From positions 179,883-243,882 of the forward strand of contig CBDHFT010000006.1 of the NCBI GenBank assembly GCA_965262775.1: a stretch of 64,000 bases of DNA, written 5' to 3'. Positions 1 through 64,000 of this stretch are shown here, one piece after another. The stretch's first letter is position 1; the number at the start of each line of letters is the position of its first letter. The notes below the pieces were generated by a model, which was given only the letters and a program-made list of their open reading frames with translations, ran no database searches and was not told the origin of the DNA. This DNA comes from Alphaproteobacteria bacterium. Lineage in GTDB: Bacteria; Pseudomonadota; Alphaproteobacteria; JASGCL01. A program made the position numbers and the translations under genes.

Positions 1-170
1 TAGTGATGGTCTCAGTAGTTCGAATGGGGCTCCCTACCGCTATACCGTGGCCGCGGGGTCGGTGATTGTGGGTTATGGAACATTTGACGGTGGTAATGAG
101 TCGGCATATTTGCAGTCGTAGAATTGGGACATAAATCGTCGTTTCCAAAACCGAAAACCGCAGGGTAACA

Positions 171-2025
171 TTGGCGGGCGGGGTTGATGTGGTGGTGCCC
201 GTTCCCGCGGATCAAAATTTCTTCTTCACCGCCACCGATAGCGATGCCAGCAATATAATTTATTCGGTCAGCGGCACCGAAGCCGCCAATTTCACCGTGG
301 CCAGCAACGTCGATGGTATGAAGGGTAAGGGTAAATTAACATATATTGGCGATTTGGATTATGAAACCACCAGCCACACCCACACCGTGACGGTGGTGGC
401 AACGTCGGGCAATAATAGTGTAACCCAATTGTTTATATTGACAGTAACGGGTTTGAACGACGAAGCGGCGGTTTGGACCAACAGCAGTGCCAACGGCACA
501 ATTTCAGAAAATAACGTGGCGGGGGTTGCGTTGGCAACATTTACGGCCACCGACCCCGACGGCGCGGGCGTAACATATTCATTAACGGGCACCGACGCCA
601 ATTTGTTCAGTTTGGATTCCAGCGGCGGTTTGCATCTTAAATCGGCGTTGGATTATGAAGGAACATACAATGGCCACAATGGCCATGTATTCAGCGTTAT
701 TGTCAATGCGTGGGGCACCGCGGGTGGCACGGCGGGCAGCGCGGCGATTGGTTTTGGTGCCCACGGCCACGACCAAATTGTTTGTGTTAGGTTTGGGTAA
801 TATTAATGAATTCGCCACGGGTTTTGTTGGAACGTTAAGAAGTGGTGTTGCCATTAGCGAAAATAATGCGGTCGGGGTAACGGTGGCGAATTTCCGTGCA
901 ACCGATGGCGATGGGGTGACCGTGGATTATAGCGTGAGTGGCACCGACCCGAGCTACTTCAGCGTTGATACAAATGGTAATTTAAAATTAAAATCAAGTT
1001 TGGATTTTGAAGATAGTGTTCATACGGCGAAAAATTACAGCGTGACGGTGGTTGCAAAATCGACCGACGCCAGCGCGGCGATTAGCAGTGTGTTTGTGTT
1101 GAGTTTGGGTAATGTGAATGATAATGCGACAACGATTGGCGCAATGCACACCAGTGGCGCGGCGGTGGCAAAATCGGCCGCGGTGGCGGGATTATCGGTG
1201 GCGCATTTTGAATTGAACGATACAGATGGAACGGGTTTTGAATATAATGTGTGGAACTTGGCTGGTTCCACCGATGCGAATTCTTTCAGCATGGACAGTG
1301 TTGGCGGATTGCATATCAAAACCGCCCTGACAACATCAACCAAGGCATTTTATACCATGGTGGTGGGTGGCCACGGAACAAGCGGCGGCGCGGGAACGGG
1401 CGCGGCGGCTACGTGGGTATCGCAAACATTTATTTTCAGCCTGAATACCAGCGCGCAATTGGCCGACCACACGGCCTATATCGACGGCACCACGGCGACC
1501 CACGCGGTGAATGTGGGTGGCATTATTGGCCATGACGATGCAGGGAATATTGATTATGCCAATGTGCAATTCCATGGTGTTAATTATACCGATAAAGTCA
1601 TTACGCGCAATGTTGAACCCGATGGTTTGCAATTAACCACGGTGGATTATGTGGTGCGCGGGATTAGCGATTTGGAATCTTTACGCCTAAGTTTTAACGG
1701 CTTCACCGATACGGATGGTACTAAACGTAACCATTGGTTCTTCGTCCAGGATGATGCCACGGACCACAGCGGGCATATTGTGTTTGACGCCGATGGGCAG
1801 AATGTGAATTTACACGCTTTGAACAATGGCGGTGGTTTAGCAACTTCTGACCAAATTAATTTATTGGCTGGTTCAAATTACGGCATTGACGGCGATTTTA
1901 CCAAACCAACTGATTTAAATTTGAACTTGGCTTCTGACCCATTACATCAAAATACGGCGGGGGCATTGACCTTCGACCAATTCCTGGCCCTCCTCGGCGG
2001 GAATAATCACATCAGTTTTGTTTAG
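171..2025 (+). pseudogene. 3' portion of a giant cadherin-like-repeat adhesin (probable T1SS substrate), interrupted by a frameshift near 730-790 (ORFs 171..800 and 655..2025)
   Basis: Recurring ~100-aa units are present, e.g. ISENN(V/A)(A/V)GV...F.ATD.DG..V.YS(L/V)(T/S)GTD...F(S)(L/V)D..G.L.LKS.LD(Y/F)E......Y.V.V.A.S...LF(I/V)L.(V/L).G(L/V/I)N(D/E). The two ORFs are in different frames, and the repeat register continues across the junction. The C-terminus is Gly/Asp-rich, with a non-cleaved tail typical of type I secretion substrates. Confidence 0.6.
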
Positions 2026-2224
2026 GCAAAACTGCGGCCTATCTATTCCATTATTCACGGTTATAAATTTTGTGCCCCCATGGGGGTGCAAATGAATTTG
2101 CTGGCAATAAAATTTTTGCTTGCAAAATCTTTTTGCAAAAGATAGAGAAGATGAATAGAAATAAGGCTAATTATAAAAAAAGAAAAATTCTATCATAAAT
2201 AATCATGAATGGCGGGTTAAAATA

Positions 2225-4711
2225 ATGGAAAAAAATACTAACAAATCTGGCAAACAACGCACCATGCGTGCGGTCGTCATTGGTGGCGGCGTGAACGGCG
2301 TTTCGGCATTGTATCATTTGGCTAAAAAAGGTTGGAAAGATGTTTTGCTTATCGAACGTACCGAATTGACCGCGGGGTCAACATGGCATGCGGCGGGGTT
2401 GTTGCCATTATTTAACATGAGTTATTCGGTTGGCCAGTTGCATCAATATTCGGTCGAATTGTATAAACGATTGGAAAAAGAAACGGGGCAAGAAGTTGGT
2501 TTTCACCAAACGGGTAATTTGCGATTGGCGCGGGTGCGCGACCGGTTGGATGAATATAAAAATTATCAATGCACCGCCGAAACCATCGGGGTGGAATGTC
2601 ATATCCTTGGGGTTGATGAAATTAAAAAACTGTGGCCATTGGCCAACATGGATGGTTTGATTGGCGCCCTGTGGCACCCAACCGACGGGCATATTGCCCC
2701 GGTCGATGTTACCATGGCGCTGGCGAAGGGCGCACGGGCGTTGGGCGCGACCATTGAACAAAATAAAATGGTGGTGGCGATAGAACGCACCGATTCCGCC
2801 GAATGGAAAATTATAACCGAAACCAAAGATGGCGAACGCGAAGAAATTTTGTGCGAACATGTTATTTGCGCCACGGGTAATTATGCCCGCCAAACCGCGT
2901 TGATGGTTGGGTTGCAAATTCCCGCCATTCCCGTTGAACACCAATATATTGTTTACGATGTCGACCCCGTGTTAAAAAAATACCGCGAAGCGGGGAATAA
3001 AGAATTGCCCATTTTGCGCGAACCCGATGCTCAATATTATTTCCGTGAAGAACGCAATGGTTGGATTTTAGGGCCATATGAACGCAATGCCCCCGCACGA
3101 TTTGTCGACGGCGTTGACCCAGGTTTTGAAAAAGATTTGTTCCCTGGCGATTTGGACCGTTTGTTACCGCATGTCGAGGCCGTTATGCACCGCGTGCCGT
3201 CGTTAGAACATGTTGGGGTAAAAAATGTGGTGAATGGTCCCATTTCTTACACGCCCGATGGCAACCCCATGGTCGGGCCCGCCTTTGGCTTGCCCAATTT
3301 TTGGATATCGGAAGGCCATAGTTTTGGCATCACCGCCGCGGGTGGCGCGGGGTGGCAATTGGCACAATGGATTGTTGATGGTCAACCGTCGGTCGACATG
3401 ATTGGCGTTGACCCACGGCGGTTTGGTGTGGTGTCGAAAAAATTTACCAAAATTAAAAACGAAGAAGCCTACGAACATGTTTTTATTATTCATTATCCGC
3501 ACGAAGAAAAACCAAAGGGTCGCCCCGCGAAAACCATGCCCTGTTATCGCGACATGGTGGATGCTGGCGCGGTGTGGGGACAAAATTTTGGCTGGGAGCG
3601 GCCGCTGTATTTTTCAACTTCGGACGATACCAAAAAAGACGATTGGTCTTTCCGCCGCCCCAAATGGTTTAACACCGTGGGGAATGAAGTGCGCAAAATG
3701 CGCGACGAAGTGGGGTTGATGGAACTTTCAACCTTCGCCAAATATATGGTGGAGGGGCGGGGGGCGCGGGCCTTCCTCGACCATATGGTCGCCAATGCTA
3801 TTCCAAAATCGATTGGCAAACTTAATTTGTGTCACGCGCTTTACCCGACGGGTTCTATCCGCGCCGAATTCACCATTTTGCGTTTGCCCGATGGTCATTA
3901 TGGCGAACGTTTTTATGTGGTGGGGCCGTCGCGCACCCATGACATCGATTGGGATTTCTTACAAAAAAATCACCCGAAGGATGGCTCGGTTTTCTTAACC
4001 GACATGACTACCACCAACGGCGTGTTTATTTTGGCGGGGCCAAAATCGCGCGATGTGTTGCAAGAATTGGCGGACGCTGATTTGTCGAACGGGGCTTTCC
4101 CCTGGCTTTCGGGGCGCGACATACCCGTTGGGTTTTGCCCCAATGTGCGGGCGTTGCGGGTTAACTTCGTTGGTTCGTTGGGGTGGGAATTGCATCACCC
4201 GATTGAATATCAATTGCACCTGTATCGTGCAATTATGGATGCTGGCAAAAAACATAACATCGGGCTGGTCGGCATGCGCGCCATGGAATCGATGAGGTTG
4301 GAAAAAACCTATCGCCTGTTTGGCACCGACCTTAATGCTGAAAATACTATATTGGAGGCCGACCTTGGCCGTTTTGTGCGCTTGAACAAAGGAAATTTTG
4401 TGGGGCAGGAGGCTTTGGTGAAGCAACAGGCGGCGGGCGTGCCACGCAAATATGTCACGATAGAAATTGACGCGGTCGACGCCGACAGTTTTGGTAACGA
4501 ACCAGTGTTTATTGGCAACGAAGTGGTGGGCCGCGGCACGGCGGGCGGTTATGGCCATTATGTTAAAAAATCGTTGATGTTAGGTTATGTCAACACCCAA
4601 CATGCCGCGGTTGGCACCAAATGCAAAGTGCGCATATTGGGCGAATTACGCGACGCCAAAATTGTCGCCGAGAGTCCGTATGATCCCGAGAACAACGCCC
4701 TGAGGGGGTAG
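2225..4711 (+). CDS. FAD-dependent dimethylglycine/sarcosine dehydrogenase family (DAO domain + GcvT-like folate-binding C-terminus)
   Basis: 828 aa. N-terminal Rossmann motif VVIGGGVNGVSALYHL. STWHAAG matches the covalent-FAD histidine motif of DMGDH/SarDH. The C-terminal half is an aminomethyltransferase-like (GcvT) fold: GRFVRLNKGNFVGQEAL. Confidence 0.85.
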   Translation: MEKNTNKSGKQRTMRAVVIGGGVNGVSALYHLAKKGWKDVLLIERTELTAGSTWHAAGLLPLFNMSYSVGQLHQYSVELYKRLEKETGQEVGFHQTGNLRLARVRDRLDEYKNYQCTAETIGVECHILGVDEIKKLWPLANMDGLIGALWHPTDGHIAPVDVTMALAKGARALGATIEQNKMVVAIERTDSAEWKIITETKDGEREEILCEHVICATGNYARQTALMVGLQIPAIPVEHQYIVYDVDPVLKKYREAGNKELPILREPDAQYYFREERNGWILGPYERNAPARFVDGVDPGFEKDLFPGDLDRLLPHVEAVMHRVPSLEHVGVKNVVNGPISYTPDGNPMVGPAFGLPNFWISEGHSFGITAAGGAGWQLAQWIVDGQPSVDMIGVDPRRFGVVSKKFTKIKNEEAYEHVFIIHYPHEEKPKGRPAKTMPCYRDMVDAGAVWGQNFGWERPLYFSTSDDTKKDDWSFRRPKWFNTVGNEVRKMRDEVGLMELSTFAKYMVEGRGARAFLDHMVANAIPKSIGKLNLCHALYPTGSIRAEFTILRLPDGHYGERFYVVGPSRTHDIDWDFLQKNHPKDGSVFLTDMTTTNGVFILAGPKSRDVLQELADADLSNGAFPWLSGRDIPVGFCPNVRALRVNFVGSLGWELHHPIEYQLHLYRAIMDAGKKHNIGLVGMRAMESMRLEKTYRLFGTDLNAENTILEADLGRFVRLNKGNFVGQEALVKQQAAGVPRKYVTIEIDAVDADSFGNEPVFIGNEVVGRGTAGGYGHYVKKSLMLGYVNTQHAAVGTKCKVRILGELRDAKIVAESPYDPENNALRG

Positions 4712-4814
4712 GTATTTTGTGGGTGGATTTTTCGACAGAACGTAATTTGCTGTTCGCAACAGATTTGCAAACCCCCTATAAATCGCTTATTAAATAACGT
4801 GGGGCAATGGGACA

Positions 4815-7577
4815 ATGGCAAAGAAAAAAATATTAGCAGAGAAGAACACGACACCAAGTCGTAATGAAATGAAAAGCAGAGCCTTGGCATTTCAAAAAAG
4901 GTGGCAAATTGCTTCTAGTGAGTCTTCTGATAAACAAACTTTTTATAATGAATTTTTTAATATATTTGGAATTGATAGAAAAAAAGTTGCTATCTTTGAA
5001 CAGCAGGTTGAAAAATTAAACAACCGCCGTGGGTCTATAGATTTGTTTTGGCCAAAAAAACTTTTGGTGGAGCATAAATCAAAAGGCGTTGATTTGAAGA
5101 AAGCGGTTGAACAGGCTTATGATTATTGCCTTAATATTGAAAATGATTTGTTGCCTGAATTTTTGTTGGTATGTGATTTTCATGAATTTCGGTTAATAGA
5201 AATTGCTAATAAGCAAAAATATTATTTTACATTGCCAGAATTGCATGAAAAATTGCATCTATTTAATTTTATGACCGATTATAAAAAACAAAACATCGCC
5301 GAGCTTGACCCAATTAATTTAAAAGCGGCAGAACGCATGGGCGATCTTTATGATAATTTAAAAAATGATAATGCTTCACAAAAAGATTTAGAATTATTTT
5401 TGGTGCGTGTGCTTTATTGTTTGTTTGCCGATGATACAGATATATTTAAGAAAAAGATATTTCATGATTTGATTGATAAAAAAACAAGGAGTGATGGGTC
5501 AGATGTTGGCGACAGATTAGCCCATTTATTTCAAACCTTAAATACGCCAAAAGAAAAAAGACCCAGCACTTTAGATTTTGATTTAAATGACTTTGATTAT
5601 ATTAATGGTAAATTGTTTGCCGACACGATTAACATTTTATCTTTTAGCACATGGACAAGAACATATTTGATAAATTGTTGTTCGTTTGTTGAATGGCGAA
5701 AAATATCGCCCGCTATTTTTGGTTCATTGTTTCAATCAATTGCTGATAAGAAAAAAAGACGAAGCACGGGGGCGCATTATACATCGGAAAAAAATATTAA
5801 ACGCACCATTGAACCATTATTCTTAAATGACCTATGGGCAGAATTTCACAAAATAAAAAACAATACTAAACAATTACATGATTTCCATGATAAATTGGCA
5901 TCATTATATTTTTTTGACCCCGCCTGTGGTTGTGGTAATTTTTTGGTGGTGGCTTATCGTGAATTGCGAAAATTAGAATTAGAAATTTTAAAAATATTAT
6001 ATCCCGACACTGAGATAAATAAAAAAATAGATGTTAATGGTTTGTCAAAAATAGATGTAGACCATTTTTATGGGATAGAGATTGAAGAATTCCCCGCCAA
6101 TATTGCCCAAGTGGCTTTGTGGCTAACCGACCATCAAGCAAATTTAGAATTGTCAGAATATTTTGGCCAATATTACGCTAGGATACCATTAAAAAAATCG
6201 CCCAATATTACCTGTGGCAATGCCCTGACGCTGGATTGGCAAAAAATTTTATCCGCCAAACAATGTTCTTATATCATTGGCAATCCGCCATTTATTGGTG
6301 CTCGCCAAAAAGATGGCATGCAATCGAAAGAAATGGAAGATATATTTTCAGGAATAAAAGATTGGGGTAATTTGGATTATGTAACAGCATGGTATAAAAA
6401 AGCCGCCGAATATATCCATGGCACAAAAATTAAGGTGGGGTTTGTTGCCACCAATAGCATTACACAGGGTTTGCACGTTGGTATATTATGGAATAATTTA
6501 ATCAATCAACATGGTATTACCATTCATTTTGCCCATCAAACCTTTGCTTGGTCAAATGAAGCCACGGGTAAGGCGGCAGTTTATGTGGTGATAATCGGTT
6601 TTGCCAATTTTGATAGTGATAAAAAAATTCTATATGAATATGATGATATTAAGGGCGACCCAAATCAATCGCTAGTAAAATATATTAGTCCTTATTTATC
6701 TTCTAACAAAATGGATATTGCAATTAGCAGTCGTGAGAAGCCTTTATGCGATGTGCCAAAAATGTCGTTTGGTAGTATGCCCCGTGATGGTGGTTTTTTA
6801 ATTATAGAAAATGAGAAAGAAAAAGAACAATTGATAAATCATAATCCATTGGTAATAAAATATATTAAAAATTATATTGGGGCAGATGATTTTATCAATG
6901 GTTATAAAAGATATTGTTTATGGTTGGTGGATGCTGAGCCAAGTGATTTAAAAAAAATGCCCTTGGTGATGGAAAGAATAAAAAAAGTAAAAGAATTTCG
7001 GTTGGCGAGCAAAAAAACTGCAACCAGAAAATTTGCTGAAACTCCATCGTTATTTTGCGAACAACGACCCGCAAAAAGTAATTATTTATTAGTGCCACGG
7101 GTGTCATCGGAAAGGCGAAAATATATTCCCATAGGCTTTTTTAGCAAAGATAATATTGTAGCTGATAGTTGCTTAGCTATTGGCAACGCCACCCTCTACC
7201 ATTTTGGCATTTTGACTTCTGCCATGCACATGGCATGGGTAGCGCAAGTTTGTGGACGATTAAAATCAGATTTCCGTTATTCAAAAGATATTGTTTATAA
7301 CAATTTTCCATGGCCAAAGAATCCGCCCACAGACAAAATAAAAAAAATTGAATCCATCGCCCAAAGGATTTTGGATATTCGTAAAAAATATGAAAATAAA
7401 AATACCCTTGCCGATTTGTATGACCCCAATACCATGCCAAGCGATTTGTTAAAAACCCATGAGGATTTAGACAAATTGGTTGATGATTGCTACGGCTCCG
7501 CTGGTTTTGCCAGCAACGGCGATCGCCTCACCCATTTATTTAATTTGTATGAAGAATATATAAAAAATAAAAATTAA
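4815..7577 (+). CDS. MmeI-family Type IIL (IIG) restriction-modification enzyme, with endonuclease, gamma-class N6-adenine methyltransferase and target-recognition domains fused
   Basis: 920 aa, close to MmeI at 919 aa. The N-terminal nuclease D...E.K motif is intact (IDLFWPKKLLVEHKSKG). MTase motif I is FFDPACGCGNFLVVAYRELR and motif IV is IIGNPPFIGARQ. Long stretches are collinear with MmeI as I recall it (DPINLKAAERMG, ISPAIFGSLFQSI, GAHYTSE, FYGIEIEEFPANIAQVALWLTDHQ, TNSITQG, IIGF, YLLVPRVSSERRKYIPIGF, LYDPNTMPSDLLKTHEDLDKLVD). The gene is visibly more AT-rich than its flanks. Confidence 0.85.
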   Translation: MAKKKILAEKNTTPSRNEMKSRALAFQKRWQIASSESSDKQTFYNEFFNIFGIDRKKVAIFEQQVEKLNNRRGSIDLFWPKKLLVEHKSKGVDLKKAVEQAYDYCLNIENDLLPEFLLVCDFHEFRLIEIANKQKYYFTLPELHEKLHLFNFMTDYKKQNIAELDPINLKAAERMGDLYDNLKNDNASQKDLELFLVRVLYCLFADDTDIFKKKIFHDLIDKKTRSDGSDVGDRLAHLFQTLNTPKEKRPSTLDFDLNDFDYINGKLFADTINILSFSTWTRTYLINCCSFVEWRKISPAIFGSLFQSIADKKKRRSTGAHYTSEKNIKRTIEPLFLNDLWAEFHKIKNNTKQLHDFHDKLASLYFFDPACGCGNFLVVAYRELRKLELEILKILYPDTEINKKIDVNGLSKIDVDHFYGIEIEEFPANIAQVALWLTDHQANLELSEYFGQYYARIPLKKSPNITCGNALTLDWQKILSAKQCSYIIGNPPFIGARQKDGMQSKEMEDIFSGIKDWGNLDYVTAWYKKAAEYIHGTKIKVGFVATNSITQGLHVGILWNNLINQHGITIHFAHQTFAWSNEATGKAAVYVVIIGFANFDSDKKILYEYDDIKGDPNQSLVKYISPYLSSNKMDIAISSREKPLCDVPKMSFGSMPRDGGFLIIENEKEKEQLINHNPLVIKYIKNYIGADDFINGYKRYCLWLVDAEPSDLKKMPLVMERIKKVKEFRLASKKTATRKFAETPSLFCEQRPAKSNYLLVPRVSSERRKYIPIGFFSKDNIVADSCLAIGNATLYHFGILTSAMHMAWVAQVCGRLKSDFRYSKDIVYNNFPWPKNPPTDKIKKIESIAQRILDIRKKYENKNTLADLYDPNTMPSDLLKTHEDLDKLVDDCYGSAGFASNGDRLTHLFNLYEEYIKNKN

Positions 7578-7795
7578 TTGTTGCAACAATGGGGGCAAAA
7601 TTCGACCGAACTGAAATATTGTTTTTTTGCCTCCATCATAGCTTCCTCAGGACTTTTTTTATAACTAGCATGATAAACATCATCCTGCATGTGCGGGCAC
7701 CCCTCCCGATGCAATAAATGCACGCGCTGACCCGTGGAACCATCCACAAAGGTTTCCTTTTTTTCTATCATATATGCTTTGCCTAATCCTGACAT
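7574..7795 (-). CDS. Small Cys/His-rich zinc-binding protein, possibly an Ada-like metal-binding domain
   Basis: 73 aa, with HREGCPH...SPEEAMMEAKKQYFSSVEFCPHCC. The second half resembles the Ada N-terminal zinc-domain pattern S..EA..AGFRPCKRC. It converges on the MmeI-like gene and overlaps it by 4 bp. No family assignment could be made with certainty. Confidence 0.4.
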   Translation of the reverse strand: MSGLGKAYMIEKKETFVDGSTGQRVHLLHREGCPHMQDDVYHASYKKSPEEAMMEAKKQYFSSVEFCPHCCNN

Positions 7796-8009
7796 GGTTT
7801 TTTTATACCCTGGATTCTTTTATCCAGCAATATCTATTTCACCAATGACCACCATTTGTTGCCGATAGTTTTTATAGCGATAGGGCGCAACCCAAGCATA
7901 AGATAAAAACACCACGCGCGGCGCGCGCGGGCGGTTGCAATTTTTAACCAATGGGCTTATAGATACAATAATCAAATATAGCATTATTTCAATAAAATAT
8001 AGCAACATC

Positions 8010-8705
8010 ATGGCAAAGAAAAAAACCATAGCTGGAAAAAAATTGACTTCTTCCGCGCCCAAAACCAGCAACCAGGCGGGCGGCGCCATGGCGGGTTTGG
8101 CAACCCAATCGCTGTTGGTGGATATTCATTATGCAACCTTGGTGGATAGGTTTTTAAAATTTATAAAACGTTATCAACAATGGTTGGTGGCGGTGGTCGT
8201 CCTCGCCCTGGTCATAAGCTTGGCAGTGATAAGTTGGAATTTTTATCAACAATCCCAAGCAAAAAAAATAAGCGAAGAATTTTACGCCCTGCTCGGCGAT
8301 AAGGAAATTGCCACCCACCCCGATAAATTGGTGAATTTCGCCGTTAATTACAGCAAAGGTGCAGGGGCGGGTTATGGCGCATTGGCCAGCGTGATGGCTT
8401 TGCAATTAATCGAAAAAAATAAAAATGACGCCGCGCAAACCAATTTGAAAAACACCATCGATAAAGCCGTGGCGCAGAATCCCTATTTGCGCGACCTGAC
8501 GACTTTGCGTTCGGGCGATGAAAAAACATTGCGCGGCCTTACCGTGGCGGCGCAAAATTCGGCGATGATAAATTTGGCCCTGGCCGACCGCTTAACCGCC
8601 GCGGGAAAAAAAGACGAAGCAAAAAAAACCTTGCAAAATATCGCCATCAACAACCAAAATAATTTGCTTGGTTTGTTGATGTTACAAATTTTACCCAATT
8701 ATTAA
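8010..8705 (+). CDS. YfgM-like membrane-anchored TPR protein (the partner usually found upstream of bamB)
   Basis: Lys-rich N-terminus, a single TM segment (WLVAVVVLALVISLAVISW) and a TPR-like periplasmic region. It is immediately upstream of bamB, as in the yfgM-bamB pair. The ORF track start at 7935 is probably too early; the Met at 8010 (MAKKK) is more likely. Confidence 0.6.
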   Translation: MAKKKTIAGKKLTSSAPKTSNQAGGAMAGLATQSLLVDIHYATLVDRFLKFIKRYQQWLVAVVVLALVISLAVISWNFYQQSQAKKISEEFYALLGDKEIATHPDKLVNFAVNYSKGAGAGYGALASVMALQLIEKNKNDAAQTNLKNTIDKAVAQNPYLRDLTTLRSGDEKTLRGLTVAAQNSAMINLALADRLTAAGKKDEAKKTLQNIAINNQNNLLGLLMLQILPNY

Positions 8706-8732
8706 TTCATCAAACATTATCCATCGAACAAC

Positions 8733-10175
8733 ATGTTGCAAAAAAAAATTTACTCCTATGTTTTTGGCGGCGCCATGGCAACATTGTTGTTAACTGGTTG
8801 CGCCGATAACAAATTGACCCTGAGCGGGCAACGGCAAGTTATCGATATTGCATCGATAGACGATGTCCGCGCCAGCGATTCAAAACTTATCGGCGGTGGC
8901 TACAGCCTAACCCAGCCAGTCACCAACCAAGAATGGCGTTCGGCGTCGGGCGGTAACGACCGTCGCCCGCCCCACGCGCGCGGCGGCGAAAAAAACAAAA
9001 TAGCTTTTTACATAAAAATTGGCGCAGGCACGGGGAAATCCACCCTCTATCCCGCGTTCGATAAAGACGGCGATGAAAACCCCGAAACCCCGCGGGGCGA
9101 GGCTAATATAGTCAACATCGCCCCCATTGTTGCCGACAATAAAATTTTCGCCATCGACAGCCGTTATCAAATCACCGTGCTCGATTGGCAAAAAGATAGC
9201 GACCAGCCCAAAGTAAAATGGCGTTATCTTTTAAGCGAAGCCAACAATTACCTTGCCGCGACGGGCGGGGGCATGGCCTTCGCCAATGCTGGCGGCCCCG
9301 ATGGCAAAACCCCTTTGTTGGTGGTGACCACGGGGTTTGGTAAAGTATACGCCTTTAACGCCAACACGGGCGATGTGGTTTTTCAACAAAATCTTATCAG
9401 CCCGATTAAAAATTCGGCGGCCATCACCGACAGCCTAGCCATTGTTAAAACCATCGACGGTTCGGTTTATGGTTTGTCATTGCGCGACGGGCGTAAGGTT
9501 TGGCAAAATAATAGTTTGCTGGCCGATGGCGGCGTGATTGATGCCATTGGGTTTAAGGGTGGATCCGCCCCCACCGCCAGCGCGGGACGGGTGTGGACGG
9601 GTTTTTTGTCGGGTAATGTGATGGCTTTGAACGGCGCGTCGGGCAATATATTATGGCAAGATGGCACGATGAAATTCAGCATAGGCGACAGCAACCGTTA
9701 TCGCGAAATTATTGGCAACATGATGCTTGACGGCGGGGTTATCTATGCCTTCAGCTTTGGTTCCGACGCCATTGCCTTCCGCGCCGATGGTGGCGGTAAA
9801 TTGTGGCGCAAACGTTTGGCGACCATCGAAAACCCGACCATGAATAACCAAACAATTTTTATTATCGACAGCGATTACAATTTGAAAGCCATTAATAAAG
9901 CGACAGGCAATTTATTTTGGAGCCGTATCCTTGAAAAATATCAATACCCTGGCACGCGAACTTTGACATTGGTCGATTGGCATGGCCCGTTGTTGGTAAG
10001 CAAAAGATTGTTTCTGGCAAATAATATAGGGCAATATATGTTCGTCAATGCCCTGAACGGCAACATGATAGAGCAGGGCCAAGATGATATATATAAACTT
10101 GACTCCCCCGCCATCGCGGCCAAAAACACCATTTTGTTTGTCAACAGCATGGGATATTTGGTGGGGATTCAATAG
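8733..10175 (+). CDS. bamB: Outer membrane protein assembly factor BamB (PQQ-like beta-propeller lipoprotein)
   Basis: The lipobox LLTGC follows a signal peptide. Repeated beta-propeller blades carry W/YG motifs. It sits downstream of the yfgM-like gene. Confidence 0.8.
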   Translation: MLQKKIYSYVFGGAMATLLLTGCADNKLTLSGQRQVIDIASIDDVRASDSKLIGGGYSLTQPVTNQEWRSASGGNDRRPPHARGGEKNKIAFYIKIGAGTGKSTLYPAFDKDGDENPETPRGEANIVNIAPIVADNKIFAIDSRYQITVLDWQKDSDQPKVKWRYLLSEANNYLAATGGGMAFANAGGPDGKTPLLVVTTGFGKVYAFNANTGDVVFQQNLISPIKNSAAITDSLAIVKTIDGSVYGLSLRDGRKVWQNNSLLADGGVIDAIGFKGGSAPTASAGRVWTGFLSGNVMALNGASGNILWQDGTMKFSIGDSNRYREIIGNMMLDGGVIYAFSFGSDAIAFRADGGGKLWRKRLATIENPTMNNQTIFIIDSDYNLKAINKATGNLFWSRILEKYQYPGTRTLTLVDWHGPLLVSKRLFLANNIGQYMFVNALNGNMIEQGQDDIYKLDSPAIAAKNTILFVNSMGYLVGIQ

Positions 10176-10213
10176 ATAATTGACTTTGTTCCATCATATT
10201 GTTAGCTAATATC

Positions 10214-10798
10214 ATGAAAAAAATAACTTATTTTCTATCCGTTGTCATGATTGCTTTGTTATTGGCAATCGCGAGCCAGCCACAAAAAGCCAAGGCTGAA
10301 TTTTACGGCGATATTAACGCCGAATTTGCTATCGCGGGCAATACCAATTTGGTGCCACGCATCGGCGGCGGGGTGACATTTGATTTGGGTTACATCATTG
10401 GTAACAATCGTTTTTTTATTAACAGTGGGGTTCATTACCTTTCTGGCAAACCCGCCGATTATGATATTCTGCGTCATCGCTACCAATTGTTTTCCTTCGT
10501 GCATGTGCCGCTAACTTTAAATTATGGCATCGTGCTGAATGCTGGGCGCGTTTCTTTCATCCCCTCGCTTGGCTTTGGTTACAGTTTCACGACCATGTAT
10601 GGCTATGATATAGAAACCGATGGTCGCGCGCTTCCGTTCCCTGCCCATAGTTTTATTGTCAGCCCCAAATTGCAAATCATGTATAATTTTAGTGACAAAA
10701 CATCGATAGGGGCAACCTTTGGCGGTAATGTTTTTGCGTCGGAATTTTTAAAATTCACCTACATGGTGGTGGGTTTTACCGCCAGCACAAAATTTTAA
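10214..10798 (+). CDS. Small outer-membrane beta-barrel protein (OmpW/OmpA-like fold)
   Basis: Signal peptide with AxA cleavage site (KAKA-EF). Alternating hydrophobic beta-strand pattern. C-terminal Phe, as is typical for the OMP beta-signal. Confidence 0.6.
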   Translation: MKKITYFLSVVMIALLLAIASQPQKAKAEFYGDINAEFAIAGNTNLVPRIGGGVTFDLGYIIGNNRFFINSGVHYLSGKPADYDILRHRYQLFSFVHVPLTLNYGIVLNAGRVSFIPSLGFGYSFTTMYGYDIETDGRALPFPAHSFIVSPKLQIMYNFSDKTSIGATFGGNVFASEFLKFTYMVVGFTASTKF

Positions 10799-10803
10799 GT
10801 TAT

Positions 10804-11394
10804 TTATTTCTCAATAATATAACAAGTATTCAACGCGCCAGCGCGCTCGACCCGATATTTCTTTGGTATAATTTTTTCCATATCAACCGATTGAAAACCC
10901 AAGGCGCGGGTTAAGGGATTTAACGAATGAGCCAATTTGCTTTTGCGGGTGTTAACATACAACATGATTTTGCCGCCTGGCTTCAAATGCTGCAATGCTA
11001 ATTTCAAAAAAGCATCGGGGTGCGGCAAAACGGAAATAACATGCACCAGCACAATAATATCAACTTTTTTAGTTTTTTTTAATATATCTTCGGCGTAACC
11101 AATTAAAAATTCTGGGGCATTTTTTTTCATCATATTGGGTAAATATTTTTTTACCCGCCGCTCTGCAACCTTCAACGCCAAACGGTCGGGCTCAGAAAAA
11201 ATAAATCTATTTTTATTTTTCTCACCAAGATATTTTATGTAAGGGCCCACGCCCGTGCCAATATCCAAAATAGTTAGGTCATGATTTTTTCTGGTAAAAT
11301 CTGCAAAATGTTCATAGCTGCTTTTTTGCCACAACCCCCAGGTAAAAGAATAAACGGGGCGCCATAAAGTCCAAACATTAAAACCAAATATCAT
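10804..11394 (-). CDS. Class I SAM-dependent methyltransferase
   Basis: Motif I is ILDIGTGVGPY. A later segment LKPGGKIML is typical of the Rossmann-fold MTase family. Confidence 0.7.
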   Translation of the reverse strand: MIFGFNVWTLWRPVYSFTWGLWQKSSYEHFADFTRKNHDLTILDIGTGVGPYIKYLGEKNKNRFIFSEPDRLALKVAERRVKKYLPNMMKKNAPEFLIGYAEDILKKTKKVDIIVLVHVISVLPHPDAFLKLALQHLKPGGKIMLYVNTRKSKLAHSLNPLTRALGFQSVDMEKIIPKKYRVERAGALNTCYIIEK

Positions 11395-11476
11395 GCGCGC
11401 GACATTAGCAAATTATAGCTCAATCACCAAACAAAAAATTACCTTGCTTTTTGCTCATAATAGCCTTAAAGCATTT

Positions 11477-11505
11477 TTGACCAAGCTTTTTGTAAATTCT
11501 ATGAA
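11477..11505 (+). promoter_or_regulatory. Putative sigma70 promoter for tRNA-Pro (TTGACC, 17-bp spacer, TATGAA)
   Basis: -35 TTGACC at 11477-11482 and -10 TATGAA at 11500-11505, about 15 nt upstream of the tRNA 5' end. Confidence 0.35.
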
Positions 11506-11519
11506 CGCACAAAAAATGG

Positions 11520-11596
<77 letters not shown>

Positions 11597-11626
11597 CCTA
11601 CTAAAAATATAGTATAAATAAAAAAA

Positions 11627-12610
11627 ATGTTAGAGGCTTTCTTTTCTATTTTTCCCATTTTAGCTTTGGTGCTGTCTGGCTTTCTTATTGGTCGCATGGT
11701 GCGCAAACCAAAGGAAGAATTGAGCGATCATTATATGTTGCTCGACAGGTTTATTTTTTATGTTTTGGCCCCTGCTTTCTTCTTCTTCACCATCGCCAAT
11801 GGCAACATCGATGCTATTGTTAACTTTCCCTATTTTTTGGCGTTGATTGCCAGCCAATTTATTATGATGGGACTGGCGCTTATTATCACGGGCAATTTTT
11901 TTAAAGAACCATTCGGCGAAAGGATGCTGCATAGTTTATCTTCCAGTTTTCCCAATGTCTTGTTCGTTGGCTTCCCCATTATGATAGCGGTTTTTGGCGA
12001 GCAGGGCATTATGCCCGCTATCCAGGCCGTGTTCATTCAGCAGGCTATCATCATGCCGATATTGCTATCGACCCTGCAATTTGATTTGGCCGTCAGGCGC
12101 GGCTTTAGCCATGGCAATGTGCACACCACGATTATAGAAATTGTTCGTGCTGGCCTGTCGGTTATTAAAAATCCTATTTTGCTGTCGATATTGGCGGGTG
12201 TTTGTTTTTCTTATTTTGATTGGGAAATGCCAAAACCCCTGACCAATTTTTTTAATTTGGCGAACGGTGCTTTGAACGCCGTGGCCTTGTTTGCGATTGG
12301 CGTTTTTATGGCGCAAACAAAATTTGTTTATAAATTGGTGGTGGCGCAAGAAAGTTGGTGGGTGGTGATATTAAAAATTATTGTTATGCCATTGTTAAGT
12401 TGGTTGATTGTGACCTTGGCCTTTTCTTATTTGGATTCCGTACATGCCGCCGCGGTGGTTATTATTGCCGCCCTGCCCACCGCTGGTTCTATCATGTTGT
12501 TGGCCCATCATTTTTCTATCAGGAAAAAACGCACGATGTTAGAATATCATTTAACCAGCTTGGTTTCGGTCGTAACTTTAAGTATTATCCTTGCCTATTA
12601 CCTTAACTAG
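11627..12610 (+). CDS. AEC-family (auxin efflux carrier / malate permease-like) membrane transporter
   Basis: 327 aa with about 10 TM segments. Two-repeat architecture with short N- and C-terminal helical bundles typical of AEC transporters. Confidence 0.7.
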   Translation: MLEAFFSIFPILALVLSGFLIGRMVRKPKEELSDHYMLLDRFIFYVLAPAFFFFTIANGNIDAIVNFPYFLALIASQFIMMGLALIITGNFFKEPFGERMLHSLSSSFPNVLFVGFPIMIAVFGEQGIMPAIQAVFIQQAIIMPILLSTLQFDLAVRRGFSHGNVHTTIIEIVRAGLSVIKNPILLSILAGVCFSYFDWEMPKPLTNFFNLANGALNAVALFAIGVFMAQTKFVYKLVVAQESWWVVILKIIVMPLLSWLIVTLAFSYLDSVHAAAVVIIAALPTAGSIMLLAHHFSIRKKRTMLEYHLTSLVSVVTLSIILAYYLN

Positions 12611-12658
12611 TTATCCTCATCACATGGCTGGCTAAGTATTTTTAATGAAAGGCGGCGC

Positions 12659-12994
12659 ATGATAAGAAAAAGCAATTTACAATCGATGGAGGGGCTCGTC
12701 AAAAAAATGGCGCGGCTTTACCTTGGCCGTGCGGGCATGGTGGCGATGGATATAAGCAAATATTGGCGAGAGGTGGTTGGCGAAGAATTTTATCAGACAG
12801 TATTTTTTCAGAAAGTTTCTTTTCCTATAAAAAAAAACCTCCAACAAAAAAACAATGGCGTGTTGATGGTGATTTGTAATCCCGCGGTGGCGCATTTGAT
12901 AAAGTTTGAAGAAAAAAATATTTTACAACGCGCCAATCGCTACTTTGGTTATCCTGCCCTTGGGCGTATTCATGTTAAGCAACGAAACACATGA
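12659..12994 (+). CDS. DUF721 (DciA-like) small protein
   Basis: W.EVVGEE...T.P....NGVLMV.C....A.HL.KF.E..IL...N...G...L..I.V matches the DUF721 consensus: W..ivG..l...t.P..l..g.L.V.v.s..wa.eL......il..ln..lg...v..i.f. Confidence 0.5.
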   Translation: MIRKSNLQSMEGLVKKMARLYLGRAGMVAMDISKYWREVVGEEFYQTVFFQKVSFPIKKNLQQKNNGVLMVICNPAVAHLIKFEEKNILQRANRYFGYPALGRIHVKQRNT

Positions 12995-13734
12995 AAAATT
13001 TTATCTTACTTACATTATTCCCTGAAATGTTTCCTGGTGCCTTGGCCCATTCGGTTATCGGCAATGCACTTGGTTCGTTGTGGAATTACCACGCCATCAA
13101 TTTGCGCGATTTTGCCGACAACAAACATAATCGGGTCGATGACGAACCGTTCGGCGGCGGCGCGGGCATGGTTATAAGGGCGGAGGTTGCCTTTAACGCG
13201 GTCGAGGCTGCCCTGCGCCCCCACCCCAACGCCCGCGTTGTTCATTTGACGCCGCGTGGGGAATTATTAACCCCCGCCATAGCAAAATATTTGGCGGCAG
13301 GAACGGAGCAGGGGAGCAACAGCGAAGAAAATATAATATTGATATGCGGCCGTTACGAGGCCATCGACCAGCGATTTGTGGATTATTATAATCAGCAACA
13401 CCCCGATAACCCGATGATGGAGATTAGCATTGGTGATTATGTTTTGTCGGGCGGTGAATTGGCCGCGATGGTGTTGATGGATAGTATTTTGCGTTTTGTG
13501 CCAGGTATATTAGGCAAAGAAGAAAGCCACGAAGAGGAAAGCCACGAGGCTGGGTTGTTGGAACATCACCATTATACCCGCCCCGCCGAATGGCGCGGAT
13601 TAAAAGTTCCAGAAATTCTCTTGACAGGCAACCATAAAAAGATTAAAGAGTTTCGTCAGGCTGAAGCAGAAAATATAACGAAGCAACGACGCCCTGACAT
13701 CTTGAAAAAACAAATAACCGACAAAAAAAATTGA
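12991..13734 (+). CDS. trmD: tRNA (guanine37-N1)-methyltransferase TrmD
   Basis: [27 protein letters not shown] and [13 protein letters not shown] are conserved SPOUT/TrmD motifs. Confidence 0.95.
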
Positions 13735-14291
13735 GAAATACCATGATGAATTCATTTTCCAGCGTTTTAGCTGATAATTTAAAAAAAGCTAAACAAGCTA
13801 AAAAATCCCCCACCTTTCGTCCGGGCGATACATTGCGGGTTGAGGTGAAGGTTGTCGAAGGCGACAAGTCGCGGTTGCAGGCTTTTGAAGGGATTTGCAT
13901 TGCCCGTAAAAATGCTGGCATCGGTTCTTCTTTCACGGTGCGCAAATTATCCTATGGCGAAGGTGTGGAAAGAACTTTCCCGCTTTTTAGCCCGATGGTC
14001 GATTCGGTTGAGGTTGTTCGCATGGGCAAAGTGCGTCGCGCCAAATTATATTATTTGAAGGGTCGCAAAGGGAAATCAGCACGCATCGCCGAAGAATTTC
14101 GTTCGGTGCTAGCCATGAAGGGTGATGAGATTGCCACGGCGGCGCATATCAGCGAAGAAAAAATAGCCGAGGTCATAGCCAAACCCGAAGCAGTTGTTGA
14201 AGCAAAGCCCGAAGTTAAAAACGAAGCACCAACCCAAGCGGTTGCTGCTGACGCTCCCGATGCTGTTGCCAAAGACGAGCAAAAATCATAA
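13731..14291 (+). CDS. rplS: 50S ribosomal protein L19 with an Ala/Glu/Lys-rich C-terminal extension
   Basis: [16 protein letters not shown]...[38 protein letters not shown] is the L19 core. It follows trmD. The C-terminal ~70 aa is a low-complexity extension. Confidence 0.9.
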
Positions 14292-14416
14292 ATTATTTTG
14301 TTGAATGGGGTCAAGCGAAGCATAGGCCGCGCCCATACTTCTTACATGGCTATTCATGCCCAAGTATAAAAATGCTAACAATTTGTAATGGCTGGGGACT
14401 CCTGCTATAAAATATC

Positions 14417-15247
14417 ATGACCGCCGTTTATAATATAAAATCTATCAAGGGAATGACCATAGGCAATGATTTGCCTTTTATATTGATAGCGGGGCCTTGC
14501 GTTTTGGAATCGGAAAAACATGCCTTGACCATGTCGGTGGCTATCCAAAAAATTTGTGACAAATTAAAAATCCCGCTTATTTATAAAACAAGTTTTGACA
14601 AGGCCAATCGGTCTTCTATCGAATCCAGCCGCGGTTTGAATTTTGATGAATCGCTAAAAATTTTTTCTAAAATCAAGGCCGCGACGGGCCTGCCGCTGCT
14701 GACCGATTATCATGAAAAGGAGCAGGCGGCGCAAGTAGCCGACGTGGTTGATGTGTTGCAAGTGCCCGCGTTTTTATGCCGCCAAACCGACCTGTTGCTG
14801 GCGGGTGGCAAAACGGGCAAGCCGATGAATGTCAAAAAAGGTCAATTCCTGGCCCCCGAAGACATGGCGAATGTGGTGAGCAAAATTGAAAGCACGGGCA
14901 ACCAAGATATTATGTTGTGCGAACGCGGGGTGAGTTTTGGCTATCGCACCTTGGTGAATGATTTTCGCAGCCTGCCCATCATGGCCAAAACTGGCAAACC
15001 CGTGATTTTTGACGCCACCCATTCGGTGCAAAGCCCTGGCGGGCTTGGCAAAACATCGGGGGGGCAACGCGAATTTGTGTTCGACCTGGCGCGGGCCGCG
15101 GTTGCCGTGGGGGTGGCGGGATTATTTATGGAAGTTCATGAAGATCCTGACAAAGCCCCGTCCGATGGACCCAACATGATAAAGTTGTCTGATTTAGAAA
15201 ATATCTTGCAGAAATTGCAAGAGATTGATAGGGTAATAAAAAAATAG
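14417..15247 (+). CDS. kdsA: 3-deoxy-8-phosphooctulonate (KDO8P) synthase
   Basis: FILIAGPCVLES, LIYKTSFDKANRSS, VLQVPAFLCRQTDLL and IFDATHSVQ are conserved across KdsA. Confidence 0.95.
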   Translation: MTAVYNIKSIKGMTIGNDLPFILIAGPCVLESEKHALTMSVAIQKICDKLKIPLIYKTSFDKANRSSIESSRGLNFDESLKIFSKIKAATGLPLLTDYHEKEQAAQVADVVDVLQVPAFLCRQTDLLLAGGKTGKPMNVKKGQFLAPEDMANVVSKIESTGNQDIMLCERGVSFGYRTLVNDFRSLPIMAKTGKPVIFDATHSVQSPGGLGKTSGGQREFVFDLARAAVAVGVAGLFMEVHEDPDKAPSDGPNMIKLSDLENILQKLQEIDRVIKK

Positions 15248-15256
15248 AAAAGAACG

Positions 15257-16564
15257 ATGGCTAAAAAAATATTTGACCTTCATGCCGATGGCTCGGCGAT
15301 TGTAGAAATTTTACCGCTTGAGGTTTTGGATAGCCGCGGCAACCCGACGCTGCAGGTTACGGTAAAATTATTAAGCGGCGCGGTGGGCGTGGCGTTGGTG
15401 CCATCGGGCGCGTCAACTGGTAAACATGAGGCCGTGGAATGGCGCGACGGCGATAAAAAAAGATTTGGCGGCAAAGGGTTGCTGGAACCATGTGAAAAAA
15501 TTAAAGGCGAAGTGAGTGATTTGTTGTTGGGGCAGCAGGCGGGCGACCAATTGCGATTGGATAAATTATTGTTGGCGTTGGATGGCAGCGACAACAAAAA
15601 AATCTTGGGTGCCAATACCATTTTGGCGGTGTCGCTGGCTATCGCCCGTGCGGCGGCGGCGCATTACGGCTTGCCGCTTTATCGTTATCTTGGTGGAACC
15701 ACGGCGCATTTGTTGCCCGTGCCCATGATGAACATCATCAACGGTGGCATGCACGCCGATAACAATTTGGATATTCAAGAATTCATGATTATGCCCGTTG
15801 GTTTTCAAAAATTTTCTGATGGTTTGCGGGCGGGGGTTGAAATATTCCATAGCTTGCGATCCATTTTAAAAAGCAAAAAGCTTAATACCAATGTCGGCGA
15901 TGAAGGGGGTTTCGCGCCCGATATCGCTAGCGCGGAGGAGGCCTTGGCTTTGATAGGCGAAGCGGTCAAGTCGGCGGGATACAAAGAAGGCAAAGAAATT
16001 TTTTATGCACTAGATTGTGCCAGCACCGAATTTTTTAAAGATGGCGTTTATGATATGATGGGCATGAAGAAAAAAATGTCCAGCGCGCAATTAACCGATT
16101 ACCTGGCTGGCTTATGTAACAACTTCTCCATTATTTCTATCGAAGACGGCATGGCCGAAGACGATTTGGCGGGATGGGAAATATTGACAAAACGCCTGGG
16201 CGATAAGGTGCAATTGGTTGGCGATGATTTGTTTGTTACCAACCCCAAAAGATTGCAAATGGGCATTGATAAAAATTTAGCCAATGCTTTGTTGGTGAAG
16301 GTGAACCAGATAGGAAGCCTGAGCGAAACCCTGGAGGCGGTCAACATGGCGCATCGCAATCATTACCTTGCCGTTATGTCGCACCGTTCGGGCGAAACCG
16401 AAGATACCACGATAGCCGACTTGGCGGTTGCAACCGCTTGCGGCCAAATTAAAACGGGCGCGCCCAGCCGCGGCGAACGCACCGCAAAATATAATCGCTT
16501 GCTGGCCATCGAACAGGAATTGGGGCATGAGGCTGTCTACGCTGGTAAAATGATATTAAAGTAG
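15257..16564 (+). CDS. eno: Enolase
   Basis: [55 protein letters not shown] and [10 protein letters not shown] are characteristic. Confidence 0.97.
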
Positions 16565-16603
16565 GGTAGAATGGTCATCGAAGGATAATAATAAAAAATA
16601 ATC

Positions 16604-16729
16604 ATGCCGCTTAACAAAACCCATAAAAAAAATTTGCAAGTTATAAAAAAAGAAAAACTGGCCGATGCCTTGCGGGCTAACCTACGCAATCGCAAAAGGC
16701 AACAACAATTGCGAGAGAAGAAATCTTAA
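16604..16729 (+). CDS. Possible 41-aa basic small protein (DUF4169-like), not in the ORF track
   Basis: ATG at 16604 gives [41 protein letters not shown]. The Arg/Lys-rich coiled pattern resembles small alphaproteobacterial DUF4169 proteins. It fills the eno-dcd gap. Confidence 0.25.
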
Positions 16730-16733
16730 ACCC

Positions 16734-17294
16734 ATGTCTTTGCAACCCGATAAATGGATAAAACAAGAAGCCGCCAAGGGCATGATAGAGCCCTTCGTCG
16801 ATGGTCAAGTGCGCGAGGTTCAGGGTAAAAAAATTATTTCCTACGGCTTATCATCCTTCGGTTATGACGCGCGGGTCGCCAACGAATTTCTTATTTTTAC
16901 CAATGTCGACAGCGTTACCGTTGACCCTAAAAACTTTGAAGACAATGCTTTTGTAAAAAGGCAAACCGATGTTTGTATTATTCCGCCCAATAGTTTCGCC
17001 CTGGCCCGCACCGTGGAATATTTTAAAATTCCAGAAGATGTGTTGGTGATTTGCTTGGGGAAGAGCACCTACGCCCGTTGCGGCATTATTGTTAATGTTA
17101 CCCCGCTGGAGCCAGGTTGGGAAGGGCATGTGACTTTGGAATTTTCTAACACCACGCCCTTGCCCGCCAAAATTTATGCGGGCGAAGGGGTTTGCCAATT
17201 TTTATTCTTGCGGGGCGAAAAGCCCGAGGTTTCTTATAAAACGCGCGGCGGCAAATACATGGGGCAACGCGGCGTTACCTTACCCAAACTTTAA
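16734..17294 (+). CDS. dcd: dCTP deaminase
   Basis: MSLQPDKWI start. FGYD.R....[56 protein letters not shown]. Confidence 0.9.
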
Positions 17295-17306
17295 AATAAT
17301 TTTTTT

Positions 17307-18839
17307 TTACAGTTGCGTCGCGGGCAACTTGATAGGATAACGTTTGCGCAATTCAACATCCAAGGCTGGGTCAATGAAGGAATGCGGCGGCATGGCAAGA
17401 ATTTTTTCTTTGATGGCGCGCGCCTTTTCCAAAGCGGTTGGCTTGTTATTGGCTTCCCATTCTTTGGGTGATGAGCGGTCAAAGGTTTTGGGATAAAAAT
17501 AATCCTTTTGCATAACGCGTAAAGTTTGGTCGGCCCCCAAGAAATGCCCTGGGCCGTCGATGCAAACCGAACGGATGGTGTCTAAACTCAATAATTCTTC
17601 GGTGACCTCTATGCCACGAATGATACGGCTGGTCGAACCCAAAACATCATTGTCCAATATCAAACTTTCCAAGCAGAACCCGAGCAAACTGGCGTGCATG
17701 CCCGCCGATTCGTAAACCAAATTAGCCCCCGATTGCGCCACAATGGCGTGGTTATAGGCCTTTTCTGCGCCAGCCTGGTAATCAGGAATTTTTGAATCGG
17801 CCATGCCCGAAGCAACGGCGTTGATAAGCCCAAGATGCCTGCCAATTTCTGCTACGCCAGCCATCAACAATGATTGTTCGGCCGAACCGCCGCTCATGGC
17901 GCCCGTGCGCAGGTCGCTAACAAATGGCCAAGCACCAAACATGGCGGGTGCCCCTGGCTTCACGGCGTTAACATAAAATAATCCCGCCAAAACTTCGGCG
18001 GCGGATAGGGTTACCGAGCCCACCAAGGTGGCGGGGCTGGTCGCACCCGCCTGGCCCGCTGATATTAATAAAATAGGCATGCCTTCCAACGCGGCGCGTT
18101 CCAAGCAACGGCAGGCATCTTGCGCAAATTTTAATGGCGGCACCACAAAGCAACAGGATTGCGACACGAAAGGACGCGCCAGCCATTGTTCTTTGCCACC
18201 CGCAATTTCATGCAACATGGCCAAGGATAAATCAAAATGTTTGGTATCAACCCACGAAGTGCCAACATGTTTGCGCGAACCGCGCACCGAGGCATAGCAG
18301 GTGTTAAAATCCATATCCAATGGGTCGGGCAAGTCACGTGGCACCAACGAGCGTTGATAAAAATGGATGTTATCCATGTGGTCGCAGATTTTGGATGAAT
18401 GATAAAGATCTTCCAACACCGATTCGCGATATTCGTTGGTTAGGGCGTCGACCATATGCACCGCGGCACCCGCCGTGCCGTAATAAACGCGGTCATCGTA
18501 GGGGTCTAAATCCCATTCGGGGTCCAAGCCAAATAATGTAAATTTTTTATTGGCAACGGCAAGCATATCCAGCACCGCATTTTTGGGGAAACAAAGACGG
18601 TTATTTTTAACAACCGCGCCTATTTTTTGGCAATATTCTATGGTCGAGGGTAAGGCCTCGGCAAAGCCGATATTTTCCAATATGTTTAGAGCGCTTTCGA
18701 CAATTTTTGATCTTTCTTCGGCGGTAAATAATTTTAAACGCCCCGATTTCATGCCACGCCAAATGGGTTGCAGGTCGGTTTGTAAGGGGGCTTGTCTTGC
18801 GGCAACGCGCGATGCGCGGCCGCCCATTCTTAGTGACAT
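17307..18839 (-). CDS. MttB-superfamily methyltransferase without pyrrolysine (glycine-betaine/quaternary-amine:corrinoid methyltransferase-like, MtgB-type)
   Basis: 510-aa uninterrupted ORF with a TIM-barrel MttB fold. A long collinear region (ILENIGF...HMVDAL...SGGSAEQSLLMAGVAEIGRHLGL...YESAGMHASLLG) is typical of trimethylamine-methyltransferase-family proteins. There is no in-frame amber codon. Confidence 0.75.
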   Translation of the reverse strand: MSLRMGGRASRVAARQAPLQTDLQPIWRGMKSGRLKLFTAEERSKIVESALNILENIGFAEALPSTIEYCQKIGAVVKNNRLCFPKNAVLDMLAVANKKFTLFGLDPEWDLDPYDDRVYYGTAGAAVHMVDALTNEYRESVLEDLYHSSKICDHMDNIHFYQRSLVPRDLPDPLDMDFNTCYASVRGSRKHVGTSWVDTKHFDLSLAMLHEIAGGKEQWLARPFVSQSCCFVVPPLKFAQDACRCLERAALEGMPILLISAGQAGATSPATLVGSVTLSAAEVLAGLFYVNAVKPGAPAMFGAWPFVSDLRTGAMSGGSAEQSLLMAGVAEIGRHLGLINAVASGMADSKIPDYQAGAEKAYNHAIVAQSGANLVYESAGMHASLLGFCLESLILDNDVLGSTSRIIRGIEVTEELLSLDTIRSVCIDGPGHFLGADQTLRVMQKDYFYPKTFDRSSPKEWEANNKPTALEKARAIKEKILAMPPHSFIDPALDVELRKRYPIKLPATQL

Positions 18840-19027
18840 GATAAAATCCCTCTCTTTTTTAATTTGCTACTGTATTATTTTTTACAATAATAATATATTA
18901 AAATTACATATTACCAATTAGTGCGATTCGAGCTTACTACCCAAACTATAATTAATTTAATACATTTAGGGTGGCTCGTCAATAAAATTCTTGTTTCTAT
19001 CAATAAATAATATTTAAAAAACAAGAT

Positions 19028-20182
19028 TTATTGCGCAAAAATAAATAGGCCTTTTTTTTCTATCACCGCCCGCACTTTATCCCCAACCTTAAAACGCCGC
19101 GGGTTGGCATGGTCGGTAAGCAAACGACTATGAATATGGAACGGGGTGTTGGGCGATGTATTGTCGGTATAGGCATCGTTATGGCATTGCCAATGGATGA
19201 GCAGGTGATTGCCCAAAAACCTTACCTCCACCACTTCGCCTGTTATCTCGCTGGCTATTTTTGTTGCTGTGGTTTTTTTTATTTCTTCTCCCATGCTAAG
19301 ATTGATAAGGTCGATGGCGTCCGCCCTTATAACCACCTCAACCATTTTGTTGCCAGCGTCTTTTGTTAAGGTTTCGGACGACAATGTGCCAAGCGGGGTT
19401 ACGACCTTTCCTTGGCTCACAACGCCTGCAAAACGATTAACCTCCCCAAATACTGACGCAACGAAGGGACTTTTGGGATGATAATATAGGTCGAGGGGTT
19501 GGCCTTGCTGTTGTAATTTTTGTTCGTGCAATATGGCCATGGTGTCGCTCATGAACATGGCTTCCTCCGCCGAGTGCGTAACCAATAGGGTGGCGATTTT
19601 GTTTTCTTCTAAAAAATGGAGGAGCCAATCGCGCAACTCATCGCGCACCCGTTCGTTAAGCGATGAAAAGGGCTCATCCATCAATATTAATTTGGAGCCT
19701 GGCGCCAAGGCACGCGCCAAGGCCACCCGCTGTTGTTCGCCACCCGACAATTGGTGGGGGTAACGATCGAACAGCTGCTCTAAGCCAACTTTTTTCAATA
19801 AATTCTGCACCAAAGATTTTTTATCAAGCGCGGTTAATTGTCGATTGCGTTGGATGCCGAAAGCAATATTGTCATAAACATTCAAATGGGGAAACAATGC
19901 GATGTCTTGAAACAACAGCCCCAAACCGCGTTGTTCGGGCGGTAAAACAAAACGCTGGTCCGAAACCAATTCGCCGTTGATGAAAATTTGTCCGCTGGTT
20001 GGTTTTTCTAAACCCAGGGCCAAGCGCAATATGGTGGTTTTGCCCGACCCCGAAGGCCCAAGCAAAGACATGACGCTGTTGCTGGGCACCGAAAAAGATA
20101 CGCCCTGTAATATTTTTTCTTTACCGTTGGATTTGCGATAAGAAAAATGGACATCGCGAAATTCTAAAATATTTTTTGCCAT
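19028..20182 (-). CDS. fbpC: ABC transporter ATP-binding protein, Fe3+/polyamine type, with a C-terminal TOBE domain
   Basis: Walker A GPSGSGKTT, Q-loop, signature LSGGEQQRVALARAL, Walker B LILMDEPFSSLD-like and H-loop. The C-terminal ~120 aa form a TOBE/MOP-like domain. Confidence 0.9.
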   Translation of the reverse strand: MAKNILEFRDVHFSYRKSNGKEKILQGVSFSVPSNSVMSLLGPSGSGKTTILRLALGLEKPTSGQIFINGELVSDQRFVLPPEQRGLGLLFQDIALFPHLNVYDNIAFGIQRNRQLTALDKKSLVQNLLKKVGLEQLFDRYPHQLSGGEQQRVALARALAPGSKLILMDEPFSSLNERVRDELRDWLLHFLEENKIATLLVTHSAEEAMFMSDTMAILHEQKLQQQGQPLDLYYHPKSPFVASVFGEVNRFAGVVSQGKVVTPLGTLSSETLTKDAGNKMVEVVIRADAIDLINLSMGEEIKKTTATKIASEITGEVVEVRFLGNHLLIHWQCHNDAYTDNTSPNTPFHIHSRLLTDHANPRRFKVGDKVRAVIEKKGLFIFAQ

Positions 20183-20183
20183 C

Positions 20184-22013
20184 TTAATCCTCCCGCCTCA
20201 ACCAATGATGTTTTGCCAACCAAATGGATATCATGCTTACCAAAATAATAAGCAAGCCAGGTAAGGCCGCCATTTTTATACGCTCATCACTGACGAAGGT
20301 GAAGAGCCTTAAAGATAAAGTTTCCACGCCAAACGGCCGCAGCACCAGGGTGATGGGCAGTTCCTTGATAATTTCGATGAAGGCAATAAGAAAACCAGAA
20401 AACAAGGCGGGGCGCAGCAGCGGCAGGTGAACAAACCCCAAAACCCCGCCGATGGCCTTGGCCGACCAATTTTTTATTTTTTTCTTGCCGTTATATTTTT
20501 TCGCCATGGGCAGAGAGTTCGTTAAATGAGTATAAGAATTTTTACGCGCGGCATGGCCAAGAAAATTACCAAAAAAAGCAATGGGCGTTTCGCCCAACAC
20601 CCGCGCCGCATGGTCGATGTTGAGGCTGATGGCGCGATAACCCGCGCTGATGGCGCCAAAACAACTGGCTGAAAATTTTGCCAAATAACCATAAAATAAT
20701 AAACTAAGCATGGCGATGTTATAATAGGTAGCATTTTGCGAAGCGTCATCTGCTTGAGAAAAGAAGCCCCTTACCAATGCAAAGCCAAGGATTAACATTC
20801 CCAACCCCAGCACCACCCCAGGCATGGCGTAACCAATCACCAACGGCAACCGCAGCAGCGGCATATGCCATTGCCGTTCGGCAAAACCGATGATAAGCGA
20901 AAAAAATAAAATACTTAGCCCCGCAACAGTGGCAAAACCAAAAGTAGTCAGCAGGGCGGGCAGGGTGTCGGTGATATTGGCAAGCCAGTCTTGTAAATAA
21001 TTGGTGGCGCTCATTTGCAAGCCATGCCACAGTGGCGCGATGAACCAAGATAACAAAGATAGGAATGGCAAACCAATCGCGAAAAATAATAATATACCCA
21101 AGCAAGTTAGTAAGGCAATATTGCCCATCCTTGATAAGGGTTCGGGGCGATGATAACTTGCGCCGCGCCCCGTTGTTAGGGTGCTTTTCCGTTGCAGTCG
21201 CCACCCCATCAGATGGAAATTTTGGATGATGTAGTCGAAGATTAAAAATAACGATACCAACAGCAGAATGATAAAACAAAAATAACGAGCATAATTGATT
21301 TGCCCCAAATTAAGCCACAGGTCAAACATACCCATCGACAGGGTTTTGACCGCAAAAAAATTCATCGCGCCGTAATCGGCCATGACCTCCAACCCCACCA
21401 AAATAAAACCCGCCATCATTTGCGGCAACATCAGCGGTAAAAATAAACGCCAGAAGCAACTGGACAGTGGAAACCCCAGCACCCGTGCCATTTCAAGGTT
21501 GCGGGTTACATGAAGCGAAGATGACAAAAAGGAGCGTGCCAACAAATAAACATAGGGGTAAAAGCAAAGCGATAAAACCACCGCGGCCAATCGCCAATCG
21601 CGCGGATTAAAAAAACCTAACCAGTTGTAAAGCCATTGCCCCAATATTCCATTGGGTGATAATTGTTCGACATAAACCATGGCAACGATATAAGGCGGCG
21701 TGGCAAAGGGCATCAGCACCAGCCAGGATAATATTTTTTTCCCTGGAAAAGAAAAAAATTCAAAAAACCAAGCCAAGCCCATGCCAATGATAACCGCCAG
21801 GCCGCCCGTTGCCAGCACCATTTTGCAGGTGGTGAGGAAGTAAGGCAGAATAATCGCGGCATCGATATTAACCAGCAGGTCGTCATGCTGGGGTTGGTTT
21901 GCGCCACCCGCAAGCAATAAAAAAAATAACGGCAGAAGTGGTAAAAAACTTAGGAGTAATAATGCAAATTTGGTGGGAATAATGCGGCTGGCAGGGGGAG
22001 ATGACTTTTTCAT
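20184..22013 (-). CDS. fbpB: Ferric-iron ABC transporter permease with duplicated transmembrane domains
   Basis: 609 aa with about 12 TMs in two repeated ABC-TM1-family modules, each carrying an EAA-like loop. It is adjacent and co-directional with fbpC, overlapping its end. Confidence 0.8.
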   Translation of the reverse strand: MKKSSPPASRIIPTKFALLLLSFLPLLPLFFLLLAGGANQPQHDDLLVNIDAAIILPYFLTTCKMVLATGGLAVIIGMGLAWFFEFFSFPGKKILSWLVLMPFATPPYIVAMVYVEQLSPNGILGQWLYNWLGFFNPRDWRLAAVVLSLCFYPYVYLLARSFLSSSLHVTRNLEMARVLGFPLSSCFWRLFLPLMLPQMMAGFILVGLEVMADYGAMNFFAVKTLSMGMFDLWLNLGQINYARYFCFIILLLVSLFLIFDYIIQNFHLMGWRLQRKSTLTTGRGASYHRPEPLSRMGNIALLTCLGILLFFAIGLPFLSLLSWFIAPLWHGLQMSATNYLQDWLANITDTLPALLTTFGFATVAGLSILFFSLIIGFAERQWHMPLLRLPLVIGYAMPGVVLGLGMLILGFALVRGFFSQADDASQNATYYNIAMLSLLFYGYLAKFSASCFGAISAGYRAISLNIDHAARVLGETPIAFFGNFLGHAARKNSYTHLTNSLPMAKKYNGKKKIKNWSAKAIGGVLGFVHLPLLRPALFSGFLIAFIEIIKELPITLVLRPFGVETLSLRLFTFVSDERIKMAALPGLLIILVSMISIWLAKHHWLRRED

Positions 22014-22126
22014 GATGGTCGGTATTTTCCACCATAGACAGATTCTTAACCAAAATAAATATATTCTTGTGGTTGACCCAGGGGGCGGTCTCGCGCTTCG
22101 TCCTACAGACGGTTAACGTGAGATGA

Positions 22127-22690
22127 TTATTTTACAATAACTTTTCCCTTCATACCATGTTCTTCGTGCCCAGGTATAAGACATATTATCATAACTTCGC
22201 CCGCTTCAATGAAATGCCAATAGAGGTTAGCCGTTTTGCCAGGTTCTATTTCTACCTCAAAGCCTTCGGGATTTTCCTCTTCCTCGCCGTCGGCTATTTC
22301 TTCTTTGGCATAATCAAGGGTGGCCTTGTCGCCAATGACAAATTCATGCTTGATGCTGGTTTCATTTTTGACAACAAAATTGATTACTTCGTTCTTTTTT
22401 ACCTTCACCACATTGGGCACGAATTTGTATGTGCCAGCGTGGATGGTTATCACCACTTCGCGGGCTGTTTTGGCTTCGGGGCTTTTTTTATCAACGGGCG
22501 CGCCAAAATCATAACGAGTCGTCCAATTGGGAACATGGGGGTGTTCGGCCGCGCTCTTAGCAGCGTCCAGATTTTTTTTAGATTCAGCATAGGTTGAGGC
22601 CACAGCATGCTCGGCGAAGGGTAGGTAAGTTTGCAAGGGGCTTGTTGATAGAATAACCCCCAGCAAACCAATCACAAAATTGTTTTTCAT
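22127..22690 (-). CDS. Periplasmic cupredoxin (type-1 blue-copper, plastocyanin/pseudoazurin-like) embedded in the fbp operon
   Basis: Signal peptide. C-terminal copper-ligand loop C-L-I-P-G-H-E-E-H-G-M (Cys..His..Met) plus an upstream His (KHEFVIGD). Beta-sandwich spacing typical of cupredoxins. Confidence 0.7.
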   Translation of the reverse strand: MKNNFVIGLLGVILSTSPLQTYLPFAEHAVASTYAESKKNLDAAKSAAEHPHVPNWTTRYDFGAPVDKKSPEAKTAREVVITIHAGTYKFVPNVVKVKKNEVINFVVKNETSIKHEFVIGDKATLDYAKEEIADGEEEENPEGFEVEIEPGKTANLYWHFIEAGEVMIICLIPGHEEHGMKGKVIVK

Positions 22691-22702
22691 TATTTAATAT
22701 TT

Positions 22703-23785
22703 TTATTTGTCATTAAAATTAACCGACAGCAAAGCTTTAATCACAAGCGGATAAAACTTGTAGGCTTCGACCATAGCTTTGTCATCGCTGGTAAATTTTT
22801 TACCATTGAGGGAGATAAGATTTTTTTGCCAATGGGCCGCAGGCGACACAGGATATTCATTGTTTTTTGTCATGAAATATTCTTGCGATGAGGGCGTTAA
22901 CAAAAATTGGGCAAGTTGTTCGGCCTGTTTCTTGCGTTTGCTATTTTTCATGATAGCAACGCCCGATATATTGGTGGCGACACCTTCACCAATTTTATTA
23001 CCAACCAACGATACCAAACGTGGTGTGGCTTTGGTTTCAAGGTCAGGAACCTCTTTCTTCAACAAACCATAATAATAGCTATTGACGACGGCAATTTTAC
23101 ACTGACCGCTATACACCAATTTTATTTGGTCGCGGTCAACCCCGCCTGGTTTTTGCACCAAGTTGGATTTTAATTTTTTAAGATAATCCTTCATTTGCGA
23201 ATCATTCATGTAAACATGCAAGCCCGAAAATAATCCTAAATTGTAAGGATGAAGACCATCGCGCATACAAATTTGACCGCGCCATTTGGGGTCGGCCAAT
23301 TGCTTCATGTTGACTATTTCTTCGGCGGGGGAATTCTTGGCTATAACAATAATCCGCGCGCGATAGGAAACGCTGGTCCAGAGGTTATCGCTATCAACAA
23401 AATTTTTCGGAATGCTCTTGGTAACCGATGCGGGAATGGGATTATTAAACCCAGCGTCCTTTAGCTGTTGCACCATGGCAATATTTTGGGTGATAACAAT
23501 ATCGGCGGGGCTGTTGGCACCTTCTTGCTTGATACGTTCGACCAAGCTGTCGCCACCATAATAAGTGCGGACATTAACTTTATTTTTTTTCGCAAATTCG
23601 GCGAGCAGGGGTTTCAGCAAATCTTCCTTACGGTTGGTGTATACCACCAGATCATTATCACCGTGGTCATGCCCCGCATGGGCATGGGCGGTTTGGGTGG
23701 TTGGTAGCAAGGACGCTAAAACTGGCAGCAGCAAACCACCTAATAAACAACGTTGTAATTTTTTATGATTGAATTTTTTTGACAT
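22703..23785 (-). CDS. fbpA: Fe3+ ABC transporter periplasmic substrate-binding protein (FbpA/AfuA-like) with a His-rich N-terminal tag
   Basis: Signal peptide, then HAHAGHDHGD. Type II solute-binding fold similarity to ferric-binding proteins (LVVYT, IVITQN, PKNF.D.DN.W). It is the first gene of the fbpA-cupredoxin-fbpB-fbpC operon. Confidence 0.75.
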   Translation of the reverse strand: MSKKFNHKKLQRCLLGGLLLPVLASLLPTTQTAHAHAGHDHGDNDLVVYTNRKEDLLKPLLAEFAKKNKVNVRTYYGGDSLVERIKQEGANSPADIVITQNIAMVQQLKDAGFNNPIPASVTKSIPKNFVDSDNLWTSVSYRARIIVIAKNSPAEEIVNMKQLADPKWRGQICMRDGLHPYNLGLFSGLHVYMNDSQMKDYLKKLKSNLVQKPGGVDRDQIKLVYSGQCKIAVVNSYYYGLLKKEVPDLETKATPRLVSLVGNKIGEGVATNISGVAIMKNSKRKKQAEQLAQFLLTPSSQEYFMTKNNEYPVSPAAHWQKNLISLNGKKFTSDDKAMVEAYKFYPLVIKALLSVNFNDK

Positions 23786-23921
23786 GATTTTTTTTAACAG
23801 TGTTTATAGGAAGCCCCTTTATTTATATAGTAGTAATACAATACTATATAAAAATTGTCAATTATCATATAAAGACAAAACAGATATTTTGTAATCATGG
23901 CGATGAATGATTTTTAAAATA

Positions 23922-23950
23922 AGCGGATGAGTCGAAAAGACCCATCCGCT
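23922..23950 (-). terminator. Rho-independent terminator candidate downstream of the trans-sulfuration gene
   Basis: On the minus strand, AAGCGGAUGGGUCUUUUCGACUCAUCCGCUU is followed by AUUUUAAAAAUCAU. The stem is 9 bp and lies about 200 nt past the stop. Confidence 0.4.
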
Positions 23951-24150
23951 TTATCCGTTTGCCCGACCTGATATTAGGAGAGAAGAGGTATCGGGGCAAA
24001 GGAATCTTGAGATAAATTCGCTTGCCTGCTGCGGCCTCTATGATTATTCAATATTTATGCCAGCTGCGGGGACAGATATTGTGCCAGCTGCCGGCTTAGG
24101 CAAGACCATGGCATGGCACCAGCGTGATTTTTAATGAAGGCAAGGAGGGG

Positions 24151-25308
24151 TTAAGCTAAGGCCTGTTCCCAATCACGAATAAGATCCTCGTGATTTTCTA
24201 AACCCGTGGAGAAACGGATAAGGTCGGGCGGCACGGTGGAACCTTCCCCCTCGACCGTATACCGATGTTCGGCCAAGGATTCGGGGCCACCGAGCGAGGT
24301 TGCGCGGCGTATCATTTTTAAATTGCGCACCACTTTCAATGCTTCGGCTGCACCGCCGTTCACATGGATCCCCATCAACCCACCAAATCCACCGTGCATT
24401 TGTTTTTGTGCCACGGCATAATTGGGGTGGCGGGGTTGGCTGGCGTGCCTAATCAATGATATTTTTTTATGCTGGCTTAAGAAATCGGCAACCTGTGCCG
24501 CATTATCCGAATGTTTTTTAACCCGCAGGAATAATGTTTTCAGGCTGCGGGTTAATAAAAAACTGCTGAAGGAATCAAGCACCCAACCAAATAAAAATCG
24601 TTGGTCTTTTATACGCAACCATTGTTCGGTTTCGGCCTTGCTGGTCACCGTGCCCGCCAGCAAGTCATTATGCCCACCCAGAAATTTGGTTGCCGAATGC
24701 ACCACGTAATCGGCACCCAGATCCAGCGGGCGGGTTAGGATGGGCGTTGCCGCCGTGCTGTCGACGCATAATTTTGCCCCAACCGCCTGGCAATGTTGCG
24801 CGGCCTTGGCAATATCAACAATATGATTCATGGGGTTCGATGGAACCTCGACCCATACCAAAGCTGGCTTATGTTGTTTGATGGCTGATGCCAAGGCTTC
24901 GTCGTCGCCACTTTTAACCCATATGACTTCGATACCATAACGGTTGAGGTGTTGCGTCGCCAATTTGGGCAGGCCATAATAAAGCGAATCCTGGACCAAG
25001 CATTTGTCGCCTTGCGACAGGGCAAGGAAGATGGCACTCATCGCGGCGGCACCCGAAGGATAAAGCAATGTTTCAAAGCCCCCTTCCAAATGGTTGAGCA
25101 TGGCAGAACATTGGTCAAGGCTGGCATTGTCATCGCGCACATAGCCACGCTCGTCATGTTTTTCATATTGATCATTACGGAGGTAGGTTGTGCCCGTGTA
25201 GATAGGCGGGTGGATATTCCGCGTTTTTTCGTCATAAAAATATAACCCTTGGACAATTTCGCTTTCCAAAGATAAACCAGCGGGGCGGGGGGGTAATTTA
25301 CGGGGCAT
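24151..25308 (-). CDS. PLP-dependent trans-sulfuration enzyme (cystathionine gamma-synthase / beta-lyase / O-succinylhomoserine sulfhydrylase family)
   Basis: Cys/Met-metabolism PLP family. SATKFLGGHNDLLAG carries the PLP lysine in the SxTK context. Overall collinearity with MetB/MetC/MetZ. Confidence 0.8.
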   Translation of the reverse strand: MPRKLPPRPAGLSLESEIVQGLYFYDEKTRNIHPPIYTGTTYLRNDQYEKHDERGYVRDDNASLDQCSAMLNHLEGGFETLLYPSGAAAMSAIFLALSQGDKCLVQDSLYYGLPKLATQHLNRYGIEVIWVKSGDDEALASAIKQHKPALVWVEVPSNPMNHIVDIAKAAQHCQAVGAKLCVDSTAATPILTRPLDLGADYVVHSATKFLGGHNDLLAGTVTSKAETEQWLRIKDQRFLFGWVLDSFSSFLLTRSLKTLFLRVKKHSDNAAQVADFLSQHKKISLIRHASQPRHPNYAVAQKQMHGGFGGLMGIHVNGGAAEALKVVRNLKMIRRATSLGGPESLAEHRYTVEGEGSTVPPDLIRFSTGLENHEDLIRDWEQALA

Positions 25309-25399
25309 GTTGCAAACGTGATAAAAACTATAGGTAAACTTGTATCAATTTTTTTTTCAAAAAACAATTGACAAGTTGCTTAACGGCGGGATTATTTTT

Positions 25400-26602
25400 T
25401 TATAGGTATTTGATTAATTCTTGGGCGGCGCGGGTCGCGGGGTTGGGGATGCTGCGTAGTTCCTTTAAAGCCTTATCATATTTCTTTTTCATGCCAGCCC
25501 TGCCGATATGAAATTGCTCGGCGGCATGGTTGATAAGATTGACCACGGTGGCATCCTCCTGGATTAGCTCGGGCACAATAATTTGCCCCGCCAGCAAATT
25601 GGGAAGGCAAACATTTTTTATTTTTATTAACTTGCGAACGATAAATATTGTCAGCGGGCTGGCGCGGTAAAAAGCAACCGCGGGGGCACCGCACAAGGCA
25701 GCCTCCAACGTCGTGGTGCCCATGCAACATAGGGCAAGGTCGGTTGATAAAAAATACTGCCATTTCTTTTTGTAATCACTGACAACGCTGATATTGGGGA
25801 CAAATTGGGAATCAGCGCGGCGAATTTTTTCTATCGCCTTTTTGATGGTCGACACCAAATGGGGCTGGGTATAAAAAATATAATGGGTGTCGGTGGGCAA
25901 GAATTTATTCTGGCTAATAAATTGCGACAAGAGCGGTAGGCTGTGGTTGACTTCACGCACCCTGGACCCCGCCAACAATAATATTTGCGGTGGTTTGTTT
26001 TTCTGCGGGGTGTGGGTTTTCTTGGCCGCGGCAACCTCCGCCACCAGCGGATGCCCCATATAAAAGGTTTTTAATTTGGTGTCAGAAAAATAACGCGATT
26101 CAAAAGGATAAAGGCAAAATAGCGCGTCAAATATTTTGGCATATAAAAAACGCCGTTTTGGTCGCCATGCCCAAATGGTCGGGGCGACAAGGTGGATCCT
26201 GGGGAAGGGTTCTTTCCTTAAAGCCCAAGCAACGCGTTTGCTGAAATCGGGTATGTCGATGGTGATAAGCATGTCGGGCTTTTCGCGCCTTAAAAACATA
26301 ATGGTTTTGATAATCAAATAGATAATTTCGCCCAAATGCGGCAGCAATTCCACCAAACCCATTCTGGCAATTTTTTCCATGGGGAATAACGATGCCAAGC
26401 CCGCGGCGGTCATTTTCCTGCCGCCAACGCCGACAAATTTTATGGTGGCGCGTGGATATTTTTTTGCCCAAGTTGCCCTGATGGCGGTCATCATGGCGCC
26501 GCCCAAATCATCGCCCGATGGCTCGCCCGCCAAGATGGCAATTTTAATATTCCCGCTTTTTATTCTGTCCATATTTATGTTGGTTGTTATTGCGCATGGC
26601 AC
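25400..26602 (-). CDS. lpxB: Lipid-A-disaccharide synthase
   Basis: IAILAGEPSGD N-terminus and GT-B fold. The probable true start is the internal Met giving MDRIKSG (at 26572). Confidence 0.85.
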   Translation of the reverse strand: MPCAITTNINMDRIKSGNIKIAILAGEPSGDDLGGAMMTAIRATWAKKYPRATIKFVGVGGRKMTAAGLASLFPMEKIARMGLVELLPHLGEIIYLIIKTIMFLRREKPDMLITIDIPDFSKRVAWALRKEPFPRIHLVAPTIWAWRPKRRFLYAKIFDALFCLYPFESRYFSDTKLKTFYMGHPLVAEVAAAKKTHTPQKNKPPQILLLAGSRVREVNHSLPLLSQFISQNKFLPTDTHYIFYTQPHLVSTIKKAIEKIRRADSQFVPNISVVSDYKKKWQYFLSTDLALCCMGTTTLEAALCGAPAVAFYRASPLTIFIVRKLIKIKNVCLPNLLAGQIIVPELIQEDATVVNLINHAAEQFHIGRAGMKKKYDKALKELRSIPNPATRAAQELIKYL

Positions 26603-26659
26603 GTTGGTTAAGAATAAAAACTATTGGCGTAACTTGCAAGCGATGATTTGATAAAATAA

Positions 26660-27045
26660 AAAAAGAAGGGTTTCTGTTGCTGGGAAACCCTTCAAGACCC
26701 CACCTATCGGGTATGAGCCGACAGGAATTCTGAGATGCACTCTTAAGCCACTCTAGGCAGCAAGAGCAACACCCCTTTCATTGTCATTGGCATTTATAGC
26801 CTTTGAAGCTCTCTTAACCCCTTTATTATAAATAATATCAAGGCGGCGAACTTAATACCGAACGCAAATCATAACCTTTATCACGCCTGTCTAGCCTGTT
26901 TCACCCCCATAATTTTACCCTGTCACTTTGATTTTTTAAGTAAGCCCACAAGTTTTTTTTATGGTGGAGGTGCCGAGTACTGCCCTCGGGTCCAGAACGT
27001 CTATGCCGTTTGATTTGATAGCGTCATAGTCCTGCCAAAGCAGAA
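26660..27045 (-). ncRNA. ssrA: Two-piece (circularly permuted) tmRNA gene ssrA: acceptor piece, spacer, then coding piece encoding tag ANDNERGVALAA
   Basis: Read on the minus strand. The acceptor piece ends ...CUCGGCACCUCCACCA (CCA at plus 26963-26965). The coding piece begins GGGGGUGAAACAGGCUAGACAGG (plus 26908 downward), compare E. coli GGGGCUGAUUCUGGAUUCGACGGG. GGGGGUG pairs with CACCUCC, giving a G3-U70 alanine identity pair. The tag reading frame is GCC AAU GAC AAU GAA AGG GGU GUU GCU CUU GCU GCC UAG, giving ANDNERGVALAA (plus 26753-26791). A 9-bp stem plus U-tract terminator lies at 26664-26691. Upstream promoter is TTGACA-17-TATATC. There is no ORF of 60 aa or longer in this 480-bp gap. 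Confidence 0.85.
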
Positions 27046-27053
27046 CAATATAT

Positions 27054-27082
27054 GATATACTACGCCATGAAAAAAATGTCAA
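27054..27082 (-). promoter_or_regulatory. Sigma70-type promoter of ssrA (TTGACA, 17-bp spacer, TATATC) on the minus strand
   Basis: The minus strand reads TTGACAtttttttcatggcgtagTATATCatatattg. -35 lies at plus 27077-27082. Confidence 0.5.
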
Positions 27083-27133
27083 TCTGCGCCCCATAACCAC
27101 TTCGCCGCTTAACCAGCCTGTTTATCATCAACC

Positions 27134-29299
27134 ATGCGCCCCGCGATTTTAAATTCGTTATTTCAACCACTATCCAACCTACATGGTTTGGGTCCTAAAT
27201 TTGCATCCCTGCTAACAGGGTTAGCAGGCAACAGGGTCATCGACATGCTTGGTAAATTGTTGCCGCAAAAAATTGTCGAAAGAAAAATAATAAAAAACCT
27301 GTCCGAACTTAACCCGCAATTGATTGGTTGCCATGTGATAGTGCAGGGTAAAATAACCAGCCACGTGCCGCCAGAAAATAGTTTCAAAAAAAATAGACCC
27401 TATAAAATATACCTGGCCGATGGCACGCGCGCCATCACCCTAACATTTTTTTTACAGCAAGGGGCATGGTTAAAAAAACAATATCCCCCTGGGGCCGAGA
27501 TGGCCATCAGCGGCATATTGAATCAATTCCAAGGCGAATGGCAGATCACCCACCCCGAGGCCGCGGTGGCCGCGCCGCGCATTGTCGAGATTCCTTTGAT
27601 TGAAACTATTTATCCCAAAAGCCAAAACCTACCGCAAAAAGTTATCCAACGTTCCATGCGCGAGGCTATAAAATTGCTACCCGATTTACCCGAGTGGTTG
27701 CCGCAACCCGTGATGGATAAATATAAATTTCTTAGTTGGGGCGACGCTATTAAAAAAATTCATCAACCCCATCACCCCGATGATTTACGTTCCGATTCCC
27801 CCGCCCATATGCGCCTGGCGTTGGATGAAATTTTGGCATCGCAATTGGCAATAAAAAAATCGCGCGCCAGCCAGCAACCATTGGCGCAACCCCGCCAATG
27901 GATTTTGCCTGCCCCGCAATTATTTCCAACTGCAGACTTGCCTTTTAATTTAACCAGCAGTCAAGAGCAGGCTATCGAAGAGATAGAGCAAGACCTGGCT
28001 TCGCAGAAAAAAATGACAAGATTGTTGATGGGCGATGTCGGCAGTGGTAAAACCATCGTTGCCTTTTACAGCATGTTGCGCGCCGTGGAAAAATGTTTGA
28101 TAGAAAAAACACCCATGGTGCAAGTTGCTTTGTTGGCACCAACCGAAATTTTGGCGGAACAACATTTTCGCAATTTTGAACAATGGCTCGCGCCCATTAA
28201 AGAAAAATGGGGCATCAAATGTTTGTTGTTGACGGGGCGATTAAGCAAAAAAGAAAAAGAGGCAAGGCGCGAAGCCATCAGGGCAGGCGATTGCCATGTG
28301 GTGATAGGAACCCACGCCATTATTCAAGAAACCATCGGCTTTAAAAACCTAAGGCTGTTGGTCATCGACGAACAACAACGGTTTGGCGTCATGCAACGTT
28401 TATCATTGTATCAAAAATCATTTTCGGATGACGATACCCCGCCCCCCGATATATTGTTGATGACCGCGACACCCATTCCCCGCACGCTAAGTTTGTTGCA
28501 TTTTGGCGACCTTGACCTTTCGACCCTTAAAGAAAAACCAGCGGGTCGGCAAATTGTTGAAACCGCCATGGTCAATGAAGAAAGGTTAGCCGAGGTTATC
28601 GCAAGATTAAAAAAACAAATAGAGGCAGGCAGTTCAGTTTTTTGGGTTTGCCCATTGATAGAGGATAGCGAGGTGATGGATTTACCGTCGGCCGAGGCGC
28701 GTTATGAATTGGCAAAAAATTATTTTAACCACGACGAATTGGCTTTGATACATGGTCAGATGAAATCAAGCGATAAACAAAAAATTATTGATGATTTTAA
28801 ATCGGGCAAGGTTAAATTGTTGATAGCCACCACGGTGATAGAAAGCGGTATTGATATTCCCCGCGCCACCATTATTATCATCGACCATGCCGAACATTTT
28901 GGTTTGACGCAATTGCATCAATTACGCGGCCGCGTGGGGCGCGACCAAGTTTTTGATAAGGCGGGCGACAATAAGGCTTATTGTATTTTGTTATATCGCG
29001 CGCCGTTAAGCGATCTATCGCAAAAAAGATTGACGGCGATAAAAGAACATAACGATGGTTTTTATTTGGCAGAAAAGGATTTGGAATGGCGCGGCGGCGG
29101 GCAACGTTACGGGTTGCGCCAATCGGGGTTTGATGATTTTCACTTCTTCGATATTTTTTTTCATCAGGAATTATTGGCAACCGCCACGCAATGTGCCGAT
29201 AAAATATTAGCTGATAATTTGTTGGATGAAGAAAAATATCAAATATTACTCGCCCTGCATGATAAAGACCAATCAAGCCATTTGTTGAAGGCGGGTTAG
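27134..29299 (+). CDS. recG: ATP-dependent DNA helicase RecG
   Basis: N-terminal wedge domain, then SF2 helicase motifs: GDVGSGKT, LVIDEQQRFGV, TATPIPRTL, LLIATTVIESGIDIP and QLRGRVGR. Confidence 0.95.
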   Translation: MRPAILNSLFQPLSNLHGLGPKFASLLTGLAGNRVIDMLGKLLPQKIVERKIIKNLSELNPQLIGCHVIVQGKITSHVPPENSFKKNRPYKIYLADGTRAITLTFFLQQGAWLKKQYPPGAEMAISGILNQFQGEWQITHPEAAVAAPRIVEIPLIETIYPKSQNLPQKVIQRSMREAIKLLPDLPEWLPQPVMDKYKFLSWGDAIKKIHQPHHPDDLRSDSPAHMRLALDEILASQLAIKKSRASQQPLAQPRQWILPAPQLFPTADLPFNLTSSQEQAIEEIEQDLASQKKMTRLLMGDVGSGKTIVAFYSMLRAVEKCLIEKTPMVQVALLAPTEILAEQHFRNFEQWLAPIKEKWGIKCLLLTGRLSKKEKEARREAIRAGDCHVVIGTHAIIQETIGFKNLRLLVIDEQQRFGVMQRLSLYQKSFSDDDTPPPDILLMTATPIPRTLSLLHFGDLDLSTLKEKPAGRQIVETAMVNEERLAEVIARLKKQIEAGSSVFWVCPLIEDSEVMDLPSAEARYELAKNYFNHDELALIHGQMKSSDKQKIIDDFKSGKVKLLIATTVIESGIDIPRATIIIIDHAEHFGLTQLHQLRGRVGRDQVFDKAGDNKAYCILLYRAPLSDLSQKRLTAIKEHNDGFYLAEKDLEWRGGGQRYGLRQSGFDDFHFFDIFFHQELLATATQCADKILADNLLDEEKYQILLALHDKDQSSHLLKAG

Positions 29300-29338
29300 C
29301 AAACAACAAACTGGGGGCAAACCTCGCCCATCATGGTT

Positions 29339-30070
29339 TTATGCCACATGGGCAATGGCTTTATTTTGTTCGGCAAAAATAACCGCGACACCCTGACGCG
29401 CTAGGGCGAGCATCGCCAGGAGGTCTTCATCGGCAAAGGGTTCTTGTTCGGCAGACAATTGCAGTTCCAGCAATTTGTTGGTGGTGGTGATGACGAAGTT
29501 GCCATCCAGGCTCGCCGTGGAATCTTCGGCGTAGTCAACATCAAGCAAGGGAACACCCTTGACCAAAGCAACCGATACCGCCGCCAATTGATATTGCAGC
29601 GGGTTGGTTTTTATAAGGCCTTTTTTTATCAGCCCTTGGCAAGCCAAATGTAACGCCACCCAAGCCCCCGATAGGGCGGCGGTGCGCGTGCCGCCATCGG
29701 CCGATAATACGTCGCAATCAATTTTTACTTGCCGTTCGCCCAGTGCCACCAGGTTGGTGGCGGAGCGTAAGGAGCGGCCTATCATGCGCTGGATCTCTTT
29801 TACCCGTCCATCGCGCAATTGTCTTTCACGTTCGGTGCGGTTTTCGGTGGCGCGCGGCAACATGGCATATTCGGCGGTTACCCAACCTTTTTTTCCACCG
29901 CGTAAAAATGGTGGCAATTGTTCCTCGACCGATGCGGTAACCAAAACCTTGGTAAAGCCAAATTCGACCATGCAGGAACCTTCGGCAAAACGGCTTACAT
30001 CGGGTGTAATATGGATGGCACGCATTTCATTTGGTTGCCGCTTGTCATGCCGCGTGTAAGAATTTGTCAT
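29339..30070 (-). CDS. rph: Ribonuclease PH
   Basis: R.D.R...E.R...I......A.GS......T.V.......E...P.F.....KGW..AEY.MLP..T..R..RE and the conserved LDVDY.EDS region near the C-terminus. Confidence 0.95.
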   Translation of the reverse strand: MTNSYTRHDKRQPNEMRAIHITPDVSRFAEGSCMVEFGFTKVLVTASVEEQLPPFLRGGKKGWVTAEYAMLPRATENRTERERQLRDGRVKEIQRMIGRSLRSATNLVALGERQVKIDCDVLSADGGTRTAALSGAWVALHLACQGLIKKGLIKTNPLQYQLAAVSVALVKGVPLLDVDYAEDSTASLDGNFVITTTNKLLELQLSAEQEPFADEDLLAMLALARQGVAVIFAEQNKAIAHVA

Positions 30071-30119
30071 GATTGTTATGTCTTAGGAAAAAGAGTGCGA
30101 AGATAGGTGAGAAAAAATT

Positions 30120-30196
30120 TGGTTGCGGGGGTAGGATTTGAACCTACGACCTTTAGGTTATGAGCCTAACGAGCTACCAGACTGCTCCACCCCGCG
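30120..30196 (-). tRNA. tRNA-Met (anticodon CAU), initiator-like (C1 x A72 mismatch)
   Basis: Reverse complement CGCGGGGUGGAGCAGUCUGGUAGCUCGUUAGGCUCAUAACCUAAAGGUCGUAGGUUCAAAUCCUACCCCCGCAACCA. Anticodon loop CUCAUAA. The 5' C1 is unpaired with A72, as in bacterial tRNA-fMet. CCA is encoded. Confidence 0.85.
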
Positions 30197-30296
30197 TTAA
30201 AAAAGAAAATTTTTTTTGTAGCGATTTTTTTATATCTTTATCTGATAAGGATATAAAAAGCAAGACAAGCTTCTGGCGTCACTTCGGGATGTTTTG

Positions 30297-30677
30297 TTAC
30301 AGGCTTTTGCCGTCAAACAATTCGATATCCAGCGATGCAAAATCAATCCCTGGAATACAACGGACATTAATATCCACTTCATCGACTTTATCGGTTTTGG
30401 TGCGGTTGTTGTCGGCATAAATTAATAAACCGCAAGTTTTACAAAAATGGTGGGTATACATGTTGCGGTTGGTAAAACTATAGGCTGCCAAGTTATCACC
30501 ACCCGTTAGCAAGGTGAAATCGCCCCTATCAAGCACCGCCCACAAAACCCCAGCCTTGCTGCAAAAGGAACAATTGCATTCCGATATTTTATTGGTATCA
30601 ATGGGCGCGCGAAATGTTACGGCTTGGCAATGACAGGACCCTTCGTGTATTTTTTTGCTCATGTTTCCTGTTGCCAT
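30297..30677 (-). CDS. GFA-family (CENP-V / glutathione-dependent formaldehyde-activating-like) zinc-binding protein
   Basis: The pattern CHCQAV...CNCSFCSK......C..CG across about 120 aa is the Mss4-like GFA signature. Confidence 0.7.
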   Translation of the reverse strand: MATGNMSKKIHEGSCHCQAVTFRAPIDTNKISECNCSFCSKAGVLWAVLDRGDFTLLTGGDNLAAYSFTNRNMYTHHFCKTCGLLIYADNNRTKTDKVDEVDINVRCIPGIDFASLDIELFDGKSL

Positions 30678-31234
30678 AATTTTTCTAATAAGTCCATGGC
30701 GGCGAACAGGGCTTGTTCGCGAATATCTTGGCGATGGCCATCAAAATGATATTCCTGCACCAGGGTTTTTTTCTGTTGGTTGGCAACGGCGATGAAAACC
30801 AAACCATCGGCTTGGTTGGTGGCGGGCGTGCTTGTTATATGATAGGCCGATTTGTCCCCCGCCAAACCCGTGATGGCGATACCATGGGTAATAGCATGGG
30901 TAATGCCAACGCTGTCTTTATCGCCCCCCGCCGCATTGTTTGTCATGGGGGGATGAAATAACCCCAGGGCCATGTCGCGCGCCACAGCTTCATTAACCGC
31001 GCCGTCCCTTGCCAGCAATGTAGCATCAACCCCCAAATAAGATATTTTCCATGAATTGTGATAGGTTATAATACCGCCATAAAAAACGTTGGATATCCCC
31101 GCGACCGAGGTGAATAACCCACCCAATAATCCCCCCGTGCAAGATTCGGCGGTGGCCAACACCGCCCCGCGGTCGTGGGCCAGTTGCAAGCAAGCCGCGG
31201 CGCGTGATAATAATTTTTCGTTAAAGATGTTCAT
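30659..31234 (-). CDS. CinA C-terminal domain protein (NMN amidohydrolase PncC-like)
   Basis: A.SCTGGL....T..G.S..F.GG...Y........LGV.......GAV....A..MA is the conserved CinA_C core. Confidence 0.7.
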   Translation of the reverse strand: MNIFNEKLLSRAAACLQLAHDRGAVLATAESCTGGLLGGLFTSVAGISNVFYGGIITYHNSWKISYLGVDATLLARDGAVNEAVARDMALGLFHPPMTNNAAGGDKDSVGITHAITHGIAITGLAGDKSAYHITSTPATNQADGLVFIAVANQQKKTLVQEYHFDGHRQDIREQALFAAMDLLEKLWQQET

Positions 31235-31257
31235 TTGTTATTGGTATGTTTTCTGTA

Positions 31258-32433
31258 TTATTTTGTTATCGGGGCGGTTCTTGACGGTGGGGTTGTAAGG
31301 GGTAAGGTGGCACGGTGGTAGGCCAAATGCTCGAAAGAAAAACCGTTCCAGGTAAGGTTGGGGAAAGGTTTGGCTTCATCGGCGGGGTTGCGCGGCACAA
31401 ACCAATTTGAATTACGTTGTTTTATTTTGTTGTTGATAGATTTTACAACCTTGTCGGGGGCATTGATTAGCCAAACCAAAGGCAAAGAAAAAATAGCATT
31501 ATTTTTTTTGTTCGTGATTTGCCCCGTGATAAAATCACCATTGGCATGGCCAAAGCCATCGCCAAAACTATCACGCGGCATAGGAAAAATCTTGGCATTT
31601 AGTTCGCGTAAAAATTTTCTGCCCATTTTGTTTTCAAAAAATCCCATGTAGAGAAACCAGTCAATCTTGCCCATAGAAAACTGATTAAGCAAATCTTCAT
31701 CGTTTTCATAGCTTCCCATAAAATTATCAGCATAATGAAAAAAAGATGCCGTGTCGGCAAAATCAATGATAGGTTTTTTTTCATCTGAAGTAGCATCTTG
31801 CGATTCGTTGTTGGCTTGCTGATTATTTTCCTCGGGCGGGGTGGTTTCGGTATCGTTATTAAGTTCGGCAAATTTTTTATCAAATTGATTGCCGACAAAA
31901 CCATCCAACAATTCAGCAAGCAGGATATTATTATTTGCGCCCGAAGTCCGCTTTTGTAAAATATCATCAATATTTTTTATATTGTCGCGGGTTATCAAAA
32001 ATAGTGGAGTGGGTTTTATGACCTCCATCACCCTGAACCCCATGGCGGCCAGGCGATTTTTATCTATAAAATTAAGTCGTGGATTAAAAAGTTCCAATGG
32101 CAAAATAATCGACATAGCGTCATCGCCATTTACTTTTTTCATCAAGGCGGCATAAGAATCAAAGGCTATAACCTGCGGGTAAATAGGATTGACCGTTTCG
32201 TCGAGGCTGGCCTTCGACGGGGAAAATATTTTATCCGCCAAATAATTGGCGGCGTCATATTCGGCACCAAAGGGCGATGCCACCAAAAGCGAAAATGGCG
32301 TCGGCGAAATGGTAGGCGTAGCCGCCCTAGCCGCCCCACCGTAAGATGCCAAAAACGGCATCAACAATCCACCAGCCGCCAATTGGGAAAACACACGACG
32401 TCTTGAGAAATTCATCGTTTTTTTATACCACAA
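31258..32433 (-). CDS. Tat-signal periplasmic solute-binding-like protein (Bug/TctC-like N-terminus) with an acidic low-complexity insert
   Basis: Twin-arginine motif SRRRVFSQLAAGGLL. PTPFSLLVASPFGAEYDAANYLADK resembles the Bug/TctC P..LIVPF..GG..D..AR.LA.K block. A roughly 40-aa D/E/N/Q-rich insert (NNDTETTPPEENNQQANNESQDATSDEKK) is present. Confidence 0.35.
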   Translation of the reverse strand: MWYKKTMNFSRRRVFSQLAAGGLLMPFLASYGGAARAATPTISPTPFSLLVASPFGAEYDAANYLADKIFSPSKASLDETVNPIYPQVIAFDSYAALMKKVNGDDAMSIILPLELFNPRLNFIDKNRLAAMGFRVMEVIKPTPLFLITRDNIKNIDDILQKRTSGANNNILLAELLDGFVGNQFDKKFAELNNDTETTPPEENNQQANNESQDATSDEKKPIIDFADTASFFHYADNFMGSYENDEDLLNQFSMGKIDWFLYMGFFENKMGRKFLRELNAKIFPMPRDSFGDGFGHANGDFITGQITNKKNNAIFSLPLVWLINAPDKVVKSINNKIKQRNSNWFVPRNPADEAKPFPNLTWNGFSFEHLAYHRATLPLTTPPSRTAPITK

Positions 32434-32560
32434 ATTTTTTTTGCTATAAACCCCTGCTTATAAATCTGCGCAATCTTTTGATAAGCATGGAGGCAAGGTC
32501 GCGCGCGGAGGCTACCCCTGTTTAATAAAATGCTATGATAGGAATGAAGAAAGACGCTTT

Positions 32561-32836
32561 TTAAGCGGTCTTTTTGCCCATGGTCTTAATACGTTTATTA
32601 AGACGTGAAATTTTGCGCGAAGCAGTGCCCAATTTGACCAACCCTTTTTGTGCGCCACGATGAAGATTGGAAGAAGCAAGGCGTAAAGCAGCCATGGCTT
32701 CCTTCTGATTGCCCGCGGCAATTTGTTCTTCAACTTTTTTGACGTAGGTGCGCAAGCGGCTCAAACGCGTGCGATTGACCGCATGGCGTTTTATATCGAC
32801 CCGTTGTTTTTTAATAGCATGTGCTTTATTGGGCAT
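32561..32836 (-). CDS. rpsT: 30S ribosomal protein S20
   Basis: K..A.K....K.R..N....S..RT..KK........G....A......A...L...A.KG......A.R. This is a basic helical 91-aa protein matching S20. Confidence 0.9.
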   Translation of the reverse strand: MPNKAHAIKKQRVDIKRHAVNRTRLSRLRTYVKKVEEQIAAGNQKEAMAALRLASSNLHRGAQKGLVKLGTASRKISRLNKRIKTMGKKTA

Positions 32837-32898
32837 GGTTGTATCCGTTCTATGGTGTTTTCCCTATCACTTATGATTATTGTTTGTCAAGTTATTAT

Positions 32899-34284
32899 CT
32901 AATAAGAAAGTTGTTTTATAAATGCCATAACATCGCCGCCAAATTCATTCTTAATTTGTTTGAGTATTTTATCGCTGGTGGATTCTTTTGAATTCACCAC
33001 CTCGCGAATAAATTCTAAGAAAATAGTTTCGTCGTTGCCCAATTGATTTTTGACGGCGCGCGATTTTAATCCGCCCTCGGCAATTACCAACAATTCTTTT
33101 AAATAATCATAGGCGGTAAATTTTCCTAGCGACGCCCTTAACCCCAAACGCGGCACATCATGGGCAAAGGCCACCATCTCAGCCACGGGCCATTTTGCCA
33201 CCATGTCATAGGCGGCGTCCAAACTTGATTGGTCATACAACAAACCAACCCACAGGGCGGGCAGGGCGCACAAATGTTGCCACGCACCCACGTCGGCGCC
33301 GCGCATTTCTAAATATCTTTTTAATCGCACCTCGGTAAAGACAACCGTCAAATGGTCATCCCAATCCTTGATGGTGGCGGGGCGGTCTTCAAACCCGGGC
33401 AAATTGCCCGCCATGAATTTTTTGAAATCTTTGCCCAGGGCATCGCGATAAATTATTTTATGATTTTTTTCATAATCCTTATCGTAATCCTTTACGAAAT
33501 ACATCGGCACATCCAGCATGTAATCAACCCACATGTCGTAACCAAAACCATCGTCAAACACCACGGCGGGGAACCCCGTGCGGTCGGGGTCGGTGTCTTG
33601 CCACACCGCGACGCGGGTTGATTGGAAATCGGTTATTTTGCCGTTCATGATGGGCGAATTGGCAAACAAAGCCGAGGCAACGGGTTGCAAGGCCAGCGAA
33701 GCGCGGAATTTTTTTACCATGTCGGCCTCGGACGAAAAATCAAGGTTGACCTGCACGGTGCAGGTTTGTGTCATCATTTCGGTGCCACGTTTGCCGCGGG
33801 TTGGCATATATTGGCGCATCAAGGCATAACGCCCCTTCGGCATCCATTCGATACTATCGGGGTTGTGCAACGGGTCATGGCCCAGGCCGAACATTTGAAT
33901 ATTAAATTCTTGGCAAACCTGCAACATCATTTCCAAGTGGCGATTGGTTTCGGCGCAGGTTTGATGAAGGTTTTTTAACGGCGCGCCCGATAATTCAAAT
34001 TGGCCGCCAGGTTCCAACGTGATGGAATCCATGTTGGTGCCAGTAAGGCCAATGATGTAATCCCCTTCCCAAATGGGTTGCCAGTTGGTTTTCTTTTGCA
34101 AAAAATTTAGCAATTCTTGAATGCCATTTTTGCCGAAATAGCCAACGCGTTGTTGATTACTTTTGTTGTATAAAAATTTTTCGTGTTCGGTCCCTATCAG
34201 CCATTTGTCTTTGGTTTTTTCACCGCTGGCAATGTAATCGGCCAATTGTTGTTTTTTGGTAATGGGGGAAGATTCTTTTGCCAT
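32899..34284 (-). CDS. gshA: Glutamate--cysteine ligase, plant/alphaproteobacterial GCS2 type
   Basis: IGTEHEKF, ITLEPGGQFELSGAP, RVAVWQDTDPDRTG and a C-terminal dimerisation helix. The ORF track extends upstream to 34497, but homology begins at MAKESSPITKK (34284). Confidence 0.9.
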   Translation of the reverse strand: MAKESSPITKKQQLADYIASGEKTKDKWLIGTEHEKFLYNKSNQQRVGYFGKNGIQELLNFLQKKTNWQPIWEGDYIIGLTGTNMDSITLEPGGQFELSGAPLKNLHQTCAETNRHLEMMLQVCQEFNIQMFGLGHDPLHNPDSIEWMPKGRYALMRQYMPTRGKRGTEMMTQTCTVQVNLDFSSEADMVKKFRASLALQPVASALFANSPIMNGKITDFQSTRVAVWQDTDPDRTGFPAVVFDDGFGYDMWVDYMLDVPMYFVKDYDKDYEKNHKIIYRDALGKDFKKFMAGNLPGFEDRPATIKDWDDHLTVVFTEVRLKRYLEMRGADVGAWQHLCALPALWVGLLYDQSSLDAAYDMVAKWPVAEMVAFAHDVPRLGLRASLGKFTAYDYLKELLVIAEGGLKSRAVKNQLGNDETIFLEFIREVVNSKESTSDKILKQIKNEFGGDVMAFIKQLSY

Positions 34285-34300
34285 TTTTGGTGGTTGTGTA

Positions 34301-35098
34301 TCATAATCGATTATAAAAGAAAAGCCCCGCCAGCATAGCAAGCCCTGCTGTCTCACTGCGTAAGATTGTATTACCCAAACTGACGCCGAAAAATTTTTTT
34401 TGCGTGGTGGCTTGCATTGTTTCTTGCGCGCGCAACCATTTCCTTTCGCTATCGGTAAAGCCGCCAGGTGGACCAACCAACAAACCCACGGCGTCATGGT
34501 TGCTCGTTGCGTTATTTTTTATCAGGGCAAGCGTTTCCCTAAAATTGGCACCGCCCTTTTCATCGCCATAGATAATGGGCATAGCAGGCGACGCCAGAGC
34601 TTCAAGCTCGATAGCATCATGGAGCGTTGCTGGGGCGAGGCGGCCTGACAATTCGGTCGCGCCCATGGCTACCTTCTGCCATTTTTCTTTTTGCTTCTGC
34701 CATTCTTCCTTTTTACGCTCGGTAAGGTCGGTAATAACGGGGATAAGGTCGCTCGCCCCCAATTCAATCGCCTTGGGTATCAGGGTATCAAGTCGTGATT
34801 TTTCCAACAAAGCAAAATACAAAATGGTTTTTGCATGATGCGGCATGGGTGATTTTTCCAACGACATGATTTGTAAACTTGCCGTTTTTTTTTCTATACG
34901 CGCAATATGGGCGCGGTATTCGCCAACCCGTTCGTTGAACAACAACAATTCATCATTGACCTGACGGCGCAGCACCGCCAGCAGGTGATGATTTTGTTCG
35001 GGCGATAAAATGGATTCTAAAGGGGCAGTTGGTTTATCCAGCCCCATGGTTGTTTCTAGGCCAGGGCAATAGAATCGCGGAACATGACGCTGCTTCAT
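34301..35098 (-). CDS. rsmE: 16S rRNA (uracil1498-N3)-methyltransferase RsmE
   Basis: N-terminal PRFYCP, a PUA-like domain, and a C-terminal SPOUT knot (LLVGPPGGFTDSE, SLG.TILR.ETA). Confidence 0.85.
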   Translation of the reverse strand: MKQRHVPRFYCPGLETTMGLDKPTAPLESILSPEQNHHLLAVLRRQVNDELLLFNERVGEYRAHIARIEKKTASLQIMSLEKSPMPHHAKTILYFALLEKSRLDTLIPKAIELGASDLIPVITDLTERKKEEWQKQKEKWQKVAMGATELSGRLAPATLHDAIELEALASPAMPIIYGDEKGGANFRETLALIKNNATSNHDAVGLLVGPPGGFTDSERKWLRAQETMQATTQKKFFGVSLGNTILRSETAGLAMLAGLFFYNRL

Positions 35099-35103
35099 TT
35101 TTT

Positions 35104-36708
35104 TTATTTTTTAAGCAATAGCGATGACCCCGTCATGGCGGCAGGTTGTTCAATGCCAAGCAATGTCAACATGGTGGGAGCAATGTCGGCCAATTTGCCC
35201 GTGGGGCGCAATTTATAATCTTGCCATTGTTTTTCATCGCCCACCAACATACATGGCACAAGGTTCAGGGTATGGGCGGTGTTGGGTTGGTTGGTTTTTT
35301 TGTCAAACATGGTTTCAATATTACCATGGTCGGCGGTGATAATCATGGTGCCATTTTTTTCTTCCATAGCATGGGTTAGGCGCGCCAGGCATGTATCCAA
35401 CACCTCGAGCGCCTTCACCGCGGGGGGCATCAAACCCGAATGACCAACCATGTCGGCGTTGGCGTAATTTAAAATAATAACATCATGTTTGTTGTGGGTT
35501 ATGGAATCCACCACCGCGTCGGTTACCTCCACCGCTGACATTTCAGGTTTAAGGTCATAGGTTGCCACCTTGGGCGATGGGATCATGATGCGGTCTTCGC
35601 GGGGGTAGGGTTCTTCGCGCCCGCCGTTGAAGAAAAAAGTAACATGGGCATATTTTTCGGTTTCCGCAATCCGCAATTGACGCAACTGATGGGCGGCCAA
35701 TACTTCGCCCATGGTTTGTTCGAATAATTCTTTGCCAAACAATAAACCCATATGCTGTGATAGGGTTTTGGAATATTCAACCAAGCCAACCATCATGCTG
35801 GGTTTAAAAAACTTTTTATCTTGATGGTCGCGTTTGAAAAAAGCAAAATCATCATCGACCAAGGCTAGCGAAAGTTGCCGCGCGCGGTCGGCGCGAAAAT
35901 TCATAAATAATACTACATCGCCCTTTTTCATGCCTGCATAATTATCGATGACGGTGGGGGTAATGAATTCATCGTTGATGTTGGCTTGATAGGCGGCATC
36001 GATGGCCAATAAAACATTGTCAGCATGCTGTGGTGCCACGCCATGCACCATGGCGTGGAATGCCTGTTCGGTTCTCTGCCAATTTTTATCGCGGTCCATG
36101 GCAAAATAACGCCCCGTCACGGTGGCGGGTTTAACATGTTGGTTGGTTTGCGCCGCGGGGGATTGACTTGCTTGCCAATCTTTCCAAAATTCTTTGGCTG
36201 AACGCGGCGCGGTGTCACGACCATCGGTAATAAAATGCAGGTAGGAAGTTATTTTATGTTCGGCCAAATAATTGGCAACATGGGCCATGTGGTCTTGGTG
36301 GCCATGCACGCCACCTTTTGACAATAATCCAACTACATGCACTGCACCATTATGTTGTTTTGCGGTGTCGAGCATTTTTTGGAAGGTTGGAATTTTTTCC
36401 AACGAACCATCGGCGCAGGACTTGGTGATGCGGGGTAGTTCTTGCAAAATAACGCGCCCCGAACCAATATTCATGTGGCCAACTTCGCTGTTGCCCATTT
36501 GCCCTTCGGGCAAGCCGACAAAACTTTCGGATGCTTGCAATTTTGCCAGGGGATATTTTTTACATAACCCTTGCCAACAGGGCATGTTGGCTTGGGCAAT
36601 AGCATTGTCTTCTGTATTGTTAGGGGCTGAATCATGCGGAGCATCGCGCAGGCCGAAACCGTCCAATATTACCAACAGCAGGGGAAGATTGATGAGGCGA
36701 TTTGACAT
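35104..36708 (-). CDS. gpmI: 2,3-bisphosphoglycerate-independent phosphoglycerate mutase
   Basis: LVILDGFG, GNSEVGHMNIGSGR, ADHGN and MVGHSG are conserved iPGM motifs. Confidence 0.95.
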   Translation of the reverse strand: MSNRLINLPLLLVILDGFGLRDAPHDSAPNNTEDNAIAQANMPCWQGLCKKYPLAKLQASESFVGLPEGQMGNSEVGHMNIGSGRVILQELPRITKSCADGSLEKIPTFQKMLDTAKQHNGAVHVVGLLSKGGVHGHQDHMAHVANYLAEHKITSYLHFITDGRDTAPRSAKEFWKDWQASQSPAAQTNQHVKPATVTGRYFAMDRDKNWQRTEQAFHAMVHGVAPQHADNVLLAIDAAYQANINDEFITPTVIDNYAGMKKGDVVLFMNFRADRARQLSLALVDDDFAFFKRDHQDKKFFKPSMMVGLVEYSKTLSQHMGLLFGKELFEQTMGEVLAAHQLRQLRIAETEKYAHVTFFFNGGREEPYPREDRIMIPSPKVATYDLKPEMSAVEVTDAVVDSITHNKHDVIILNYANADMVGHSGLMPPAVKALEVLDTCLARLTHAMEEKNGTMIITADHGNIETMFDKKTNQPNTAHTLNLVPCMLVGDEKQWQDYKLRPTGKLADIAPTMLTLLGIEQPAAMTGSSLLLKK

Positions 36709-36814
36709 GAAGTGTTGTAGCTAGGATGTCCTATATTTTTTATTTGCACTCCTTATAGATGAAAGATATTTTTTTGGCAAATGACGCTGCGCTTTACCCG
36801 CCAAATCATCCAAA

Positions 36815-37303
36815 TTATCCAAACCCTAATGCTAACTTGGCGTCGGCCGACATTTTTTCCATGGTCCAGGCTGGGGACCAGGTTAATTTTACTCGCACCT
36901 TGCCCACGCCTTCCAACACCGCCAATGATTCGGCTACTTGCTTGGGCATTTCACCCGCCACGGGGCAGGCGGGGGCGGTTAGGGTCATGACAACATTCAC
37001 GTCGCCGTTTGGCACTTGTTGCAATTCGTAGATAAGCCCAAGGTCAAAAATATTAACAGGAATTTCGGGGTCAAAAACCTGGCGCAGGGCATTTTCCAAA
37101 TCATCCATGGTTGCTAATTTTTTTGTGGCGTTATCGCTAGCGGGCAAGTCCGCCAAGGATTCGCCCATCACCACTTCGCGCCCCTCGGCAATGTCGGATG
37201 TTTGCGGGCTAAGGTCGATAATATCTTTTTTCAGATCCTCAATATTGCCTTTTTTCATATCAACAGGTTGTTGACTGTTATCTGGTTTTTTTTCTTCGCT
37301 CAT
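36815..37303 (-). CDS. sufT: Fe-S cluster assembly protein, DUF59/SufT (MIP18) family
   Basis: The C-terminal ~100 aa match the DUF59 fold (DPEIPVNI.DLGLIY...V.MTLTAPACP......V). It lies at the end of the suf operon. The N-terminal ~50 aa are a low-complexity extension. Confidence 0.75.
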   Translation of the reverse strand: MSEEKKPDNSQQPVDMKKGNIEDLKKDIIDLSPQTSDIAEGREVVMGESLADLPASDNATKKLATMDDLENALRQVFDPEIPVNIFDLGLIYELQQVPNGDVNVVMTLTAPACPVAGEMPKQVAESLAVLEGVGKVRVKLTWSPAWTMEKMSADAKLALGFG

Positions 37304-37336
37304 GATTTTTTTCCTTCGCCATGGTTGCTGTTATTT

Positions 37337-38584
37337 TTATGCCAATTTTAACATTTTGAGAGCCTGGTCAAAGGCCGCAAAAAATTGTTCTACATCATCT
37401 TGGTCGTTATGGATGCCGAAACTGACCCTTGCGGTGGCGGCAATGGCTATGTTTTTTTGTGCCGCCATTAATGTATGGATAGGCATGGCGCAATGATGCC
37501 CCGCGCGAATCGCCACGCCCGATTGGTCGACCAATGTTGCCACGTCATGCGGGTGCGCGCCGCGAATAAAAAATGATACCAGCGAACCGCTTTCTTTGGG
37601 GTTGGATAAAAATTCCACGGCTTGGTATTTTTTTAATCCATCCCGCACCTGCATCCCCAATTTTTTTTCATGGTCAAACAGTTCGGCCAGCGGCAAGGTA
37701 TTTAACCATTCGATAGCCGCACCCAGGGCGATAGCCTCCATCGTTGGTGGTGTGCCTGCTTCAAACCGCGCGGGTGGGCGAGCGAAGGTGGTTTTATCAA
37801 GCGCAACCGATTCTATCATATCGCCGCCGCCAAAAAATGGTGGCAATTTTTCCAACCATGATGCACGACCATATAATACCCCGATGCCCGTTGGGGCATA
37901 AAGTTTGTGGCCACTAAAAATAAAAAAATCACAGTCCAAATCTTTAACATCAATTTTTTGATGGCAAATACTTTGCGCGCCATCAACGATGGTGGTAACG
38001 CCCAGGGCTTTTGCCTTGGCGCAAATTTCTTTGATGGGGTTGATGGTCGCCAAAACGTTCGAGCAATGGGTAAGGGTCAGCAATTTTACATGGGGTAAAT
38101 GTTGTTCGATATCTTGCATGTTGAGGTTGCCATCGCTGTCAACACCCGCGTAGATTAACTCCACCCCCGTTTCGTCGCGCAATATTTGCCACGGCACCAT
38201 GTTGGCGTGGTGTTCCATCACCGACAATAAAATTTTGTCGCCTTTTTTTAAAAAATGACGACCGTAAGCATGGGCCAACAGGTTAAAACCAAATGTCGCG
38301 CCGTTGGTAAAAACAATTTCGTCATGTTCGGCGTTGATAAATTTTGCAACCGAGGAACGGGCCGCTTCGTAATCATGGGTCATGACATTGGCAAATTGAT
38401 AAGCACCGCGATGCACATTGGCGTAATGATGCTGCATCATCGATGATAAAGATTCGATAACCGCCAAGGGTTTTTGCGCCGAGGCCGCGCTATCCAAATA
38501 ACAAAGTCGTTTGCCGTGGATGGGTTCCTGCAAAATAGGAAATTGTTCGCGAATGGCGGAGATAATATTTTTCATAGGGCGCAA
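37337..38584 (-). CDS. sufS: Cysteine desulfurase SufS
   Basis: YLD.AA..Q.P, the group II cysteine-desulfurase pattern, SGHKLYAPTGIGVLY with the PLP lysine, and RAGHHCA with the active-site Cys. Confidence 0.95.
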   Translation of the reverse strand: MRPMKNIISAIREQFPILQEPIHGKRLCYLDSAASAQKPLAVIESLSSMMQHHYANVHRGAYQFANVMTHDYEAARSSVAKFINAEHDEIVFTNGATFGFNLLAHAYGRHFLKKGDKILLSVMEHHANMVPWQILRDETGVELIYAGVDSDGNLNMQDIEQHLPHVKLLTLTHCSNVLATINPIKEICAKAKALGVTTIVDGAQSICHQKIDVKDLDCDFFIFSGHKLYAPTGIGVLYGRASWLEKLPPFFGGGDMIESVALDKTTFARPPARFEAGTPPTMEAIALGAAIEWLNTLPLAELFDHEKKLGMQVRDGLKKYQAVEFLSNPKESGSLVSFFIRGAHPHDVATLVDQSGVAIRAGHHCAMPIHTLMAAQKNIAIAATARVSFGIHNDQDDVEQFFAAFDQALKMLKLA

Positions 38585-38597
38585 CTTTCTTTATCAA

Positions 38598-39593
38598 TTA
38601 TTGTGGGTCGACAAGCGGCGTCAGCCACCCCCAGGCCGTGTTTAAAACATCCCCCGAGAAATACCGCAAGCCATTCATGAAGAAGCTGCCGAGCAGTAAT
38701 TTTTTTGCCGTTTTATGGTCGATGCCGCGGGCGCGCAAATAATATAATTGGTCATCGTCAATCGCCCCGACCGACAAACCATGGGTCGCCTTTACCTTAT
38801 CATGTTTTATGTTGAGTTCGGGTTTGCCATAAAATTTTGCGCTGGGCGATAATACCATCGCCTTAATATCTTGGGCCGTGTTGGCGTTGGTGGCGGCAAT
38901 GTCAATATCGGTGCATACTTGGGCTATCATAATATCGGCATAATCCACTACGCCGCGGACAATAATTTGAGATGTCGTTTCAGGAACCTGGTGAATGACA
39001 CGGATCGTGCTGTCGCCCAATTTGCTTATTTTTGTTTCGGCGATTTCTTTTTGTGATGTGCCATGTTCGCTGGTTGGCGCGATGGTTTTTGTCAAGTCAT
39101 GACTAATCAGTGTGTTTTTTCCTGCCACAAACACGTAAGCAACGGCTTGGGCGGCTTCCAAATATACATCACGTTCCATCCTGACGGCGTGCGACAAATC
39201 CAAAAATGTAAAATCGTTTAAACGGCTGCTTTCTTGCAATCGGTAATGAAATTTGATGAATTGCGGCTTGCTACCCTCGGGCTTTTGCCAAAAGAAATTG
39301 GCCGTCGCGCCAGGCGCAATAACAATAGTAAGATAGATATTGGGGTTTTCGCCACCGATATTTTCCGCCAGGGTAAAAAAAACATTGGCCTCGATTTCTG
39401 CGGGCACGGTGATATGGCTGTCGCCCGTGATGGTTACCTCGCTGTAGCCTGGCTTGATGGTTAGCTCGACCTTATTGGTATTATTTTGTTGTTCGGTAAC
39501 AACCGACAACAGGTTGCGTGCTACGTCGCTGGTGCTTAGGCTTTTGTAAAAACTAAGGCTGTCATCACGCTGGGCATTAGATATATTGACCAT
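38598..39593 (-). CDS. sufD: Fe-S cluster assembly protein SufD
   Basis: Beta-helix SufBD family. C-terminal QLYYLRARGI...A..LL..F. It sits between sufC and sufS. Confidence 0.85.
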   Translation of the reverse strand: MVNISNAQRDDSLSFYKSLSTSDVARNLLSVVTEQQNNTNKVELTIKPGYSEVTITGDSHITVPAEIEANVFFTLAENIGGENPNIYLTIVIAPGATANFFWQKPEGSKPQFIKFHYRLQESSRLNDFTFLDLSHAVRMERDVYLEAAQAVAYVFVAGKNTLISHDLTKTIAPTSEHGTSQKEIAETKISKLGDSTIRVIHQVPETTSQIIVRGVVDYADIMIAQVCTDIDIAATNANTAQDIKAMVLSPSAKFYGKPELNIKHDKVKATHGLSVGAIDDDQLYYLRARGIDHKTAKKLLLGSFFMNGLRYFSGDVLNTAWGWLTPLVDPQ

Positions 39594-40326
39594 AGCCGCT
39601 TTTTTCCAATTCTTTTGCCAAATTTTTATCCCCTTCTTTTGCTATTTGCCCCTTTGCTAGTACCGACACCACATCGGGTTGGATATAATCCAACAGCCGT
39701 TGATAGTGGGTAATAATCAAAAACGATGTTTTTTCATTGCGCATCTCGTTGACGGCACTGGCCACGGTTTTCATGGCGTCAATATCCAACCCCGAATCTA
39801 TTTCATCCAGAATAATCAATTTTGGTTCAAGCAACAACATTTGTAAAACCTCAAATCTTTTTTTCTCGCCCCCTGAAAAACCATCATTCACCGCGCGGCT
39901 TAAAATATCATCGGGTATTTGTAATTTTTTGGCCAAGGGGCGCAAATGTTTTACAAAATCCATGGGGGACAACGCCGCTTCGCCCCGCGCCACCCGCACC
40001 GCGTTAAGAGCATAACGCAAAAAGATAGAGGAAGAAAGCCCGTGAATTTCGGTCGGATATTGAAAAGCCAGAAAAATACCCGCGCGTGCCCGTTCCTCAA
40101 CATTCATGGCGAGTAAATCTTGGCCATTATAAATGACTTCGCCGCCCAATATTTCATAATCTTCCTTGCCCGCCAGCACCTGGGCCAATGTGCTTTTCCC
40201 CGAACCATTGGGCCCCATGATGGCGTGAACACGACCAGCGGGTAGCGACAGATTTAATCCGCGCAAAATTGCATCTTTGCCATCGGCGCGTTTGGCTTTT
40301 AAGTTTTTTATTTCCAAAATATTCAT
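39577..40326 (-). CDS. sufC: Fe-S cluster assembly ATPase SufC
   Basis: LEIKNL, GPNGSGKSTL, LSGGEKKR.E and LDEIDSGLD. The 249-aa length is typical. Confidence 0.95.
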   Translation of the reverse strand: MNILEIKNLKAKRADGKDAILRGLNLSLPAGRVHAIMGPNGSGKSTLAQVLAGKEDYEILGGEVIYNGQDLLAMNVEERARAGIFLAFQYPTEIHGLSSSIFLRYALNAVRVARGEAALSPMDFVKHLRPLAKKLQIPDDILSRAVNDGFSGGEKKRFEVLQMLLLEPKLIILDEIDSGLDIDAMKTVASAVNEMRNEKTSFLIITHYQRLLDYIQPDVVSVLAKGQIAKEGDKNLAKELEKSGYGQYI

Positions 40327-40347
40327 GTTGTTTGTTTGGGGTTGGGT

Positions 40348-41862
40348 TTAACCAACCGCCCCTTCTAGACTAATGGCGACGAGTTTTTGCGCTTCCACCG
40401 CAAATTCCATCGGTAAATTTTGTAATACCTCACGGCAAAATCCGTTGACGATTAAACCAACCGCTTGCTCTTTGTCAATGCCGCGTTGTTGGCAATAAAA
40501 AATTTGCTCTTCTGATAAACTTGTTGTGGTGGCTTCATGTTCTAATTTCGCCATGGCTTGGTTATTCTCGATATAGGGGATAGTCTCCGCGATGGCGGCA
40601 TCGCCAATGATTAAGGAATCGCATTGGGTAAAATTTTGCGCGCCTTCGGCCTTGGCGGCAATTTTTAATAACCCGCGATAGGCTTGGTGGCCATGCCCCG
40701 CCACAATGCCCTTTGAAATAATCCGCGATTTGGTATGTTTGCCAAGGTGAATCATCTTGGTGCCCGTGTCGGCTTTTTGATAATTGTTACTAATCGCAAC
40801 CGAATAAAATTCGCCCGACGAATAATCGCCCTGCAAAATACAGGAAGGATATTTCCATGTTATGGCACTGCCCGTTTCGACTTGAGTCCAAGAAATATGG
40901 CTGCGCGCGCCGCGGCAAGCACCGCGTTTGGTGACAAAATTATAAATGCCACCGCGCCCCATTTTATCGCCAGGATACCAATTTTGCACCGTGGAGTATT
41001 TTATGCTGGCGTCATCTAAGGCTACCAATTCCACCACCGCGGCATGCAATTGATTTTCATCGCGCATCGGCGCGGTGCAACCTTCTAAATAACTTACTTC
41101 GGCCGCTTCATCGGCGATGATAAGGGTTCGTTCGAATTGCCCAGTATTTTCGGCATTGATACGGAAATAGGTCGAAAGCTCCATCGGGCATTTTACGCCG
41201 CGCGGTATGTAAACAAAAGATCCATCAGAAAAAACCGCGCTGTTGAGGCAGGCATGTTTGTTGTCGCTGTAGGGCACCACCGAGCCCAAATATTTTTTTA
41301 CCAACTCGGGGTAATGTTTTACCGCTTCAGAAAATGCACAAAACACCACACCTACCTTTGCTAATTCCTCACGAAAGGTCGTGGCAACCGACACGCTATC
41401 GAAAATAGCATCCACCGCCACGCGCGGCGCGCCCTTCACATTGAGCAAAACTTCTTGCTCCTTTAGCGGGATGCCTAGTTTTTCAAATGTTTTGATGACC
41501 TCGGGGTCAATTTCATCAAGGCTGGCTACCGATTTTTTGGGCTGAGCAAAGTAAGAAATTTTTTGATAATCAATAGCGGGAATGGCAAAACTTGCCCAAT
41601 TGGGTTCGGGCATTTTTTGCCAGTAGCGATAGGCCTTCAGCCGAAAATCCAACAGCCAACTTGGCTCATCCTTTATGGCGGATATTTTCCTTACCACATC
41701 TTCGGATAGGCCGACCGCCAATATATCGCTATCAACCTTCGACACAAAACCAAATTCATAATCCTTGTCCAATCGCGATTGCACGGCATCGGGCGCGGTG
41801 GCACCCTGCGGTTCGTCTTGCTCGCGGCTGATATTTGCGCTTCGTGAATTATCTTGATTCAT
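40348..41862 (-). CDS. sufB: Fe-S cluster assembly scaffold SufB
   Basis: 504 aa. The conserved SufB C-terminal half ([31 protein letters not shown]...[10 protein letters not shown]) is present. Confidence 0.95.
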
Positions 41863-41871
41863 ATTTTGTAA

Positions 41872-42399
41872 TTATGCCGTGGGGGAGGTTGAAAAAAAAT
41901 GTTGAAAGGTTTTGTTAAATGTTTTGTCATCTGACAAAAGGTCAGCCAAGGTTATTTCCTGCAACGCGCCGCGAATGACTTGATTTACTTTTTGCCAGCG
42001 ACCTGTAAGTTGGCAATAATCGGTCCTCTCGCACCTGTCGTCGTTGTCATGGACGCAAGCGGTGAGGGCGGGTGCCCCCTCCATCAATAGCAACACATCG
42101 AACACCGAAATGCTTGATAGGGGTTTTGCCAATTTGTAACCGCCATCGCGGCCACGCTCCGCCCATAACATCTCCCCCGCGGTTAATTTTTTTAACAGCA
42201 ATTGCACGGTGGGCAGGGGGATAATGGTTAAGGCCGCCAAATCACCCGCCGACATGAAAGAGTTTGGCGTGCTATCGTCAGCGGTATTTTCCTGCTGTGA
42301 ATTTTCTTCTTGCAAACGCGTCGTGGTAAACGGCGCACTGCGCGCCAATTCGGCCAGCAAAACAATGGCGTAATCGGTCATTTTAGAAATTTTAATCAT
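41872..42399 (-). CDS. Rrf2-family transcriptional regulator (IscR/RirA-like, probably Fe-S-binding) with an internal insertion
   Basis: N-terminal MTDYAIVLLAEL. wHTH ending GGYKLAKP. A three-cysteine cluster C-x7-C-x5-C (CVHDNDDRCERTDYC). A roughly 25-aa Gln/Asp-rich insertion lies between helix 1 and the HTH. It is directly upstream of sufB. Confidence 0.75.
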   Translation of the reverse strand: MIKISKMTDYAIVLLAELARSAPFTTTRLQEENSQQENTADDSTPNSFMSAGDLAALTIIPLPTVQLLLKKLTAGEMLWAERGRDGGYKLAKPLSSISVFDVLLLMEGAPALTACVHDNDDRCERTDYCQLTGRWQKVNQVIRGALQEITLADLLSDDKTFNKTFQHFFSTSPTA

Positions 42400-42474
42400 A
42401 ATATATAGGCCCTTGAATTATTTGCAAAATACTTATCTTGCCTTGGTGTATACCGTATCATTATACTACTATAT

Positions 42475-43218
42475 TTAAGGCAAAGCAAGTTCATTATTAT
42501 TTTTTGTATAAAGGAGGTAGGTTGGATATTTACCAAATTTTTTTTGTTTATCATGTTGGGCTTGCGATTTTAATTCGTAGCGCGAAGCCATAAGAATATC
42601 AGGCCGCTGTAACCACATCAGCGGTTGGTTATTGATCCAGCTAAAATTTTTATCCTGTTGAAAATACATCATGGTTGATTGCAAGAAAATAGCATGGTCA
42701 GTCGCAACAAGAATTTGCCCCGCGGGTTTTAACAGACGGCAAAATATGGGCAAGGTGAGGGGCGATATCATACGCCTTAGGGTGTGGCGTCGTTTTTTCC
42801 AAGGGTCAGGATAAAGAATAATAATTTTTTCCAAACAGCCGTCGGGCATATGGGGCAGGAGATGATGAATGTCATCGGTATAAAGATGCAGGTTGGGGAG
42901 GGTTGCCGCGTCATCGATAATTTTGCTTAATAATTTGACGGCACTATGGCGAAATGGTTCGGCGCCGATAAAGCCGACCTCGGGCCGAGTCTGCGCCCAA
43001 TGATATAGGTTTTCGCCGCCGCCAAAACCAATCTCCAACCACCAGTTATCATGGCGTCGCCAAAAATTATTGTCTTTAACCGTGGCGGGAGAAATTTGAT
43101 AGGATGGCAAGGTTTCTTGCCATATGGCTTGTTGGCGCGCAGTTAATTTTTTGCCAAGGCGGCGACCAAAAAATTTTAACTGCGGGTGTTCTTGTAAATG
43201 GCGCGGGGTAGAAGACAT
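42475..43218 (-). CDS. trmB: tRNA (guanine46-N7)-methyltransferase TrmB
   Basis: LEIGFGGGE, FIG.EPF, LYPDPWKK and RRMIS are conserved TrmB motifs. Confidence 0.9.
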   Translation of the reverse strand: MSSTPRHLQEHPQLKFFGRRLGKKLTARQQAIWQETLPSYQISPATVKDNNFWRRHDNWWLEIGFGGGENLYHWAQTRPEVGFIGAEPFRHSAVKLLSKIIDDAATLPNLHLYTDDIHHLLPHMPDGCLEKIIILYPDPWKKRRHTLRRMISPLTLPIFCRLLKPAGQILVATDHAIFLQSTMMYFQQDKNFSWINNQPLMWLQRPDILMASRYELKSQAQHDKQKKFGKYPTYLLYTKNNNELALP

Positions 43219-43335
43219 GAAGGGTTGTTTAGCTTTAGTTTAAAAAAATAAATGTTGCAATTCTTATTGCAAAATTATAAAAAAGAGCAGGATTATGAAT
43301 GCTGTAAATTATTTTGCGGCAACGATAAATAAAAA

Positions 43336-43860
43336 ATGACAAAAAATAAATTGGGATTTATTTTTTTACCATCGCGCAGTTTGTTGCCGCGCTTTTTCAT
43401 GCCTGCCTCGCCATTTTTTTTGGTTGGTTTTTTATTTTTTTTCCTGACTTTTGCCTTAGCACCCGCCTTTGCCCTAAGCAATGACGAAAAGGAAATGTTG
43501 CGCGCCGCCGCCGAGGGGGATGCCGATATTGTCGCCCGATTAATCAAGAAAAATATTGATGTTAATACGGCGGATGAAAAGGGCGAAACATCGCTGCTGA
43601 AGGCCGCTTACAATAAAAATAATAACACGGTGCGCGTGCTTTTGGCGGGGGGCGCAAACCCTAACCAAGCCGATAAGGAAGGCAATACCCCCATCATGGC
43701 CGCGGCTTGGCAGGGGGAGGCTGACATCGTCGCCATGCTCATCACGGCGGGCGCCAATGTTAGGGCAAGAAATAATGGTGGATACAATGCCATGATAGCC
43801 GCGTCGGTTTGGGGTTACCGCGATGTTATAAAATTATTAAGGACCGCGGGGGCTGACTAA
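43336..43860 (+). CDS. Secreted ankyrin-repeat protein (4 ANK repeats)
   Basis: The likely true start is Met at 43399, giving a Sec signal (MPASPFFLVGFLFFFLTFALAPAFA-LS). It is followed by ANK repeats: LLKAAYNKNNNTVRVLLAGGANPNQADKEGNTPIMAAAWQGEADIVAMLITAGANV. Confidence 0.75.
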   Translation: MTKNKLGFIFLPSRSLLPRFFMPASPFFLVGFLFFFLTFALAPAFALSNDEKEMLRAAAEGDADIVARLIKKNIDVNTADEKGETSLLKAAYNKNNNTVRVLLAGGANPNQADKEGNTPIMAAAWQGEADIVAMLITAGANVRARNNGGYNAMIAASVWGYRDVIKLLRTAGAD

Positions 43861-44009
43861 TAAGCCTTGATTAAAAATTGGGCAAAAAGCCAAAAATAAT
43901 ATAGCGAAGGTTTGTAAAACAACGCCCCGCCGCGGTGGATAATCCGCTAGCGTGCATCGATATTAGATTGCAATCAATTTTTACTGCATTTTGCAGTTGA
44001 TGATAGTGG

Positions 44010-44051
44010 TTGACAAATCCCATAAAATCCCATAAAATCCCATGATATGGC
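44010..44051 (+). promoter_or_regulatory. Pmra promoter (TTGACA-17-TAAAAT) overlapped by three 10-bp direct repeats (AAATCCCATA x3; TGGGA on the opposite strand), a putative MraZ operator
   Basis: ggTTGACAaatcccataaaatcccaTAAAATcccatga. The repeats lie at 44016-44025, 44026-44035 and 44036-44045. MraZ binds TGGGN direct repeats with 10-bp periodicity at its own promoter. This is 150 bp upstream of mraZ. Confidence 0.55.
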
Positions 44052-44201
44052 AAAAATGGGGTGCTGTTTTTTTAGAAGATATTAGCCTGCTATTTTTGGC
44101 ATCACGCTGACGGCTCGTAGGAATATTTTTCAAAGGACGGTTGGCGAGTCAATCAACTTACAAATGGACAAGCCCTAAACAAAGCGCAAGGTTTTATTAT
44201 C

Positions 44202-44642
44202 ATGGTTTCGACGGCGGTGTTTACGGGAACTTACCCACTTAAACTTGACCTCAAGGGTCGGGTTTCCCTGCCATCGCCATTTCGCAGTCATTTGCAAGAA
44301 GGAAAATTTTTCCTTTTCCCATCGCCAAACCACAAGGCGTTGGAGGCCTGCCCCGTAAGCTTCATGGAAAAATTGCAATCGGCCGTGGTGCAACAAACCA
44401 ACCTGTTTTCTCAAGAAGAAGATGATATGTCATGGTTATTTGCCGAAAGCCGCGATGTGGCGATAGACGACACGGGGCGGTTTGTTATGCCCCAGGATTT
44501 CCTCGATTACGCCGATATTGCATTGGGCGATAGGTTGTTTTTTGTTGGTCACGGCACGCGTTTTTTTATTTGGAACGAAGCCAACCTCGCTGCATTTAAG
44601 AAAAAACGCAATCCACCGAAAAACCTAAAACTGAATATCTGA
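44202..44642 (+). CDS. mraZ: Transcriptional regulator MraZ
   Basis: Two MraZ/SpoVT-AbrB repeats with DXXXR motifs (LDLKGRVSLP and IDDTGRFVMP). First gene of the dcw cluster. Confidence 0.9.
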   Translation: MVSTAVFTGTYPLKLDLKGRVSLPSPFRSHLQEGKFFLFPSPNHKALEACPVSFMEKLQSAVVQQTNLFSQEEDDMSWLFAESRDVAIDDTGRFVMPQDFLDYADIALGDRLFFVGHGTRFFIWNEANLAAFKKKRNPPKNLKLNI

Positions 44643-45583
44643 TGATAGATAAAACCACCCCCCATGTTCCTGTATTATGCTCCGAGGTTCTCGAAATGTT
44701 GGCTATAACATCTGACGGTATTTATATTGACGCAACCTTTGGCGCGGGCGGCATGACGCGGGCTATCTTGGCTCGGCAACCCAAAAAATTGATAGGGGTC
44801 GACCGCGATTCAACCGCGCGCAAAACGGCAGAAATATTGCAAGGACAATATAAGAATTTTGAATTTATCAATAACAATTTTGGCATGATGCAACATTTTT
44901 TAAAGGATTATGATAAAAAAATAGACGGCATTGTCTTTGACCTCGGGGTTAGTTCGATGCAATTGGACGATGCGGCGCGGGGTTTTTCCTTTGCCAAGGA
45001 TGCGCCGTTGGATATGCGCATGAATCAAGCGGAAGCAACGCCCACCGCCGCCGATATTATTAATCAACAAAGCGAAATAGAATTGGCCAATATTTTTTAT
45101 CGTTATGGCGAAGAAAAAAAATCGCGCTGGATAGCAAAAAAAATTGTTGCCCAGCGCGCCGTGGCGCCCATCACCACCACGCTACAATTAAGCGCGTTGA
45201 TAAGCGACGCTGTCCAAGGTGCGCGGGGCAAAATTCACCCCGCGACTCGTGTTTTTCAAGCCCTACGTATAGCGGTTAACAACGAATTGACCGAGGTGGT
45301 TAATGGCTTAGAAGCTGCCGAAAAATTATTAAAAATTGGCGGCCGTTTGGTGGTGATATCATTCCATTCTTTGGAAGATAAAATTGTTAAAACATTTTTA
45401 AAAGATCGCGCGACCGCGCAAGCCCGGCCATCGCGCCATATGCCCGATAAATTAGATAACCCAACTTATCAGCCGTCGTTTGAATTGTTGAGTAAAAAAC
45501 CTGTGGTCGCCAGCGACGCCGAGCAGCAAAATAACCCCCGCAGTCGTTCCGCCAAATTACGTTTTGCAATAAAAATAGCCTAA
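44642..45583 (+). CDS. rsmH: 16S rRNA (cytosine1402-N4)-methyltransferase RsmH
   Basis: HVPVL..E, DATFGAGGH, FDLGVSS.Q.D and ISFHSLED. Confidence 0.95.
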   Translation: MIDKTTPHVPVLCSEVLEMLAITSDGIYIDATFGAGGMTRAILARQPKKLIGVDRDSTARKTAEILQGQYKNFEFINNNFGMMQHFLKDYDKKIDGIVFDLGVSSMQLDDAARGFSFAKDAPLDMRMNQAEATPTAADIINQQSEIELANIFYRYGEEKKSRWIAKKIVAQRAVAPITTTLQLSALISDAVQGARGKIHPATRVFQALRIAVNNELTEVVNGLEAAEKLLKIGGRLVVISFHSLEDKIVKTFLKDRATAQARPSRHMPDKLDNPTYQPSFELLSKKPVVASDAEQQNNPRSRSAKLRFAIKIA

Positions 45584-45607
45584 AAAAAATAAGGAAAATA
45601 AAAAATC

Positions 45608-45976
45608 ATGACCGTTCAGAAATTGCTCATTGGTATTATTTATAGTCTGTCATTGATTATTCTTTGTTGGATGCCGACCTACCTTGGTTATTATTTAAGC
45701 CAAGCCAACCGCGAGGTTAAATTTTTGAAAAGAGAATTGCTGGCGACGCGCGCCGAAAATAGTCGGCTAGAAATAGCTTATAGCAATCTTTCTAGCCCTT
45801 CTTCGGTGGCGGCCCTCACCGAAAAATTTTTACCAGAAATGAAACGGATGAGCGAAAGCCAATTCGTGAGTCGTGATTGGTTTTTACAAAATAATTTTGT
45901 TTACAACCACAGCCAAAATCGCTTGGCGCTTGACGGTGAAGAACAGGTCAACAAGCAACTCAAAAGTTTAAATTAA
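45608..45976 (+). CDS. ftsL: Cell division protein FtsL (alphaproteobacterial type)
   Basis: 122 aa with an N-terminal TM, a coiled coil, then a periplasmic tail. It sits between rsmH and ftsI. Confidence 0.6.
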   Translation: MTVQKLLIGIIYSLSLIILCWMPTYLGYYLSQANREVKFLKRELLATRAENSRLEIAYSNLSSPSSVAALTEKFLPEMKRMSESQFVSRDWFLQNNFVYNHSQNRLALDGEEQVNKQLKSLN

Positions 45977-46011
45977 TAACGCCTAGTATTTTTTATCATT
46001 TGTAACAACCC

Positions 46012-48039
46012 ATGCCTCGCCTCACCCCGCGCATTACGCCCTTGATAGATTTTATCGAGGAGCAGCAGTTGCTAGACCGAGAAAATTTGCCCGAAGCATT
46101 CAAACCATTGCATCGGCCGCAGCAAATATATTTGCGTAAAATAAAACGGCGGATGATTATTGGCATCCTCTCGCTGGCAACCATTTTTGTTATTCCTGCC
46201 TACCGCCTAAGCGAACTTGCCATGAATAGCAGTTGGCAAGCCATTGCCGATGCCACCGATGGCAAAATCATGATGCCCGCCCCCGCGCTTGAAAACATAG
46301 TCCCGCGGGGAAAGATTTATGACCGCACAGGATTTTTGTTGGCGGGCAATTTGCCCACCGTGTCGTTGGTGGTTAACCCCAATAATATTTTAAACCCCGA
46401 TGCTACTGCCAGCAAATTAACCAGCCTCTTCCCTTATTTAGAAAAAAAGACATTGCTGAAGCAATTCCAAGAAAGAGCCAACCGCAGGATAATTTTGGTG
46501 CAAAACCTGGATCCCGTTATTAAACGGTCGGTGCTGGATATTGGTGAGCCAGGCTTAGAATTGATGGATGACAGCAAACGTTTTTACCCTAGCAACAGCC
46601 ATGGCGCGGTGACCATTGGGTTTGTTGCGCCCAATAACAAAGGCATCATGGGTTTAGAAAGGTTTTTTGACAAAGAATTGACCGCGGGCAAAGATGTCAG
46701 CCTGTCGCTTGACAGCCGCGTTCAAAATTTTTTGGATGAAGAATTGTCGGTCGCCGCCGCCGAACATAAGGCCTCGGCCGCGGGCGGCGTGGTGATGGAT
46801 ATTCAAAATGGCGAAATATTAGGGTTATCCTCCCTGCCAGGATTCAATCCCAATAATCGCACCAAGTTGGATATCAACAATACTTTTAATATGATGATAG
46901 GTGGTAGTTACGAATTGGGTTCGGTTATGAAAATTATAACCATCGCCAAATGGTTGGATGCACAACCCGTGCAACCGCCCATGACCGACAAAAGTCAGTT
47001 GGGCAAAGAACCTTGGCGTAAAAAATTGTGGGATGTTACTGTCCCATTAAGCATCGATGATTACACCATAAGCGACATGCACCCCATAGATCGCCCCATA
47101 ACCAGCGATGAGATATTTATTTATTCTTCTAATATCGGCACCATCTTGCTTACCAACGATGTGCTGGCAAGCAACAGCAACGCGCAGCGTGATTTTTTAC
47201 GTTCGTTGCATCTGTTATCGAAAATAGAATTACCATTTTCTGACCAAGAAGTTGCCAAGCCCATCGCGCCAAAAAATTGGGGACGAATCGAATCTGGCAC
47301 CATCAGTTTTGGCCATGGCCTGTCTTTACCGCCGTTGCAATTTGCCACCGCGGTGGCGGCGTTGCTGGGCGACGGGGTGTGGCGCGCGCCATCCTTTCGT
47401 GTGACTCATCATGACAATAATACGGCGTTAGACAATCAACCCAAAGAAACCGTCAGCAATGCGCTGATGGCTGTTTTGCCGACAAGTTGGCAAGATAAAA
47501 TGGCTTCGTGGTTGTTGGGGCGCGATACAGCGGTTAGCGAGCAACATAAAAAAAACGGGCCAGAAATTGTGAAGAGCACGACGCGCGAAGAACTACGGCG
47601 TTTGTTAAGACTTAATGTTTTATATGGTTCGGGGCGGCGGATTAATCAAACGGGGGTGGCGGGTTATGAAATTGGCGGTAAAACGGGCACCGCGGAAAAA
47701 ACATTGAATGGACAATATGATAAAGGAAAAAACCTAACCAGCTTCATTGCCGTTTTTCCCGTGTCAAAGCCACGCTACCTGGTTTTTCTCTTGCTTGATA
47801 ACACACAAAAGGGCGATTTGGCATCGGCGACTCTTACCCCCGCCACAGGACGGTTGATAGGAAAAATTGCGCCGCTCCTACCCCTGATACCCAACCGCAA
47901 TGTCGAAAAAAATCATGATAATGATTATCAAGCCATCAGCAATATAAAAGATTTGACGAAGAATGCAGGCCAGCAGGATGCTTCGCGCGAAGTAAAAACG
48001 GCACCCAAGAAGCAAGCAAAACAAGCTGTAAAAAGGTAA
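46012..48039 (+). CDS. ftsI: Peptidoglycan D,D-transpeptidase FtsI (PBP3)
   Basis: N-terminal TM anchor and dimerisation domain. Transpeptidase motifs SxxK (GSVMK), SxN (SSN) and KTG (KTGTAEK). Confidence 0.9.
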   Translation: MPRLTPRITPLIDFIEEQQLLDRENLPEAFKPLHRPQQIYLRKIKRRMIIGILSLATIFVIPAYRLSELAMNSSWQAIADATDGKIMMPAPALENIVPRGKIYDRTGFLLAGNLPTVSLVVNPNNILNPDATASKLTSLFPYLEKKTLLKQFQERANRRIILVQNLDPVIKRSVLDIGEPGLELMDDSKRFYPSNSHGAVTIGFVAPNNKGIMGLERFFDKELTAGKDVSLSLDSRVQNFLDEELSVAAAEHKASAAGGVVMDIQNGEILGLSSLPGFNPNNRTKLDINNTFNMMIGGSYELGSVMKIITIAKWLDAQPVQPPMTDKSQLGKEPWRKKLWDVTVPLSIDDYTISDMHPIDRPITSDEIFIYSSNIGTILLTNDVLASNSNAQRDFLRSLHLLSKIELPFSDQEVAKPIAPKNWGRIESGTISFGHGLSLPPLQFATAVAALLGDGVWRAPSFRVTHHDNNTALDNQPKETVSNALMAVLPTSWQDKMASWLLGRDTAVSEQHKKNGPEIVKSTTREELRRLLRLNVLYGSGRRINQTGVAGYEIGGKTGTAEKTLNGQYDKGKNLTSFIAVFPVSKPRYLVFLLLDNTQKGDLASATLTPATGRLIGKIAPLLPLIPNRNVEKNHDNDYQAISNIKDLTKNAGQQDASREVKTAPKKQAKQAVKR

Positions 48040-48067
48040 GGGCGGGTGGTAATGAAAAAATACCCCG

Positions 48068-49597
48068 TTGCTTTATGAATATAACTCACCTTATCATCCG
48101 CACATGTCATCCATCGCCCGACCATTATCGCCCGAACAAATAAACCAGCTTGCCAATCGCTACAGCGGTATCACCGCCGATAGCCGACGGGTCAAGGCGG
48201 GATTCCTGTTTGTTGCTTTGCCGCGCAGTTTTGAAGGCGGGCAAGACGGCGCCGATTATATCGATGCGGCGATTAAGAATGGCGCCAGCGCGATATTAAC
48301 CGCAAGCGACATTCCTTTGCAACCACCCCCCGCGGTTACAGTGATAAAAAGCAACGAACCACGGCATGATTTGGCTTTGCTGCTGGCGGCGCGTGCGGGT
48401 GCCATGCCACAATATTTGGCGTTGGTAACGGGCACCAATGGTAAGAGCAGTATTGTCCAAATGGCGCGGGAATTATGGGCGAAGGCAGGGGATGATTCGG
48501 CGTCGGTCGGAACATTGGGGATAGTGAAAGAAGCCGCGGGCAAAAAAACATTGACCAACCTAAGCCACACCACGCCTGACCCCGAATGGCTTTATCCCGC
48601 CCTGGCGGGGTTGCGCCAAGAAAATATTCAGCATGTAGCGATGGAGGCTTCCTCTCACGGCTTGCATCAACATCGCTTGGACGGGTTGGCAAAAAATATT
48701 CTATCGGCAGCGATGGCAGAATTAAGCCAAGACCATTTGGATTATCATGCAACCTTAGAACATTATTACGGTAGTAAATTGCGTTTGTTCGGCGAATTAT
48801 TGCCCGTGGGTGGTCGGGCGATATATTGGCAACATAGTCCCGTGGCGGAAAAAATAAGCAATATTTGTAAACAACGTGGTTTGAAAAAAATAATGATGAG
48901 CCGCGGTAAAAACCCCGACGCTACATTATGCTTGCTGGCAACCACCCCGAACGCGGCGGCGGGGCAAAAGTTGGAATTTTTGTTTATGGATAAAAATTAT
49001 ACGGCAACCCTGCCCCTGGCGGGGCATTTCCAGGCCGAAAATGCTTTGACGGCCTTGTTGATGGTGATGAAAGAAAATACTTCCTCAGAATTAGAAAAAT
49101 TTTTACCGCATTTAGCCAGCCTGTCGCCCATCCGTGGTCGCATAGAAAAAATTGCCGAGCATAAGAACGCGCATTTTTTTGTCGATTATGCCCATACCGA
49201 CGCGGCCTTGGCGACTATATTGCGCACCCTGCGCCCCTTCGTGCGCGGAAAATTGATTGTGGTGTTTGGTTGTGGGGGGAATCGCGATCCCTTTAAGCGG
49301 CCAAAAATGGGGCAGGTTGCCAACGACCTTGCCGATGAAGTTATCGTCACCGATGACAACCCAAGGAAAGAAAAACCAGAGGCCATAAGAAAAGCAATTT
49401 TAGCGGCTTGCCCCAAAGGGATAGAAGCGCAAAACCGCAAGCAAGCCATTGCCCTGGCCGTTGCCATGGCGCGGGCGGGCGATATTATTTTGGTGGCGGG
49501 CAAGGGGCACGAGACAGGACAAATTGTCGGCGAAGAAATTTTACCATTTGATGACGGCGCGGTAATAAGGGAAGAAATAAAAAATGCTATGGACTAA
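48068..49597 (+). CDS. murE: UDP-MurNAc-L-Ala-D-Glu:meso-DAP ligase MurE
   Basis: P-loop of the Mur ligase family VTGTNGKSS. The DNPR motif (DDNPR) indicates meso-DAP specificity. Confidence 0.9.
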   Translation: MLYEYNSPYHPHMSSIARPLSPEQINQLANRYSGITADSRRVKAGFLFVALPRSFEGGQDGADYIDAAIKNGASAILTASDIPLQPPPAVTVIKSNEPRHDLALLLAARAGAMPQYLALVTGTNGKSSIVQMARELWAKAGDDSASVGTLGIVKEAAGKKTLTNLSHTTPDPEWLYPALAGLRQENIQHVAMEASSHGLHQHRLDGLAKNILSAAMAELSQDHLDYHATLEHYYGSKLRLFGELLPVGGRAIYWQHSPVAEKISNICKQRGLKKIMMSRGKNPDATLCLLATTPNAAAGQKLEFLFMDKNYTATLPLAGHFQAENALTALLMVMKENTSSELEKFLPHLASLSPIRGRIEKIAEHKNAHFFVDYAHTDAALATILRTLRPFVRGKLIVVFGCGGNRDPFKRPKMGQVANDLADEVIVTDDNPRKEKPEAIRKAILAACPKGIEAQNRKQAIALAVAMARAGDIILVAGKGHETGQIVGEEILPFDDGAVIREEIKNAMD

Positions 49598-51065
49598 CCA
49601 ACAATTATCATCGGCCCTGGGCCGCGCATGTCATTTGCAAACTGGCGGGGCGGAAGGATTCGTTATTGATAGCCGACAGATTAAGCCAGGTGATATTTTC
49701 CTGCCGCTTATTGGCACCAAGCAAGATGGCCATGATTATATAGAACAGGTTATTAACCAAGGGGCGGCAGGCAGTTTATGCTTGCGAGGGGTTATCAAAA
49801 ATTATCCAACCAACATGCAAGAAAAATTGATAGCCAGCGACGATATCATGGCGGATATTATAAAACTTGCCCGTTATCGCCGCGATGAAATAAAAAAAAA
49901 TGGTGGCAAGGTTTTGGCGATTACGGGGTCGGTGGGCAAAACATCGGCCAAAGAAATGATTGGCCATGTGTTAGAAAAAACGGGTGAGTATTATTATAAA
50001 TCCCCCGCCAATCAAAATAATACCCTGGGCGTGCCGTTATGTTTGATTAACAGCCGCGCCGATATCAAGGCGGGGGTTTATGAATGCGGCATGAATCATC
50101 GGGGCGAATTGCTACAGATTGGTGAAACCCTGCGCCCCGATATTGTCGTCATCACCAACATTCGTGAAAACCATATTGGTTATTTGGGCAGTTTGCAGGG
50201 CATTGCCGAGGCTAAGGGTGAATTGCTGGAATATATGATGCCCGATGCACCCATGGCGATATTAGAAAAACCACGCGAAGCAAAATATAATTTTTTTGAT
50301 TTTCTATCGCAGAAATTTAAACAACATCACCCTGGCGCGAAAGTGATTGCGGTGGGCGAAGGCGAAGATTGCGATGTGCAATTATTGTCGGTGGCGTCGC
50401 ACCTGGGTCATGGGCAAGAAATCAAAGCAAAGTTTTTTAAACAGGGGCTAGATTACTCATTGAACTTGATTGGTGCGCACCAAGGTTTCAACAGCCTGCT
50501 CGCCCTGGCCGCCGTGAATTATCTTTTGGTGGATGAAAATAGCGCGCCAAGCGAAGGCCAATTAAAAACCTGGGCAGCAGCATTGATTGATTACCGACCG
50601 ATAGCGGGGCGGGGGAAGCCCGATGTGTTAAACACTCCCCATGGAAGGATATGTTTGATAGATGAATCATATAACGCGGCGCCAGCCTCGATGCTAGCCA
50701 GCCTGCAAGCCTTGAATAGTTATGTCGAACCCATGCTTGCCACCGCGCCGCCATCGCGCCTTGCTATCTTGGGCGACATGAAAGAATTGGGAAAAGATGA
50801 AATAGAATATCATCAACAAATAATAAGCCAAGCAACAGCCATGGCTGGGATTGGGCGGATTATATTGGTCGGGCCATTGATGATTCAAGCCTACAGCAGC
50901 ATGGAAAAAAATGACAAAATCATTGCACGGGATGATGCAACCCAAGTGATGACTCAACTGGAAGGAAATATCAGCCATGGTAGCATTATCATGGTCAAGG
51001 CCTCGCATTCTATGGGGCTTGAAAAAATTGTCAAATACCTGCAAGAGAAGTCAGCCAATAATTAA
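49584..51065 (+). CDS. murF: UDP-MurNAc-tripeptide:D-Ala-D-Ala ligase MurF
   Basis: ITGSVGKTS P-loop. Mur ligase central and C-terminal domains. Position between murE and mraY. Confidence 0.9.
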   Translation: MLWTNQQLSSALGRACHLQTGGAEGFVIDSRQIKPGDIFLPLIGTKQDGHDYIEQVINQGAAGSLCLRGVIKNYPTNMQEKLIASDDIMADIIKLARYRRDEIKKNGGKVLAITGSVGKTSAKEMIGHVLEKTGEYYYKSPANQNNTLGVPLCLINSRADIKAGVYECGMNHRGELLQIGETLRPDIVVITNIRENHIGYLGSLQGIAEAKGELLEYMMPDAPMAILEKPREAKYNFFDFLSQKFKQHHPGAKVIAVGEGEDCDVQLLSVASHLGHGQEIKAKFFKQGLDYSLNLIGAHQGFNSLLALAAVNYLLVDENSAPSEGQLKTWAAALIDYRPIAGRGKPDVLNTPHGRICLIDESYNAAPASMLASLQALNSYVEPMLATAPPSRLAILGDMKELGKDEIEYHQQIISQATAMAGIGRIILVGPLMIQAYSSMEKNDKIIARDDATQVMTQLEGNISHGSIIMVKASHSMGLEKIVKYLQEKSANN

Positions 51066-51091
51066 CCTAAATGTAAAAAAATATAGAAATT

Positions 51092-52207
51092 ATGTTTTAC
51101 CATTACCTGCCCCAATTAGACGATATTTATAGTTTTTTTAACGTGTTTCGTTACCTGACCTTTCGCGCGTTGTTGGCGATGTTAACCGCTTTTTTATTTT
51201 CGCTGTTTTTTTATCCGCCGTTTATGTTGTGGTTAAGGGCGCAGCAGCAAGGCAATAGCAATGTTAGGGCCGATGTGCCAAAGAATCATTTAAAAAAATC
51301 GGGCACCCCCACCATGGGCGGCATGATGATTATTGTCGCTACCCTTTTCTCGCTTTTTTTGTGGGGCAATTCACAAAGTATCATTTTATGGGGGGCGGTG
51401 GTGGTCTTCACGGGTTTTGGTTTGATTGGCATGGTGGACGACCTGCAAAAAGTTAAAAAACATAATAAAAAATTGGGGCGGGGCCTTTCAGGAAAATTGC
51501 GATTGTTGTTGGGGGCGGGGCTGGCGATGATTGGTTTTTGGTTTATCTGCCAAGCCAGCGCAGACAAGTCCGTCGCCACCAGTCTTTATTTTCCATTTTT
51601 CAAAGATATAAGTATTCAATTTGGTTTGTGGTTTTTGCTGATAGTTTTCTTTGTGATAGTTGGCTCGGCCAATGCGGTGAATTTGACCGATGGGCTGGAT
51701 GGTTTGGCTATTGGCCCCATTTTGGTGGTGGCGGCGGTGTTTGGCATTATCAGCTATTTGGTTGGCAACAGCATCTACGCCGATTATTTGCAAATTCATC
51801 ACATGCCCGAAAGCGGTGAATTGGCGGTCTTTTGTGCCGCCATCATCGGCGCGGGTCTTGGGTTTTTATGGTTTAACGCGCCGCCCGCGATGATATTCAT
51901 GGGCGACACGGGTTCCTTGGCTCTTGGTGGTGCCTTGGGTTATATTGCGGTGGCTATCAAACATGAAATTGTTTTGGCTATGGCGGGGTTTTTGTTTGTG
52001 GTTGAGGCCTTATCGGTGATGCTTCAGGTCGGTTATTTTAAATATAGCAAAATGAAATATAAGACAGGCAGGCGCATATTTTTAATGGCGCCATTGCATC
52101 ATCACTACGAAGAAAAGGGTTTGGCGGAAACGCATATTGTCATTCGGTTTTGGATCGTGGCGGGGATATGCGCGCTCCTAGCCCTCAGCACTTTAAAATT
52201 GCGTTAA
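51092..52207 (+). CDS. mraY: Phospho-N-acetylmuramoyl-pentapeptide transferase MraY
   Basis: K..TPTMGG, NAVNLTDGLDGLA and MGDTGS. 10 TM segments. Confidence 0.95.
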   Translation: MFYHYLPQLDDIYSFFNVFRYLTFRALLAMLTAFLFSLFFYPPFMLWLRAQQQGNSNVRADVPKNHLKKSGTPTMGGMMIIVATLFSLFLWGNSQSIILWGAVVVFTGFGLIGMVDDLQKVKKHNKKLGRGLSGKLRLLLGAGLAMIGFWFICQASADKSVATSLYFPFFKDISIQFGLWFLLIVFFVIVGSANAVNLTDGLDGLAIGPILVVAAVFGIISYLVGNSIYADYLQIHHMPESGELAVFCAAIIGAGLGFLWFNAPPAMIFMGDTGSLALGGALGYIAVAIKHEIVLAMAGFLFVVEALSVMLQVGYFKYSKMKYKTGRRIFLMAPLHHHYEEKGLAETHIVIRFWIVAGICALLALSTLKLR

Positions 52208-52213
52208 ATCATA

Positions 52214-53589
52214 ATGTTACTGCCTTCTTATCAAAAAAATAAGAAAAAAATATACGTGGTTGGGCTTGGCTTGACGGGGTTGGCGGCTATCAAAACTTTA
52301 ACAACGGCGGGGGCAGAAATTGTTGCCTTCGATGACGATGAAAAAAATCGCCTTGCCGCCAGCCAAGCCAATATTCCTTTGCTCGCCCCCAATGACTGGC
52401 AAGCCAGCGATGGTGTGGATATATTGTTGCTCTCGCCTGGCATCCCCGCCGAAACATCGCGGCTAAAATGGCGCACCCCGCGGCTTTGCGCGCGCGCTCT
52501 CTTGGTGTGCCCATCATGGTGGATGTTGATTTGTTATTTAACGAATGGCATGGGCAACGCGATTTTGTTTTTATCACGGGCACCAACGGCAAATCCACCA
52601 CCACCAAATTAATAACCCATATCTTGGCTGACAATCATTTGCCCGCGGTGATGGGCGGCAATATTGGCGCGGCGGCACTTTCGCTGCCCGCCTTACCCGA
52701 CAAGGGTATTTATGTTTTAGAATTAAGCTCCTACCAATTGGAACGCATGGTTGCGCCCGTGCCACAGGTTGCGGTGCTGCTCAATTTGTCCTTTGATCAT
52801 TTGGAACGCCATGATACGATGGAAAAATATCTTGCTATCAAAACAAAGATTTTTTCTTCGGCGGTGGATGTTGCGAAATTATCCATCATCGGGGTGGACG
52901 ATGAATTTTGTCGCGCCTATTACGAACAGAACAAAGGTCGATTAAACTTGGTGCCTATCTCGGGTCTAACCCTGCCCGCGGGGGGCGTGGGGGTTCGGGA
53001 TGGGCAGTTGGTTGATGCACGCCGCGATAAAAACCTTGGCGCCTTGCCCTTTCATCCCGCGCTGCAGGGGCCGCATAATGCACAGAACATGGCGGCGGCA
53101 TATTTGGTGGCGGATTATTATGGTTTGGATATCAAAAATATTATATCGGCGACGCAAGGTTTCATGCCACTGCCGCATCGCCAAGAAATGGTGGCAAGCA
53201 TGGCGGGCGTGCAATATATCAACGACAGCAAAGCAACCAATGTTGACGCCAGTTTAAAATCCTTGAGCAGTTTTAATAATATTCGTTGGTTAGCGGGCGG
53301 GCAATTAAAAAGTGGCGACCGATTTGCTGACCTTAAGAACGTCGCAAGCCATGTTACCAAAGGTTATTTTTTTGGCGAAGGGGCAAGAAAATTGCAAGCA
53401 GAAGTCATGGAAGAAATCCCGAGTGCGGTTTTTAACAATTTGGCGGAAGCCCTGACCGCGGCGCACCAAGACGCGCAGGCGGGCGATGTTGTGTTGTTGT
53501 CGCCCGTGGGTGCAAGTTTCGACCAATATAAAAATTTTGAAGAACGTGGCAATGATTTTAAAAAACAAGTTTTAAATTTACAAAAATAA
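52214..53589 (+). CDS. murD: UDP-MurNAc-L-Ala:D-Glu ligase MurD, interrupted by a single frameshift in an A4 run (52465-52468)
   Basis: ORF 52214..52612 carries the N-terminal Rossmann domain (VVGLGLTGLAA...LLSPGIP). ORF 52468..53589 continues with HPAALRA...ITGTNGKSTT and the rest of MurD in frame -1. One extra A (A5) would give ...SPGIPAETSRLKMAHPAALRA. Confidence 0.8.
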
Positions 53590-53592
53590 AAT

Positions 53593-54675
53593 ATGGCACG
53601 TTTATTATTCACCCGCGCGGATAGAGGATTGCTTGCCCGTTGGCGGTGGTCGGTTGATATTGGCACCATCGTGTTGGTTTTTTTATTGATGGCGATTGGG
53701 TTGTTGGCGGTATCGTCGAGCATGGCCAACACCAACACCCCGCCCAATGTTTTTGTTAAGCATATTGTTTTGTCATTACTGCTATCATAACCATGCTGGG
53801 GGTGAGTTTTTATCGCCCCGTCAGGTTAAGGCCTTTTCGGGCGTGTTATTTTTTGTTGCCCTGGCCTTGATGATTTTAATATTGCTTAAGGGTGGGCAAG
53901 AAGCAAAGGGGGCGCGGCGTTGGCTGTCGCTTTTTGGATTTGCCTTGCAGCCTTCTGAATTTATTAAACCCAGCCTGGCCGTGTTGTTTGCCAATTTGTT
54001 TGTGCTGGGCAAAAAACAACAACAGGCGATATTTTATGGCTTGGCGGCTTTTATTTTGTTGGTGGTGGCGGGTTTGTTATTATCGCAACCCGATATCGGT
54101 ATGACCATGTTGGTATGTTCGACATTTTTGATTATTTTATTTTTTGCGGGCACGCCGTTTCGTTCATATTTCCGCTGTTCATTCGCCGCCCTGGTTCTGG
54201 TGGTGGTGGTTTATTATGTTTTTCCGCATGTGCAGGACAGGATATTACATGTGAATGATTACCAAGTAAAAAAATCGCTGGCGGCCTTCGCCAATGGTGG
54301 TTTTTTGGTGTGGGTTTGGGTAATGGGGTTGTTAAATTAACCCTGCCCGATGTTCACACCGATTTTATTTTGGCTTTGTTGGGGGAGGAGTTGGGCTTGG
54401 TGCCGACCTTGCTGATTATGGCTATTTACCCGACCATCATTTTGAAATGTTTTAAGCGGCTTTATGAAAGCAAGAATAATTTTGTTATTATTGCGGGCGG
54501 GGGTTTAACCTGTCAATTTGGCTTGATGGCGCTTATTAATATTTTTAGCGCGCTTGGCCTGGGACCAACCAAGGGCTTAACCTTGCCCTTCATTTCTTAC
54601 GGTGGTTCGGCGATGATGGCGAGCGCGCTGAGCATGGGGTTTTTATTGGCACTAACGCGACAAAAAAATGATTAA
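53593..54675 (+). CDS. ftsW: Peptidoglycan glycosyltransferase / lipid II flippase FtsW, split over frames 1, 0, 2 and 1 by three homopolymer frameshifts
   Basis: SEDS-family segments were found in four pieces: (a) WSVDIGTIVLVFLLMAIGLLAVSSS...FVKH; (b) in frame 0, ITAIITMLGVSFYRPVRL; (c) ARRWLSLFGFALQPSEFIKP; (d) GNGVVKLTLPDVHTDFILALLGEELG...TKGLTLPFISYGGS. The shifts occur at T4, T4 and T6 runs. A T7 run at the last site would restore NGGFFGVGLGNG. Confidence 0.75.
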
Positions 54676-55865
54676 AAAAATAATGAAAGCAAAAACCATG
54701 TCGCCATCATCAAAACAATATAAGATATTGCTGGTTTCGGGCGGCACGGGCGGGCATAGTTTTCCCGCCCTGGCGGTGGCGCGGTTGCTTGCCCAACATG
54801 GCCATGCCCCCAGCATTATATGCGAACAACGCGGCTTCGAATATTTTAAGCAGGCTATGGACCAAGAAAAATTAAACTGCCCGATATATTGTTTACCGTT
54901 AAAAAGTCCGCAAGGCGGCAAAGTAAAAAAAATAATATCCGCCCTGTCGCTCTTGACCAGTATTTTGCCTGCCGCGAAATTGTTGCGCCGTGAACGCCCC
55001 GATATATTATTGGGGTTTGGTGGTTACATGATGATACCCAGTTTTTTGGCGGCGCGCCTAGGCCGTGTGCCCCATGTTTTTTTGGAACAAAATGCGGTGA
55101 TGGGTCGCGCTAATCGTTTGTTTAAATCATCCGCCGCGGCGATAGCCACGGGGTTGCCAACCTGCCGCGGGTTGAGCAAGCGAGAAAAAGCAAAAACTCA
55201 TTTTGTTGGCACGCCCATCAAGCAAGAATTCTTACAAGTGGGCGAGGGCGCAGGTCATAAAACTAACAAAAAAAAATATCACCATATTGGTGACGGGTGG
55301 TTCCCAGGGGGCAAAGGTCTTTGCCGATATTGTCCCCCGCGCCATAGAAAAATTGTTAAAAAAATTGGATGGCACGGCGATAACTATTCACATTCAACAA
55401 CAATGCAAGGCCGAGCAAATCAAGGATTTGGCCATTGCCTATAATAACTTGGGCGTGAAGCATGACATCAAAGATTTTTTTTATGATGTGCCACAAAAAT
55501 TGGCAACGGCGGATATTTTTATTGGCCGCGCGGGGGCATCAACCATAGCCGAGGTTGCCAGCATGGCAAAACCTTGCATCCTTATTCCCTTTCCTTTCGC
55601 GACCGACAATCACCAATATTATAACGCGCGGTTGTTGGCCGATAAAAAATCTTGCCGCTTGCTTAGCGAAAAGAAAAACAAAACCATCGCCGATACCGAA
55701 CAATTAAGCGAAGCCTTGGCCGATGAATTGCTTGACCTTATCCTCCACCCCAAACATCGCCAGCAATTGGCCAGCAATATTAAAAATTTTGCTCAAAAAA
55801 ATGCTGGTGCTGAATTGATGAAATTGGCTATAAGCGTGGCAAAACAACATAAAAAATTGGCATAA
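54668..55865 (+). CDS. murG: UDP-GlcNAc:undecaprenyl-PP-MurNAc-pentapeptide GlcNAc transferase MurG, frameshifted at an A9 run (55268-55276)
   Basis: N-terminal half ORF 54668..55444 (GGTGGH...VGTPI.QEF). C-terminal half ORF 55203..55865 (ILVTGGSQGA...). The frames meet in AACAAAAAAAAATAT; with A8 the product reads ...GHKTNKKNITILVTGGSQGAKVF. Confidence 0.8.
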
Positions 55866-55869
55866 AAAA

Positions 55870-57342
55870 ATGACACCTTTCCCCAAAACCGAAGAACAAT
55901 TATCTGACATCGCCAACCCCGCTGCAGCGCGCCCCCTAGGCATAATTTATTTTGTTGGCATTGGGGGAATTGGCATGTCGGCGATAGCCGAGGTGATGCA
56001 CGACCTTGGCTATAAAATAGCGGGCAGCGACAACAGCGAAAATGCCAATGTGATAAGGTTAAAGGAAAAAGGAATCGTCGTCAACCTGGGCCAGGATAAA
56101 AAAAATATTGTCGGGGTTGATACCATGGTGGTCAGCACCGCCATCAAAAAAGATAACGCCGAATATCAGGCGGCGGTGGATTTAAAAATACCCATCGTGC
56201 ATCGCGCCGATATGTTGGCAACCTTGATGCGGTTAAAAAAATCCATCGCCATATCGGGCACCCACGGCAAAACCACCACGACATCGTTGATAGCCCATAT
56301 TTTTGTGACGGCGGGGGTGGACCCCATCGTTATTGGCGGCGGCATTATTAACAATTATTCTTCCAATGCCAAATTGGGAAAGGGCGATTGGTTAATAGCC
56401 GAAGCCGACGAATCCGATGGATCGTTTTTGTTGTTGCCCGCGGCGGTGGCGGTGGTTACCAACATCGACCCCGAACACCTTGACCATTATGGCGATTTTG
56501 AAAAAGTTAAAACGGCTTTTTATGATTTTTTACGCCGCGTGCCGATTGACGGTTTTGTGGTGGCCTGCCTTGACCATCCTGTCGTGGCGCAATTGATTAA
56601 AAAGATTAAAGGGCGGAAGATTGTTACCTACGGCATTGCACCGCAAGCCTTGACGCGTATCAGCAACACGCTGTTCGATAGTGACGGCGCGTTGTTTGAT
56701 ATAACGATGGATGGTGCCACCGAAAAATCCATTCGTTTGCCATTGTTCGGTTACCATAATGTTAGCAACGCCGCCGCCGCCATTGCGGTGGCGCGTTCGG
56801 CCAATATTCCATGGGCGGATATTCGCACCGCTTTGGAATCTTTCCAAGGGGTTAAAAGACGTTTTAGCCTAGCGGGCATCGTGCAGGGTAAGGATAAAAA
56901 AAATATCAGGGTCATTGATGATTATGCTCACCACCCTGTGGAAATTGAAGCCGTGCTGTCCGCCGCGCGACTGGCGTTGCAGGCAAGGGGGGAGCAAGGC
57001 CGCTTGGTGGTTATCATGGAACCCCACCGCTACACGCGCTTGCGCGACTTGATGCAAGATTTCTCGCGCTCGCTACTGAATACCGATTTATTATTCATCG
57101 CCGATATTTATCGCGCGGGCGAAGCCCCGATAGATGGGGTGGATGCCGAAGCCTTGCTGGCCATGGTGCAAAAGGGCGGGCATCGTAATGCCCACAAATT
57201 GTTGTCGAGCGAAACGGTTGATGCGATAGCCCAACAATTGGCGGGCAAGCTTCAACCGAACGATATGTTGCTCTGTTTGGGGGCGGGCAATGCTTCGAAA
57301 TGGGCCAATGCTTTGCCCGCGGCGTTAGAAAAATTATTATAA
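55870..57342 (+). CDS. murC: UDP-N-acetylmuramate:L-alanine ligase MurC
   Basis: FVGIGGIGMSAIAE and GTHGKTTTTS, plus Mur ligase domains. Confidence 0.95.
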   Translation: MTPFPKTEEQLSDIANPAAARPLGIIYFVGIGGIGMSAIAEVMHDLGYKIAGSDNSENANVIRLKEKGIVVNLGQDKKNIVGVDTMVVSTAIKKDNAEYQAAVDLKIPIVHRADMLATLMRLKKSIAISGTHGKTTTTSLIAHIFVTAGVDPIVIGGGIINNYSSNAKLGKGDWLIAEADESDGSFLLLPAAVAVVTNIDPEHLDHYGDFEKVKTAFYDFLRRVPIDGFVVACLDHPVVAQLIKKIKGRKIVTYGIAPQALTRISNTLFDSDGALFDITMDGATEKSIRLPLFGYHNVSNAAAAIAVARSANIPWADIRTALESFQGVKRRFSLAGIVQGKDKKNIRVIDDYAHHPVEIEAVLSAARLALQARGEQGRLVVIMEPHRYTRLRDLMQDFSRSLLNTDLLFIADIYRAGEAPIDGVDAEALLAMVQKGGHRNAHKLLSSETVDAIAQQLAGKLQPNDMLLCLGAGNASKWANALPAALEKLL

Positions 57343-58287
57343 ATGTCAGAAGAAAATATCGTACCCATGGCGTCAAACCCCCTACAACAATCCCTGCAAA
57401 CATTATTGACGGGCAAGGTAAGGGGCAAATTGTTGTTCGATGAACCACTCGCGCCACACACCTGGTTTCAGGTTGGTGGCAAGGCCGATGTTTTTTTTGT
57501 CGCCCAGGATAGGGATGATGTGAAGGATTTTTTACAATTGCTGCCGCGGGATGTGCCCCTCTTGCCCGTGGGGGCGGCGTCTAATTTGTTAGTGCGCGAT
57601 GGTGGCTGGCGCGGCGCGGTGGTAAAATGTGGCAAAGGATTCCAAACCATGAGCCACGAAGCAGGGATGATAACGGCGGGGGCGGCGGTGCTGGATGCCA
57701 GCTTGGCACAATTTGCCCTAAAAGAAAAAATAACGGGCTTAGAATTTTATTTGGGTATTCCAGGCACCGTGGGCGGCGCGGTGGTTATGAATGCTGGTTG
57801 CTTCGGGGGGGAGACCAAGGACGTCTTGCACCACGCCGATTTTATAACGCGCGATGGTGAAATCATCACCCTGACCCGCGACCAATTACAATTTTCTTAT
57901 CGTCATTCGGTTATTCCACGCGGGGCTATTTGCCTTGCCGCTTATTTTACGGCCAAGCCAGGCGATGAAGAAAAAATTCGCGAGACAATGCTAAGGCTGA
58001 AGGAAGAGAAAAGTAAAAACCAACCCCTGCGCGGTAAAACGGGCGGGTCGACTTTTAAAAATCCTTTACCGCAACATGCCTGGCAATTGATAGACGCGGT
58101 TGGTTTGCGCGGGCATCGCTTGGGTGGGGCTATCTTCAGTGAAAAACATTGCAATTTTTTAATCAACGATGATAACGCGACCGCCGCTGATATAGAGGCA
58201 TTGGGCGAGCGGGCGGTTGCATTGGTGAAAGAAAAATTTGCCATCGATTTAGAATGGGAAATAAAAAAAGTCGGCGAAAGGAAATAA
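57343..58287 (+). CDS. murB: UDP-N-acetylenolpyruvoylglucosamine reductase MurB
   Basis: FAD-binding PCMH domain (GGKADVFF...GAASNLLV), then the C-terminal substrate domain (GGSTFKNP). Confidence 0.9.
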   Translation: MSEENIVPMASNPLQQSLQTLLTGKVRGKLLFDEPLAPHTWFQVGGKADVFFVAQDRDDVKDFLQLLPRDVPLLPVGAASNLLVRDGGWRGAVVKCGKGFQTMSHEAGMITAGAAVLDASLAQFALKEKITGLEFYLGIPGTVGGAVVMNAGCFGGETKDVLHHADFITRDGEIITLTRDQLQFSYRHSVIPRGAICLAAYFTAKPGDEEKIRETMLRLKEEKSKNQPLRGKTGGSTFKNPLPQHAWQLIDAVGLRGHRLGGAIFSEKHCNFLINDDNATAADIEALGERAVALVKEKFAIDLEWEIKKVGERK

Positions 58288-58297
58288 ATTTAATACC

Positions 58298-59248
58298 ATG
58301 AAAAAAAAATATAAAAAAATTGCGCTGTTGCTTGGCGGGCCATCGGCCGAGCGCGAAGTTTCGTTGGTGTCGGGTGCCGCGGTTTACGATGCCCTCAATG
58401 CGCTAGGCTATGAAAGCAAAAAATTTGATCCCGCCCAGACCGACGCGGCTTCCCTCGCGCAATTTAAAAAACAATTGCAAGAATTTGCGCCCGACGCTTG
58501 CTTCAACGCCCTGCATGGTCAGTTTGGTGAAGATGGTGCGGTGCAGGAAATATTGGAATCGCTCAAGATTCCCTATACCCATTCTGGGCCCGCTGCTTCG
58601 CGCCTAGCCATGAATAAATTGGCAAGTTTGAATCTCTTTCAGCAACATGGTTTATCCATTGCCAAACATGAATCTTATGACGCGACAAAGGTTAATGGAT
58701 TAACCAGCAAAGACATAACCATCGGCTTCCCCCTGGTTATCAAACCAATATACGAAGGTTCGTCGGTTGGTTTGTATATCGTTAAAACCGAAAGCGCGAT
58801 GCCCGACCTATCGTCATGGCATTTTGGTGATGCCTTGATAGAAGAATATATCGATGGGTTAGAATTAACCACCGCGGTGTTAGAAATTGATGGTGTTGCC
58901 CGTGCTTTGGCGGTGACCGAATTGCAACCCAAACGCGGCGTTTATGATTACAAGGCAAAATACCAAGACGGCGAAACAACCCATGTTTGCCCCGCCGCTA
59001 TTGCACCCGATATTTACCAACAATGTTTGGCGATGGGGCTGGCGGCGCATCGCGCTATCGGCGCGGCGGGTGTCAGCCGCAGTGATTTCCGTTATAACCC
59101 CGTCAAAAAACAATTGGTTATTTTGGAAACCAACACCCAGCCAGGCATGACCGCCCTGTCATTGGTTCCCGAACAGGCGAAGTATAAAGATATTCCCTTT
59201 ACGCAATTGGTGGAATATATTCTATCAAGTGCCAGTTTAAAATTGTAA
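58298..59248 (+). CDS. ddl: D-alanine--D-alanine ligase
   Basis: ATP-grasp. IALLLGGPSAEREVSL, ALHG.FGEDG, PLVIKP and EYI.G.E. Confidence 0.95.
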   Translation: MKKKYKKIALLLGGPSAEREVSLVSGAAVYDALNALGYESKKFDPAQTDAASLAQFKKQLQEFAPDACFNALHGQFGEDGAVQEILESLKIPYTHSGPAASRLAMNKLASLNLFQQHGLSIAKHESYDATKVNGLTSKDITIGFPLVIKPIYEGSSVGLYIVKTESAMPDLSSWHFGDALIEEYIDGLELTTAVLEIDGVARALAVTELQPKRGVYDYKAKYQDGETTHVCPAAIAPDIYQQCLAMGLAAHRAIGAAGVSRSDFRYNPVKKQLVILETNTQPGMTALSLVPEQAKYKDIPFTQLVEYILSSASLKL

Positions 59249-59267
59249 TATCAACCTGATAAAAAAC

Positions 59268-60083
59268 ATGAATCATTTTTACCATCGCCTTGCTGGTTTC
59301 ATGATATTGACCATCATTCTGGCGACTGGTGGGTTTGTCTATTTTTTTCTCTACCCGCCGCTCAACCCTGATAGTCGTCTTTATTTTATCACGCCAAGAA
59401 TCGAATCGCTGGCGCGGCGTTTGGATTTTGTGTTGCGGTCCACGGCGATAAGCCAAACCACCTTCACTTCGGAACAGGATATTGTTGGCAAGGTTTTGGC
59501 CAGCCACCAAGTTGCCTTGGGGGAAGCCTTGCCGCTTATCCCCGCGCGGGTTATAAAAAAAGAATTGGAAGCCCTGCCCATGGTGTTATCGGCGACGGTG
59601 GTGGTGCATTACCCCAGCCGCCAATTGCGTATCAATTTTGTGGAACGGCAACCCTTGGCGGTGTTATCGCCGCAAAATAAGATAATCACGCTTGATGGAC
59701 GGTTGTTACCCTTGCCATCGGCGGGTGGTGATAAATTAAAAAATATAATGCGTGTAAGGAACGAAGCGCAAGGTGAAACAGAACAGGCTAGGTTGATAAA
59801 ACACTTTTTTGAATTATATAATGGCTTGCAAGCCTATAGCCTGTTATTGGATATTGTGAGGGAAGCGCAATTTGTTGGCGGGCGACGTTGGCGTTTGTTT
59901 TTGGCGCGACCGTTGGGTAATGATGATTTGCTGGTCGAATTGCCAGAAAACCTTACCACCGAAACCCTGGCGCGCTTAAGCAAATTAATATTGGTTGATA
60001 AGGTTTTGGATTTAAAAATTGCCAAGCTTGACCTAAGACTTGAAAATCAGACTTTGGTGAGGTTATTATCGCCCAATAAATAA
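59268..60083 (+). CDS. ftsQ: Cell division protein FtsQ
   Basis: N-terminal TM, then POTRA and FtsQ beta-domain. Position between ddl and ftsA. Confidence 0.7.
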   Translation: MNHFYHRLAGFMILTIILATGGFVYFFLYPPLNPDSRLYFITPRIESLARRLDFVLRSTAISQTTFTSEQDIVGKVLASHQVALGEALPLIPARVIKKELEALPMVLSATVVVHYPSRQLRINFVERQPLAVLSPQNKIITLDGRLLPLPSAGGDKLKNIMRVRNEAQGETEQARLIKHFFELYNGLQAYSLLLDIVREAQFVGGRRWRLFLARPLGNDDLLVELPENLTTETLARLSKLILVDKVLDLKIAKLDLRLENQTLVRLLSPNK

Positions 60084-60128
60084 CAGAAGATAATAACAAA
60101 ATACAAAGTAAATGCGCTATAACAAAGA

Positions 60129-61457
60129 ATGACTTTACTAAAGAATCGTTGGTTGGCGCCCGCCGCGGCATTAAGGGACAGTTGGCAAGATTTTTCGCAA
60201 AAATTTGATAACGAGCCATTTGGCGTGCTGTCCCTGGGCAGCAGCATGATAAGGGTTGCTATTTTCAGGCGCGACCGACAAAATAATCCGCTGTTGATGG
60301 GTATCGGCATGACCCCTTCGCTGGGGTTGAAGGACGGGTTCATCACCGACTTGAAGGCTTGCCGCGACAGGGTATTTCTAGCCTTGAACCAGGCAGAAAA
60401 AATGGCAGAATATAATTTAAAACAAATTGCTGTGTTGTTTTCGGGCCCGCAACCCGTGGTGTTGATGAAGAAATACAAATTAAGCCTGGGCGGGGCGGCG
60501 GTATCGCGCCGTCATCTTGCAACCCTCAATCAAAAATTTTGGTCGCCCAAATCGGTGGAGGAATATCATTTGCTTTATCCCATACCTTTTGAATATCGGC
60601 TTGACAGCTCCCCATCCTTAAAAAATCCATTGGGGTTGGTGGGGCAAAACCTTTCCCTAACCATGGCGATGATATATGAAGAACGCCACGCCCTGCAAAA
60701 TATCGATGGATTTTTGGAGAAGTTAAATTTACCCCCGTCGTTGTTGATAGACGAAGCCATGGCGGTGGCACTTGGCATGACCTCCATCGAAGAACAAGAA
60801 ATAGGCTCCCTATCAATTCATATTGGGGCGGAGACTATCAACCTGGCGGTGATAAAAAACTTTTGCCCCATATTCATGCACCGATTTAATATGGGCGGAA
60901 GTTTTTTAACCAAACAATTGGCCAACGCCCTCGCCATTGATATAAAAACCGCGGAGGCACTCAAAAAGAATTTGCCTAATATCACGGGCCATGGCAACCC
61001 AGTGGGCAATAGCAGTCGCGACGGCGACAAGCATTTTTCCCCCAACCCATTACTGCCCCATGTGGATATGGATAAGGCCCTGTTGGTGGTGCGGGATTAT
61101 TTATCGCAAGTTTTCAATCAAGCCATCGGCATTTTAGAAAAGCATCACATCGATTATCGGCAATTATCGGTGATAACGGTAAGCGGCGGCGGTGCAAAAA
61201 TAAAGGGTTTGGACGAATTGCTCAAAGAAAAATTAAAGAAAATGGTGCGCACCACACCCACGACCGATATTAAAAATTTACCGCCATATATACATGGCAT
61301 AGAAATTGCAGGAATAATTGGCACGGCTTTATTCATCATCAAAAAACAACTTAACCAGCAACAAAAAAATATTTCCCCCGTTGATTTTTACCAACCCTTA
61401 CCCAAAAATTCTATTTTACACAACATCATCGCTTGGGCGAAAAGAAATTATGGCTAA
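60129..61457 (+). CDS. ftsA: Cell division protein FtsA (divergent actin-fold ATPase)
   Basis: Actin/Hsp70 fold blocks (SLGSSMIRVAIF, IHIGAETINLAVI, VITVSGGGAKIKGL) and a C-terminal amphipathic tail. It lies upstream of ftsZ. Confidence 0.75.
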   Translation: MTLLKNRWLAPAAALRDSWQDFSQKFDNEPFGVLSLGSSMIRVAIFRRDRQNNPLLMGIGMTPSLGLKDGFITDLKACRDRVFLALNQAEKMAEYNLKQIAVLFSGPQPVVLMKKYKLSLGGAAVSRRHLATLNQKFWSPKSVEEYHLLYPIPFEYRLDSSPSLKNPLGLVGQNLSLTMAMIYEERHALQNIDGFLEKLNLPPSLLIDEAMAVALGMTSIEEQEIGSLSIHIGAETINLAVIKNFCPIFMHRFNMGGSFLTKQLANALAIDIKTAEALKKNLPNITGHGNPVGNSSRDGDKHFSPNPLLPHVDMDKALLVVRDYLSQVFNQAIGILEKHHIDYRQLSVITVSGGGAKIKGLDELLKEKLKKMVRTTPTTDIKNLPPYIHGIEIAGIIGTALFIIKKQLNQQQKNISPVDFYQPLPKNSILHNIIAWAKRNYG

Positions 61458-61523
61458 ACCTAGAAATACCCGAAAGAACTTGTGGAATATATCGAATTAT
61501 TATAAGAATAAGGAACAAAAGTT

Positions 61524-63536
61524 ATGAGTTTTAATCCCAATATAATTGTTTTTGGCGTGGGCGGTGCGGGATGCAACGCCGTCAACAACATGGTTGAAAA
61601 GAAATTACTGGGTGTGCAATTTGTTGCCGCCAACACCGATGTGCAATCCTTGATGCACTCCAAAGCCGATATAAAAATTCAATTGGGCAGCACCCTAACC
61701 CAGGGGTTGGGTGCGGGTGGCAACCCCGAGGTTGGCCGTGAAGCGGCGCGTGAAAATACCGCTGAAATTAAGGATACTTTAAAAAATTGTAACATGTTGT
61801 TTATTACCGCGGGTATGGGCGGGGGCACGGGCACGGGTGCGGCGCCGTTGATTGCAAAAATTGCCAAAGAAATGAATATATTGACCATCGGGGTTATCAC
61901 CAAGCCATTTGGTTTTGAAGGTCGCAAAAAAATGGATGTTGCGCTTGATGGTATTCGCGCCATGAAGGATCAAGTCGGCACGTTAATTATTGTGCCCAAT
62001 CAAAATTTGATGTCGCTCGCCAACGAAAAAACCACAAACCGCGAAGCATTTATATTGGCCGATGAAGTTTTGTATAATGGTGTTGCGGGTATTAGCGATA
62101 TTATTGTGCGTCCTGGGCATATTAATTTGGATTTGGCCGACCTGCGAAGTGTGATGGCTGAAATGGGTCGCGCCGTGTTGGGCACGGGCGAGGCAAGCGG
62201 CAAAGACCGCGCCACATTGGCCGCGCAGCGCGCCATTCAAAATCCTTTATTAGAAAATACCGACATTGCGGGGGCGCGCCAATTGCTTATTAATATTTCG
62301 GGCGGCGATGACCTCACGTTATTTGAAACCGAAAAATCTATTGATATCATTGCCAAGGCGGCGGGCGAGAATTGCAATATTCATATCGGCAGTGCAAGCG
62401 ATGAGAGCTTAAAAGGCAAAATAAGGGTTTCTTTGGTGGCAACGGGTATTAAGCAAGACGGCGCGACCAGCAAATTGTCGTCAGCATTTCAATCCAACAC
62501 CGCGGATAAAACCGATGAGCATTTGGCGGCCATCAAAAATACCCCGTTAAATCCGTTTAACCCACTTCGCCCGTTGGAAGAAGAGGAAGATGCAAACATG
62601 GATGGCGAAGGTGATAATACCCATTCATCATTTATGCAACGCGACCAATTTTCGTCCGATGCCGATGACATCACGGTGCATCGCTCAAGCTATAACGGCT
62701 TGACCGCGCGGGCAGATGACAGCACCCAGGACAATTACCATGGCGACACCGATGACAATATTAACGGCGGCGAACCCATGATGAGCAGGGAGACGGATAA
62801 AAACAAAGAAGTTTCATCTTTCTCTCGGGCCATGGGGATGAATAACGAAAAGACCAGCAGTGGTGGCCGACCAATTTTTGATAATCCCTTTGCTCAGGGT
62901 GCCAATAATGTTGCGGCTGGCGGGGAAGCGGTATCGTTGGATGATATCGAGGAAGCAGGCACGGTGCATAGAAGTTTTGCAACCAAAAGCTCGACCGATA
63001 CCCACGACCCCGTGAAAGAAGCCATGGCGGATTTTGACGATTTTTCAAAAAATATCATAGGCGACGAAGCCAGGGATGCTCGGCGTTTGGCCACCAGCCA
63101 ACATGACGATGGGCGTGGTGATTCGGGCGATGATGGCGACATCAACCAACATTATGCCGCCTGGCAATTGGCAAGGCAAAAACGCGAGGAAGAAGATGCC
63201 GCCGCCTTAGACAGGAATTCAATCTATCAAGAAAAAAACCTTGCCGAGAAAAAGAAGCCAGGTTTGATGAAGAGATTCTTTGGGGGTTTTTTTGGTTCGG
63301 CCGAGGATGAAGACGAAGACGAAGATGTAATGCAAGATGTTGCCAGTCAACGTTGGGCAAGGTATCCTGAGGTAGTTGACCTGCGCGGTGAAGCGGCCGA
63401 TGATGGCGCCCCCCCGATGAAGCGTAGCACCAAAGTTGATAAAGTGAAAAAAGCCAGCGCGCGCAAAAACGCCGAGGCGGTGGATGATGGCGAAGCTTCT
63501 TTATCTGACCTTTTTTCGGTGCGCCGTAACGATTAG
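61524..63536 (+). CDS. ftsZ: Cell division GTPase FtsZ with an unusually long (~330-aa) acidic disordered C-terminal linker
   Basis: GVGGAGCNAV, tubulin signature GGGTGTGAAP, NTD and T7 loop, all within the first ~320 aa. A D/E/N-rich low-complexity linker follows, ending ...DDGEASLSDLFSVRRND, which resembles the conserved C-terminal DIPAFLRRQ peptide. Confidence 0.9.
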   Translation: MSFNPNIIVFGVGGAGCNAVNNMVEKKLLGVQFVAANTDVQSLMHSKADIKIQLGSTLTQGLGAGGNPEVGREAARENTAEIKDTLKNCNMLFITAGMGGGTGTGAAPLIAKIAKEMNILTIGVITKPFGFEGRKKMDVALDGIRAMKDQVGTLIIVPNQNLMSLANEKTTNREAFILADEVLYNGVAGISDIIVRPGHINLDLADLRSVMAEMGRAVLGTGEASGKDRATLAAQRAIQNPLLENTDIAGARQLLINISGGDDLTLFETEKSIDIIAKAAGENCNIHIGSASDESLKGKIRVSLVATGIKQDGATSKLSSAFQSNTADKTDEHLAAIKNTPLNPFNPLRPLEEEEDANMDGEGDNTHSSFMQRDQFSSDADDITVHRSSYNGLTARADDSTQDNYHGDTDDNINGGEPMMSRETDKNKEVSSFSRAMGMNNEKTSSGGRPIFDNPFAQGANNVAAGGEAVSLDDIEEAGTVHRSFATKSSTDTHDPVKEAMADFDDFSKNIIGDEARDARRLATSQHDDGRGDSGDDGDINQHYAAWQLARQKREEEDAAALDRNSIYQEKNLAEKKKPGLMKRFFGGFFGSAEDEDEDEDVMQDVASQRWARYPEVVDLRGEAADDGAPPMKRSTKVDKVKKASARKNAEAVDDGEASLSDLFSVRRND

Positions 63537-63696
63537 TTGCCGCCCCCCTAGGGCAGGGCATCCATGGGCGTTTATGGTCACCAAAAAAGCGTGTGAAAGA
63601 TAAGCGACAGGATAAAAGGCCAATTGCCACTTTAACATATGTTTGATATAGAACAGGTTATAAAAAAAACTTTGCGACCCATTTATTATTACCGTC

Positions 63697-63973
63697 ATGC
63701 AATTTAAGAAAGCTATTTTTTTACTCTTTACCTTGGGAATTCTTTACGGGATTACCAACACGGCCTTGCAAACCTACCGCTTGTTTAAAAAAAAACCAAG
63801 AGATAGCAGCATTAAAGAATCAGCAAAAACAATGGCAAGAAAAAAACCAAATCTTAGGCAAAAAAATAAAATCGTTGGATAGCACCCATCCCGATAAAGA
63901 TTTTTTGGAAGAACTAGCGCGCGAAAAATTGGGCTACAATTATTCTGATGATATCCATTTAAAAGACCATTAG
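63697..63973 (+). CDS. ftsB: FtsB/DivIC-like septum formation initiator, frameshifted at an A9 run (63787-63795)
   Basis: The 61-aa ORF stops early. With A8 the frame continues as MQFKKAIFLLFTLGILYGITNTALQTYRLFKKNQEIAALKNQQKQWQEKNQILGKKIKSLDSTHPDKDFLEELAREKLGYNYSDDIHLKDH, that is TM, coiled coil, then the FtsB C-terminal DPDYIEELARE.LG motif, ending at the TAG at 63971. Confidence 0.65.
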
Positions 63974-64000
63974 TATTTTTTGTTTGCTATGGGGATGAAA

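Follow-up and report, generated by a model that had tools for sequence, protein, structure and literature searches.

MmeI of Methylophilus methylotrophus is the reference for the mechanism of cleavage and methylation by Type IIL restriction-modification enzymes, including the requirement for two sites (PMC4833311; see also PMC2731914). In this enzyme a helical spacer sets the reach of the nuclease at ~20 nt, and single mutation of D70, E80 or K82 abolishes cleavage (PMC4833311); alignment of the PD-(D/E)xK residues is the criterion applied by those who described the family (PMC2731913). All variable positions of the recognition site are covered by a code derived from covariation and structure (PMC2731914, PMC4833311), whose authors treat Lys and Arg at position 723 as equivalent for C:G, describe the covariation at position 1 as "not simple" and report that MmeI resisted engineering there. 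One of the characterized sites is CAGRAG(21/19), that of SdeAI (PMC2731913, Table 1). Exchange of recognition domains has been predicted for the MmeI family (PMC2731914) and documented in closely related genomes (PMC2853133), and insertions of restriction-modification genes with target duplication and without mobility genes have also been described (PMC2853133).

The stretch of alphaproteobacterial DNA analyzed here (64 kb, referred to as the window) carries an open reading frame that is almost certainly a member of this family (Table 1). All five MmeI Pfam domains are collinear in its 920 amino acids (E-values between 1e-93 and 9e-23, each score well in excess of the gathering threshold), residues 15-914 align with residues 4-901 of the MmeI chain in a phmmer comparison (PDB 5HR4; E = 4e-281, 938 bits; 49.4% identity over aligned columns), and positions 4-911 of the 912 in the PADLOC model REase_MTase_IIG are covered (1175 bits). 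The nuclease triad aligns with D70, E80 and K82 of MmeI and is conserved in 122 of 122 aligned family members. As for the residues that contact the partner thymine of the target adenine, L816 corresponds to the conserved L805 of MmeI, and V763 takes the place of T752, a valine being present there in the active CstMI as well. The initial annotation had described the frame as collinear with MmeI, with D-x9-E-x-K and NPPF intact, and as a single-chain restriction-modification enzyme; domain order, the 5HR4 alignment and the motif positions confirm the collinearity, and together with the PADLOC match they point to a full-length, apparently intact Type IIL architecture. The frame is also open, as stated there, despite its homopolymer tracts, which comprise 13 A-runs of at least seven (two of them A8) and one T7 run. 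Judged by gene content alone, no separate companion DNA methylase or HsdS-like gene is adjacent and the window holds no second copy of the enzyme. The exact 902-aa form of the protein is on record on a 412-kb contig, and homology search returns at least 8000 relatives at E<=1e-50.

Table 1. Features of the enzyme gene and its surroundings, in window coordinates.
Feature	Position (nt)	Strand	Remarks
Dimethylglycine/sarcosine dehydrogenase-type (DMGDH-type) gene, upstream flank	2225..4711	+	DAO+FAO_M+GCV_T+GCV_T_C; GC 0.506, host-like
16-nt exact direct repeat ATGGCAAAGAAAAAAA, left copy	4815..4830	+	At first ATG of enzyme ORF; kept in L001 and L002
MmeI-family Type IIL restriction-modification gene	4815..7577	+	ATG start, 920 aa, ORF open throughout
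Alternative start M19	4869		Gives 902 aa; start used in the source record and relatives
MmeI_N, PD-(D/E)xK nuclease domain	4878..5366	+	Pfam, residues 22-184
Nuclease triad D76-x9-E86-x-K88	5040-5078		Intact
MmeI_hel, helical spacer	5385..5618	+	Pfam, residues 191-268
Predicted mosaic recombination tract (methylase and recognition domain)	5800..7210	+	Residues ~329-799; sliding identity, dS
MmeI_Mtase, gamma-class N6-adenine methyltransferase	5847..6635	+	Pfam E=1.3e-93, residues 345-607
Methylase motif I, FFDPACGCGNFL	5910-5945		Intact, residues 366-377
Methylase motif IV, NPPF	6282-6293		Intact, residues 490-493
MmeI_TRD, target recognition domain	6714..7319	+	Pfam E=3.9e-79, residues 634-835
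Predicted specificity residues F652/M655 (site position 2), K734/C748/E749 (position 1)		+	In TRD; mapped to MmeI numbering
Predicted specificity residues R762/D784 (position 3), S785/R821 (position 4), K817/D819 (position 6)		+	In TRD
MmeI_C, C-terminal helical bundle	7335..7565	+	Pfam E=6.4e-27, residues 841-917
A8 run in enzyme gene	7340..7347	+	A9 in L001: frameshift, C-terminal domain cut off
Orphan gene, 73 aa, Cys/His-rich (CPH...CPHCC)	7574..7795	-	Convergent with enzyme gene, 4-nt overlap at stop codon
GC-rich hairpin followed by T-run, terminator-like	7912..7930	-	Between small gene and YfgM-like gene; consensus scan: 8 pairs, 7 G-C
16-nt direct repeat, right copy	8010..8025	+	Start of YfgM-like gene; native copy
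YfgM-like TPR_21 gene, downstream flank	8010-8705	+	Host-like composition
bamB, downstream flank	8733-10175	+	Host-like composition

The extreme N-terminus departs from the family pattern. M-[A/P]-L-S-W-N-E-I is replaced by T-T-P-S-R-N-E-M, the ancestral ATG being now ACG and three highly conserved residues being substituted (L by P, W by R and I by M). Depending on the start chosen, the protein is 11 residues longer or 7 residues shorter than MmeI at this end. Since the ancestral ATG is lost and the N-terminus altered, it is uncertain where translation truly starts and whether the nuclease domain is intact at its very N-terminal end.

The recognition code was read through alignment to MmeI numbering, with CstMI as a positive control. 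The residues K734/E749, F652/M655, R762/D784, S785/R821 and K817/D819 translate into C-A-G-R-(A)-G, and those of CstMI (A.Q/FM/KD/LR/KD) into AAGGAG, which is correct at every position. The small serine at the position of MmeI residue 774 makes R at site position 4 more probable than G alone. On this reading 5'-CAGRAG-3' is the predicted site and the one that we favor, position 1 being its weakest call. The most common code among the 120 nearest homologues, R.E/FM/RD/SR/KD, is equivalent to that of the enzyme. The specificity had been considered unpredictable from sequence, and possibly new, in the initial annotation; this is not supported, as the code returns a site already known for SdeAI and passes the CstMI control, and the comparison of recognition-domain residues proposed there finds all five pairs among the combinations tied to a base. 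Counts of CAGRAG in the window (22 observed against 17.2 +/- 3.9 expected) indicate neither depletion nor enrichment and are uninformative.

The gene differs strongly in composition from its surroundings. Sliding-window GC is 0.31-0.38 over positions 4750-7750, the upstream gene being at ~0.50 and the downstream DNA at 0.45-0.52, and the enzyme ORF (GC 0.337, GC3 0.293) has the lowest values among the 48 window ORFs of at least 150 aa (mean GC 0.469, sd 0.033; mean GC3 0.509, sd 0.051; z ~-3.9 and ~-4.3, respectively). Its codon-usage distance is 1.10, compared with 0.47-0.72 in the five other genes of more than 600 aa. The low-GC stretch extends beyond the enzyme ORF to ~8000 and includes the minus-strand gene. 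In two unrelated hosts, homologues likewise have a GC content of 0.35-0.36 against 0.47-0.55 in their flanks; the family is represented in 274 plasmid records and by 7 members on phages, and an integrase and AbiEii adjoin one homologue. Windowed GC, GC3 and codon usage all agree with the earlier description of the gene as AT-richer than its neighbors, and so strong a compositional outlier is consistent with the horizontal acquisition suggested at the time, that is, with a foreign, low-GC origin, for which we infer both the direction and the timing of the transfer.

Pfam agrees with the previous assignment of the neighbors as a DMGDH-type gene upstream and yfgM/bamB downstream. The YfgM-like/bamB block and the genes that follow are syntenic with an outgroup contig (L009), and the enzyme gene, which is absent from the corresponding outgroup junction, sits at a synteny breakpoint. 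It occupies the same place in three of the three other contigs of the clade that cover the junction (L001, L002 and L007), and these contigs share with the window, at 92-100% nucleotide identity, the enzyme gene, the small ORF and the junctions on either side. The housekeeping genes of the same relatives differ from those of the window at dS ~0.2, which suggests that the enzyme gene was acquired before the strains diverged; its presence at one locus in all junction-covering relatives makes it an older resident of the lineage rather than a recent island of this genome. Neither an integrase nor a transposase adjoins the gene, no tRNA is adjacent (the nearest, at 11520, is 3.9 kb away), and no empty site, in the form of a DMGDH-yfgM junction without the enzyme, was found among the relatives. 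The notion that the gene was inserted between its neighbors is therefore borne out in part: the synteny breakpoint and the foreign composition agree with it, and the sharing by all three relatives and the lack of an integrase, an adjacent tRNA or an empty site do not. An integrase- or tRNA-associated mobile genomic island was considered and rejected, there being no mobility gene, no empty site and, as the sole repeat, one of 16 nt.

Comparison of the window with L001 and L002 indicates that the enzyme gene is very probably a recombinational mosaic. Synonymous divergence is ~0.08 in the 5' third of the gene and 0.20-0.23 in the flanking housekeeping genes, and within the central tract it rises to saturation (dS 1.18-1.35) in each block where the compared pair differs. 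The blocks differ in which allele stands apart: over 5800-6280 the window allele is unlike both others, over 6280-6668 L002 is the divergent one (window versus L001, dS just 0.11), and over 6669-7210 all three are unlike. The segment that encodes the nuclease and the spacer (dN 0.008-0.016, dS ~0.08, dN/dS ~0.1-0.2; 97-100% protein identity between strains) is, as judged from these ratios, under purifying selection between strains. The three alleles have three different predicted specificities, the sites read for the sister alleles being ?ACGAG (L002) and (G)C?GAG (L001). P0053 and P0061, both unrelated homologues, share the code of the L001 recognition module. As the L001 and L002 alleles contain residue pairs outside the published code (V/V for site position 3, N/S for position 1), they may recognize new sites. 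The frameshift in L001 may mean that at least one allele is inactive, or else that the assembly is wrong.

The 73-aa gene that converges on the enzyme gene, the mosaic alleles and the remodeled 5' end were all absent from the initial annotation. The small gene is also called in L001, L002 and L007, and relative to L001 it has 8 synonymous and 2 nonsynonymous codon changes in its own frame, compared with 0-3 synonymous changes in the other five. Its product has no homologue outside its own cluster, and neither Pfam nor PADLOC gave a match, nor PHROG a significant one. The 16-nt direct repeat is found in exact form at just two places in the window and is the core of a 32-nt repeat (family D1) with 78% identity and a spacing of 3195; outgroup YfgM-like proteins likewise open with MAKKK. 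One could imagine a two-gene module in which the 73-aa protein, or antisense transcription over the 3' end of the enzyme gene, controls the enzyme, but we think this improbable; within such a reading, and with similarly poor prospects, the exchangeable recognition tract, together with the A8 run, would make a defense locus that switches specificity and activity at the strain level. We know of no dedicated controller for single-chain MmeI-type enzymes.

Taken together, the data make it quite likely that the locus encodes a functional single-chain Type IIL enzyme with CAGRAG as its predicted site, a foreign gene long resident at one place, the center of which has been swapped by recombination. 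By homology with MmeI, the recognition domain and the methylase would clamp the asymmetric 6-bp site and flip out its penultimate adenine, which in the presence of AdoMet would be methylated on one strand only, protecting the host. On unmodified DNA with two or more sites, a pair of bound molecules would bring their N-terminal PD-(D/E)xK domains together, and the paired nucleases would cut ~20/18 to 21/19 nt downstream. The methylase and recognition domain have very probably been exchanged more than once, through homologous recombination with family members that are divergent, leaving sister strains with different predicted specificities. The long-residence part of this scenario competes with a recent acquisition private to this genome, for which the deviation in GC, GC3 and codon usage, the absence of the gene from the outgroup junction and the repeat that brackets a 3195-bp unit, recalling the insertions with target duplication mentioned above, could be cited. 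Such an island is very improbable, being contradicted by the locus that the three relatives share and by the failure to find an empty site; strong compositional deviance, as this locus shows, does not equate with recent acquisition. We regard it as equally far-fetched that the alleles are artefacts of metagenome assembly, either chimeric consensus sequences of several strains or sequencing errors. Every sequence is of metagenomic origin, coverage of L002 is just ~3x, L001 and L002 come from one sample, and single-base indels break two genes in L001. However, the variable tracts keep an open frame and family-typical residues despite saturated dS, L001 is a circular 1.63-Mb chromosome at 67x, its module code recurs in independent database proteins, and the block boundaries are sharp and differ by pair.

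Activity and specificity call for separate consideration. A domesticated or decaying copy, which would still methylate (as an orphan and possibly regulatory methylase) but no longer restrict because its N-terminus impairs the nuclease, would account for the lost canonical start, the three altered N-terminal residues, the frameshifted L001 allele and the long stay at one locus without mobility genes. It is nevertheless unlikely, as the catalytic residues are intact, as in all family members compared, and purifying selection on the nuclease and spacer is unexpected if the methylase alone were important; repeated import of recognition modules, moreover, is expected for a defense gene under diversifying pressure. 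A less remote alternative, though still one that we would not favor, is that the enzyme has a site other than CAGRAG, perhaps a new one, with residues outside the code positions modulating recognition. The authors of the code report noisy correlations and an influence of non-contact residues, mainly at position 1, where the enzyme has K/C/E at 723/737/738 compared with R/G/E in most homologues, and its recognition domain is just ~60% identical to the nearest relatives outside the clade. Against this, the code papers explicitly assign a base to the combination found at each of the five residue pairs, CstMI is predicted correctly throughout, and the Lys/Arg equivalence at 723 covers the difference at that residue.

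The enzyme belongs to a very large and well-characterized family and has a predicted site that is probably already known, so that by itself it adds little, and allelic exchange has already been documented for Type IIG enzymes. What modest interest it has comes from the population level, where three near-isogenic chromosomal backgrounds have three recognition modules in one gene; nature thus offers a set of alleles on which the MmeI recognition code can be tested, two of them containing combinations that the code does not cover. The BREX protein PglX and the DISARM protein DrmMI, whose gamma-class methylase and recognition module are distant relatives of those described here, match weakly, and the enzyme, unlike them, keeps a nuclease domain; identity with PglX was rejected (18.4-20.3 bits against NCBIfam cut-offs of 500 and 900), and no BREX or DISARM partner genes lie near the enzyme gene. 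MmeI itself (5HR4; TCCRAC, 20/18) has the same five domains, nuclease triad and methylase motifs, and its R810 is kept, whereas the other specificity residues differ (K/E, F/M, R/D, S and K/D here; A/Y, Y/K, E/N, A and E/R in MmeI), which is why CAGRAG rather than TCCRAC is predicted. The published site of SdeAI from Sulfurimonas denitrificans (CAGRAG, 21/19; PMC2731913) equals the predicted one, so that by this site alone, as read from the code, the two would be isoschizomers. CstMI, encoded on plasmid pTP10 of Corynebacterium striatum (AAGGAG, 20/18), shares F/M (position 2 = A), K/D (position 6 = G), a basic residue with Asp (position 3 = G) and the valine at the 752 position, and differs by A/Q at position 1 (base A), by L at the 774 position (G only) and by being plasmid-borne.

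The closest parallel to the allelic variation comes from Type IIG/IIL enzymes of Microcystis (IPF4888/IPF5080), Campylobacter jejuni and Streptococcus thermophilus, in which recognition domains are exchanged between alleles or paralogues and where near-identical genes at a conserved locus diverge sharply in the recognition region alone. The tract described here also spans much of the methylase domain and consists of at least three independent blocks, and the host is an uncultured alphaproteobacterium with a small genome (1.6 Mb). The locus would thus be an example, in a streamlined and uncultured lineage, of the exchange that was predicted by Morgan and Luyten and documented by Furuta et al. 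for other Type IIG genes.

From its sequence, the 920-aa open reading frame appears to encode a genuine and functional MmeI-family Type IIL restriction-modification enzyme, which adds a member to a well-described family. As the initial annotation had proposed, the similarity is full-length: the domains MmeI_N, MmeI_hel, MmeI_Mtase, MmeI_TRD and MmeI_C are collinear (Pfam, E 1e-93 to 9e-23), residues 15-914 align to the MmeI chain in PDB 5HR4 (residues 4-901; 49.4% identity, E=4e-281), and the Type IIG restriction-methyltransferase model of PADLOC matches end to end with 1175 bits. The nuclease triad (D76, E86, K88) and the methylase motifs I (FFDPACGCGNFL, residues 366-377) and IV (NPPF, 490-493) are intact, and the frame stays open despite one T7 run and 13 runs of seven or more A. 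The neighbours are also those originally named: upstream lies a dehydrogenase with DAO, FAO_M and GCV_T domains, and downstream come a YfgM-like TPR_21 gene and then bamB. No second copy of the enzyme and no silent recognition-domain cassettes were found within the window.

Coordinates of the restriction-modification gene and of other features of the window
Feature	Position	Strand	Remarks
Cadherin-domain repeat gene	171-2025		upstream of the dehydrogenase
MmeI-family restriction-modification ORF	4815..7577	+	920 aa
16-nt repeat, first copy	4815-4830		first ATG of the enzyme ORF
Orphan Cys/His-rich gene	7574..7795	-	73 aa; convergent, overlaps the enzyme stop codon by 4 nt
GC-rich hairpin followed by a T-run	7912-7930	-	8 pairs, 7 of them G-C
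16-nt repeat, second copy	8010-8025		yfgM start
Class I SAM methyltransferase gene	10804-11394	-	GC 0.379
MttB-family ORF	17307-18839		510 aa, uninterrupted
PYLIS_3 match	17705-17804	-	Rfam, 42.8 bits
Permuted two-piece tmRNA	26662-27086	-	tag peptide ANDNERGVALAA

The gene had been described as more AT-rich than its flanks, and both windowed GC and codon comparison bear this out. In a sliding window, GC along the gene is 0.31-0.38, compared with about 0.50 upstream; it ranks last of the 48 ORFs of at least 150 aa in both GC (0.337, z ~ -3.9) and GC3 (0.293, z ~ -4.3). Its codon usage also stands apart, at a distance of 1.10 where the remaining genes above 600 aa range from 0.47 to 0.72. Foreign origin is the best reading of this composition. 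Approximately 55%-identical homologues in two unrelated hosts are likewise low in GC (0.35-0.36 versus 0.47-0.55 in their flanks), and one of them adjoins integrase and AbiEii genes; members of the family are found in 274 plasmid and 7 phage records. The homologue next to the integrase, on contig L012, is the last gene of an islet (L012 1970-7916; GC 0.36, flanks 0.47-0.55) in which the integrase gene, a gene of unknown function and AbiEii come before it. At its 3' end it is overlapped by a called minus-strand ORF of 67 aa, unrelated to the 73-aa protein of the window.

A recent island private to this genome is contradicted by the presence of the same arrangement in close relatives. The closest genome, OZ241918.1 (here L001), is the 1.63-Mb chromosome of an alphaproteobacterial MAG with a BamB 98% identical to that of the window; L001 and two shorter contigs, L002 (6.2 kb) and L007 (2.2 kb), all carry the dehydrogenase, the MmeI-like gene, the 73-aa minus-strand gene, yfgM and bamB. 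The acquisition therefore predates the split of these strains. The clade is isolated in YfgM homology searches, with the next relatives 46-50% identical. In the outgroup contig L009 (YfgM 47% identical), synteny downstream is retained through enolase, rsfS-rlmH lies directly upstream of yfgM, and both the enzyme gene and the small gene are absent, so that the enzyme gene sits at a synteny breakpoint relative to this outgroup; the upstream neighbour of yfgM in the outgroups is rsfS-rlmH (L009 and L010) or the contig end (L008). Horizontal insertion between the flanking genes, as initially proposed, is thus supported in part, by the foreign composition and the breakpoint; as a recent or private event it is not supported, and an exact empty site was not found among the contigs reached from BamB, dehydrogenase and YfgM searches. 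The BamB scan of genome contigs returned only the OZ241918.1 contig and a 23%-identical match without upstream DNA, the metagenome scan with the dehydrogenase one contig of 78% identity with other genes downstream, and a further contig, L006, has a dehydrogenase of 85% nucleotide identity but different neighbours on both sides. No integrase or transposase adjoins the enzyme gene, and the nearest tRNA is at 11520. When the non-coding stretches 4712-4814 and 7578-8009 were compared with one another, with the DNA upstream of outgroup yfgM and with the sequence flanking other homologues, no boundaries emerged (all z<1.5). In summary, the enzyme gene is of foreign composition, long resident at one locus and diversified by module exchange between strains.

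Two further observations concern this neighbourhood. Just downstream of yfgM-bamB-OMP, L008 (YfgM 46% identical) carries a different R-M-like insertion, with two N6_N4_Mtase genes and a 413-aa unknown ORF (L008 3420-6246). The cadherin-repeat gene of the window has a giant counterpart in L001 (L001 1-7158, >3078 aa), to several repeat units of which the window protein aligns at only 67-80%, indicating a variable surface-protein gene near the locus.

The 5' end of the gene contains a possible trace of its arrival. The 16 nt with which the enzyme ORF begins at its first ATG, ATGGCAAAGAAAAAAA, recur exactly at the start of yfgM, these being the only two exact copies within the window, and bracket a 3195-bp unit that comprises enzyme gene, small gene and spacer. 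Outgroup YfgM-like proteins likewise begin with MAKKK, which identifies the yfgM copy as the native one. As a conjecture, an insertion accompanied by target duplication and gene fusion, a type of event catalogued in PMC2853133, may have left this repeat as its scar. More than 90% of 122 family sequences have the N-terminus M-[A/P]-L-S-W-N-E-I, where window 4848-4871 reads T12-T13-P14-S-R-N-E-M19, with ACG in place of the expected ancestral ATG. On a 412-kb contig (NCBI, ENA) matching the window proteins, the annotated gene begins at M19 and is 902 aa long. Translation would start either at 4815, adding 11 residues, or at M19 (4869), with loss of the conserved SxNE.

Comparison between strains reveals the enzyme gene to be a mosaic produced by recombination. 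Between the end of the dehydrogenase gene and 5777, the window is 95-100% identical in nucleotide sequence to L001 and L002. At about 5800-6280 it falls to 71-77% against both, while L001 and L002 remain 99-100% identical to each other; at about 6280-6668 it is L002 that deviates, the window being similar to L001; at about 6669-7210 all three pairwise comparisons give 45-79%; and 3' of about 7210 identity returns to 88-95%. At the protein level, the nuclease and spacer domains are 97-100% identical across strains, as against 38-67% for the N-terminal part of the target recognition domain (TRD-N). Wherever two alleles differ in a tract, dS there is saturated (1.18-1.35); such tracts were therefore imported from divergent family members rather than formed by mutation in place. 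In the 5' third of the gene, dS is only about 0.08, compared with 0.20-0.23 in bamB, yfgM and the downstream transporter gene. The dehydrogenase 3' end and the enzyme 5' third (3978-5777) are closer between strains than the housekeeping flanks, which suggests a recent recombination tract or a sweep across strains.

The L001 copy is frameshifted by an A8 to A9 change at window equivalent 7340, and a 1-nt deletion away from long homopolymers (window equivalent 3988) interrupts its dehydrogenase gene. The other single-base indels of L001 do not fall systematically in homopolymers and so lend no particular support to homopolymer sequencing error as the cause of the A9; the frameshifts represent either gene decay, with real inactivation in that strain, or assembly errors.

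The specificity had been held to be unpredictable from sequence and possibly new. The published MmeI-family code, which ties each base of the site to defined residues (PMC2731914, Morgan and Luyten; PMC4833311, Callahan et al.), nevertheless yields a prediction, CAGRAG. In MmeI numbering, residues 723/737/738 specify site position 1, 642/645 position 2, 751/773 position 3, 774/810 position 4 and 806/808 position 6, position 5 being the methylated adenine (PMC2731914, PMC4833311). The corresponding residues in the window protein are K734/C748/E749 (Lys/Arg at 723 with Glu at 738, C), F652/M655 (K645M shifts MmeI preference, A), R762/D784 (basic plus Asp, G), S785/R821 (Arg plus a small residue, R, that is purine) and K817/D819 (KxD pattern, G). 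As a positive control, CstMI was taken from plasmid pTP10 and read through the same alignment; its code, A.Q/FM/KD/LR/KD, gives AAGGAG, the experimentally determined site. We regard CAGRAG as the moderately likely site of the window enzyme, with the rules weakest at position 1. The characterised enzyme SdeAI recognises this sequence (PMC2731913, Table 1), and R.E/FM/RD/SR/KD, equivalent to the window code, occurs more often than any other in the 120 nearest homologues; the recognition site is therefore probably already known rather than new. The window contains 22 occurrences of CAGRAG (17.2 +/- 3.9 expected), with no signal of avoidance.

Read in the same way, the alleles differ in predicted specificity: KCE/FM/RD/SR/KD in the window (CAGRAG), NCS/FM/SN/LR/KD in L002 (?ACGAG) and SHI/TK/VV/DR/KD in L001, probably GC?GAG. 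Two unrelated database proteins, P0053 and P0061, have exactly the L001 code. The three alleles agree at R821 and in K/D at position 6, residues located immediately 3' of the variable tract.

The small convergent gene is under purifying selection (8 synonymous versus 2 nonsynonymous changes), and its 73-aa product contains two CPH motifs. The protein has no match in Pfam or PADLOC, no significant match in PHROG and no homologues found outside its own cluster; no counterpart was found beside other MmeI homologues, elsewhere in the window or in the outgroup. Its single-sequence AlphaFold model is of low confidence (mean pLDDT 52.7). In the AT-rich spacer between this gene and yfgM lies an isolated hairpin, terminator-like on the minus strand.

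Elsewhere in the window, the SAM methyltransferase gene is second-lowest in GC and has a partial PADLOC 'mad2' match (54.7 bits); it occupies the same position in L009 and is truncated to 109 aa in L001. The PYLIS_3 match, to the pyrrolysine insertion sequence of mttB (Rfam), lies inside the MttB-family ORF and is probably a matter of sequence similarity, not a sign of pyrrolysine decoding. The tmRNA is of the alphaproteobacterial permuted type, in support of an alphaproteobacterial origin of the window.

By homology, the window enzyme would work as MmeI does, in which the recognition domain reads the major groove, the methylase flips and methylates the penultimate top-strand adenine, and that one recognition event also permits a flexibly tethered PD-(D/E)xK domain to cut about 20/18 nt away (PMC4833311, PMC2731914). 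Since the nuclease domain has a single active site, two site-bound molecules would have to cooperate. As one recognition domain serves both activities, an imported module would shift restriction and protection together, which would explain why swaps of recognition modules are tolerated. Such exchange was anticipated by Morgan and Luyten from two Microcystis paralogues (PMC2731914), and Furuta et al. described it in Campylobacter and S. thermophilus, as diversity among alleles of Type IIG genes (PMC2853133); the exchange seen here is thus a known phenomenon in a new host. Among characterised enzymes, the one from the window is likened to SdeAI by its predicted site, read through the code, and shares with CstMI the residues FM and KD (position 6); CstMI differs in having A.Q at position 1 and L in place of S at position 4.

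Follow-up and report, generated by a model that had tools for sequence, protein, structure and literature searches.

An acidic-loop cupredoxin of CopI descent encoded beside an FbpA-type ferric binding protein: a possible Fe(II) oxidase for an ABC iron importer

In the window, that is, the whole stretch of 64,000 nucleotides that was analysed, four genes follow one another on the minus strand. In the 5' to 3' order they encode a substrate-binding protein (SBP; 22703..23785, 360 aa), a cupredoxin (22127..22690, 187 aa), a permease (20184..22013, 609 aa) and an ATPase (19028..20182, 384 aa). The earlier note had correctly placed the cupredoxin gene between the binding protein and the permease in the same orientation; the “tight spacing” that it described applies to the junction of the SBP and cupredoxin genes (12 nt) but not to that of the cupredoxin and permease genes (113 nt). 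The permease and ATPase genes are separated by 1 nt. The permease is a fused two-domain, FbpB-like ABC protein: Pfam BPD_transp_1 matches its first half at residues 74-263 with 25.1 bits, just below the cut-off of 26.4, a further match covers its second half at 524-595, and an internal repeat is seen. The ATPase (Pfam ABC_tran, 2.8e-33) has a TOBE-like C-terminus. For this protein, none of the NCBIfam models for ferric, polyamine and sulfate ATPases attains its equivalog cut-off, and the permease likewise reaches no NCBIfam equivalog cut-off. The operon has no Ftr1-family gene; the partner is the ABC permease with its ATPase.

A terminator hairpin (23921..23951, minus strand) is located 3' of a metB-like gene that lies upstream of the SBP gene. 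Its arms vary among lineages with complementarity kept, and it separates the metB-like gene from the SBP transcription unit. The hexamer TTGACA at 23856..23861 (minus strand), as read from the sequence, is a putative -35 element of the operon promoter; it is absent from the output of the consensus scan. Upstream of the SBP genes and of the standalone cupredoxin genes described below, the best scores for the Fur-box, 7-1-7 Fur and Irr-ICE consensus are those of the background, and the spacer that separates the metB-like and SBP genes has no significant Rfam match. The 64-kb window has no copper efflux, sensor or chaperone gene; a second cupredoxin, an rpmA-hemF locus and a copper amine oxidase are not found in it either.

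The cupredoxin begins with MKNNFVIGLLGVILSTSPLQTYLPFAEHAVA, which by eye is similar to a Sec signal. The predicted signal peptide extends from residue 1 to about 31 (22598..22690, minus strand) with putative cleavage after PFA or AVA, and this region has low pLDDT in the AF2 model. The mature protein is a single domain that exceeds the Pfam gathering scores for both Cupredoxin_1 (31.9 bits, cut-off 27) and Copper-bind (31.7 bits, cut-off 21.2). The upstream type-1 ligand is His115 in IKHEFVIG (22346..22348, minus strand); the other three are in the loop CLIPGHEEHGM, residues 170-180 (C170-LIPG-H175-EEHG-M180; 22151..22183, minus strand), with the spacing C-x4-H-x4-M. None of these four ligands (H115, C170, H175, M180) varies among the aligned relatives (96/96). 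The AF2 model, for which the alignment of these 96 sequences was the input, has a pLDDT of 83.8 (mostly >90 in the core, residues 60-187) and the cupredoxin topology, with the ligand loop between strands 164-169 and 181-186. The nearest solved folds are auracyanin, the B. anthracis Cupredoxin_1 protein 4HCF, azurin and AcoP (Foldseek, probability 1.00). The earlier note had recognized a secreted type-1 cupredoxin by this loop and an upstream His, and the domain scores, the predicted signal peptide, the structure prediction and the conservation of the ligands in orthologues all agree with it. By its sequence, the protein is a secreted type-1 cupredoxin with the full copper ligand set, and copper binding is predicted.

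The same ligand spacing is found in rusticyanin, where the loop is locally similar (CQIPGHAATGM vs CLIPGHEEHGM); however, the NCBIfam rusticyanin model, with a cut-off of 146.7 bits, gives only 32.8 bits. Rusticyanin belongs to an Fe(II) oxidation chain, in which this acid-stable protein acts as a respiratory carrier; it does not work with an uptake system. In the window protein, E176 and E177 adjoin the ligand H175. By column frequencies, E176 occurs only in the four cupredoxins encoded next to an SBP, and H178 is found in 5/6 of the acidic-loop subfamily defined below, with Ala at this position in 85/90 other relatives. The N-terminal motif W56-TTRYDFGA-P65 (22496..22525, minus strand) consists of invariant alignment columns; of these, W56 and Y60 are confined to the subfamily, and F62-G63-x-P65 is common to CopI-like proteins. 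The gene is under purifying selection: dN/dS is 0.215 relative to an 86%-identical orthologue, compared to 0.085-0.143 for the neighbouring, more constrained genes.

A profile search among 1.84 billion representatives yielded 2354 relatives of the cupredoxin at E<=0.001; the acidic-loop subfamily is very rare, with six proteins found. On sequence evidence, this subfamily is an offshoot of the CopI copper-tolerance family and is not EfeO-like. The best NCBIfam match is CopI, at scores far below the equivalog cut-offs (67.9 bits for NF047895, cut-off 200; 71.1 bits for NF051440, cut-off 280). Against the CopI models the subfamily scores 32-75 bits, and the ordinary relatives with a His/Met loop score 70-149 bits, likewise below the cut-off. 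With CopI of Rubrivivax gelatinosus, Vibrio and Pseudomonas the protein has in common the F-G-x-P segment, a lone cupredoxin domain, the invariant His-Cys-His-Met site and, following the first His ligand, a helix-loop insertion. The internal segment is different. In CopI it is rich in His/Met, is required for copper resistance and was proposed to bind Cu(I) (PMC13308877); in its place, the window protein has a poly-Glu segment, the acidic helix-loop-strand D126-E149 DYAKEEIADGEEEENPEGFEVEIE (22244..22315, minus strand). Its neighbour in the genome also differs from what is usual for CopI, being the gene of an iron SBP instead of copper genes.

The subfamily conserves the loop pattern KEEIA-D/E-GEEEE ... 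E-V-E. Residues 116-146 contain on average 11.7 D+E, 0.67 H and 0.17 M in the subfamily, compared to 6.4, 2.7 and 3.3, respectively, in 90 ordinary relatives; the window protein has no His and no Met there. Position 145 is Glu in 6/6 subfamily proteins and Met in 48/90 ordinary relatives, and position 147 is Glu in 6/6 and His in 48/90. The subfamily shows no variation at E130, E131, A133, G135, E136, E145 and E147, the glutamates being kept down to 40% identity, and the acidic loop is already present in the two most divergent orthologues. In the wider family, the cupredoxin is fused to CopD, CusF, a P-type ATPase fragment and Metal_resist; the Rosetta-stone search revealed only copper-related partners and no fusions to iron-binding domains. 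A His-rich N-terminus (at least 3 His per 10 aa) is observed in 27/90 ordinary relatives and not in the subfamily; the window cupredoxin has only H-P-H there. The N-terminal His-rich Cu(II) site is known to vary among CopI proteins.

The SBP is of the FbpA/FutA type according to phmmer against PDB and to Pfam (SBP_bac_11/1/8/6). Its best solved relative is FbpA of Mannheimia haemolytica (1Q35, 7.5e-48), followed by 1Y9U (7.2e-45), 2PT1 (2.6e-42) and 6G7N (2.9e-42); the E-values for the FbpA, FutA1, FutA2 and IdiA proteins range from 1e-48 to 1e-39. Identical residues are aligned in the SBP with Y142, Y198 and Y199 of 1Q35, the iron ligands, and with R10 and R101, the arginines that anchor carbonate. 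The aligned motifs HPYN, NSYYYG, YTNRKE and SYRARI are present in 7/7 SBPs of the clade. Judging by these relatives and residues, the adjoining transporter belongs to the ferric FbpA type, as the earlier note had supposed. Copper as its cargo was considered and rejected, the ferric tyrosine and arginine residues being fully conserved. Literature searches revealed no described member of this SBP class with a cupredoxin partner and no account of a cupredoxin gene within an FbpA or other iron-ABC operon.

The predicted mature N-terminus of the SBP carries the His-rich tag HAHAGHDHGD (residues 34-43; 23657..23686, minus strand). Among the seven SBPs of the clade, the tag is present in 4/4 encoded next to a cupredoxin and in 0/3 without such a neighbour; none of the other SBPs among the 120 nearest homologues has a His-rich mature N-terminus. 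The sequence AGHDHG is common to the tag and to the peptide that binds Cu(II) at the N-terminus of R. gelatinosus CopI, DAGHDHGSAHAGAHAHDA (PMC13308877). The tag reported by the earlier note is thus where it was said to be, but its generic metal-binding reading is better replaced: judging by this similarity, a Cu(II) site like that at the N-terminus of CopI is more likely. Unlike in some CopI proteins, it is located on the neighbouring SBP and not on the cupredoxin.

The four-gene arrangement recurs only in one close relative, and the host organisms are uncultured. The loci L002-L004 (51-62% identity) retain the SBP-cupredoxin pair with a 2-nt gap; the permease and ATPase genes are not adjacent there, and a gene for a periplasmic copper amine oxidase is convergent with the cupredoxin gene. 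An unrelated PLD/Nuc-like gene fills the slot between the SBP and the permease in L012; in L014 and L015 the permease directly follows the SBP, and the spacer is empty (146-193 nt). The permease orthologues are present in all three of these loci, and the cupredoxin is missing from these otherwise syntenic fbp operons, an outcome that the earlier note had named as refuting its reading. The two most divergent cupredoxin orthologues (L007 and L010) stand alone between rpmA and hemF and have no iron gene in their vicinity. Two of the lineages without the cupredoxin in the slot thus encode the orthologue elsewhere, and the four components of the earlier note are therefore not conserved as an obligate operon. 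The SBP clade and the cupredoxin subfamily are found together in the same samples with matching GC content. A subfamily-pattern scan of metagenome contigs exposed no further loci; the scan of genome contigs returned, besides the close relative, a single ordinary CopI-like gene, which adjoins msrB in a Pelagibacteraceae SAG. The adjacency, the SBP tag and E176 represent one evolutionary event, at most two, and their co-variation is statistically weak for this reason.

We tentatively propose that the protein is a CopI-derived Fe(II) oxidase that supplies Fe(III) to the adjacent binding protein, which we regard as possible rather than probable. A cupredoxin of CopI descent has been re-tooled, with its redox centre (H115/C170/H175/M180) intact and the Cu(I)-recruiting His/Met segment turned glutamate-rich. 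In the mechanism that we infer, the carboxylate loop would bind periplasmic Fe(II), and the Cu(II) centre would accept one electron from it. The Fe(III) product would be captured by the adjacent SBP, which is strongly basic and has the tyrosine triad, and imported via the fused permease and the ATPase. The His-rich N-terminus of the SBP, as a CopI-type Cu(II) site, could serve to load the cupredoxin with copper or to tether the two proteins. The complete version, in which an oxidase of CopI descent re-specified for Fe(II) feeds the FbpA-type SBP directly and the SBP bears the Cu(II) module of CopI as a loader or tether, appears doubtful to us.

We favour iron oxidation for the following reasons. 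The cupredoxin gene adjoins that of an Fe(III)-type SBP, at 12 nt here and at 2 nt in L002-L004 even without the permease, and this SBP has all iron tyrosines and both arginines of FbpA throughout the clade (7/7). The type-1 ligands are invariant in a confidently modelled cupredoxin, and soft ligands are exchanged for hard ones in the loop with its invariant glutamates. The computed charges are complementary: the mature cupredoxin has a pI of about 5.4 and a net charge of -7, and the mature SBP, a pI of about 9.4 and a net charge of +13. The SBP tag follows the adjacency of the cupredoxin (4/4 vs 0/3), and the SBP clade and the cupredoxin subfamily co-occur. Finally, there is a precedent in the cupredoxin ferrous oxidases of other iron importers (FtrB, EfeO and Fet3p).

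FtrB of the FtrABCD system (Brucella, Bordetella and Burkholderia) is a Cu(II)-dependent ferrous oxidase, as proposed and as seen in vitro, and its conserved glutamates were proposed as Fe ligands (PMC11966278). Like the protein considered here, it is a small periplasmic protein with a cupredoxin fold encoded within an iron-uptake operon; unlike it, FtrB lacks the His-His-Cys type-1 site, binds Cu via Asp and His, and has an Ftr1-type permease as its partner instead of an ABC transporter with an FbpA-type SBP. Neither FtrB nor EfeO matches the cupredoxin in a phmmer search of PDB at E<=1. The analogy with EfeO drawn by the earlier note is not one of homology: the cupredoxin domain of E. coli EfeO (7WGU) is a fold match of rank 50 only, and it belongs to a separate lineage from the CopI-like family. 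The EfeO cupredoxin is fused to an M75 domain, and its partners are the Ftr1-type permease EfeU and the peroxidase EfeB. In Fet3p, acidic residues by the type-1 site select Fe(II), and in CueO a Met-rich insert selects Cu(I); the replacement of Met/His by Glu reported here runs parallel to this contrast. However, those enzymes reduce O2 at a trinuclear copper cluster, and here there is one copper site with no evident route to O2.

This last point weakens the proposed oxidation of Fe(II), since one type-1 copper alone offers no obvious path to O2 and the analysis identified no electron acceptor. It is also weakened by the outcome of the Fur/Irr scans, which found no iron-responsive operator, and by the dispensability of the cupredoxin at the slot, where L012 has the PLD-like gene and L014/L015 join the SBP directly to the permease. 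The divergent standalone orthologues at rpmA-hemF have the acidic loop without iron genes, the co-variation reflects a single event or at most two, and the acidic patch could equally dock a basic redox partner, as in plastocyanin. Moreover, by the CopI model and the fusions, the wider family is otherwise linked to copper alone.

The same links suggest copper handling instead: CopI-like periplasmic buffering, oxidation or delivery of copper, with the SBP tag as a Cu(II) scavenging site. Its tie to a ferric SBP would then be a copper-iron cross-talk, e.g., the protection or metallation of periplasmic sites or the supply of cuproenzymes. In its favour are the best match of the family (CopI), the fusions to CopD, CusF, P-type ATPase and heavy-metal resistance domains, the AGHDHG shared by the tag and the CopI peptide, and the His-rich N-terminus of 27/90 relatives, a module that in the subfamily apparently sits on the partner SBP. 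The convergent copper amine oxidase gene in L002-L004 agrees with it as well; and FutA2 of Synechocystis, a ferric SBP, affects copper supply, which is a known tie between this class and copper (PMC4284471). However, the His/Met segment reported to be crucial for copper resistance in CopI is lost, with neither Met nor His in the loop here, none of the copper efflux, sensor or chaperone genes occurs in the 64-kb window, and the NCBIfam CopI cut-offs are missed widely (68-71 vs 200-280 bits). We consider copper handling rather unlikely.

It may also be that the two genes have no functional link, the protein being an ordinary electron-transfer cupredoxin with an acidic docking patch whose gene came to lie by chance in the spacer between the SBP and permease genes, a site that tolerates insertions. 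The occupation of this spacer by an unrelated gene in L012 and its emptiness in L014/L015 are consistent with such an accident, as are the standalone orthologues in L007 and L010, the weaker constraint on the cupredoxin relative to its neighbours (0.215 vs 0.085-0.143) and the 113-nt gap before the permease gene. The acidic patches of plastocyanin are docking surfaces. On the other hand, the SBP-cupredoxin junction of 2-12 nt outlasts the loss of permease and ATPase adjacency in L002-L004, the SBP tag and E176 of the cupredoxin are gained only when the genes are adjacent, and the invariance of specific glutamates goes beyond a mere net charge. We believe that such an accident is unlikely. The cupredoxin as a partner in reductive release, giving an electron to the SBP-bound Fe(III) to free iron for the permease, is highly improbable and was rejected on general grounds of redox potentials: the adjacency and the general need to free Fe(III) tightly bound by FbpA-type proteins speak for it, but type-1 copper potentials are roughly +0.2 to +0.7 V and that of FbpA-bound Fe(III)/Fe(II) is reported to be negative, so the electron flow would be uphill, and the Glu-rich loop would be left unexplained.

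Returning to the proposed Fe(II) oxidase, FbpABC/FutABC-type importers are generally regarded as complete with a binding protein, a permease and an ATPase, and the generation of Fe(III) and its delivery to the periplasmic binding protein are poorly defined for them. If the proposal is true, the “oxidise, then transport” logic of Fet3p-Ftr1p, EfeUOB and FtrABCD would extend to ATP-driven ferric uptake through a link between an oxidase and an ABC importer that has not been described before. The subfamily would then be a natural case of a substrate switch in a metallo-oxidase, in which a Glu loop has taken the place of the Met/His loop on an otherwise conserved CopI scaffold, with a metal-binding module relocated onto the partner protein. 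If copper handling is true instead, the locus would provide a direct molecular tie of a ferric binding protein to copper, which so far has been only physiological (FutA2). Both readings are directly testable on two small soluble proteins.

The 187-aa protein encoded at window positions 22127-22690 (-) is, judging by its sequence and modelled structure, a real type-1 cupredoxin with a predicted copper site. It passes the Pfam gathering scores of Cupredoxin_1 and Copper-bind; its ligand loop, C170-LIPG-H175-EEHG-M180, has the C-x4-H-x4-M spacing of rusticyanin, the fourth ligand, H115, lies upstream of it, and H115, C170, H175 and M180 are all invariant in an alignment with 95 relatives. The AlphaFold2 model based on that alignment has a cupredoxin fold (pLDDT 83.8, core >90), with H115 at a strand start and the Cys-His-Met loop between the final two strands; a putative Sec signal peptide is recognisable in the N-terminal sequence. 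The type-1 copper site in a secreted protein proposed in the earlier note is thus confirmed at the bioinformatics level. The comparison with EfeO made there is not one of homology: the closest solved folds are auracyanin, the B. anthracis Cupredoxin_1 protein, azurin and AcoP, and the EfeO cupredoxin domain appears only at rank 50 of the fold search. The gene is maintained under a constraint looser than that of its neighbours (dN/dS 0.215 vs an 86%-identical orthologue; 0.085-0.143 for neighbour genes).

By sequence, the protein belongs to a rare side branch of the CopI family of periplasmic cuproproteins for copper tolerance. CopI is its best curated family, with scores far short of the equivalog cut-offs (68-71 vs 200-280 bits). 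Among 1.84 billion representative proteins, a profile search picked out 2354 relatives, only five of them at E<=1e-30; in a word-indexed search of 5.8 billion clusters, the six members of the subfamily scored 250-311 bits, followed by an ordinary CopI-like protein at about 101 bits. Three metal sites are described for CopI (PMC13308877). Besides the His-Cys-His-Met centre, these are a variable N-terminal Cu(II) site rich in His and a conserved internal segment rich in His and Met, which is crucial for resistance to copper and for which Cu(I) binding is proposed. Per 32 residues, this internal segment contains 0.67 His, 0.17 Met and 11.7 Asp+Glu in the subfamily vs 2.7, 3.3 and 6.4 in 90 ordinary relatives. 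Positions 145 and 147, in the strand following the loop, are Glu in the subfamily and mostly Met and His in the ordinary relatives; E130, E131, A133, G135, E136, E145 and E147 are invariant in the subfamily down to 40% identity. The segment is thus nearly devoid of His and Met and rich in acidic residues: the subfamily has a CopI-like scaffold and redox centre but lacks the copper-recruiting feature that defines CopI.

The transporter can be assigned to the ferric type, as the earlier note had it. The solute-binding protein (SBP) matches M. haemolytica FbpA (1Q35, 7.5e-48), as well as B. pertussis FbpA, Synechocystis FutA1/FutA2 and Trichodesmium FutA. Its residues aligned to Y142, Y198, Y199, R10 and R101 of 1Q35 are identical; from the structural literature, we take these to be iron ligands and carbonate anchors. 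The permease is a fusion of two halves and the ATPase is of the standard ABC_tran type. All three proteins stay below the NCBIfam equivalog cut-offs and are therefore family members rather than named orthologues. The permease carries a Lys-rich insertion at residues about 470-525 (…GHAARKNSYTHLTNSLPMAKKYNGKKKIKNWSAKAIGG…), ahead of the last conserved motif of its second half; a comparable one occurs in the permease of L015, a locus from a related genome.

Four genes lie head to tail: SBP (360 aa, 22703-23785 (-)), cupredoxin, permease (609 aa, 20184-22013 (-)) and ATPase (384 aa, 19028-20182 (-)), with gaps of 12, 113 and 1 nt. A metB-like PLP enzyme gene (24151-25308) is upstream, and the strong terminator hairpin at its 3' side (23921-23951) makes the SBP gene the start of its own transcription unit. 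This terminator is the second of two hairpins (23905-24010 (-), dG -36.5 kcal/mol, z -5.96) between the stop codon of the metB-like gene and the putative SBP promoter; its arms vary by lineage with complementarity kept. The first exposes a CU-rich loop, CCUCUUCUCUCCUAAUAU, and the block CTCCTCTTCTCTCCTA is invariant across four lineages. Equivalents of the pair are found in L001 (about 6700-6800) and the corresponding regions of L002 and L003. The region has no Rfam match and could be a 3'-UTR-derived small RNA or of an anti-Shine-Dalgarno type.

Elsewhere, the window carries ordinary chromosomal genes (dcw cell-division cluster, SUF genes, lpxB, recG). Its two-piece (permuted) tmRNA (26662-27086 (-), 180 bits) is of the alphaproteobacterial type and places the organism in Alphaproteobacteria. 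Rfam PYLIS_3, the pyrrolysine insertion element of mttB, matches at 17705-17804 (-) with 42.8 bits within a 510-aa MttB-family ORF, presumably a non-pyrrolysine homologue, since the ORF is uninterrupted by an in-frame stop codon. An MmeI-family type IIL restriction-modification enzyme is encoded at 4815-7577 (+), and in L012 the interval from lpxB to the metB-like gene contains two inserted restriction-modification systems (447-4726); the chromosomal neighbourhood is therefore variable.

The SBP belongs to a clade of seven sequences (51-93% identity), the next homologues being ordinary Fe(3+) SBPs at about 41%. The cupredoxin adjoins the SBP in the window, in L001 (a 1.63-Mb Alphaproteobacteria MAG chromosome) and in L002-L004, which supports a conserved pair. 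The complete order from metB-like gene to ATPase is limited to the window and L001. In L002-L004 the metB-like, SBP and cupredoxin genes (2-nt gap) are followed by a convergent copper amine oxidase gene (L002 8629-10528; L003 8543-10456; L004 7508-9445) and then by a second, PotD-like SBP gene; the permease and ATPase genes are not adjacent. Absence of the cupredoxin from otherwise syntenic fbp operons, named beforehand as refuting the proposal, is observed in three loci. L012, from a related MAG, has metB-like, glycosyltransferase, SBP, permease and ATPase genes, with a 200-aa secreted PLD/Nuc-like protein (9146-9748; PLDc_2 4.8e-27) between SBP and permease; no cupredoxin was found there, and its SBP has no His-rich tag. 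L014 (metB-like, SBP, permease) and L015 (SBP, permease) have their cupredoxins, the most divergent of the subfamily, between rpmA (ribosomal protein L27) and hemF on L007 (5935-6438; same sample, matching GC content) and L010 (536-1282; same samples, similar GC content), respectively. The L27 proteins of the latter two organisms are 74% identical. The hemF product is the oxygen-dependent coproporphyrinogen oxidase; HemN is a reported copper target in R. gelatinosus.

The four-gene operon is thus not the conserved unit, and the SBP-permease slot can hold an unrelated gene. The locus contexts and co-occurrence indicate that the cupredoxin subfamily and the SBP clade travel together in the lineage; their identity rank orders are the same. 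The standalone position is probably ancestral and the SBP-adjacent one derived, since the former occupies the two deepest SBP-tree branches. The tree groups the window, L001, L002, L003 and L012 (92% bootstrap), with L012 inside at 71%, which would mean a later cupredoxin loss in the L012 lineage. Overall, the earlier note stands in its observations (copper site, ferric transporter, pair) and only partly in its interpretation: its EfeO analogy is not one of homology, and its four-component unit is not conserved. L003 (GCA_030054115.1, JASGCL010000004.1) is labelled Hydrotalea sp. (Bacteroidota); the contig is probably mis-binned or mislabelled, since its gene order and 66%-identical SBP match alphaproteobacterial MAGs. 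The L002 contig has a 135-nt tandem repeat (6387-6647; 1.9 copies, 98% identical) between the metB-like and SBP genes, and its split genes (metB-like, amine oxidase, SBP N-terminus at an A9 run) look like homopolymer errors of long-read assembly.

The His-rich HAHAGHDHGD is indeed present at the predicted mature N-terminus of the window SBP, as are HAHEGHDHGDHD in L001, HEGHDH in L003 and, after correcting the frameshift in the A9 run, probably HKHHGHHG in L002. The tag coincides exactly with an adjacent cupredoxin gene: the remaining three SBPs of the clade and the outgroups lack it, as does the mature N-terminus of every other SBP among the 120 nearest homologues. N-terminal His clusters are frequent in ordinary CopI-like proteins (>=3 His per 10 aa in 27/90, >=2 in 68/90) but lacking in the subfamily cupredoxins. 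E176, directly after ligand H175, is common to the four SBP-adjacent cupredoxins; in the standalone orthologues, as in most of the family, this position is aromatic. This co-variation with adjacency is suggestive but goes back to a single evolutionary event, two at most.

The intact copper centre, the soft-to-hard change of the segment and the position immediately after the gene of a basic Fe(III)-type SBP (pI 9.4; cupredoxin 5.4) suggest an Fe(II) oxidase feeding Fe(III) to the SBP. Of the readings compared it has the best support; we hold it tentatively, at somewhat less than even confidence, and infer its every catalytic step. The centre would remain a one-electron one; the substrate-recruiting segment would have exchanged Met/His donors for carboxylates; the cupredoxin would act on Fe(II) and pass the Fe(III) product to the SBP, whose tag may be a Cu(II) site or a tether. 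Fet3p has acidic residues for Fe(II) and CueO a Met-rich region for Cu(I), a contrast paralleled by the Glu loop here vs the Met/His segment of CopI. Further parallels are FtrB (PMC11966278) and EfeO, both cupredoxin ferrous oxidases.

The main rival, that the cupredoxin stays in a copper role, draws on uniformly copper-related relatives and fusions (partners CopD, CusF, a P-type ATPase fragment and Metal_resist), the CopI-like SBP tag, the copper amine oxidase neighbour in L002-L004 and the cross-talk known between FutA2 and copper (PMC4284471); we consider it less likely than iron oxidation. That cupredoxin and SBP have no functional link, a reading backed by the PLD gene that fills this slot in L012 and by the standalone orthologues, seems to us slightly less likely again. 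Redox considerations make reductive iron release unlikely.

In the literature open to searching, we found no cupredoxin described as the partner of an FbpA-type SBP. The cupredoxin-SBP system is very rare and limited to a few uncultured alphaproteobacterial genomes; what is new here is a variation on two established types, the CopI family and iron uptake assisted by a cupredoxin.

Follow-up and report, generated by a model that had tools for sequence, protein, structure and literature searches.

The 64-kb window, by which we mean the whole stretch of alphaproteobacterial DNA that was analyzed, has a long intergenic gap between lpxB and recG. Both neighbors were identified by profile search of the flanking ORFs, in agreement with the earlier note on this DNA, which had named the same two genes from the letters alone; LpxB, the lipid-A-disaccharide synthase, matches TIGR00215 with 211 bits, over the cutoff. 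The gap measures 531 bp (530 bp in the earlier note) if lpxB begins at the mechanically assigned GTG at 26602 (minus strand), and it holds no ORF of 60 aa or longer. Since the TIGR00215 match opens at residue 19 and conservation with the genome OZ241918.1 sets in only from about the ATG at 26572, this ATG (MDRIKSGN...) is probably the true start of lpxB, in which case the gap would be about 561 bp long. A mechanical ORF of 54 aa at 26936-27100 (minus strand) overlaps the acceptor piece described below; we weighed it as an alternative and rejected it. The minus strand at 26658-27086 carries the complete elements of a circularly permuted tmRNA gene (ssrA), which can be read directly from the sequence (Table 1).

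tmRNA frees ribosomes that have stalled and marks the incomplete protein for degradation. Its gene is near-universal in bacteria, the permuted form has been known in the Alphaproteobacteria since 2000, and permuted ssrA is a gene type that standard annotation tools detect, which speaks against the word 'unannotated' in the earlier note. ARAGORN called a permuted tmRNA (tmRNA*) at 26662-27055 (minus strand) with the tag ANDNERGVALAA*. The Rfam model alpha_tmRNA (RF01849) matched over its whole length, positions 1-355, with 180.1 bits (gathering score 50, E=2.6e-50), and tmRNA_permuted (RF04321) matched with 102.8 bits (gathering score 47) over positions 1-213; of overlapping matches within an Rfam clan the best alone was kept, here the alpha model with its 180 bits. 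The earlier note had proposed a minus-strand permuted tmRNA at this place and had suggested ARAGORN in permuted mode and the alpha_tmRNA covariance model as checks. Both gave positive results: ARAGORN and the two Rfam models match the gene at full length, with the tag that had been read by eye. No second tmRNA, one-piece or permuted, was found in the 64-kb window by ARAGORN or Rfam.

On a single strand, the gene runs from an acceptor (3') piece through an intervening sequence to a coding (5') piece, the order already recognized in the earlier note: the CCA ending at 26962 lies upstream of G1 at 26908, and ARAGORN flags the gene as tmRNA*. Together with this order, all the other defining features were found, namely a 7-bp acceptor stem with G3·U70, a discriminator A and an encoded CCA, a T-arm, the helix P2, a GCC resume codon, and a tag ending in ...ALAA. 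We conclude that the lpxB-recG gap almost certainly carries the organism's ssrA, in the circularly permuted, two-piece form typical of Alphaproteobacteria.

Table 1. Features of the permuted ssrA and its surroundings, in the order of transcription, with their conservation in OZ241918.1.
Feature	Position	Strand	Sequence, basis and remarks	Compared with OZ241918.1
-35 box	27077-27082	-	TTGACA; direct reading; positions 4-9 of the Rfam alpha model align here; putative function	
-10 box	27054-27059	-	TATATC; in the Rfam alpha_tmRNA alignment it falls on the consensus block UAUAUU; putative function	
Acceptor piece, about 86 nt	26962-27047	-	Rfam structure alignment and co-fold; 5' end predicted	100% identity
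5' hairpin of the acceptor piece	27046-27029	-		
P2, 3'-side strands	27025-27021, 27014-27008, 26999-26993	-		
T-arm	26989-26973	-	CCGAG-GGCAGUA-CUCGG; loop GGCAGUA at 26984-26978	
Acceptor stem, 3' strand	26972-26966	-	CACCUCC; with the CCA, CACCUCCACCA at 26972-26962	
Discriminator	26965	-	A	
Encoded CCA	26964-26962	-		
Intervening sequence, 53 nt	26909-26961	-	Predicted to be excised from the precursor	Single 1-nt indel
Coding piece	26662-26908	-	ARAGORN and Rfam; starts GGGGGUGAAACAGGCUAGACAGG at 26908	98.4% identity, 4 differences
Acceptor stem, 5' strand	26908-26902	-	GGGGGUG; G3 is 26906 and pairs with U 26968	
P2, 5'-side strands	26889-26884, 26875-26868, 26865-26861	-		
PK1 region	26806-26860	-		
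PK1 stem 1	26860-26857 / 26847-26844	-	CGGU/GCCG; RF04321 model; RNAalifold columns 213-216/226-229	
PK1 stem 2, proposed	26853-26848 / 26811-26806	-	AAGUUC/GAGCUU; proposed by manual inspection	Identical
AU-rich hairpin insertion, 26 nt	26818-26843	-	CCUUGAUAUUAUUUAUAAUAAAGGGG; between the two PK1 3' strands; self-fold -7.0 kcal/mol	
Tag frame	26753-26791	-	GCC AAU GAC AAU GAA AGG GGU GUU GCU CUU GCU GCC UAG; ANDNERGVALAA*; ARAGORN, Rfam	
Hairpin downstream of the tag	26703-26725	-	CCUGUCGG-CUCAUAC-CCGAUAGG; co-fold	
PK2, terminal helix and terminator	26658-26702	-		
PK2 stem 1, proposed	26702-26699 / 26684-26681	-	UGGG/CCCA; proposed manually	
Terminal stem, 10 bp	26693-26684 / 26674-26665	-	GAAGGGUUUC/GAAACCCUUC; -14.2 kcal/mol; loop includes the conserved GCAACAGAA	
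U7 run	26664-26658	-	Putative terminator function	
U-run and spacer towards lpxB				52.9% identity, 25-nt indel
Mechanical lpxB 5' end				68.9% identity

To compare the gene with relatives, we drew on one closely related genome and on metagenomes. Exact look-ups of the window's RecG and RNase PH proteins gave no match, so that the collection queried does not include the window's own genome. A scan of one genome per species, confirmed by tblastn, turned up in OZ241918.1 a RecG 97% identical to that of the window. This complete 1.63-Mb chromosome, uncultured and labelled 'MAG: Alphaproteobacteria bacterium', shares with the window the permuted tmRNA, the tag, an insertion in the pseudoknot PK1 and the gene order lpxB-ssrA-recG. 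The two sequences differ by five small changes in the transcribed region, whereas the spacer on the lpxB side has strongly diverged (Table 1). At least two of the four differences in the coding piece keep the pairing: at 26869 a U-A pair of P2 becomes U·G, and at 26722 a G·U pair of the hairpin after the tag becomes A-U, OZ241918.1 having A. Such changes, predicted to preserve base pairs, are the pattern expected under selection on structure.

The metagenomes were scanned with the pattern GCACCTCCACCA, 35-65 nt, GGGGGTGAAAYAGG, which requires the permuted arrangement, and yielded 64 loci. ARAGORN, run on 60 of the 64, called a permuted tmRNA in 50, nearly all with ANDN...AA tags, and the relatives' tags follow the form ANDN...(L/V/A)AA. 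In nine of the 60 pattern-matching loci (L016, L026, L028, L030, L042, L047, L055, L058 and L063) ARAGORN gave no tmRNA; in several of these the match lies near the end of the contig or locus (70-150 in L016, 37-103 in L030), and truncation is a likely cause. Two marine metagenome contigs (L005, 991-1402, and L033, 2126-2537, both on the minus strand) have an ARAGORN-predicted tRNA-Arg(ACG) that abuts the 3' end of a permuted tmRNA with the tag AEDNFALAA, the two genes sharing one coordinate, which suggests co-transcription or shared processing.

We aligned 23 non-redundant metagenomic genes with the window gene and that of OZ241918.1 using MAFFT (25 sequences). RNAalifold, blind to the Rfam model, recovered the T-arm, the acceptor stem, three P2 segments, PK1 stem 1, a stem in the intervening sequence and the terminal helix. 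Compensatory changes occur in 24 of the 41 pairs that RNAalifold predicted. In the window gene, MAFFT shifts the 5' hairpin and the outer part of P2 by about 3 columns relative to most relatives. The T-arm stem is among the helices with compensatory changes (columns 74-76/86-88), as are pairs of P2. The U·G of the acceptor stem is present in 25 of the 25 sequences, an invariance built into the search pattern.

The acceptor piece terminates in ...GGCACCUCCACCA. Its 3' strand CACCUCC pairs with GGGGGUG, the strand that opens the coding piece, just as the earlier note had drawn it, and G26906·U26968 is the third pair of the resulting 7-bp stem. A G-U at this position, an identity element for alanine, is completely conserved in tmRNA (PMC3985003), and the determinant proposed in the earlier note can be read directly. 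The same note had taken the T-loop GGCAGUA to be non-canonical and had left the folding of the acceptor piece open; this does not hold, since the loop fits the alpha_tmRNA consensus GGCgGUA and recurs exactly in 14 of the 23 aligned metagenomic relatives. Co-folding the predicted 86-nt acceptor and 247-nt coding pieces gave 34 intermolecular pairs, which make up the acceptor stem and the long helix P2. In this model the 7-bp acceptor stem and P2 are predicted to join the acceptor piece (about 86 nt) to the coding piece (about 245 nt), giving a tRNA-Ala-like domain. The single-molecule minimum free energy fold of the 390-nt precursor mis-paired the acceptor stem and was set aside; the structure described here follows the co-fold of the two pieces and the comparison with relatives.

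Between the two pieces lie 53 nt, close to the spacer of about 55 nt in the earlier reading. These nucleotides can form a hairpin by which the acceptor stem is lengthened (AUAA/UUAU and CUUGU/ACAGG, -12.8 kcal/mol); the corresponding spacers of the relatives are 36-64 nt long, with compensatory changes in the spacer stem (columns 105-108/153-156). In Hodgkinia the intervening sequence is likewise reported to fold into a hairpin continuing the acceptor stem, and few RNA-seq reads of the permuted tmRNA fall within it (PMC6581868). Permuted tmRNA precursors are processed by tRNA enzymes (PMC11915505), the two-piece structure includes PK1 and PK2, and its function has been shown in Caulobacter (PMC3985003). 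Cleavage into two mature RNAs has been shown for other members of the family (PMC3985003, PMC6581868). By analogy with the family, the 53-nt intervening sequence would be excised in this organism too (PMC11915505, PMC3985003): tRNA-processing enzymes would remove it, as in Caulobacter and Hodgkinia, with RNase P cutting at G26908, which would become the 5' end of the coding piece, and with trimming from the 3' side halting at the encoded CCA (26962). After processing, the two pieces would persist as a base-paired RNA, again as in the family (PMC11915505, PMC3985003).

Upstream of the acceptor piece, a TTGACA and a TATATC stand 17 nt apart, as described in the earlier note, at a position conserved in the relatives. 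The exact pattern TTGACA-17-TATATC has one occurrence in the 64-kb window and 0 in 100 shuffles, a result that is weak alone, since the pattern was picked after the site had been seen. Because of this post hoc definition, the real support for the promoter is the comparison with relatives. TTGACA is identical in OZ241918.1; in most metagenomic relatives a TATATT lies about 6-8 nt ahead of the 5' hairpin, at a fixed distance, and the -35 position reads CTTTCAA, CTTTAAA or CTTGCG, most relatives having CTTTCAA or CTTTAAA 16-17 nt before the TATATT. The putative promoter is a feature of the family, and the Rfam alpha model itself reaches into the promoter region. A generic promoter and terminator scan missed both sites, as the -10 box ends in C (the rule asks for T at position 6) and the terminator loop has 9 nt (the rule allows at most 8 nt); promoter and terminator were therefore judged by direct pattern search, folding and comparative data. 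The probable start of transcription is the foot of the 5' hairpin, near 27047-27046, and the acceptor piece may therefore need no 5' processing. A sigma-70-type promoter (TTGACA-17-TATATC) would drive a single precursor, about 390 nt long and ending with the 3' hairpin and its U7 run.

After P2, the coding piece continues with the region of PK1, followed by the tag ORF, helix 5 and a hairpin, and then by a predicted PK2 that includes the terminal helix; PK1 stem 1 and the terminal stem of PK2 are supported by the models and the relatives, and in two-piece tmRNA, PK1 and PK2 flank the tag (PMC3985003). The tag frame from GCC to UAG, with its ...LAA degron, had been spelled out in the earlier note and is present as described, in the same form in which ARAGORN gives it. 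A conserved UAUAAAU precedes the frame, which aligns to the tag block of the Rfam family, and in the co-fold the stop codon falls within the loop at the tip of a long predicted helix. Neither the searchable literature nor the supplements of the tmRNA database paper (13,670 characters) contain the tag string ANDNERGVALAA, and the database itself may still list the sequence; the exact 39-nt tag sequence had 0 matches in the metagenomes.

Downstream of the tag, about half of the relatives have a hairpin homologous to that of the window, although by eye the stems differ in sequence; the proposed PK2 stem 1, also compared by eye, reads GGGU/ACCU in some relatives and CGGC/GCCG in others. The stem of the terminal helix shows compensatory changes (columns 412-418/433-439), its variants including GGGGGGC/GCCCCCC, GCAACGG/CCGUUGC and CAGACUGC/GCAGUCUG around a nearly invariant loop, GGCAACAGAA. 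A T-run follows this helix in only some relatives or lineages. The earlier note had described the 3' end as a terminator made of a strong hairpin and a U7 run at 26664-26691. Hairpin and U7 run are indeed there (26693-26658), but the hairpin is not solely a terminator: on the comparative evidence it forms, beyond any terminator role, the terminal helix of the alpha coding piece, which is conserved and covaries. Because the U7 run follows, it is plausible that in the window this helix also serves as an intrinsic terminator.

Aligned to either Rfam model, the window gene has some 29 inserted nt ahead of the tag, which we place in PK1, mainly as a 26-nt AU-rich hairpin (Table 1). This hairpin is absent from 23 of 23 relatives and identical in OZ241918.1. 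The distance from G1 to the resume codon is 117 nt in the window and in OZ241918.1, against 82-86 nt in the 23 relatives, a sample biased towards genes with the same acceptor stem; the excess amounts to about 33 nt. In the predicted ssrA, this lineage-specific hairpin is the sole non-standard feature, and a small curiosity for specialists in tmRNA structure. If the distance is constrained, the insertion could be a natural experiment in how PK1 tolerates or uses an extra helix, or it could be a protein-binding or regulatory handle, readings that we consider improbable.

The longer distance from G1 to the resume codon also bears on whether the gene works at all. It could be an ssrA pseudogene, in decay or no longer functional, within a genome that is reduced and possibly host-associated; it would then resemble ssrA in sequence but have lost its role in trans-translation, for example if the 26-nt insertion disrupts PK1 or the placement of the resume codon, and such decay would fit the small chromosome of the relative OZ241918.1 (1.63 Mb) and the hint of a host-associated lifestyle given by an ankyrin-repeat protein in the window. 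We nevertheless regard a pseudogene as very unlikely. The gene matches the covariance model over its full length, untruncated; its tag frame, ALAA end, G3·U pair and CCA are intact; and the RNA is 98-100% conserved in OZ241918.1, compared with 53% for the neighboring spacer, with substitutions that keep the pairing. The insertion itself folds as a hairpin of its own and disrupts neither of the PK1 strands nor the conserved UAUAAAU-GCC context. That the gene is a mobile-element copy or an attachment-site duplicate rather than the chromosomal housekeeping gene has almost no probability, for although tmRNA genes are often integration sites for islands (PMC11915505), this one is complete and has the core genes lpxB and recG as its neighbors, an arrangement shared by OZ241918.1, no partial duplicate occurs in the 64-kb window (the best off-target match is 13 nt), and no integrase or island genes adjoin it among the ORFs of the window.

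We favor a working chromosomal ssrA, whose product would act as follows. Alanyl-tRNA synthetase would charge the tmRNA with alanine, and the charged tmRNA, with SmpB and EF-Tu, would enter the empty A site of a stalled ribosome. Translation would resume at the GCC at 26791, the nascent chain would gain A-ANDNERGVALAA and be released at the UAG, and the C-terminal ...ALAA would send the tagged protein to ClpXP-type proteases, as is known for the family (PMC11915505, PMC3985003). smpB was absent from the 64-kb window by motif scan and by NCBIfam search of ten ORFs, nine of them small (162-209 aa), which is uninformative since linkage to ssrA is not required.

The permuted tmRNA gene is one of three recognized forms, with 11,946 unique permuted sequences catalogued (PMC11915505). 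The prototype of the alpha two-piece tmRNA (RF01849) is the ssrA of Caulobacter crescentus (Keiler, Shapiro & Williams 2000, as cited in PMC3985003). With the alpha family, the window gene has in common the acceptor-then-coding order, the 5' hairpin of the acceptor piece, a GGCNGUA T-loop, G3·U70, P2 and stem 1 of PK1, and further an ANDN...ALAA-type tag, a terminal helix with a GGCAACAGAA loop and promoter boxes at the family positions. It differs by the 26-nt AU-rich hairpin, which stands after PK1 stem 1, and the longer G1-to-resume distance that goes with it, by its UAG stop, UAA being commoner, and by a -35 box that is a perfect TTGACA. The two-piece tmRNAs of beta-proteobacteria (RF01850) and cyanobacteria (RF01851) and the mitochondrial permuted tmRNA (RF02544) also have a permuted gene, a two-piece RNA and a tRNA-like domain formed in trans (PMC11915505, PMC3985003); they are independent lineages with idiosyncratic terminal regions of their own, and the mitochondrial form has no tag (PMC3985003), whereas the window gene has one. 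One-piece tmRNA (RF00023) shares the function and the tRNA-like and mRNA-like modules, but in the window gene their order is permuted. The window ssrA is at most another member of a well-known gene type, from an uncultured alphaproteobacterial lineage. Its value lies mainly in the completeness of annotation, in that the lpxB-recG gap is now filled; it also supports the window's origin from an alphaproteobacterium and shows that a structured RNA gene can be recognized by eye, as in the earlier note, but it opens no new biology.

Some other features of the window deserve mention. The Rfam model PYLIS_3 (pyrrolysine insertion sequence, mttB) matched at 17705-17804 (minus strand) with 42.8 bits (gathering score 38), within an uninterrupted 510-aa ORF of the MttB family at 17307-18839 (minus strand; Pfam MTTB, 329.8 bits; TIGR02369, 307.6 bits, under its cutoff of 525). 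Because this ORF has no in-frame UAG, the match looks like coding-sequence homology in a non-pyrrolysine MttB homologue and not like a functional PYLIS element. A 174-aa ankyrin-repeat protein is encoded at 43336-43860 (plus strand; Pfam Ank_2, 108.7 bits) and has weak similarity to Legionella Dot/Icm Ank effectors; taken with the size of the relative's chromosome, it hints at a host-associated lifestyle. The stretch at 4815-7577 (plus strand) is low in GC (0.37-0.39, the window as a whole having about 0.46) and corresponds to a 920-aa ORF that has all five domains of MmeI, a type IIL restriction-modification enzyme, and this MmeI-type ORF was probably acquired horizontally.

Follow-up and report, generated by a model that had tools for sequence, protein, structure and literature searches.

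The interruption of murG at an A9 tract in an alphaproteobacterial dcw cluster is probably a local consensus indel error

The DNA analysed here, a stretch of 64 kb referred to as the window, has a GC content of 46% and carries a canonical dcw cluster, which extends from approximately 44 kb to the end of the window. The cluster comprises mraZ, rsmH, an ftsL-like gene, ftsI, murE, murF, mraY, murD, ftsW, murG, murC, murB, ddl, ftsQ, ftsA, ftsZ and a DivIC/FtsB-like gene. With the gene order ftsW-murG-murC, murG (54668 to 55865) is found in its expected place. As deposited, it is not an uninterrupted open reading frame, since the frame switches at a run of nine A (A9, 55268 to 55276). Breaks were also located in murD, ftsW and the DivIC/FtsB-like gene and, probably, in a gene for a cadherin-repeat protein near the start of the window. 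The affected features, with the state in the closest relative (L001, see below) where the two were compared, are as follows:

171 to 2025, plus strand: cadherin-repeat protein gene; probable frame change near 745 to 790, where the longest run is T4
52214 to 53589, plus strand: murD; 1-nt deletion at about 52465 (GGCT-AAAA, compared to GGGTGAAAA in L001), no long homopolymer
53593 to 54675, plus strand: ftsW; five 1-nt indels compared to L001
54668 to 55267, plus strand: N-terminal (acceptor-binding) domain of MurG and interdomain linker, frame a; TIGR01133 match, GGTGGH
55268 to 55276, plus strand: A9 tract with the frame change in murG; A8 in L001, coding for Lys-Lys of a variable Lys/Asn-rich linker
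55277 to 55865, plus strand: C-terminal (UDP-GlcNAc-binding) domain of MurG, frame a+1; TIGR01133 match, GGSQGA
63697 to 63973, plus strand: DivIC/FtsB-like septum-formation gene; frameshift at an A9 run (63787 to 63795), A8 in L001

Twelve genes of the cluster (mraZ, rsmH, ftsI, murE, murF, mraY, murC, murB, ddl, ftsQ, ftsA and ftsZ) are intact, and the remaining genes of the window, approximately 50, are full length, as checked or inferred from profile coverage or ORF structure. Suspicious ORF overlaps at gshA/rsmE, pncC and DciA/trmD/rplS were inspected for breaks; none was found and all of these genes are intact. The 3' segment of murF, which could not be aligned, is a divergent in-frame mosaic in which no hidden frameshift was found.

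The two parts of murG are encoded in adjacent frames, as an earlier note made from the sequence had described, and the coordinates of the junction given there were borne out. The ORF at 54668 to 55444 (258 amino acids) matches profile positions 3 to 175 of TIGR01133 (the murG equivalog), while that at 55203 to 55865 (220 amino acids, +1 frame) matches positions 175 to 351. Taken separately, both fragments score below the cutoff of 250.25 bits (107.8 and 136 bits). The A9 tract lies within ACAAAAAAAAATAT. Removal of a single A leads to a MurG of 398 amino acids (...GHKTNKKNITILVTGGSQGAK...), which matches TIGR01133 in one stretch (positions 3 to 351 of 353) with 252.4 bits, so that the seamless, conserved protein predicted in the earlier note was indeed obtained. 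The repaired protein can be aligned along its length to the solved MurG structures 3s2u, 7d1i and 1f0k, and the glycine-rich motifs of both Rossmann-like domains are present (SGGTGGHSFPA in the N-domain and VTGGSQGAK in the C-domain).

Relatives were sought by scanning species-representative genomes for MurC. The collections searched contain one relative at the species level and a few that are more distant. The former, L001 (OZ241918.1), is an alphaproteobacterial MAG chromosome of 1.63 Mb, whose MurC is 97% identical; it is collinear with the window over approximately 17 kb at 93.7% nucleotide identity. In L001, MurD (458 amino acids), FtsW (361), MurG (403) and the FtsB-like protein (91) are all intact. 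The genes murD, ftsW and murG are also intact in the more distant relatives L028 (74% MurC identity) and L034 to L036 (62% MurG identity). The murG frameshift was not found in any relative examined (L001, L028, L034 to L036), each of which encodes MurG in one frame; it is therefore not programmed. In a base-by-base alignment with L001, the frame is broken exclusively by 1-nt indels on the side of the window, and all remaining coding indels are multiples of three. Across the murG junction, the only difference in length from L001 is A9 versus A8, which places the break inside the A-run itself rather than just near it. In all relatives the junction falls into a variable, Lys/Asn-rich interdomain linker, and repair to A8 restores exactly the length found in L001. 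In search of a second, independent assembly of this organism, exact-protein look-ups were run with MurC, the MurG N-fragment, MraY, MurB and Ddl; none gave a match. A search of 5.8 billion proteins returned nothing above 62% identity, and a scan of JGI metagenomes revealed no relative.

The position of the break raises the question whether the N-domain and the C-domain of MurG might be made as individual polypeptides. The halves meet at profile position 175, which is a domain boundary, and they match families of split enzymes (PssD for the N half and PssE for the C half). In this respect the locus resembles the split GT-B glycosyltransferases Alg13/Alg14, PssD/PssE and Cps14F/Cps14G, which are likewise divided between the N- and the C-domain. 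Unlike in these systems, the split is not conserved, and the orthologues are fused in all relatives; the arrangement was absent from each one examined. Moreover, there is no evident start for the C-fragment, for which only TTG at 55203 or 55206 would be available, and the N-fragment would bear an out-of-frame tail of 56 amino acids. The TTG codons are not preceded by an SD-like motif, which is uninformative, since only about 10 of the 56 genes in the window carry one. That the break falls into the linker is explained by the location of the A-tract coding for Lys-Lys. An Alg13/Alg14-like MurG was thus considered and is regarded as extremely unlikely.

The earlier note overlooked the breaks in murD and ftsW directly upstream of murG, as well as the probable one in the cadherin-like gene. 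The 1-nt differences from L001 in the dcw region are the following:

52465, murD: deletion at a non-homopolymer site
53768, ftsW: T5 to T4
53807, ftsW: T6 to T5
54163, ftsW: T3 to T2
54182, ftsW: T1 to T2
54301, ftsW: T7 to T6
55268, murG: A8 to A9
63787, ftsB-like gene: A8 to A9

The fragments of murD match TIGR01087 at positions 1 to 79 and 76 to 440, and after repair of one base the product matches positions 1 to 440 of 441 with 358.7 bits. The deposited ftsW is spread over at least three frames, of which two fragments match TIGR02614 (58 to 236 and 239 to 356). The repaired FtsW matches this profile in one stretch (4 to 356 of 357; 279.7 bits, which is below the equivalog cutoff of 337.5) and regains the segment 'FRFIFPLFIAAL' of L001. 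Across 54163 to 54182, FtsW of the distant relatives (L028 and L034 to L036) supports the frame of L001. In the cadherin-like gene, the ORFs at 171 to 800 and 655 to 2025 overlap in different frames and both match PF00028; the periodicity of the cadherin repeats is unbroken across the frame change at about 745 to 790, and from the sequence this gene is judged to be probably broken as well.

The claim of the earlier note that an ftsB-like gene is broken in the same manner at another A9 run proved correct. At 63787 to 63795 the frame of a transmembrane helix passes into that of a coiled coil, and the repaired product is a protein of the DivIC/FtsB family. Its counterpart in L001 has A8 and an intact ORF of 91 amino acids, which matches PF04977 (DivIC) with 44.4 bits (cutoff 28.9). 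In-frame A8 runs, also mentioned in the earlier note, do occur elsewhere, for example at the 3' end of an fbpC-like ABC ATPase gene (T8 at 19052 to 19059, minus strand). Conserved A7 to A9 tracts are unusually abundant in this genome. Coding A/T runs of at least 8 nt number 40 in the window, and 38 of them are in frame; in the alignment with L001, 31 A7/T7, 5 A8/T8 and 2 A9 runs are the same in both genomes. Since most long runs are in frame and the shared A8/T8 and A9 runs agree with L001, long runs are not systematically miscalled.

The 1-nt indels, about nine in the whole window, are not evenly distributed. Seven of them fall into 2.8 kb (52465 to 55276) out of 16.7 kb aligned, which has a probability of approximately 1.6e-4 under uniform placement, and five of these seven, all in ftsW, lie within 530 bp. 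Expressed as the density of frameshifts in the dcw region, the broken genes contain 7 in 3.6 kb, versus 0 in approximately 15 kb for the intact ones. Most indels are found at T-runs of one to seven bases or at a non-homopolymer site. The alteration of T1 to T7 runs next to unchanged A7/T7 to A9 runs does not follow run length in the way that replication slippage in vivo would. Between 52.4 and 55.3 kb, substitutions are as frequent as in the flanks and show the same ts/tv ratio, and an origin of this patch as a recombinant or divergent segment was rejected on these grounds. A systematic error linked to a sequence motif (GTTCAT for GTTT(T)AT, perhaps via an MmeI-type methyltransferase) was rejected as well, because the TTCAT/TTTAT differences occur in both directions and are ordinary synonymous changes of Phe codons.

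All broken genes except the cadherin-like one, four out of five, are members of a single functional module (dcw), and several breaks per gene, as seen in ftsW, are typical of dead genes. Furthermore, the genome of L001 is small (1.63 Mb) and an ankyrin-repeat protein hints at an association with a host. These observations would fit an ongoing loss of peptidoglycan synthesis or septation from this lineage, in which murD, ftsW, murG and also ftsB are genuine recent pseudogenes. The state of the genes argues against this. With the frames restored, no internal stop codons are found in murD, ftsW or murG, and the broken genes show no excess of substitutions and no larger deletions. Compared to L001, dN/dS is 0.155 for murD, 0.132 for ftsW and 0.172 for murG, compared with 0.05 to 0.20 for the intact neighbours. 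When amino-acid changes were polarised with outgroups (L028 and L034), murD, ftsW and murG together had 12 window-specific and 10.5 L001-specific changes, and the intact genes 18 and 15, respectively. Neither dN/dS nor the polarised changes thus gave any sign of relaxed selection in the broken genes, and an excess of window-specific amino-acid changes is likewise missing. The rest of the dcw cluster is intact, and the genes from ftsI to ftsZ that were compared with L001 are under purifying selection, with the dN/dS of 0.05 to 0.20 given above. The confinement of the frameshifts to 3.6 kb, next to about 15 kb free of them, also speaks against gene decay, as does the fact that T1 to T5 sites are altered while nearby A7/A8 runs are untouched, which replication slippage does not predict. 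Genuine pseudogenes are therefore held to be very unlikely.

The A9 tracts of murG and ftsB deserve separate consideration, since the break in murG lies precisely in a tract of nine A, a length with documented transcriptional slippage in bacteria (PMC5009743, PMC3017870). Both might be real, recent A8 to A9 mutations caused by replication slippage, with some functional protein still being made. Rescue would proceed via slippage of RNA polymerase on A9/T9, yielding A8 or A11 transcripts, or via ribosomes shifting on AAA-AAA-AAA. Products of a -1 and of a +2 change would both be in frame, and A11 would add merely one Lys to the variable Lys/Asn-rich linker. In addition, murG is otherwise perfectly conserved, and the unusual richness of the genome in conserved A7 to A9 tracts would suit such a mechanism. 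Bacterial RNA polymerase is known to slip on A/T runs of approximately 9 nt (PMC5009743), and this property has been called upon to explain frameshifted poly(A) genes in Blochmannia and Buchnera, where approximately 30% of the transcripts were full length (PMC3017870). As in the genes of these endosymbionts reported to be rescued by slippage (Tamas et al. 2008, as cited in PMC3017870 and PMC5009743), a single-base indel is located in an A tract of at least 9 nt, and murG is essential, otherwise intact and of low dN/dS (0.172).

Several differences weigh against this comparison. The frameshifts of Buchnera and Blochmannia are verified on DNA and are often conserved across strains or species, whereas in L001 the tracts of murG and ftsB each consist of eight A and are in frame. 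Unlike the genomes of these endosymbionts (approximately 26 to 30% GC), the window has 46% GC. The premise of the earlier note that this is a reduced endosymbiont genome found no support in that value or in the 1.63-Mb chromosome of L001. Slippage could not rescue the adjacent murD and ftsW, whose six indels lie at sites that are not long enough for it. Repair of the frame in murG would require a change of -1 or +2, yet transcription errors at A/T runs are mostly insertions, single-base deletions being rarer (PMC5574713). In Buchnera, a transcriptome-wide study found no transcription error that restored a reading frame (PMC5574713).

Programmed transcriptional slippage is known from dnaX of Thermus with its A9, the mxiE and spa genes of Shigella and IS630-type transposases (reviewed in PMC5009743). 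The murG locus shares with these cases a slippery run of 9 A/T, and function would likewise reside in the trans-frame product. It differs in that their out-of-frame layout is kept across relatives and usually provides two useful products, whereas the layout of murG is unique to this assembly and its zero-frame product would be an incomplete enzyme ending in nonsense sequence.

The neighbouring genes bear on the matter in a further way. Without MurD, no UDP-MurNAc-pentapeptide is formed and hence no lipid I is available for MurG. If murD is broken, MurG has no substrate, and a rescue of murG alone would be pointless. Altogether, real A9 mutations with some functional protein still made are considered unlikely. 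The combined assumption that both A9 tracts are real and expressed via slippage of RNA polymerase or sliding of ribosomes, while the indels in murD and ftsW are separate assembly noise, appears quite unlikely. Of the rescue proposed in the earlier note, the length of the A9 tract stands as sufficient; the proposal is weakened by the missing conservation of the frameshift and by the breaks in murD and ftsW, which are beyond the reach of slippage.

The earlier note had left open whether slippage or a homopolymer error accounts for the split murG. The A8 tract in L001, the six other indels in the patch, the lack of relaxed selection and the A8 to A9 change in ftsB favour the error. Judged on sequence comparison, the A9 in murG is probably a local consensus indel error in what is probably a long-read metagenome assembly. 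The tract is one of about nine 1-nt slips, five of which lie beside it in ftsW, and this makes an assembly error its most likely origin. If the indels in murD and ftsW are errors, the adjacent A9 is, by parsimony, most simply an error as well. The A9 would then represent the overcall by one base of a true A8 in the MAG consensus, and the seven residual 1-nt errors would form a low-quality patch of 2.8 kb over murD, ftsW and murG. The eighth, in the ftsB-like gene, would be a separate homopolymer overcall from A8 to A9. The cause presumably lies in sequencing or assembly, and the patch may reflect locally low depth or failed polishing.

Gene calls split by residual indels are a documented failure of long-read MAGs, and such indels occur mainly in homopolymers and especially below approximately 40x depth (PMC9262707). 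The situation described here resembles such consensus errors of Nanopore or PacBio data (Sereika et al. 2022, PMC9262707) in that only 1-nt indels occur, several of them in A/T runs, and that adjacent-frame ORFs become full length after repair of one base. The patchy distribution, the intact relatives and the absence of decay also agree with these errors. Unlike typical long-read errors, 38 of the 40 long coding runs are in frame here, and the errors are few and confined mostly to one patch.

Two further observations concern the A9 tracts and run counter to an artefact. Expansion from A8 to A9 is the commonest real frameshift mutation at tracts of this kind. The A9 breaks in murG and ftsB are also of another type than the indels at short runs in ftsW and murD, and their origin could differ.

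Real A9 tracts in murG and ftsB would be of moderate interest, because the genome is not AT-rich and nevertheless contains many conserved A7 to A9 coding tracts. They would extend the phenomenon known from Buchnera and Blochmannia beyond AT-rich insect endosymbionts to an alphaproteobacterium with 46% GC and a genome of approximately 1.6 Mb, providing a new host lineage for the leaky rescue of poly(A) frameshifts. Under the favoured explanation of a consensus error, the split of murG would be no real biological feature. The assembly needs polishing, above all between 52.4 and 55.3 kb, and, if the breaks are artefacts, annotation of murD, ftsW, murG and ftsB as pseudogenes should be avoided in this MAG, and neither a loss of the cell wall nor a recoding mechanism should be deduced from the split genes. 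All four genes would most probably be intact and ordinary in the organism, and no recoding mechanism would then be required for their expression.

171-2025, plus strand: cadherin-repeat gene, as two overlapping ORFs in different frames, each matching PF00028 (Cadherin)

The repeat pattern of this gene (...VTVVA.S...F.L.LGN.N[DE].A) runs on from frame 3 into frame 1, with the frame change located near 745-790, where the longest run is a T4. Judged from its sequence, the cadherin gene is probably the fifth gene in the window broken by a 1-nt indel, besides murD, ftsW, murG and the DivIC/FtsB-like gene.

A/T homopolymers are far commoner in the window than its composition predicts (51 runs of at least 8 nt per 64 kb). 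Their length distribution has a shoulder at 6-7 nt and falls steeply after 8-9 nt, and no run exceeds 9 nt. Most of the runs of at least 8 nt (40 out of 51) are coding, mainly with A on the sense strand, corresponding to Lys codons. Despite 6% divergence, A/T runs are kept between the window and the close relative L001. Several A8 runs were also found in murG of relatives in which this gene has 39% and 52% GC (genomes compared: L001 and the more distant L028 and L034). The regions upstream of predicted gene starts in the window are A-rich, and an SD-like motif was found within -20 to -5 at only about 10 of the 56 predicted starts, some of which are perhaps misassigned.

Approximately 50340-50990 (4384-5100 in L001): 3' third of murF, divergent in the comparison with L001

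MurF shares about 95% identity with its L001 counterpart in the first approximately 250 residues and in the last approximately 30, compared to roughly 40-50%, with several indels, in the C-terminal third preceding the latter. The divergent segment keeps the reading frame in both genomes, and this steep drop of identity within an in-frame gene suggests a mosaic or recombinant stretch inside an essential gene. The end of ftsW and the beginning of murG share 8 nt. At the 5' end of murG, L001 carries a 15-nt in-frame direct repeat (TGAAAGCAAAAAAAG; 8801-8815) missing at window position 54684.

4815-7577, plus strand: type IIL restriction-modification enzyme of the MmeI family, complete, with each of the five MmeI Pfam domains present
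17705-17804, minus strand: match (42.8 bits, gathering threshold 38) to the Rfam model PYLIS_3, which describes the mttB pyrrolysine insertion sequence
26662-27086, minus strand: tmRNA gene of the alphaproteobacterial permuted (two-piece) type, tag peptide ANDNERGVALAA

The MmeI-family gene lies in a low-GC island (37-39% at 4-8 kb versus 46% for the window overall), which points to a probable horizontal acquisition. The PYLIS_3 match falls within an MttB-superfamily ORF (17307-18839, minus strand), a non-Pyl homologue in that it contains no in-frame stop, and is probably due to conservation of the coding sequence.

43336-43860, plus strand: small ankyrin-repeat protein, weakly similar to AnkY and AnkH, two Dot/Icm effectors of Legionella

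The ankyrin-repeat gene contains two T8 runs, both in frame, and its product hints, though weakly, that the organism lives in association with a host.
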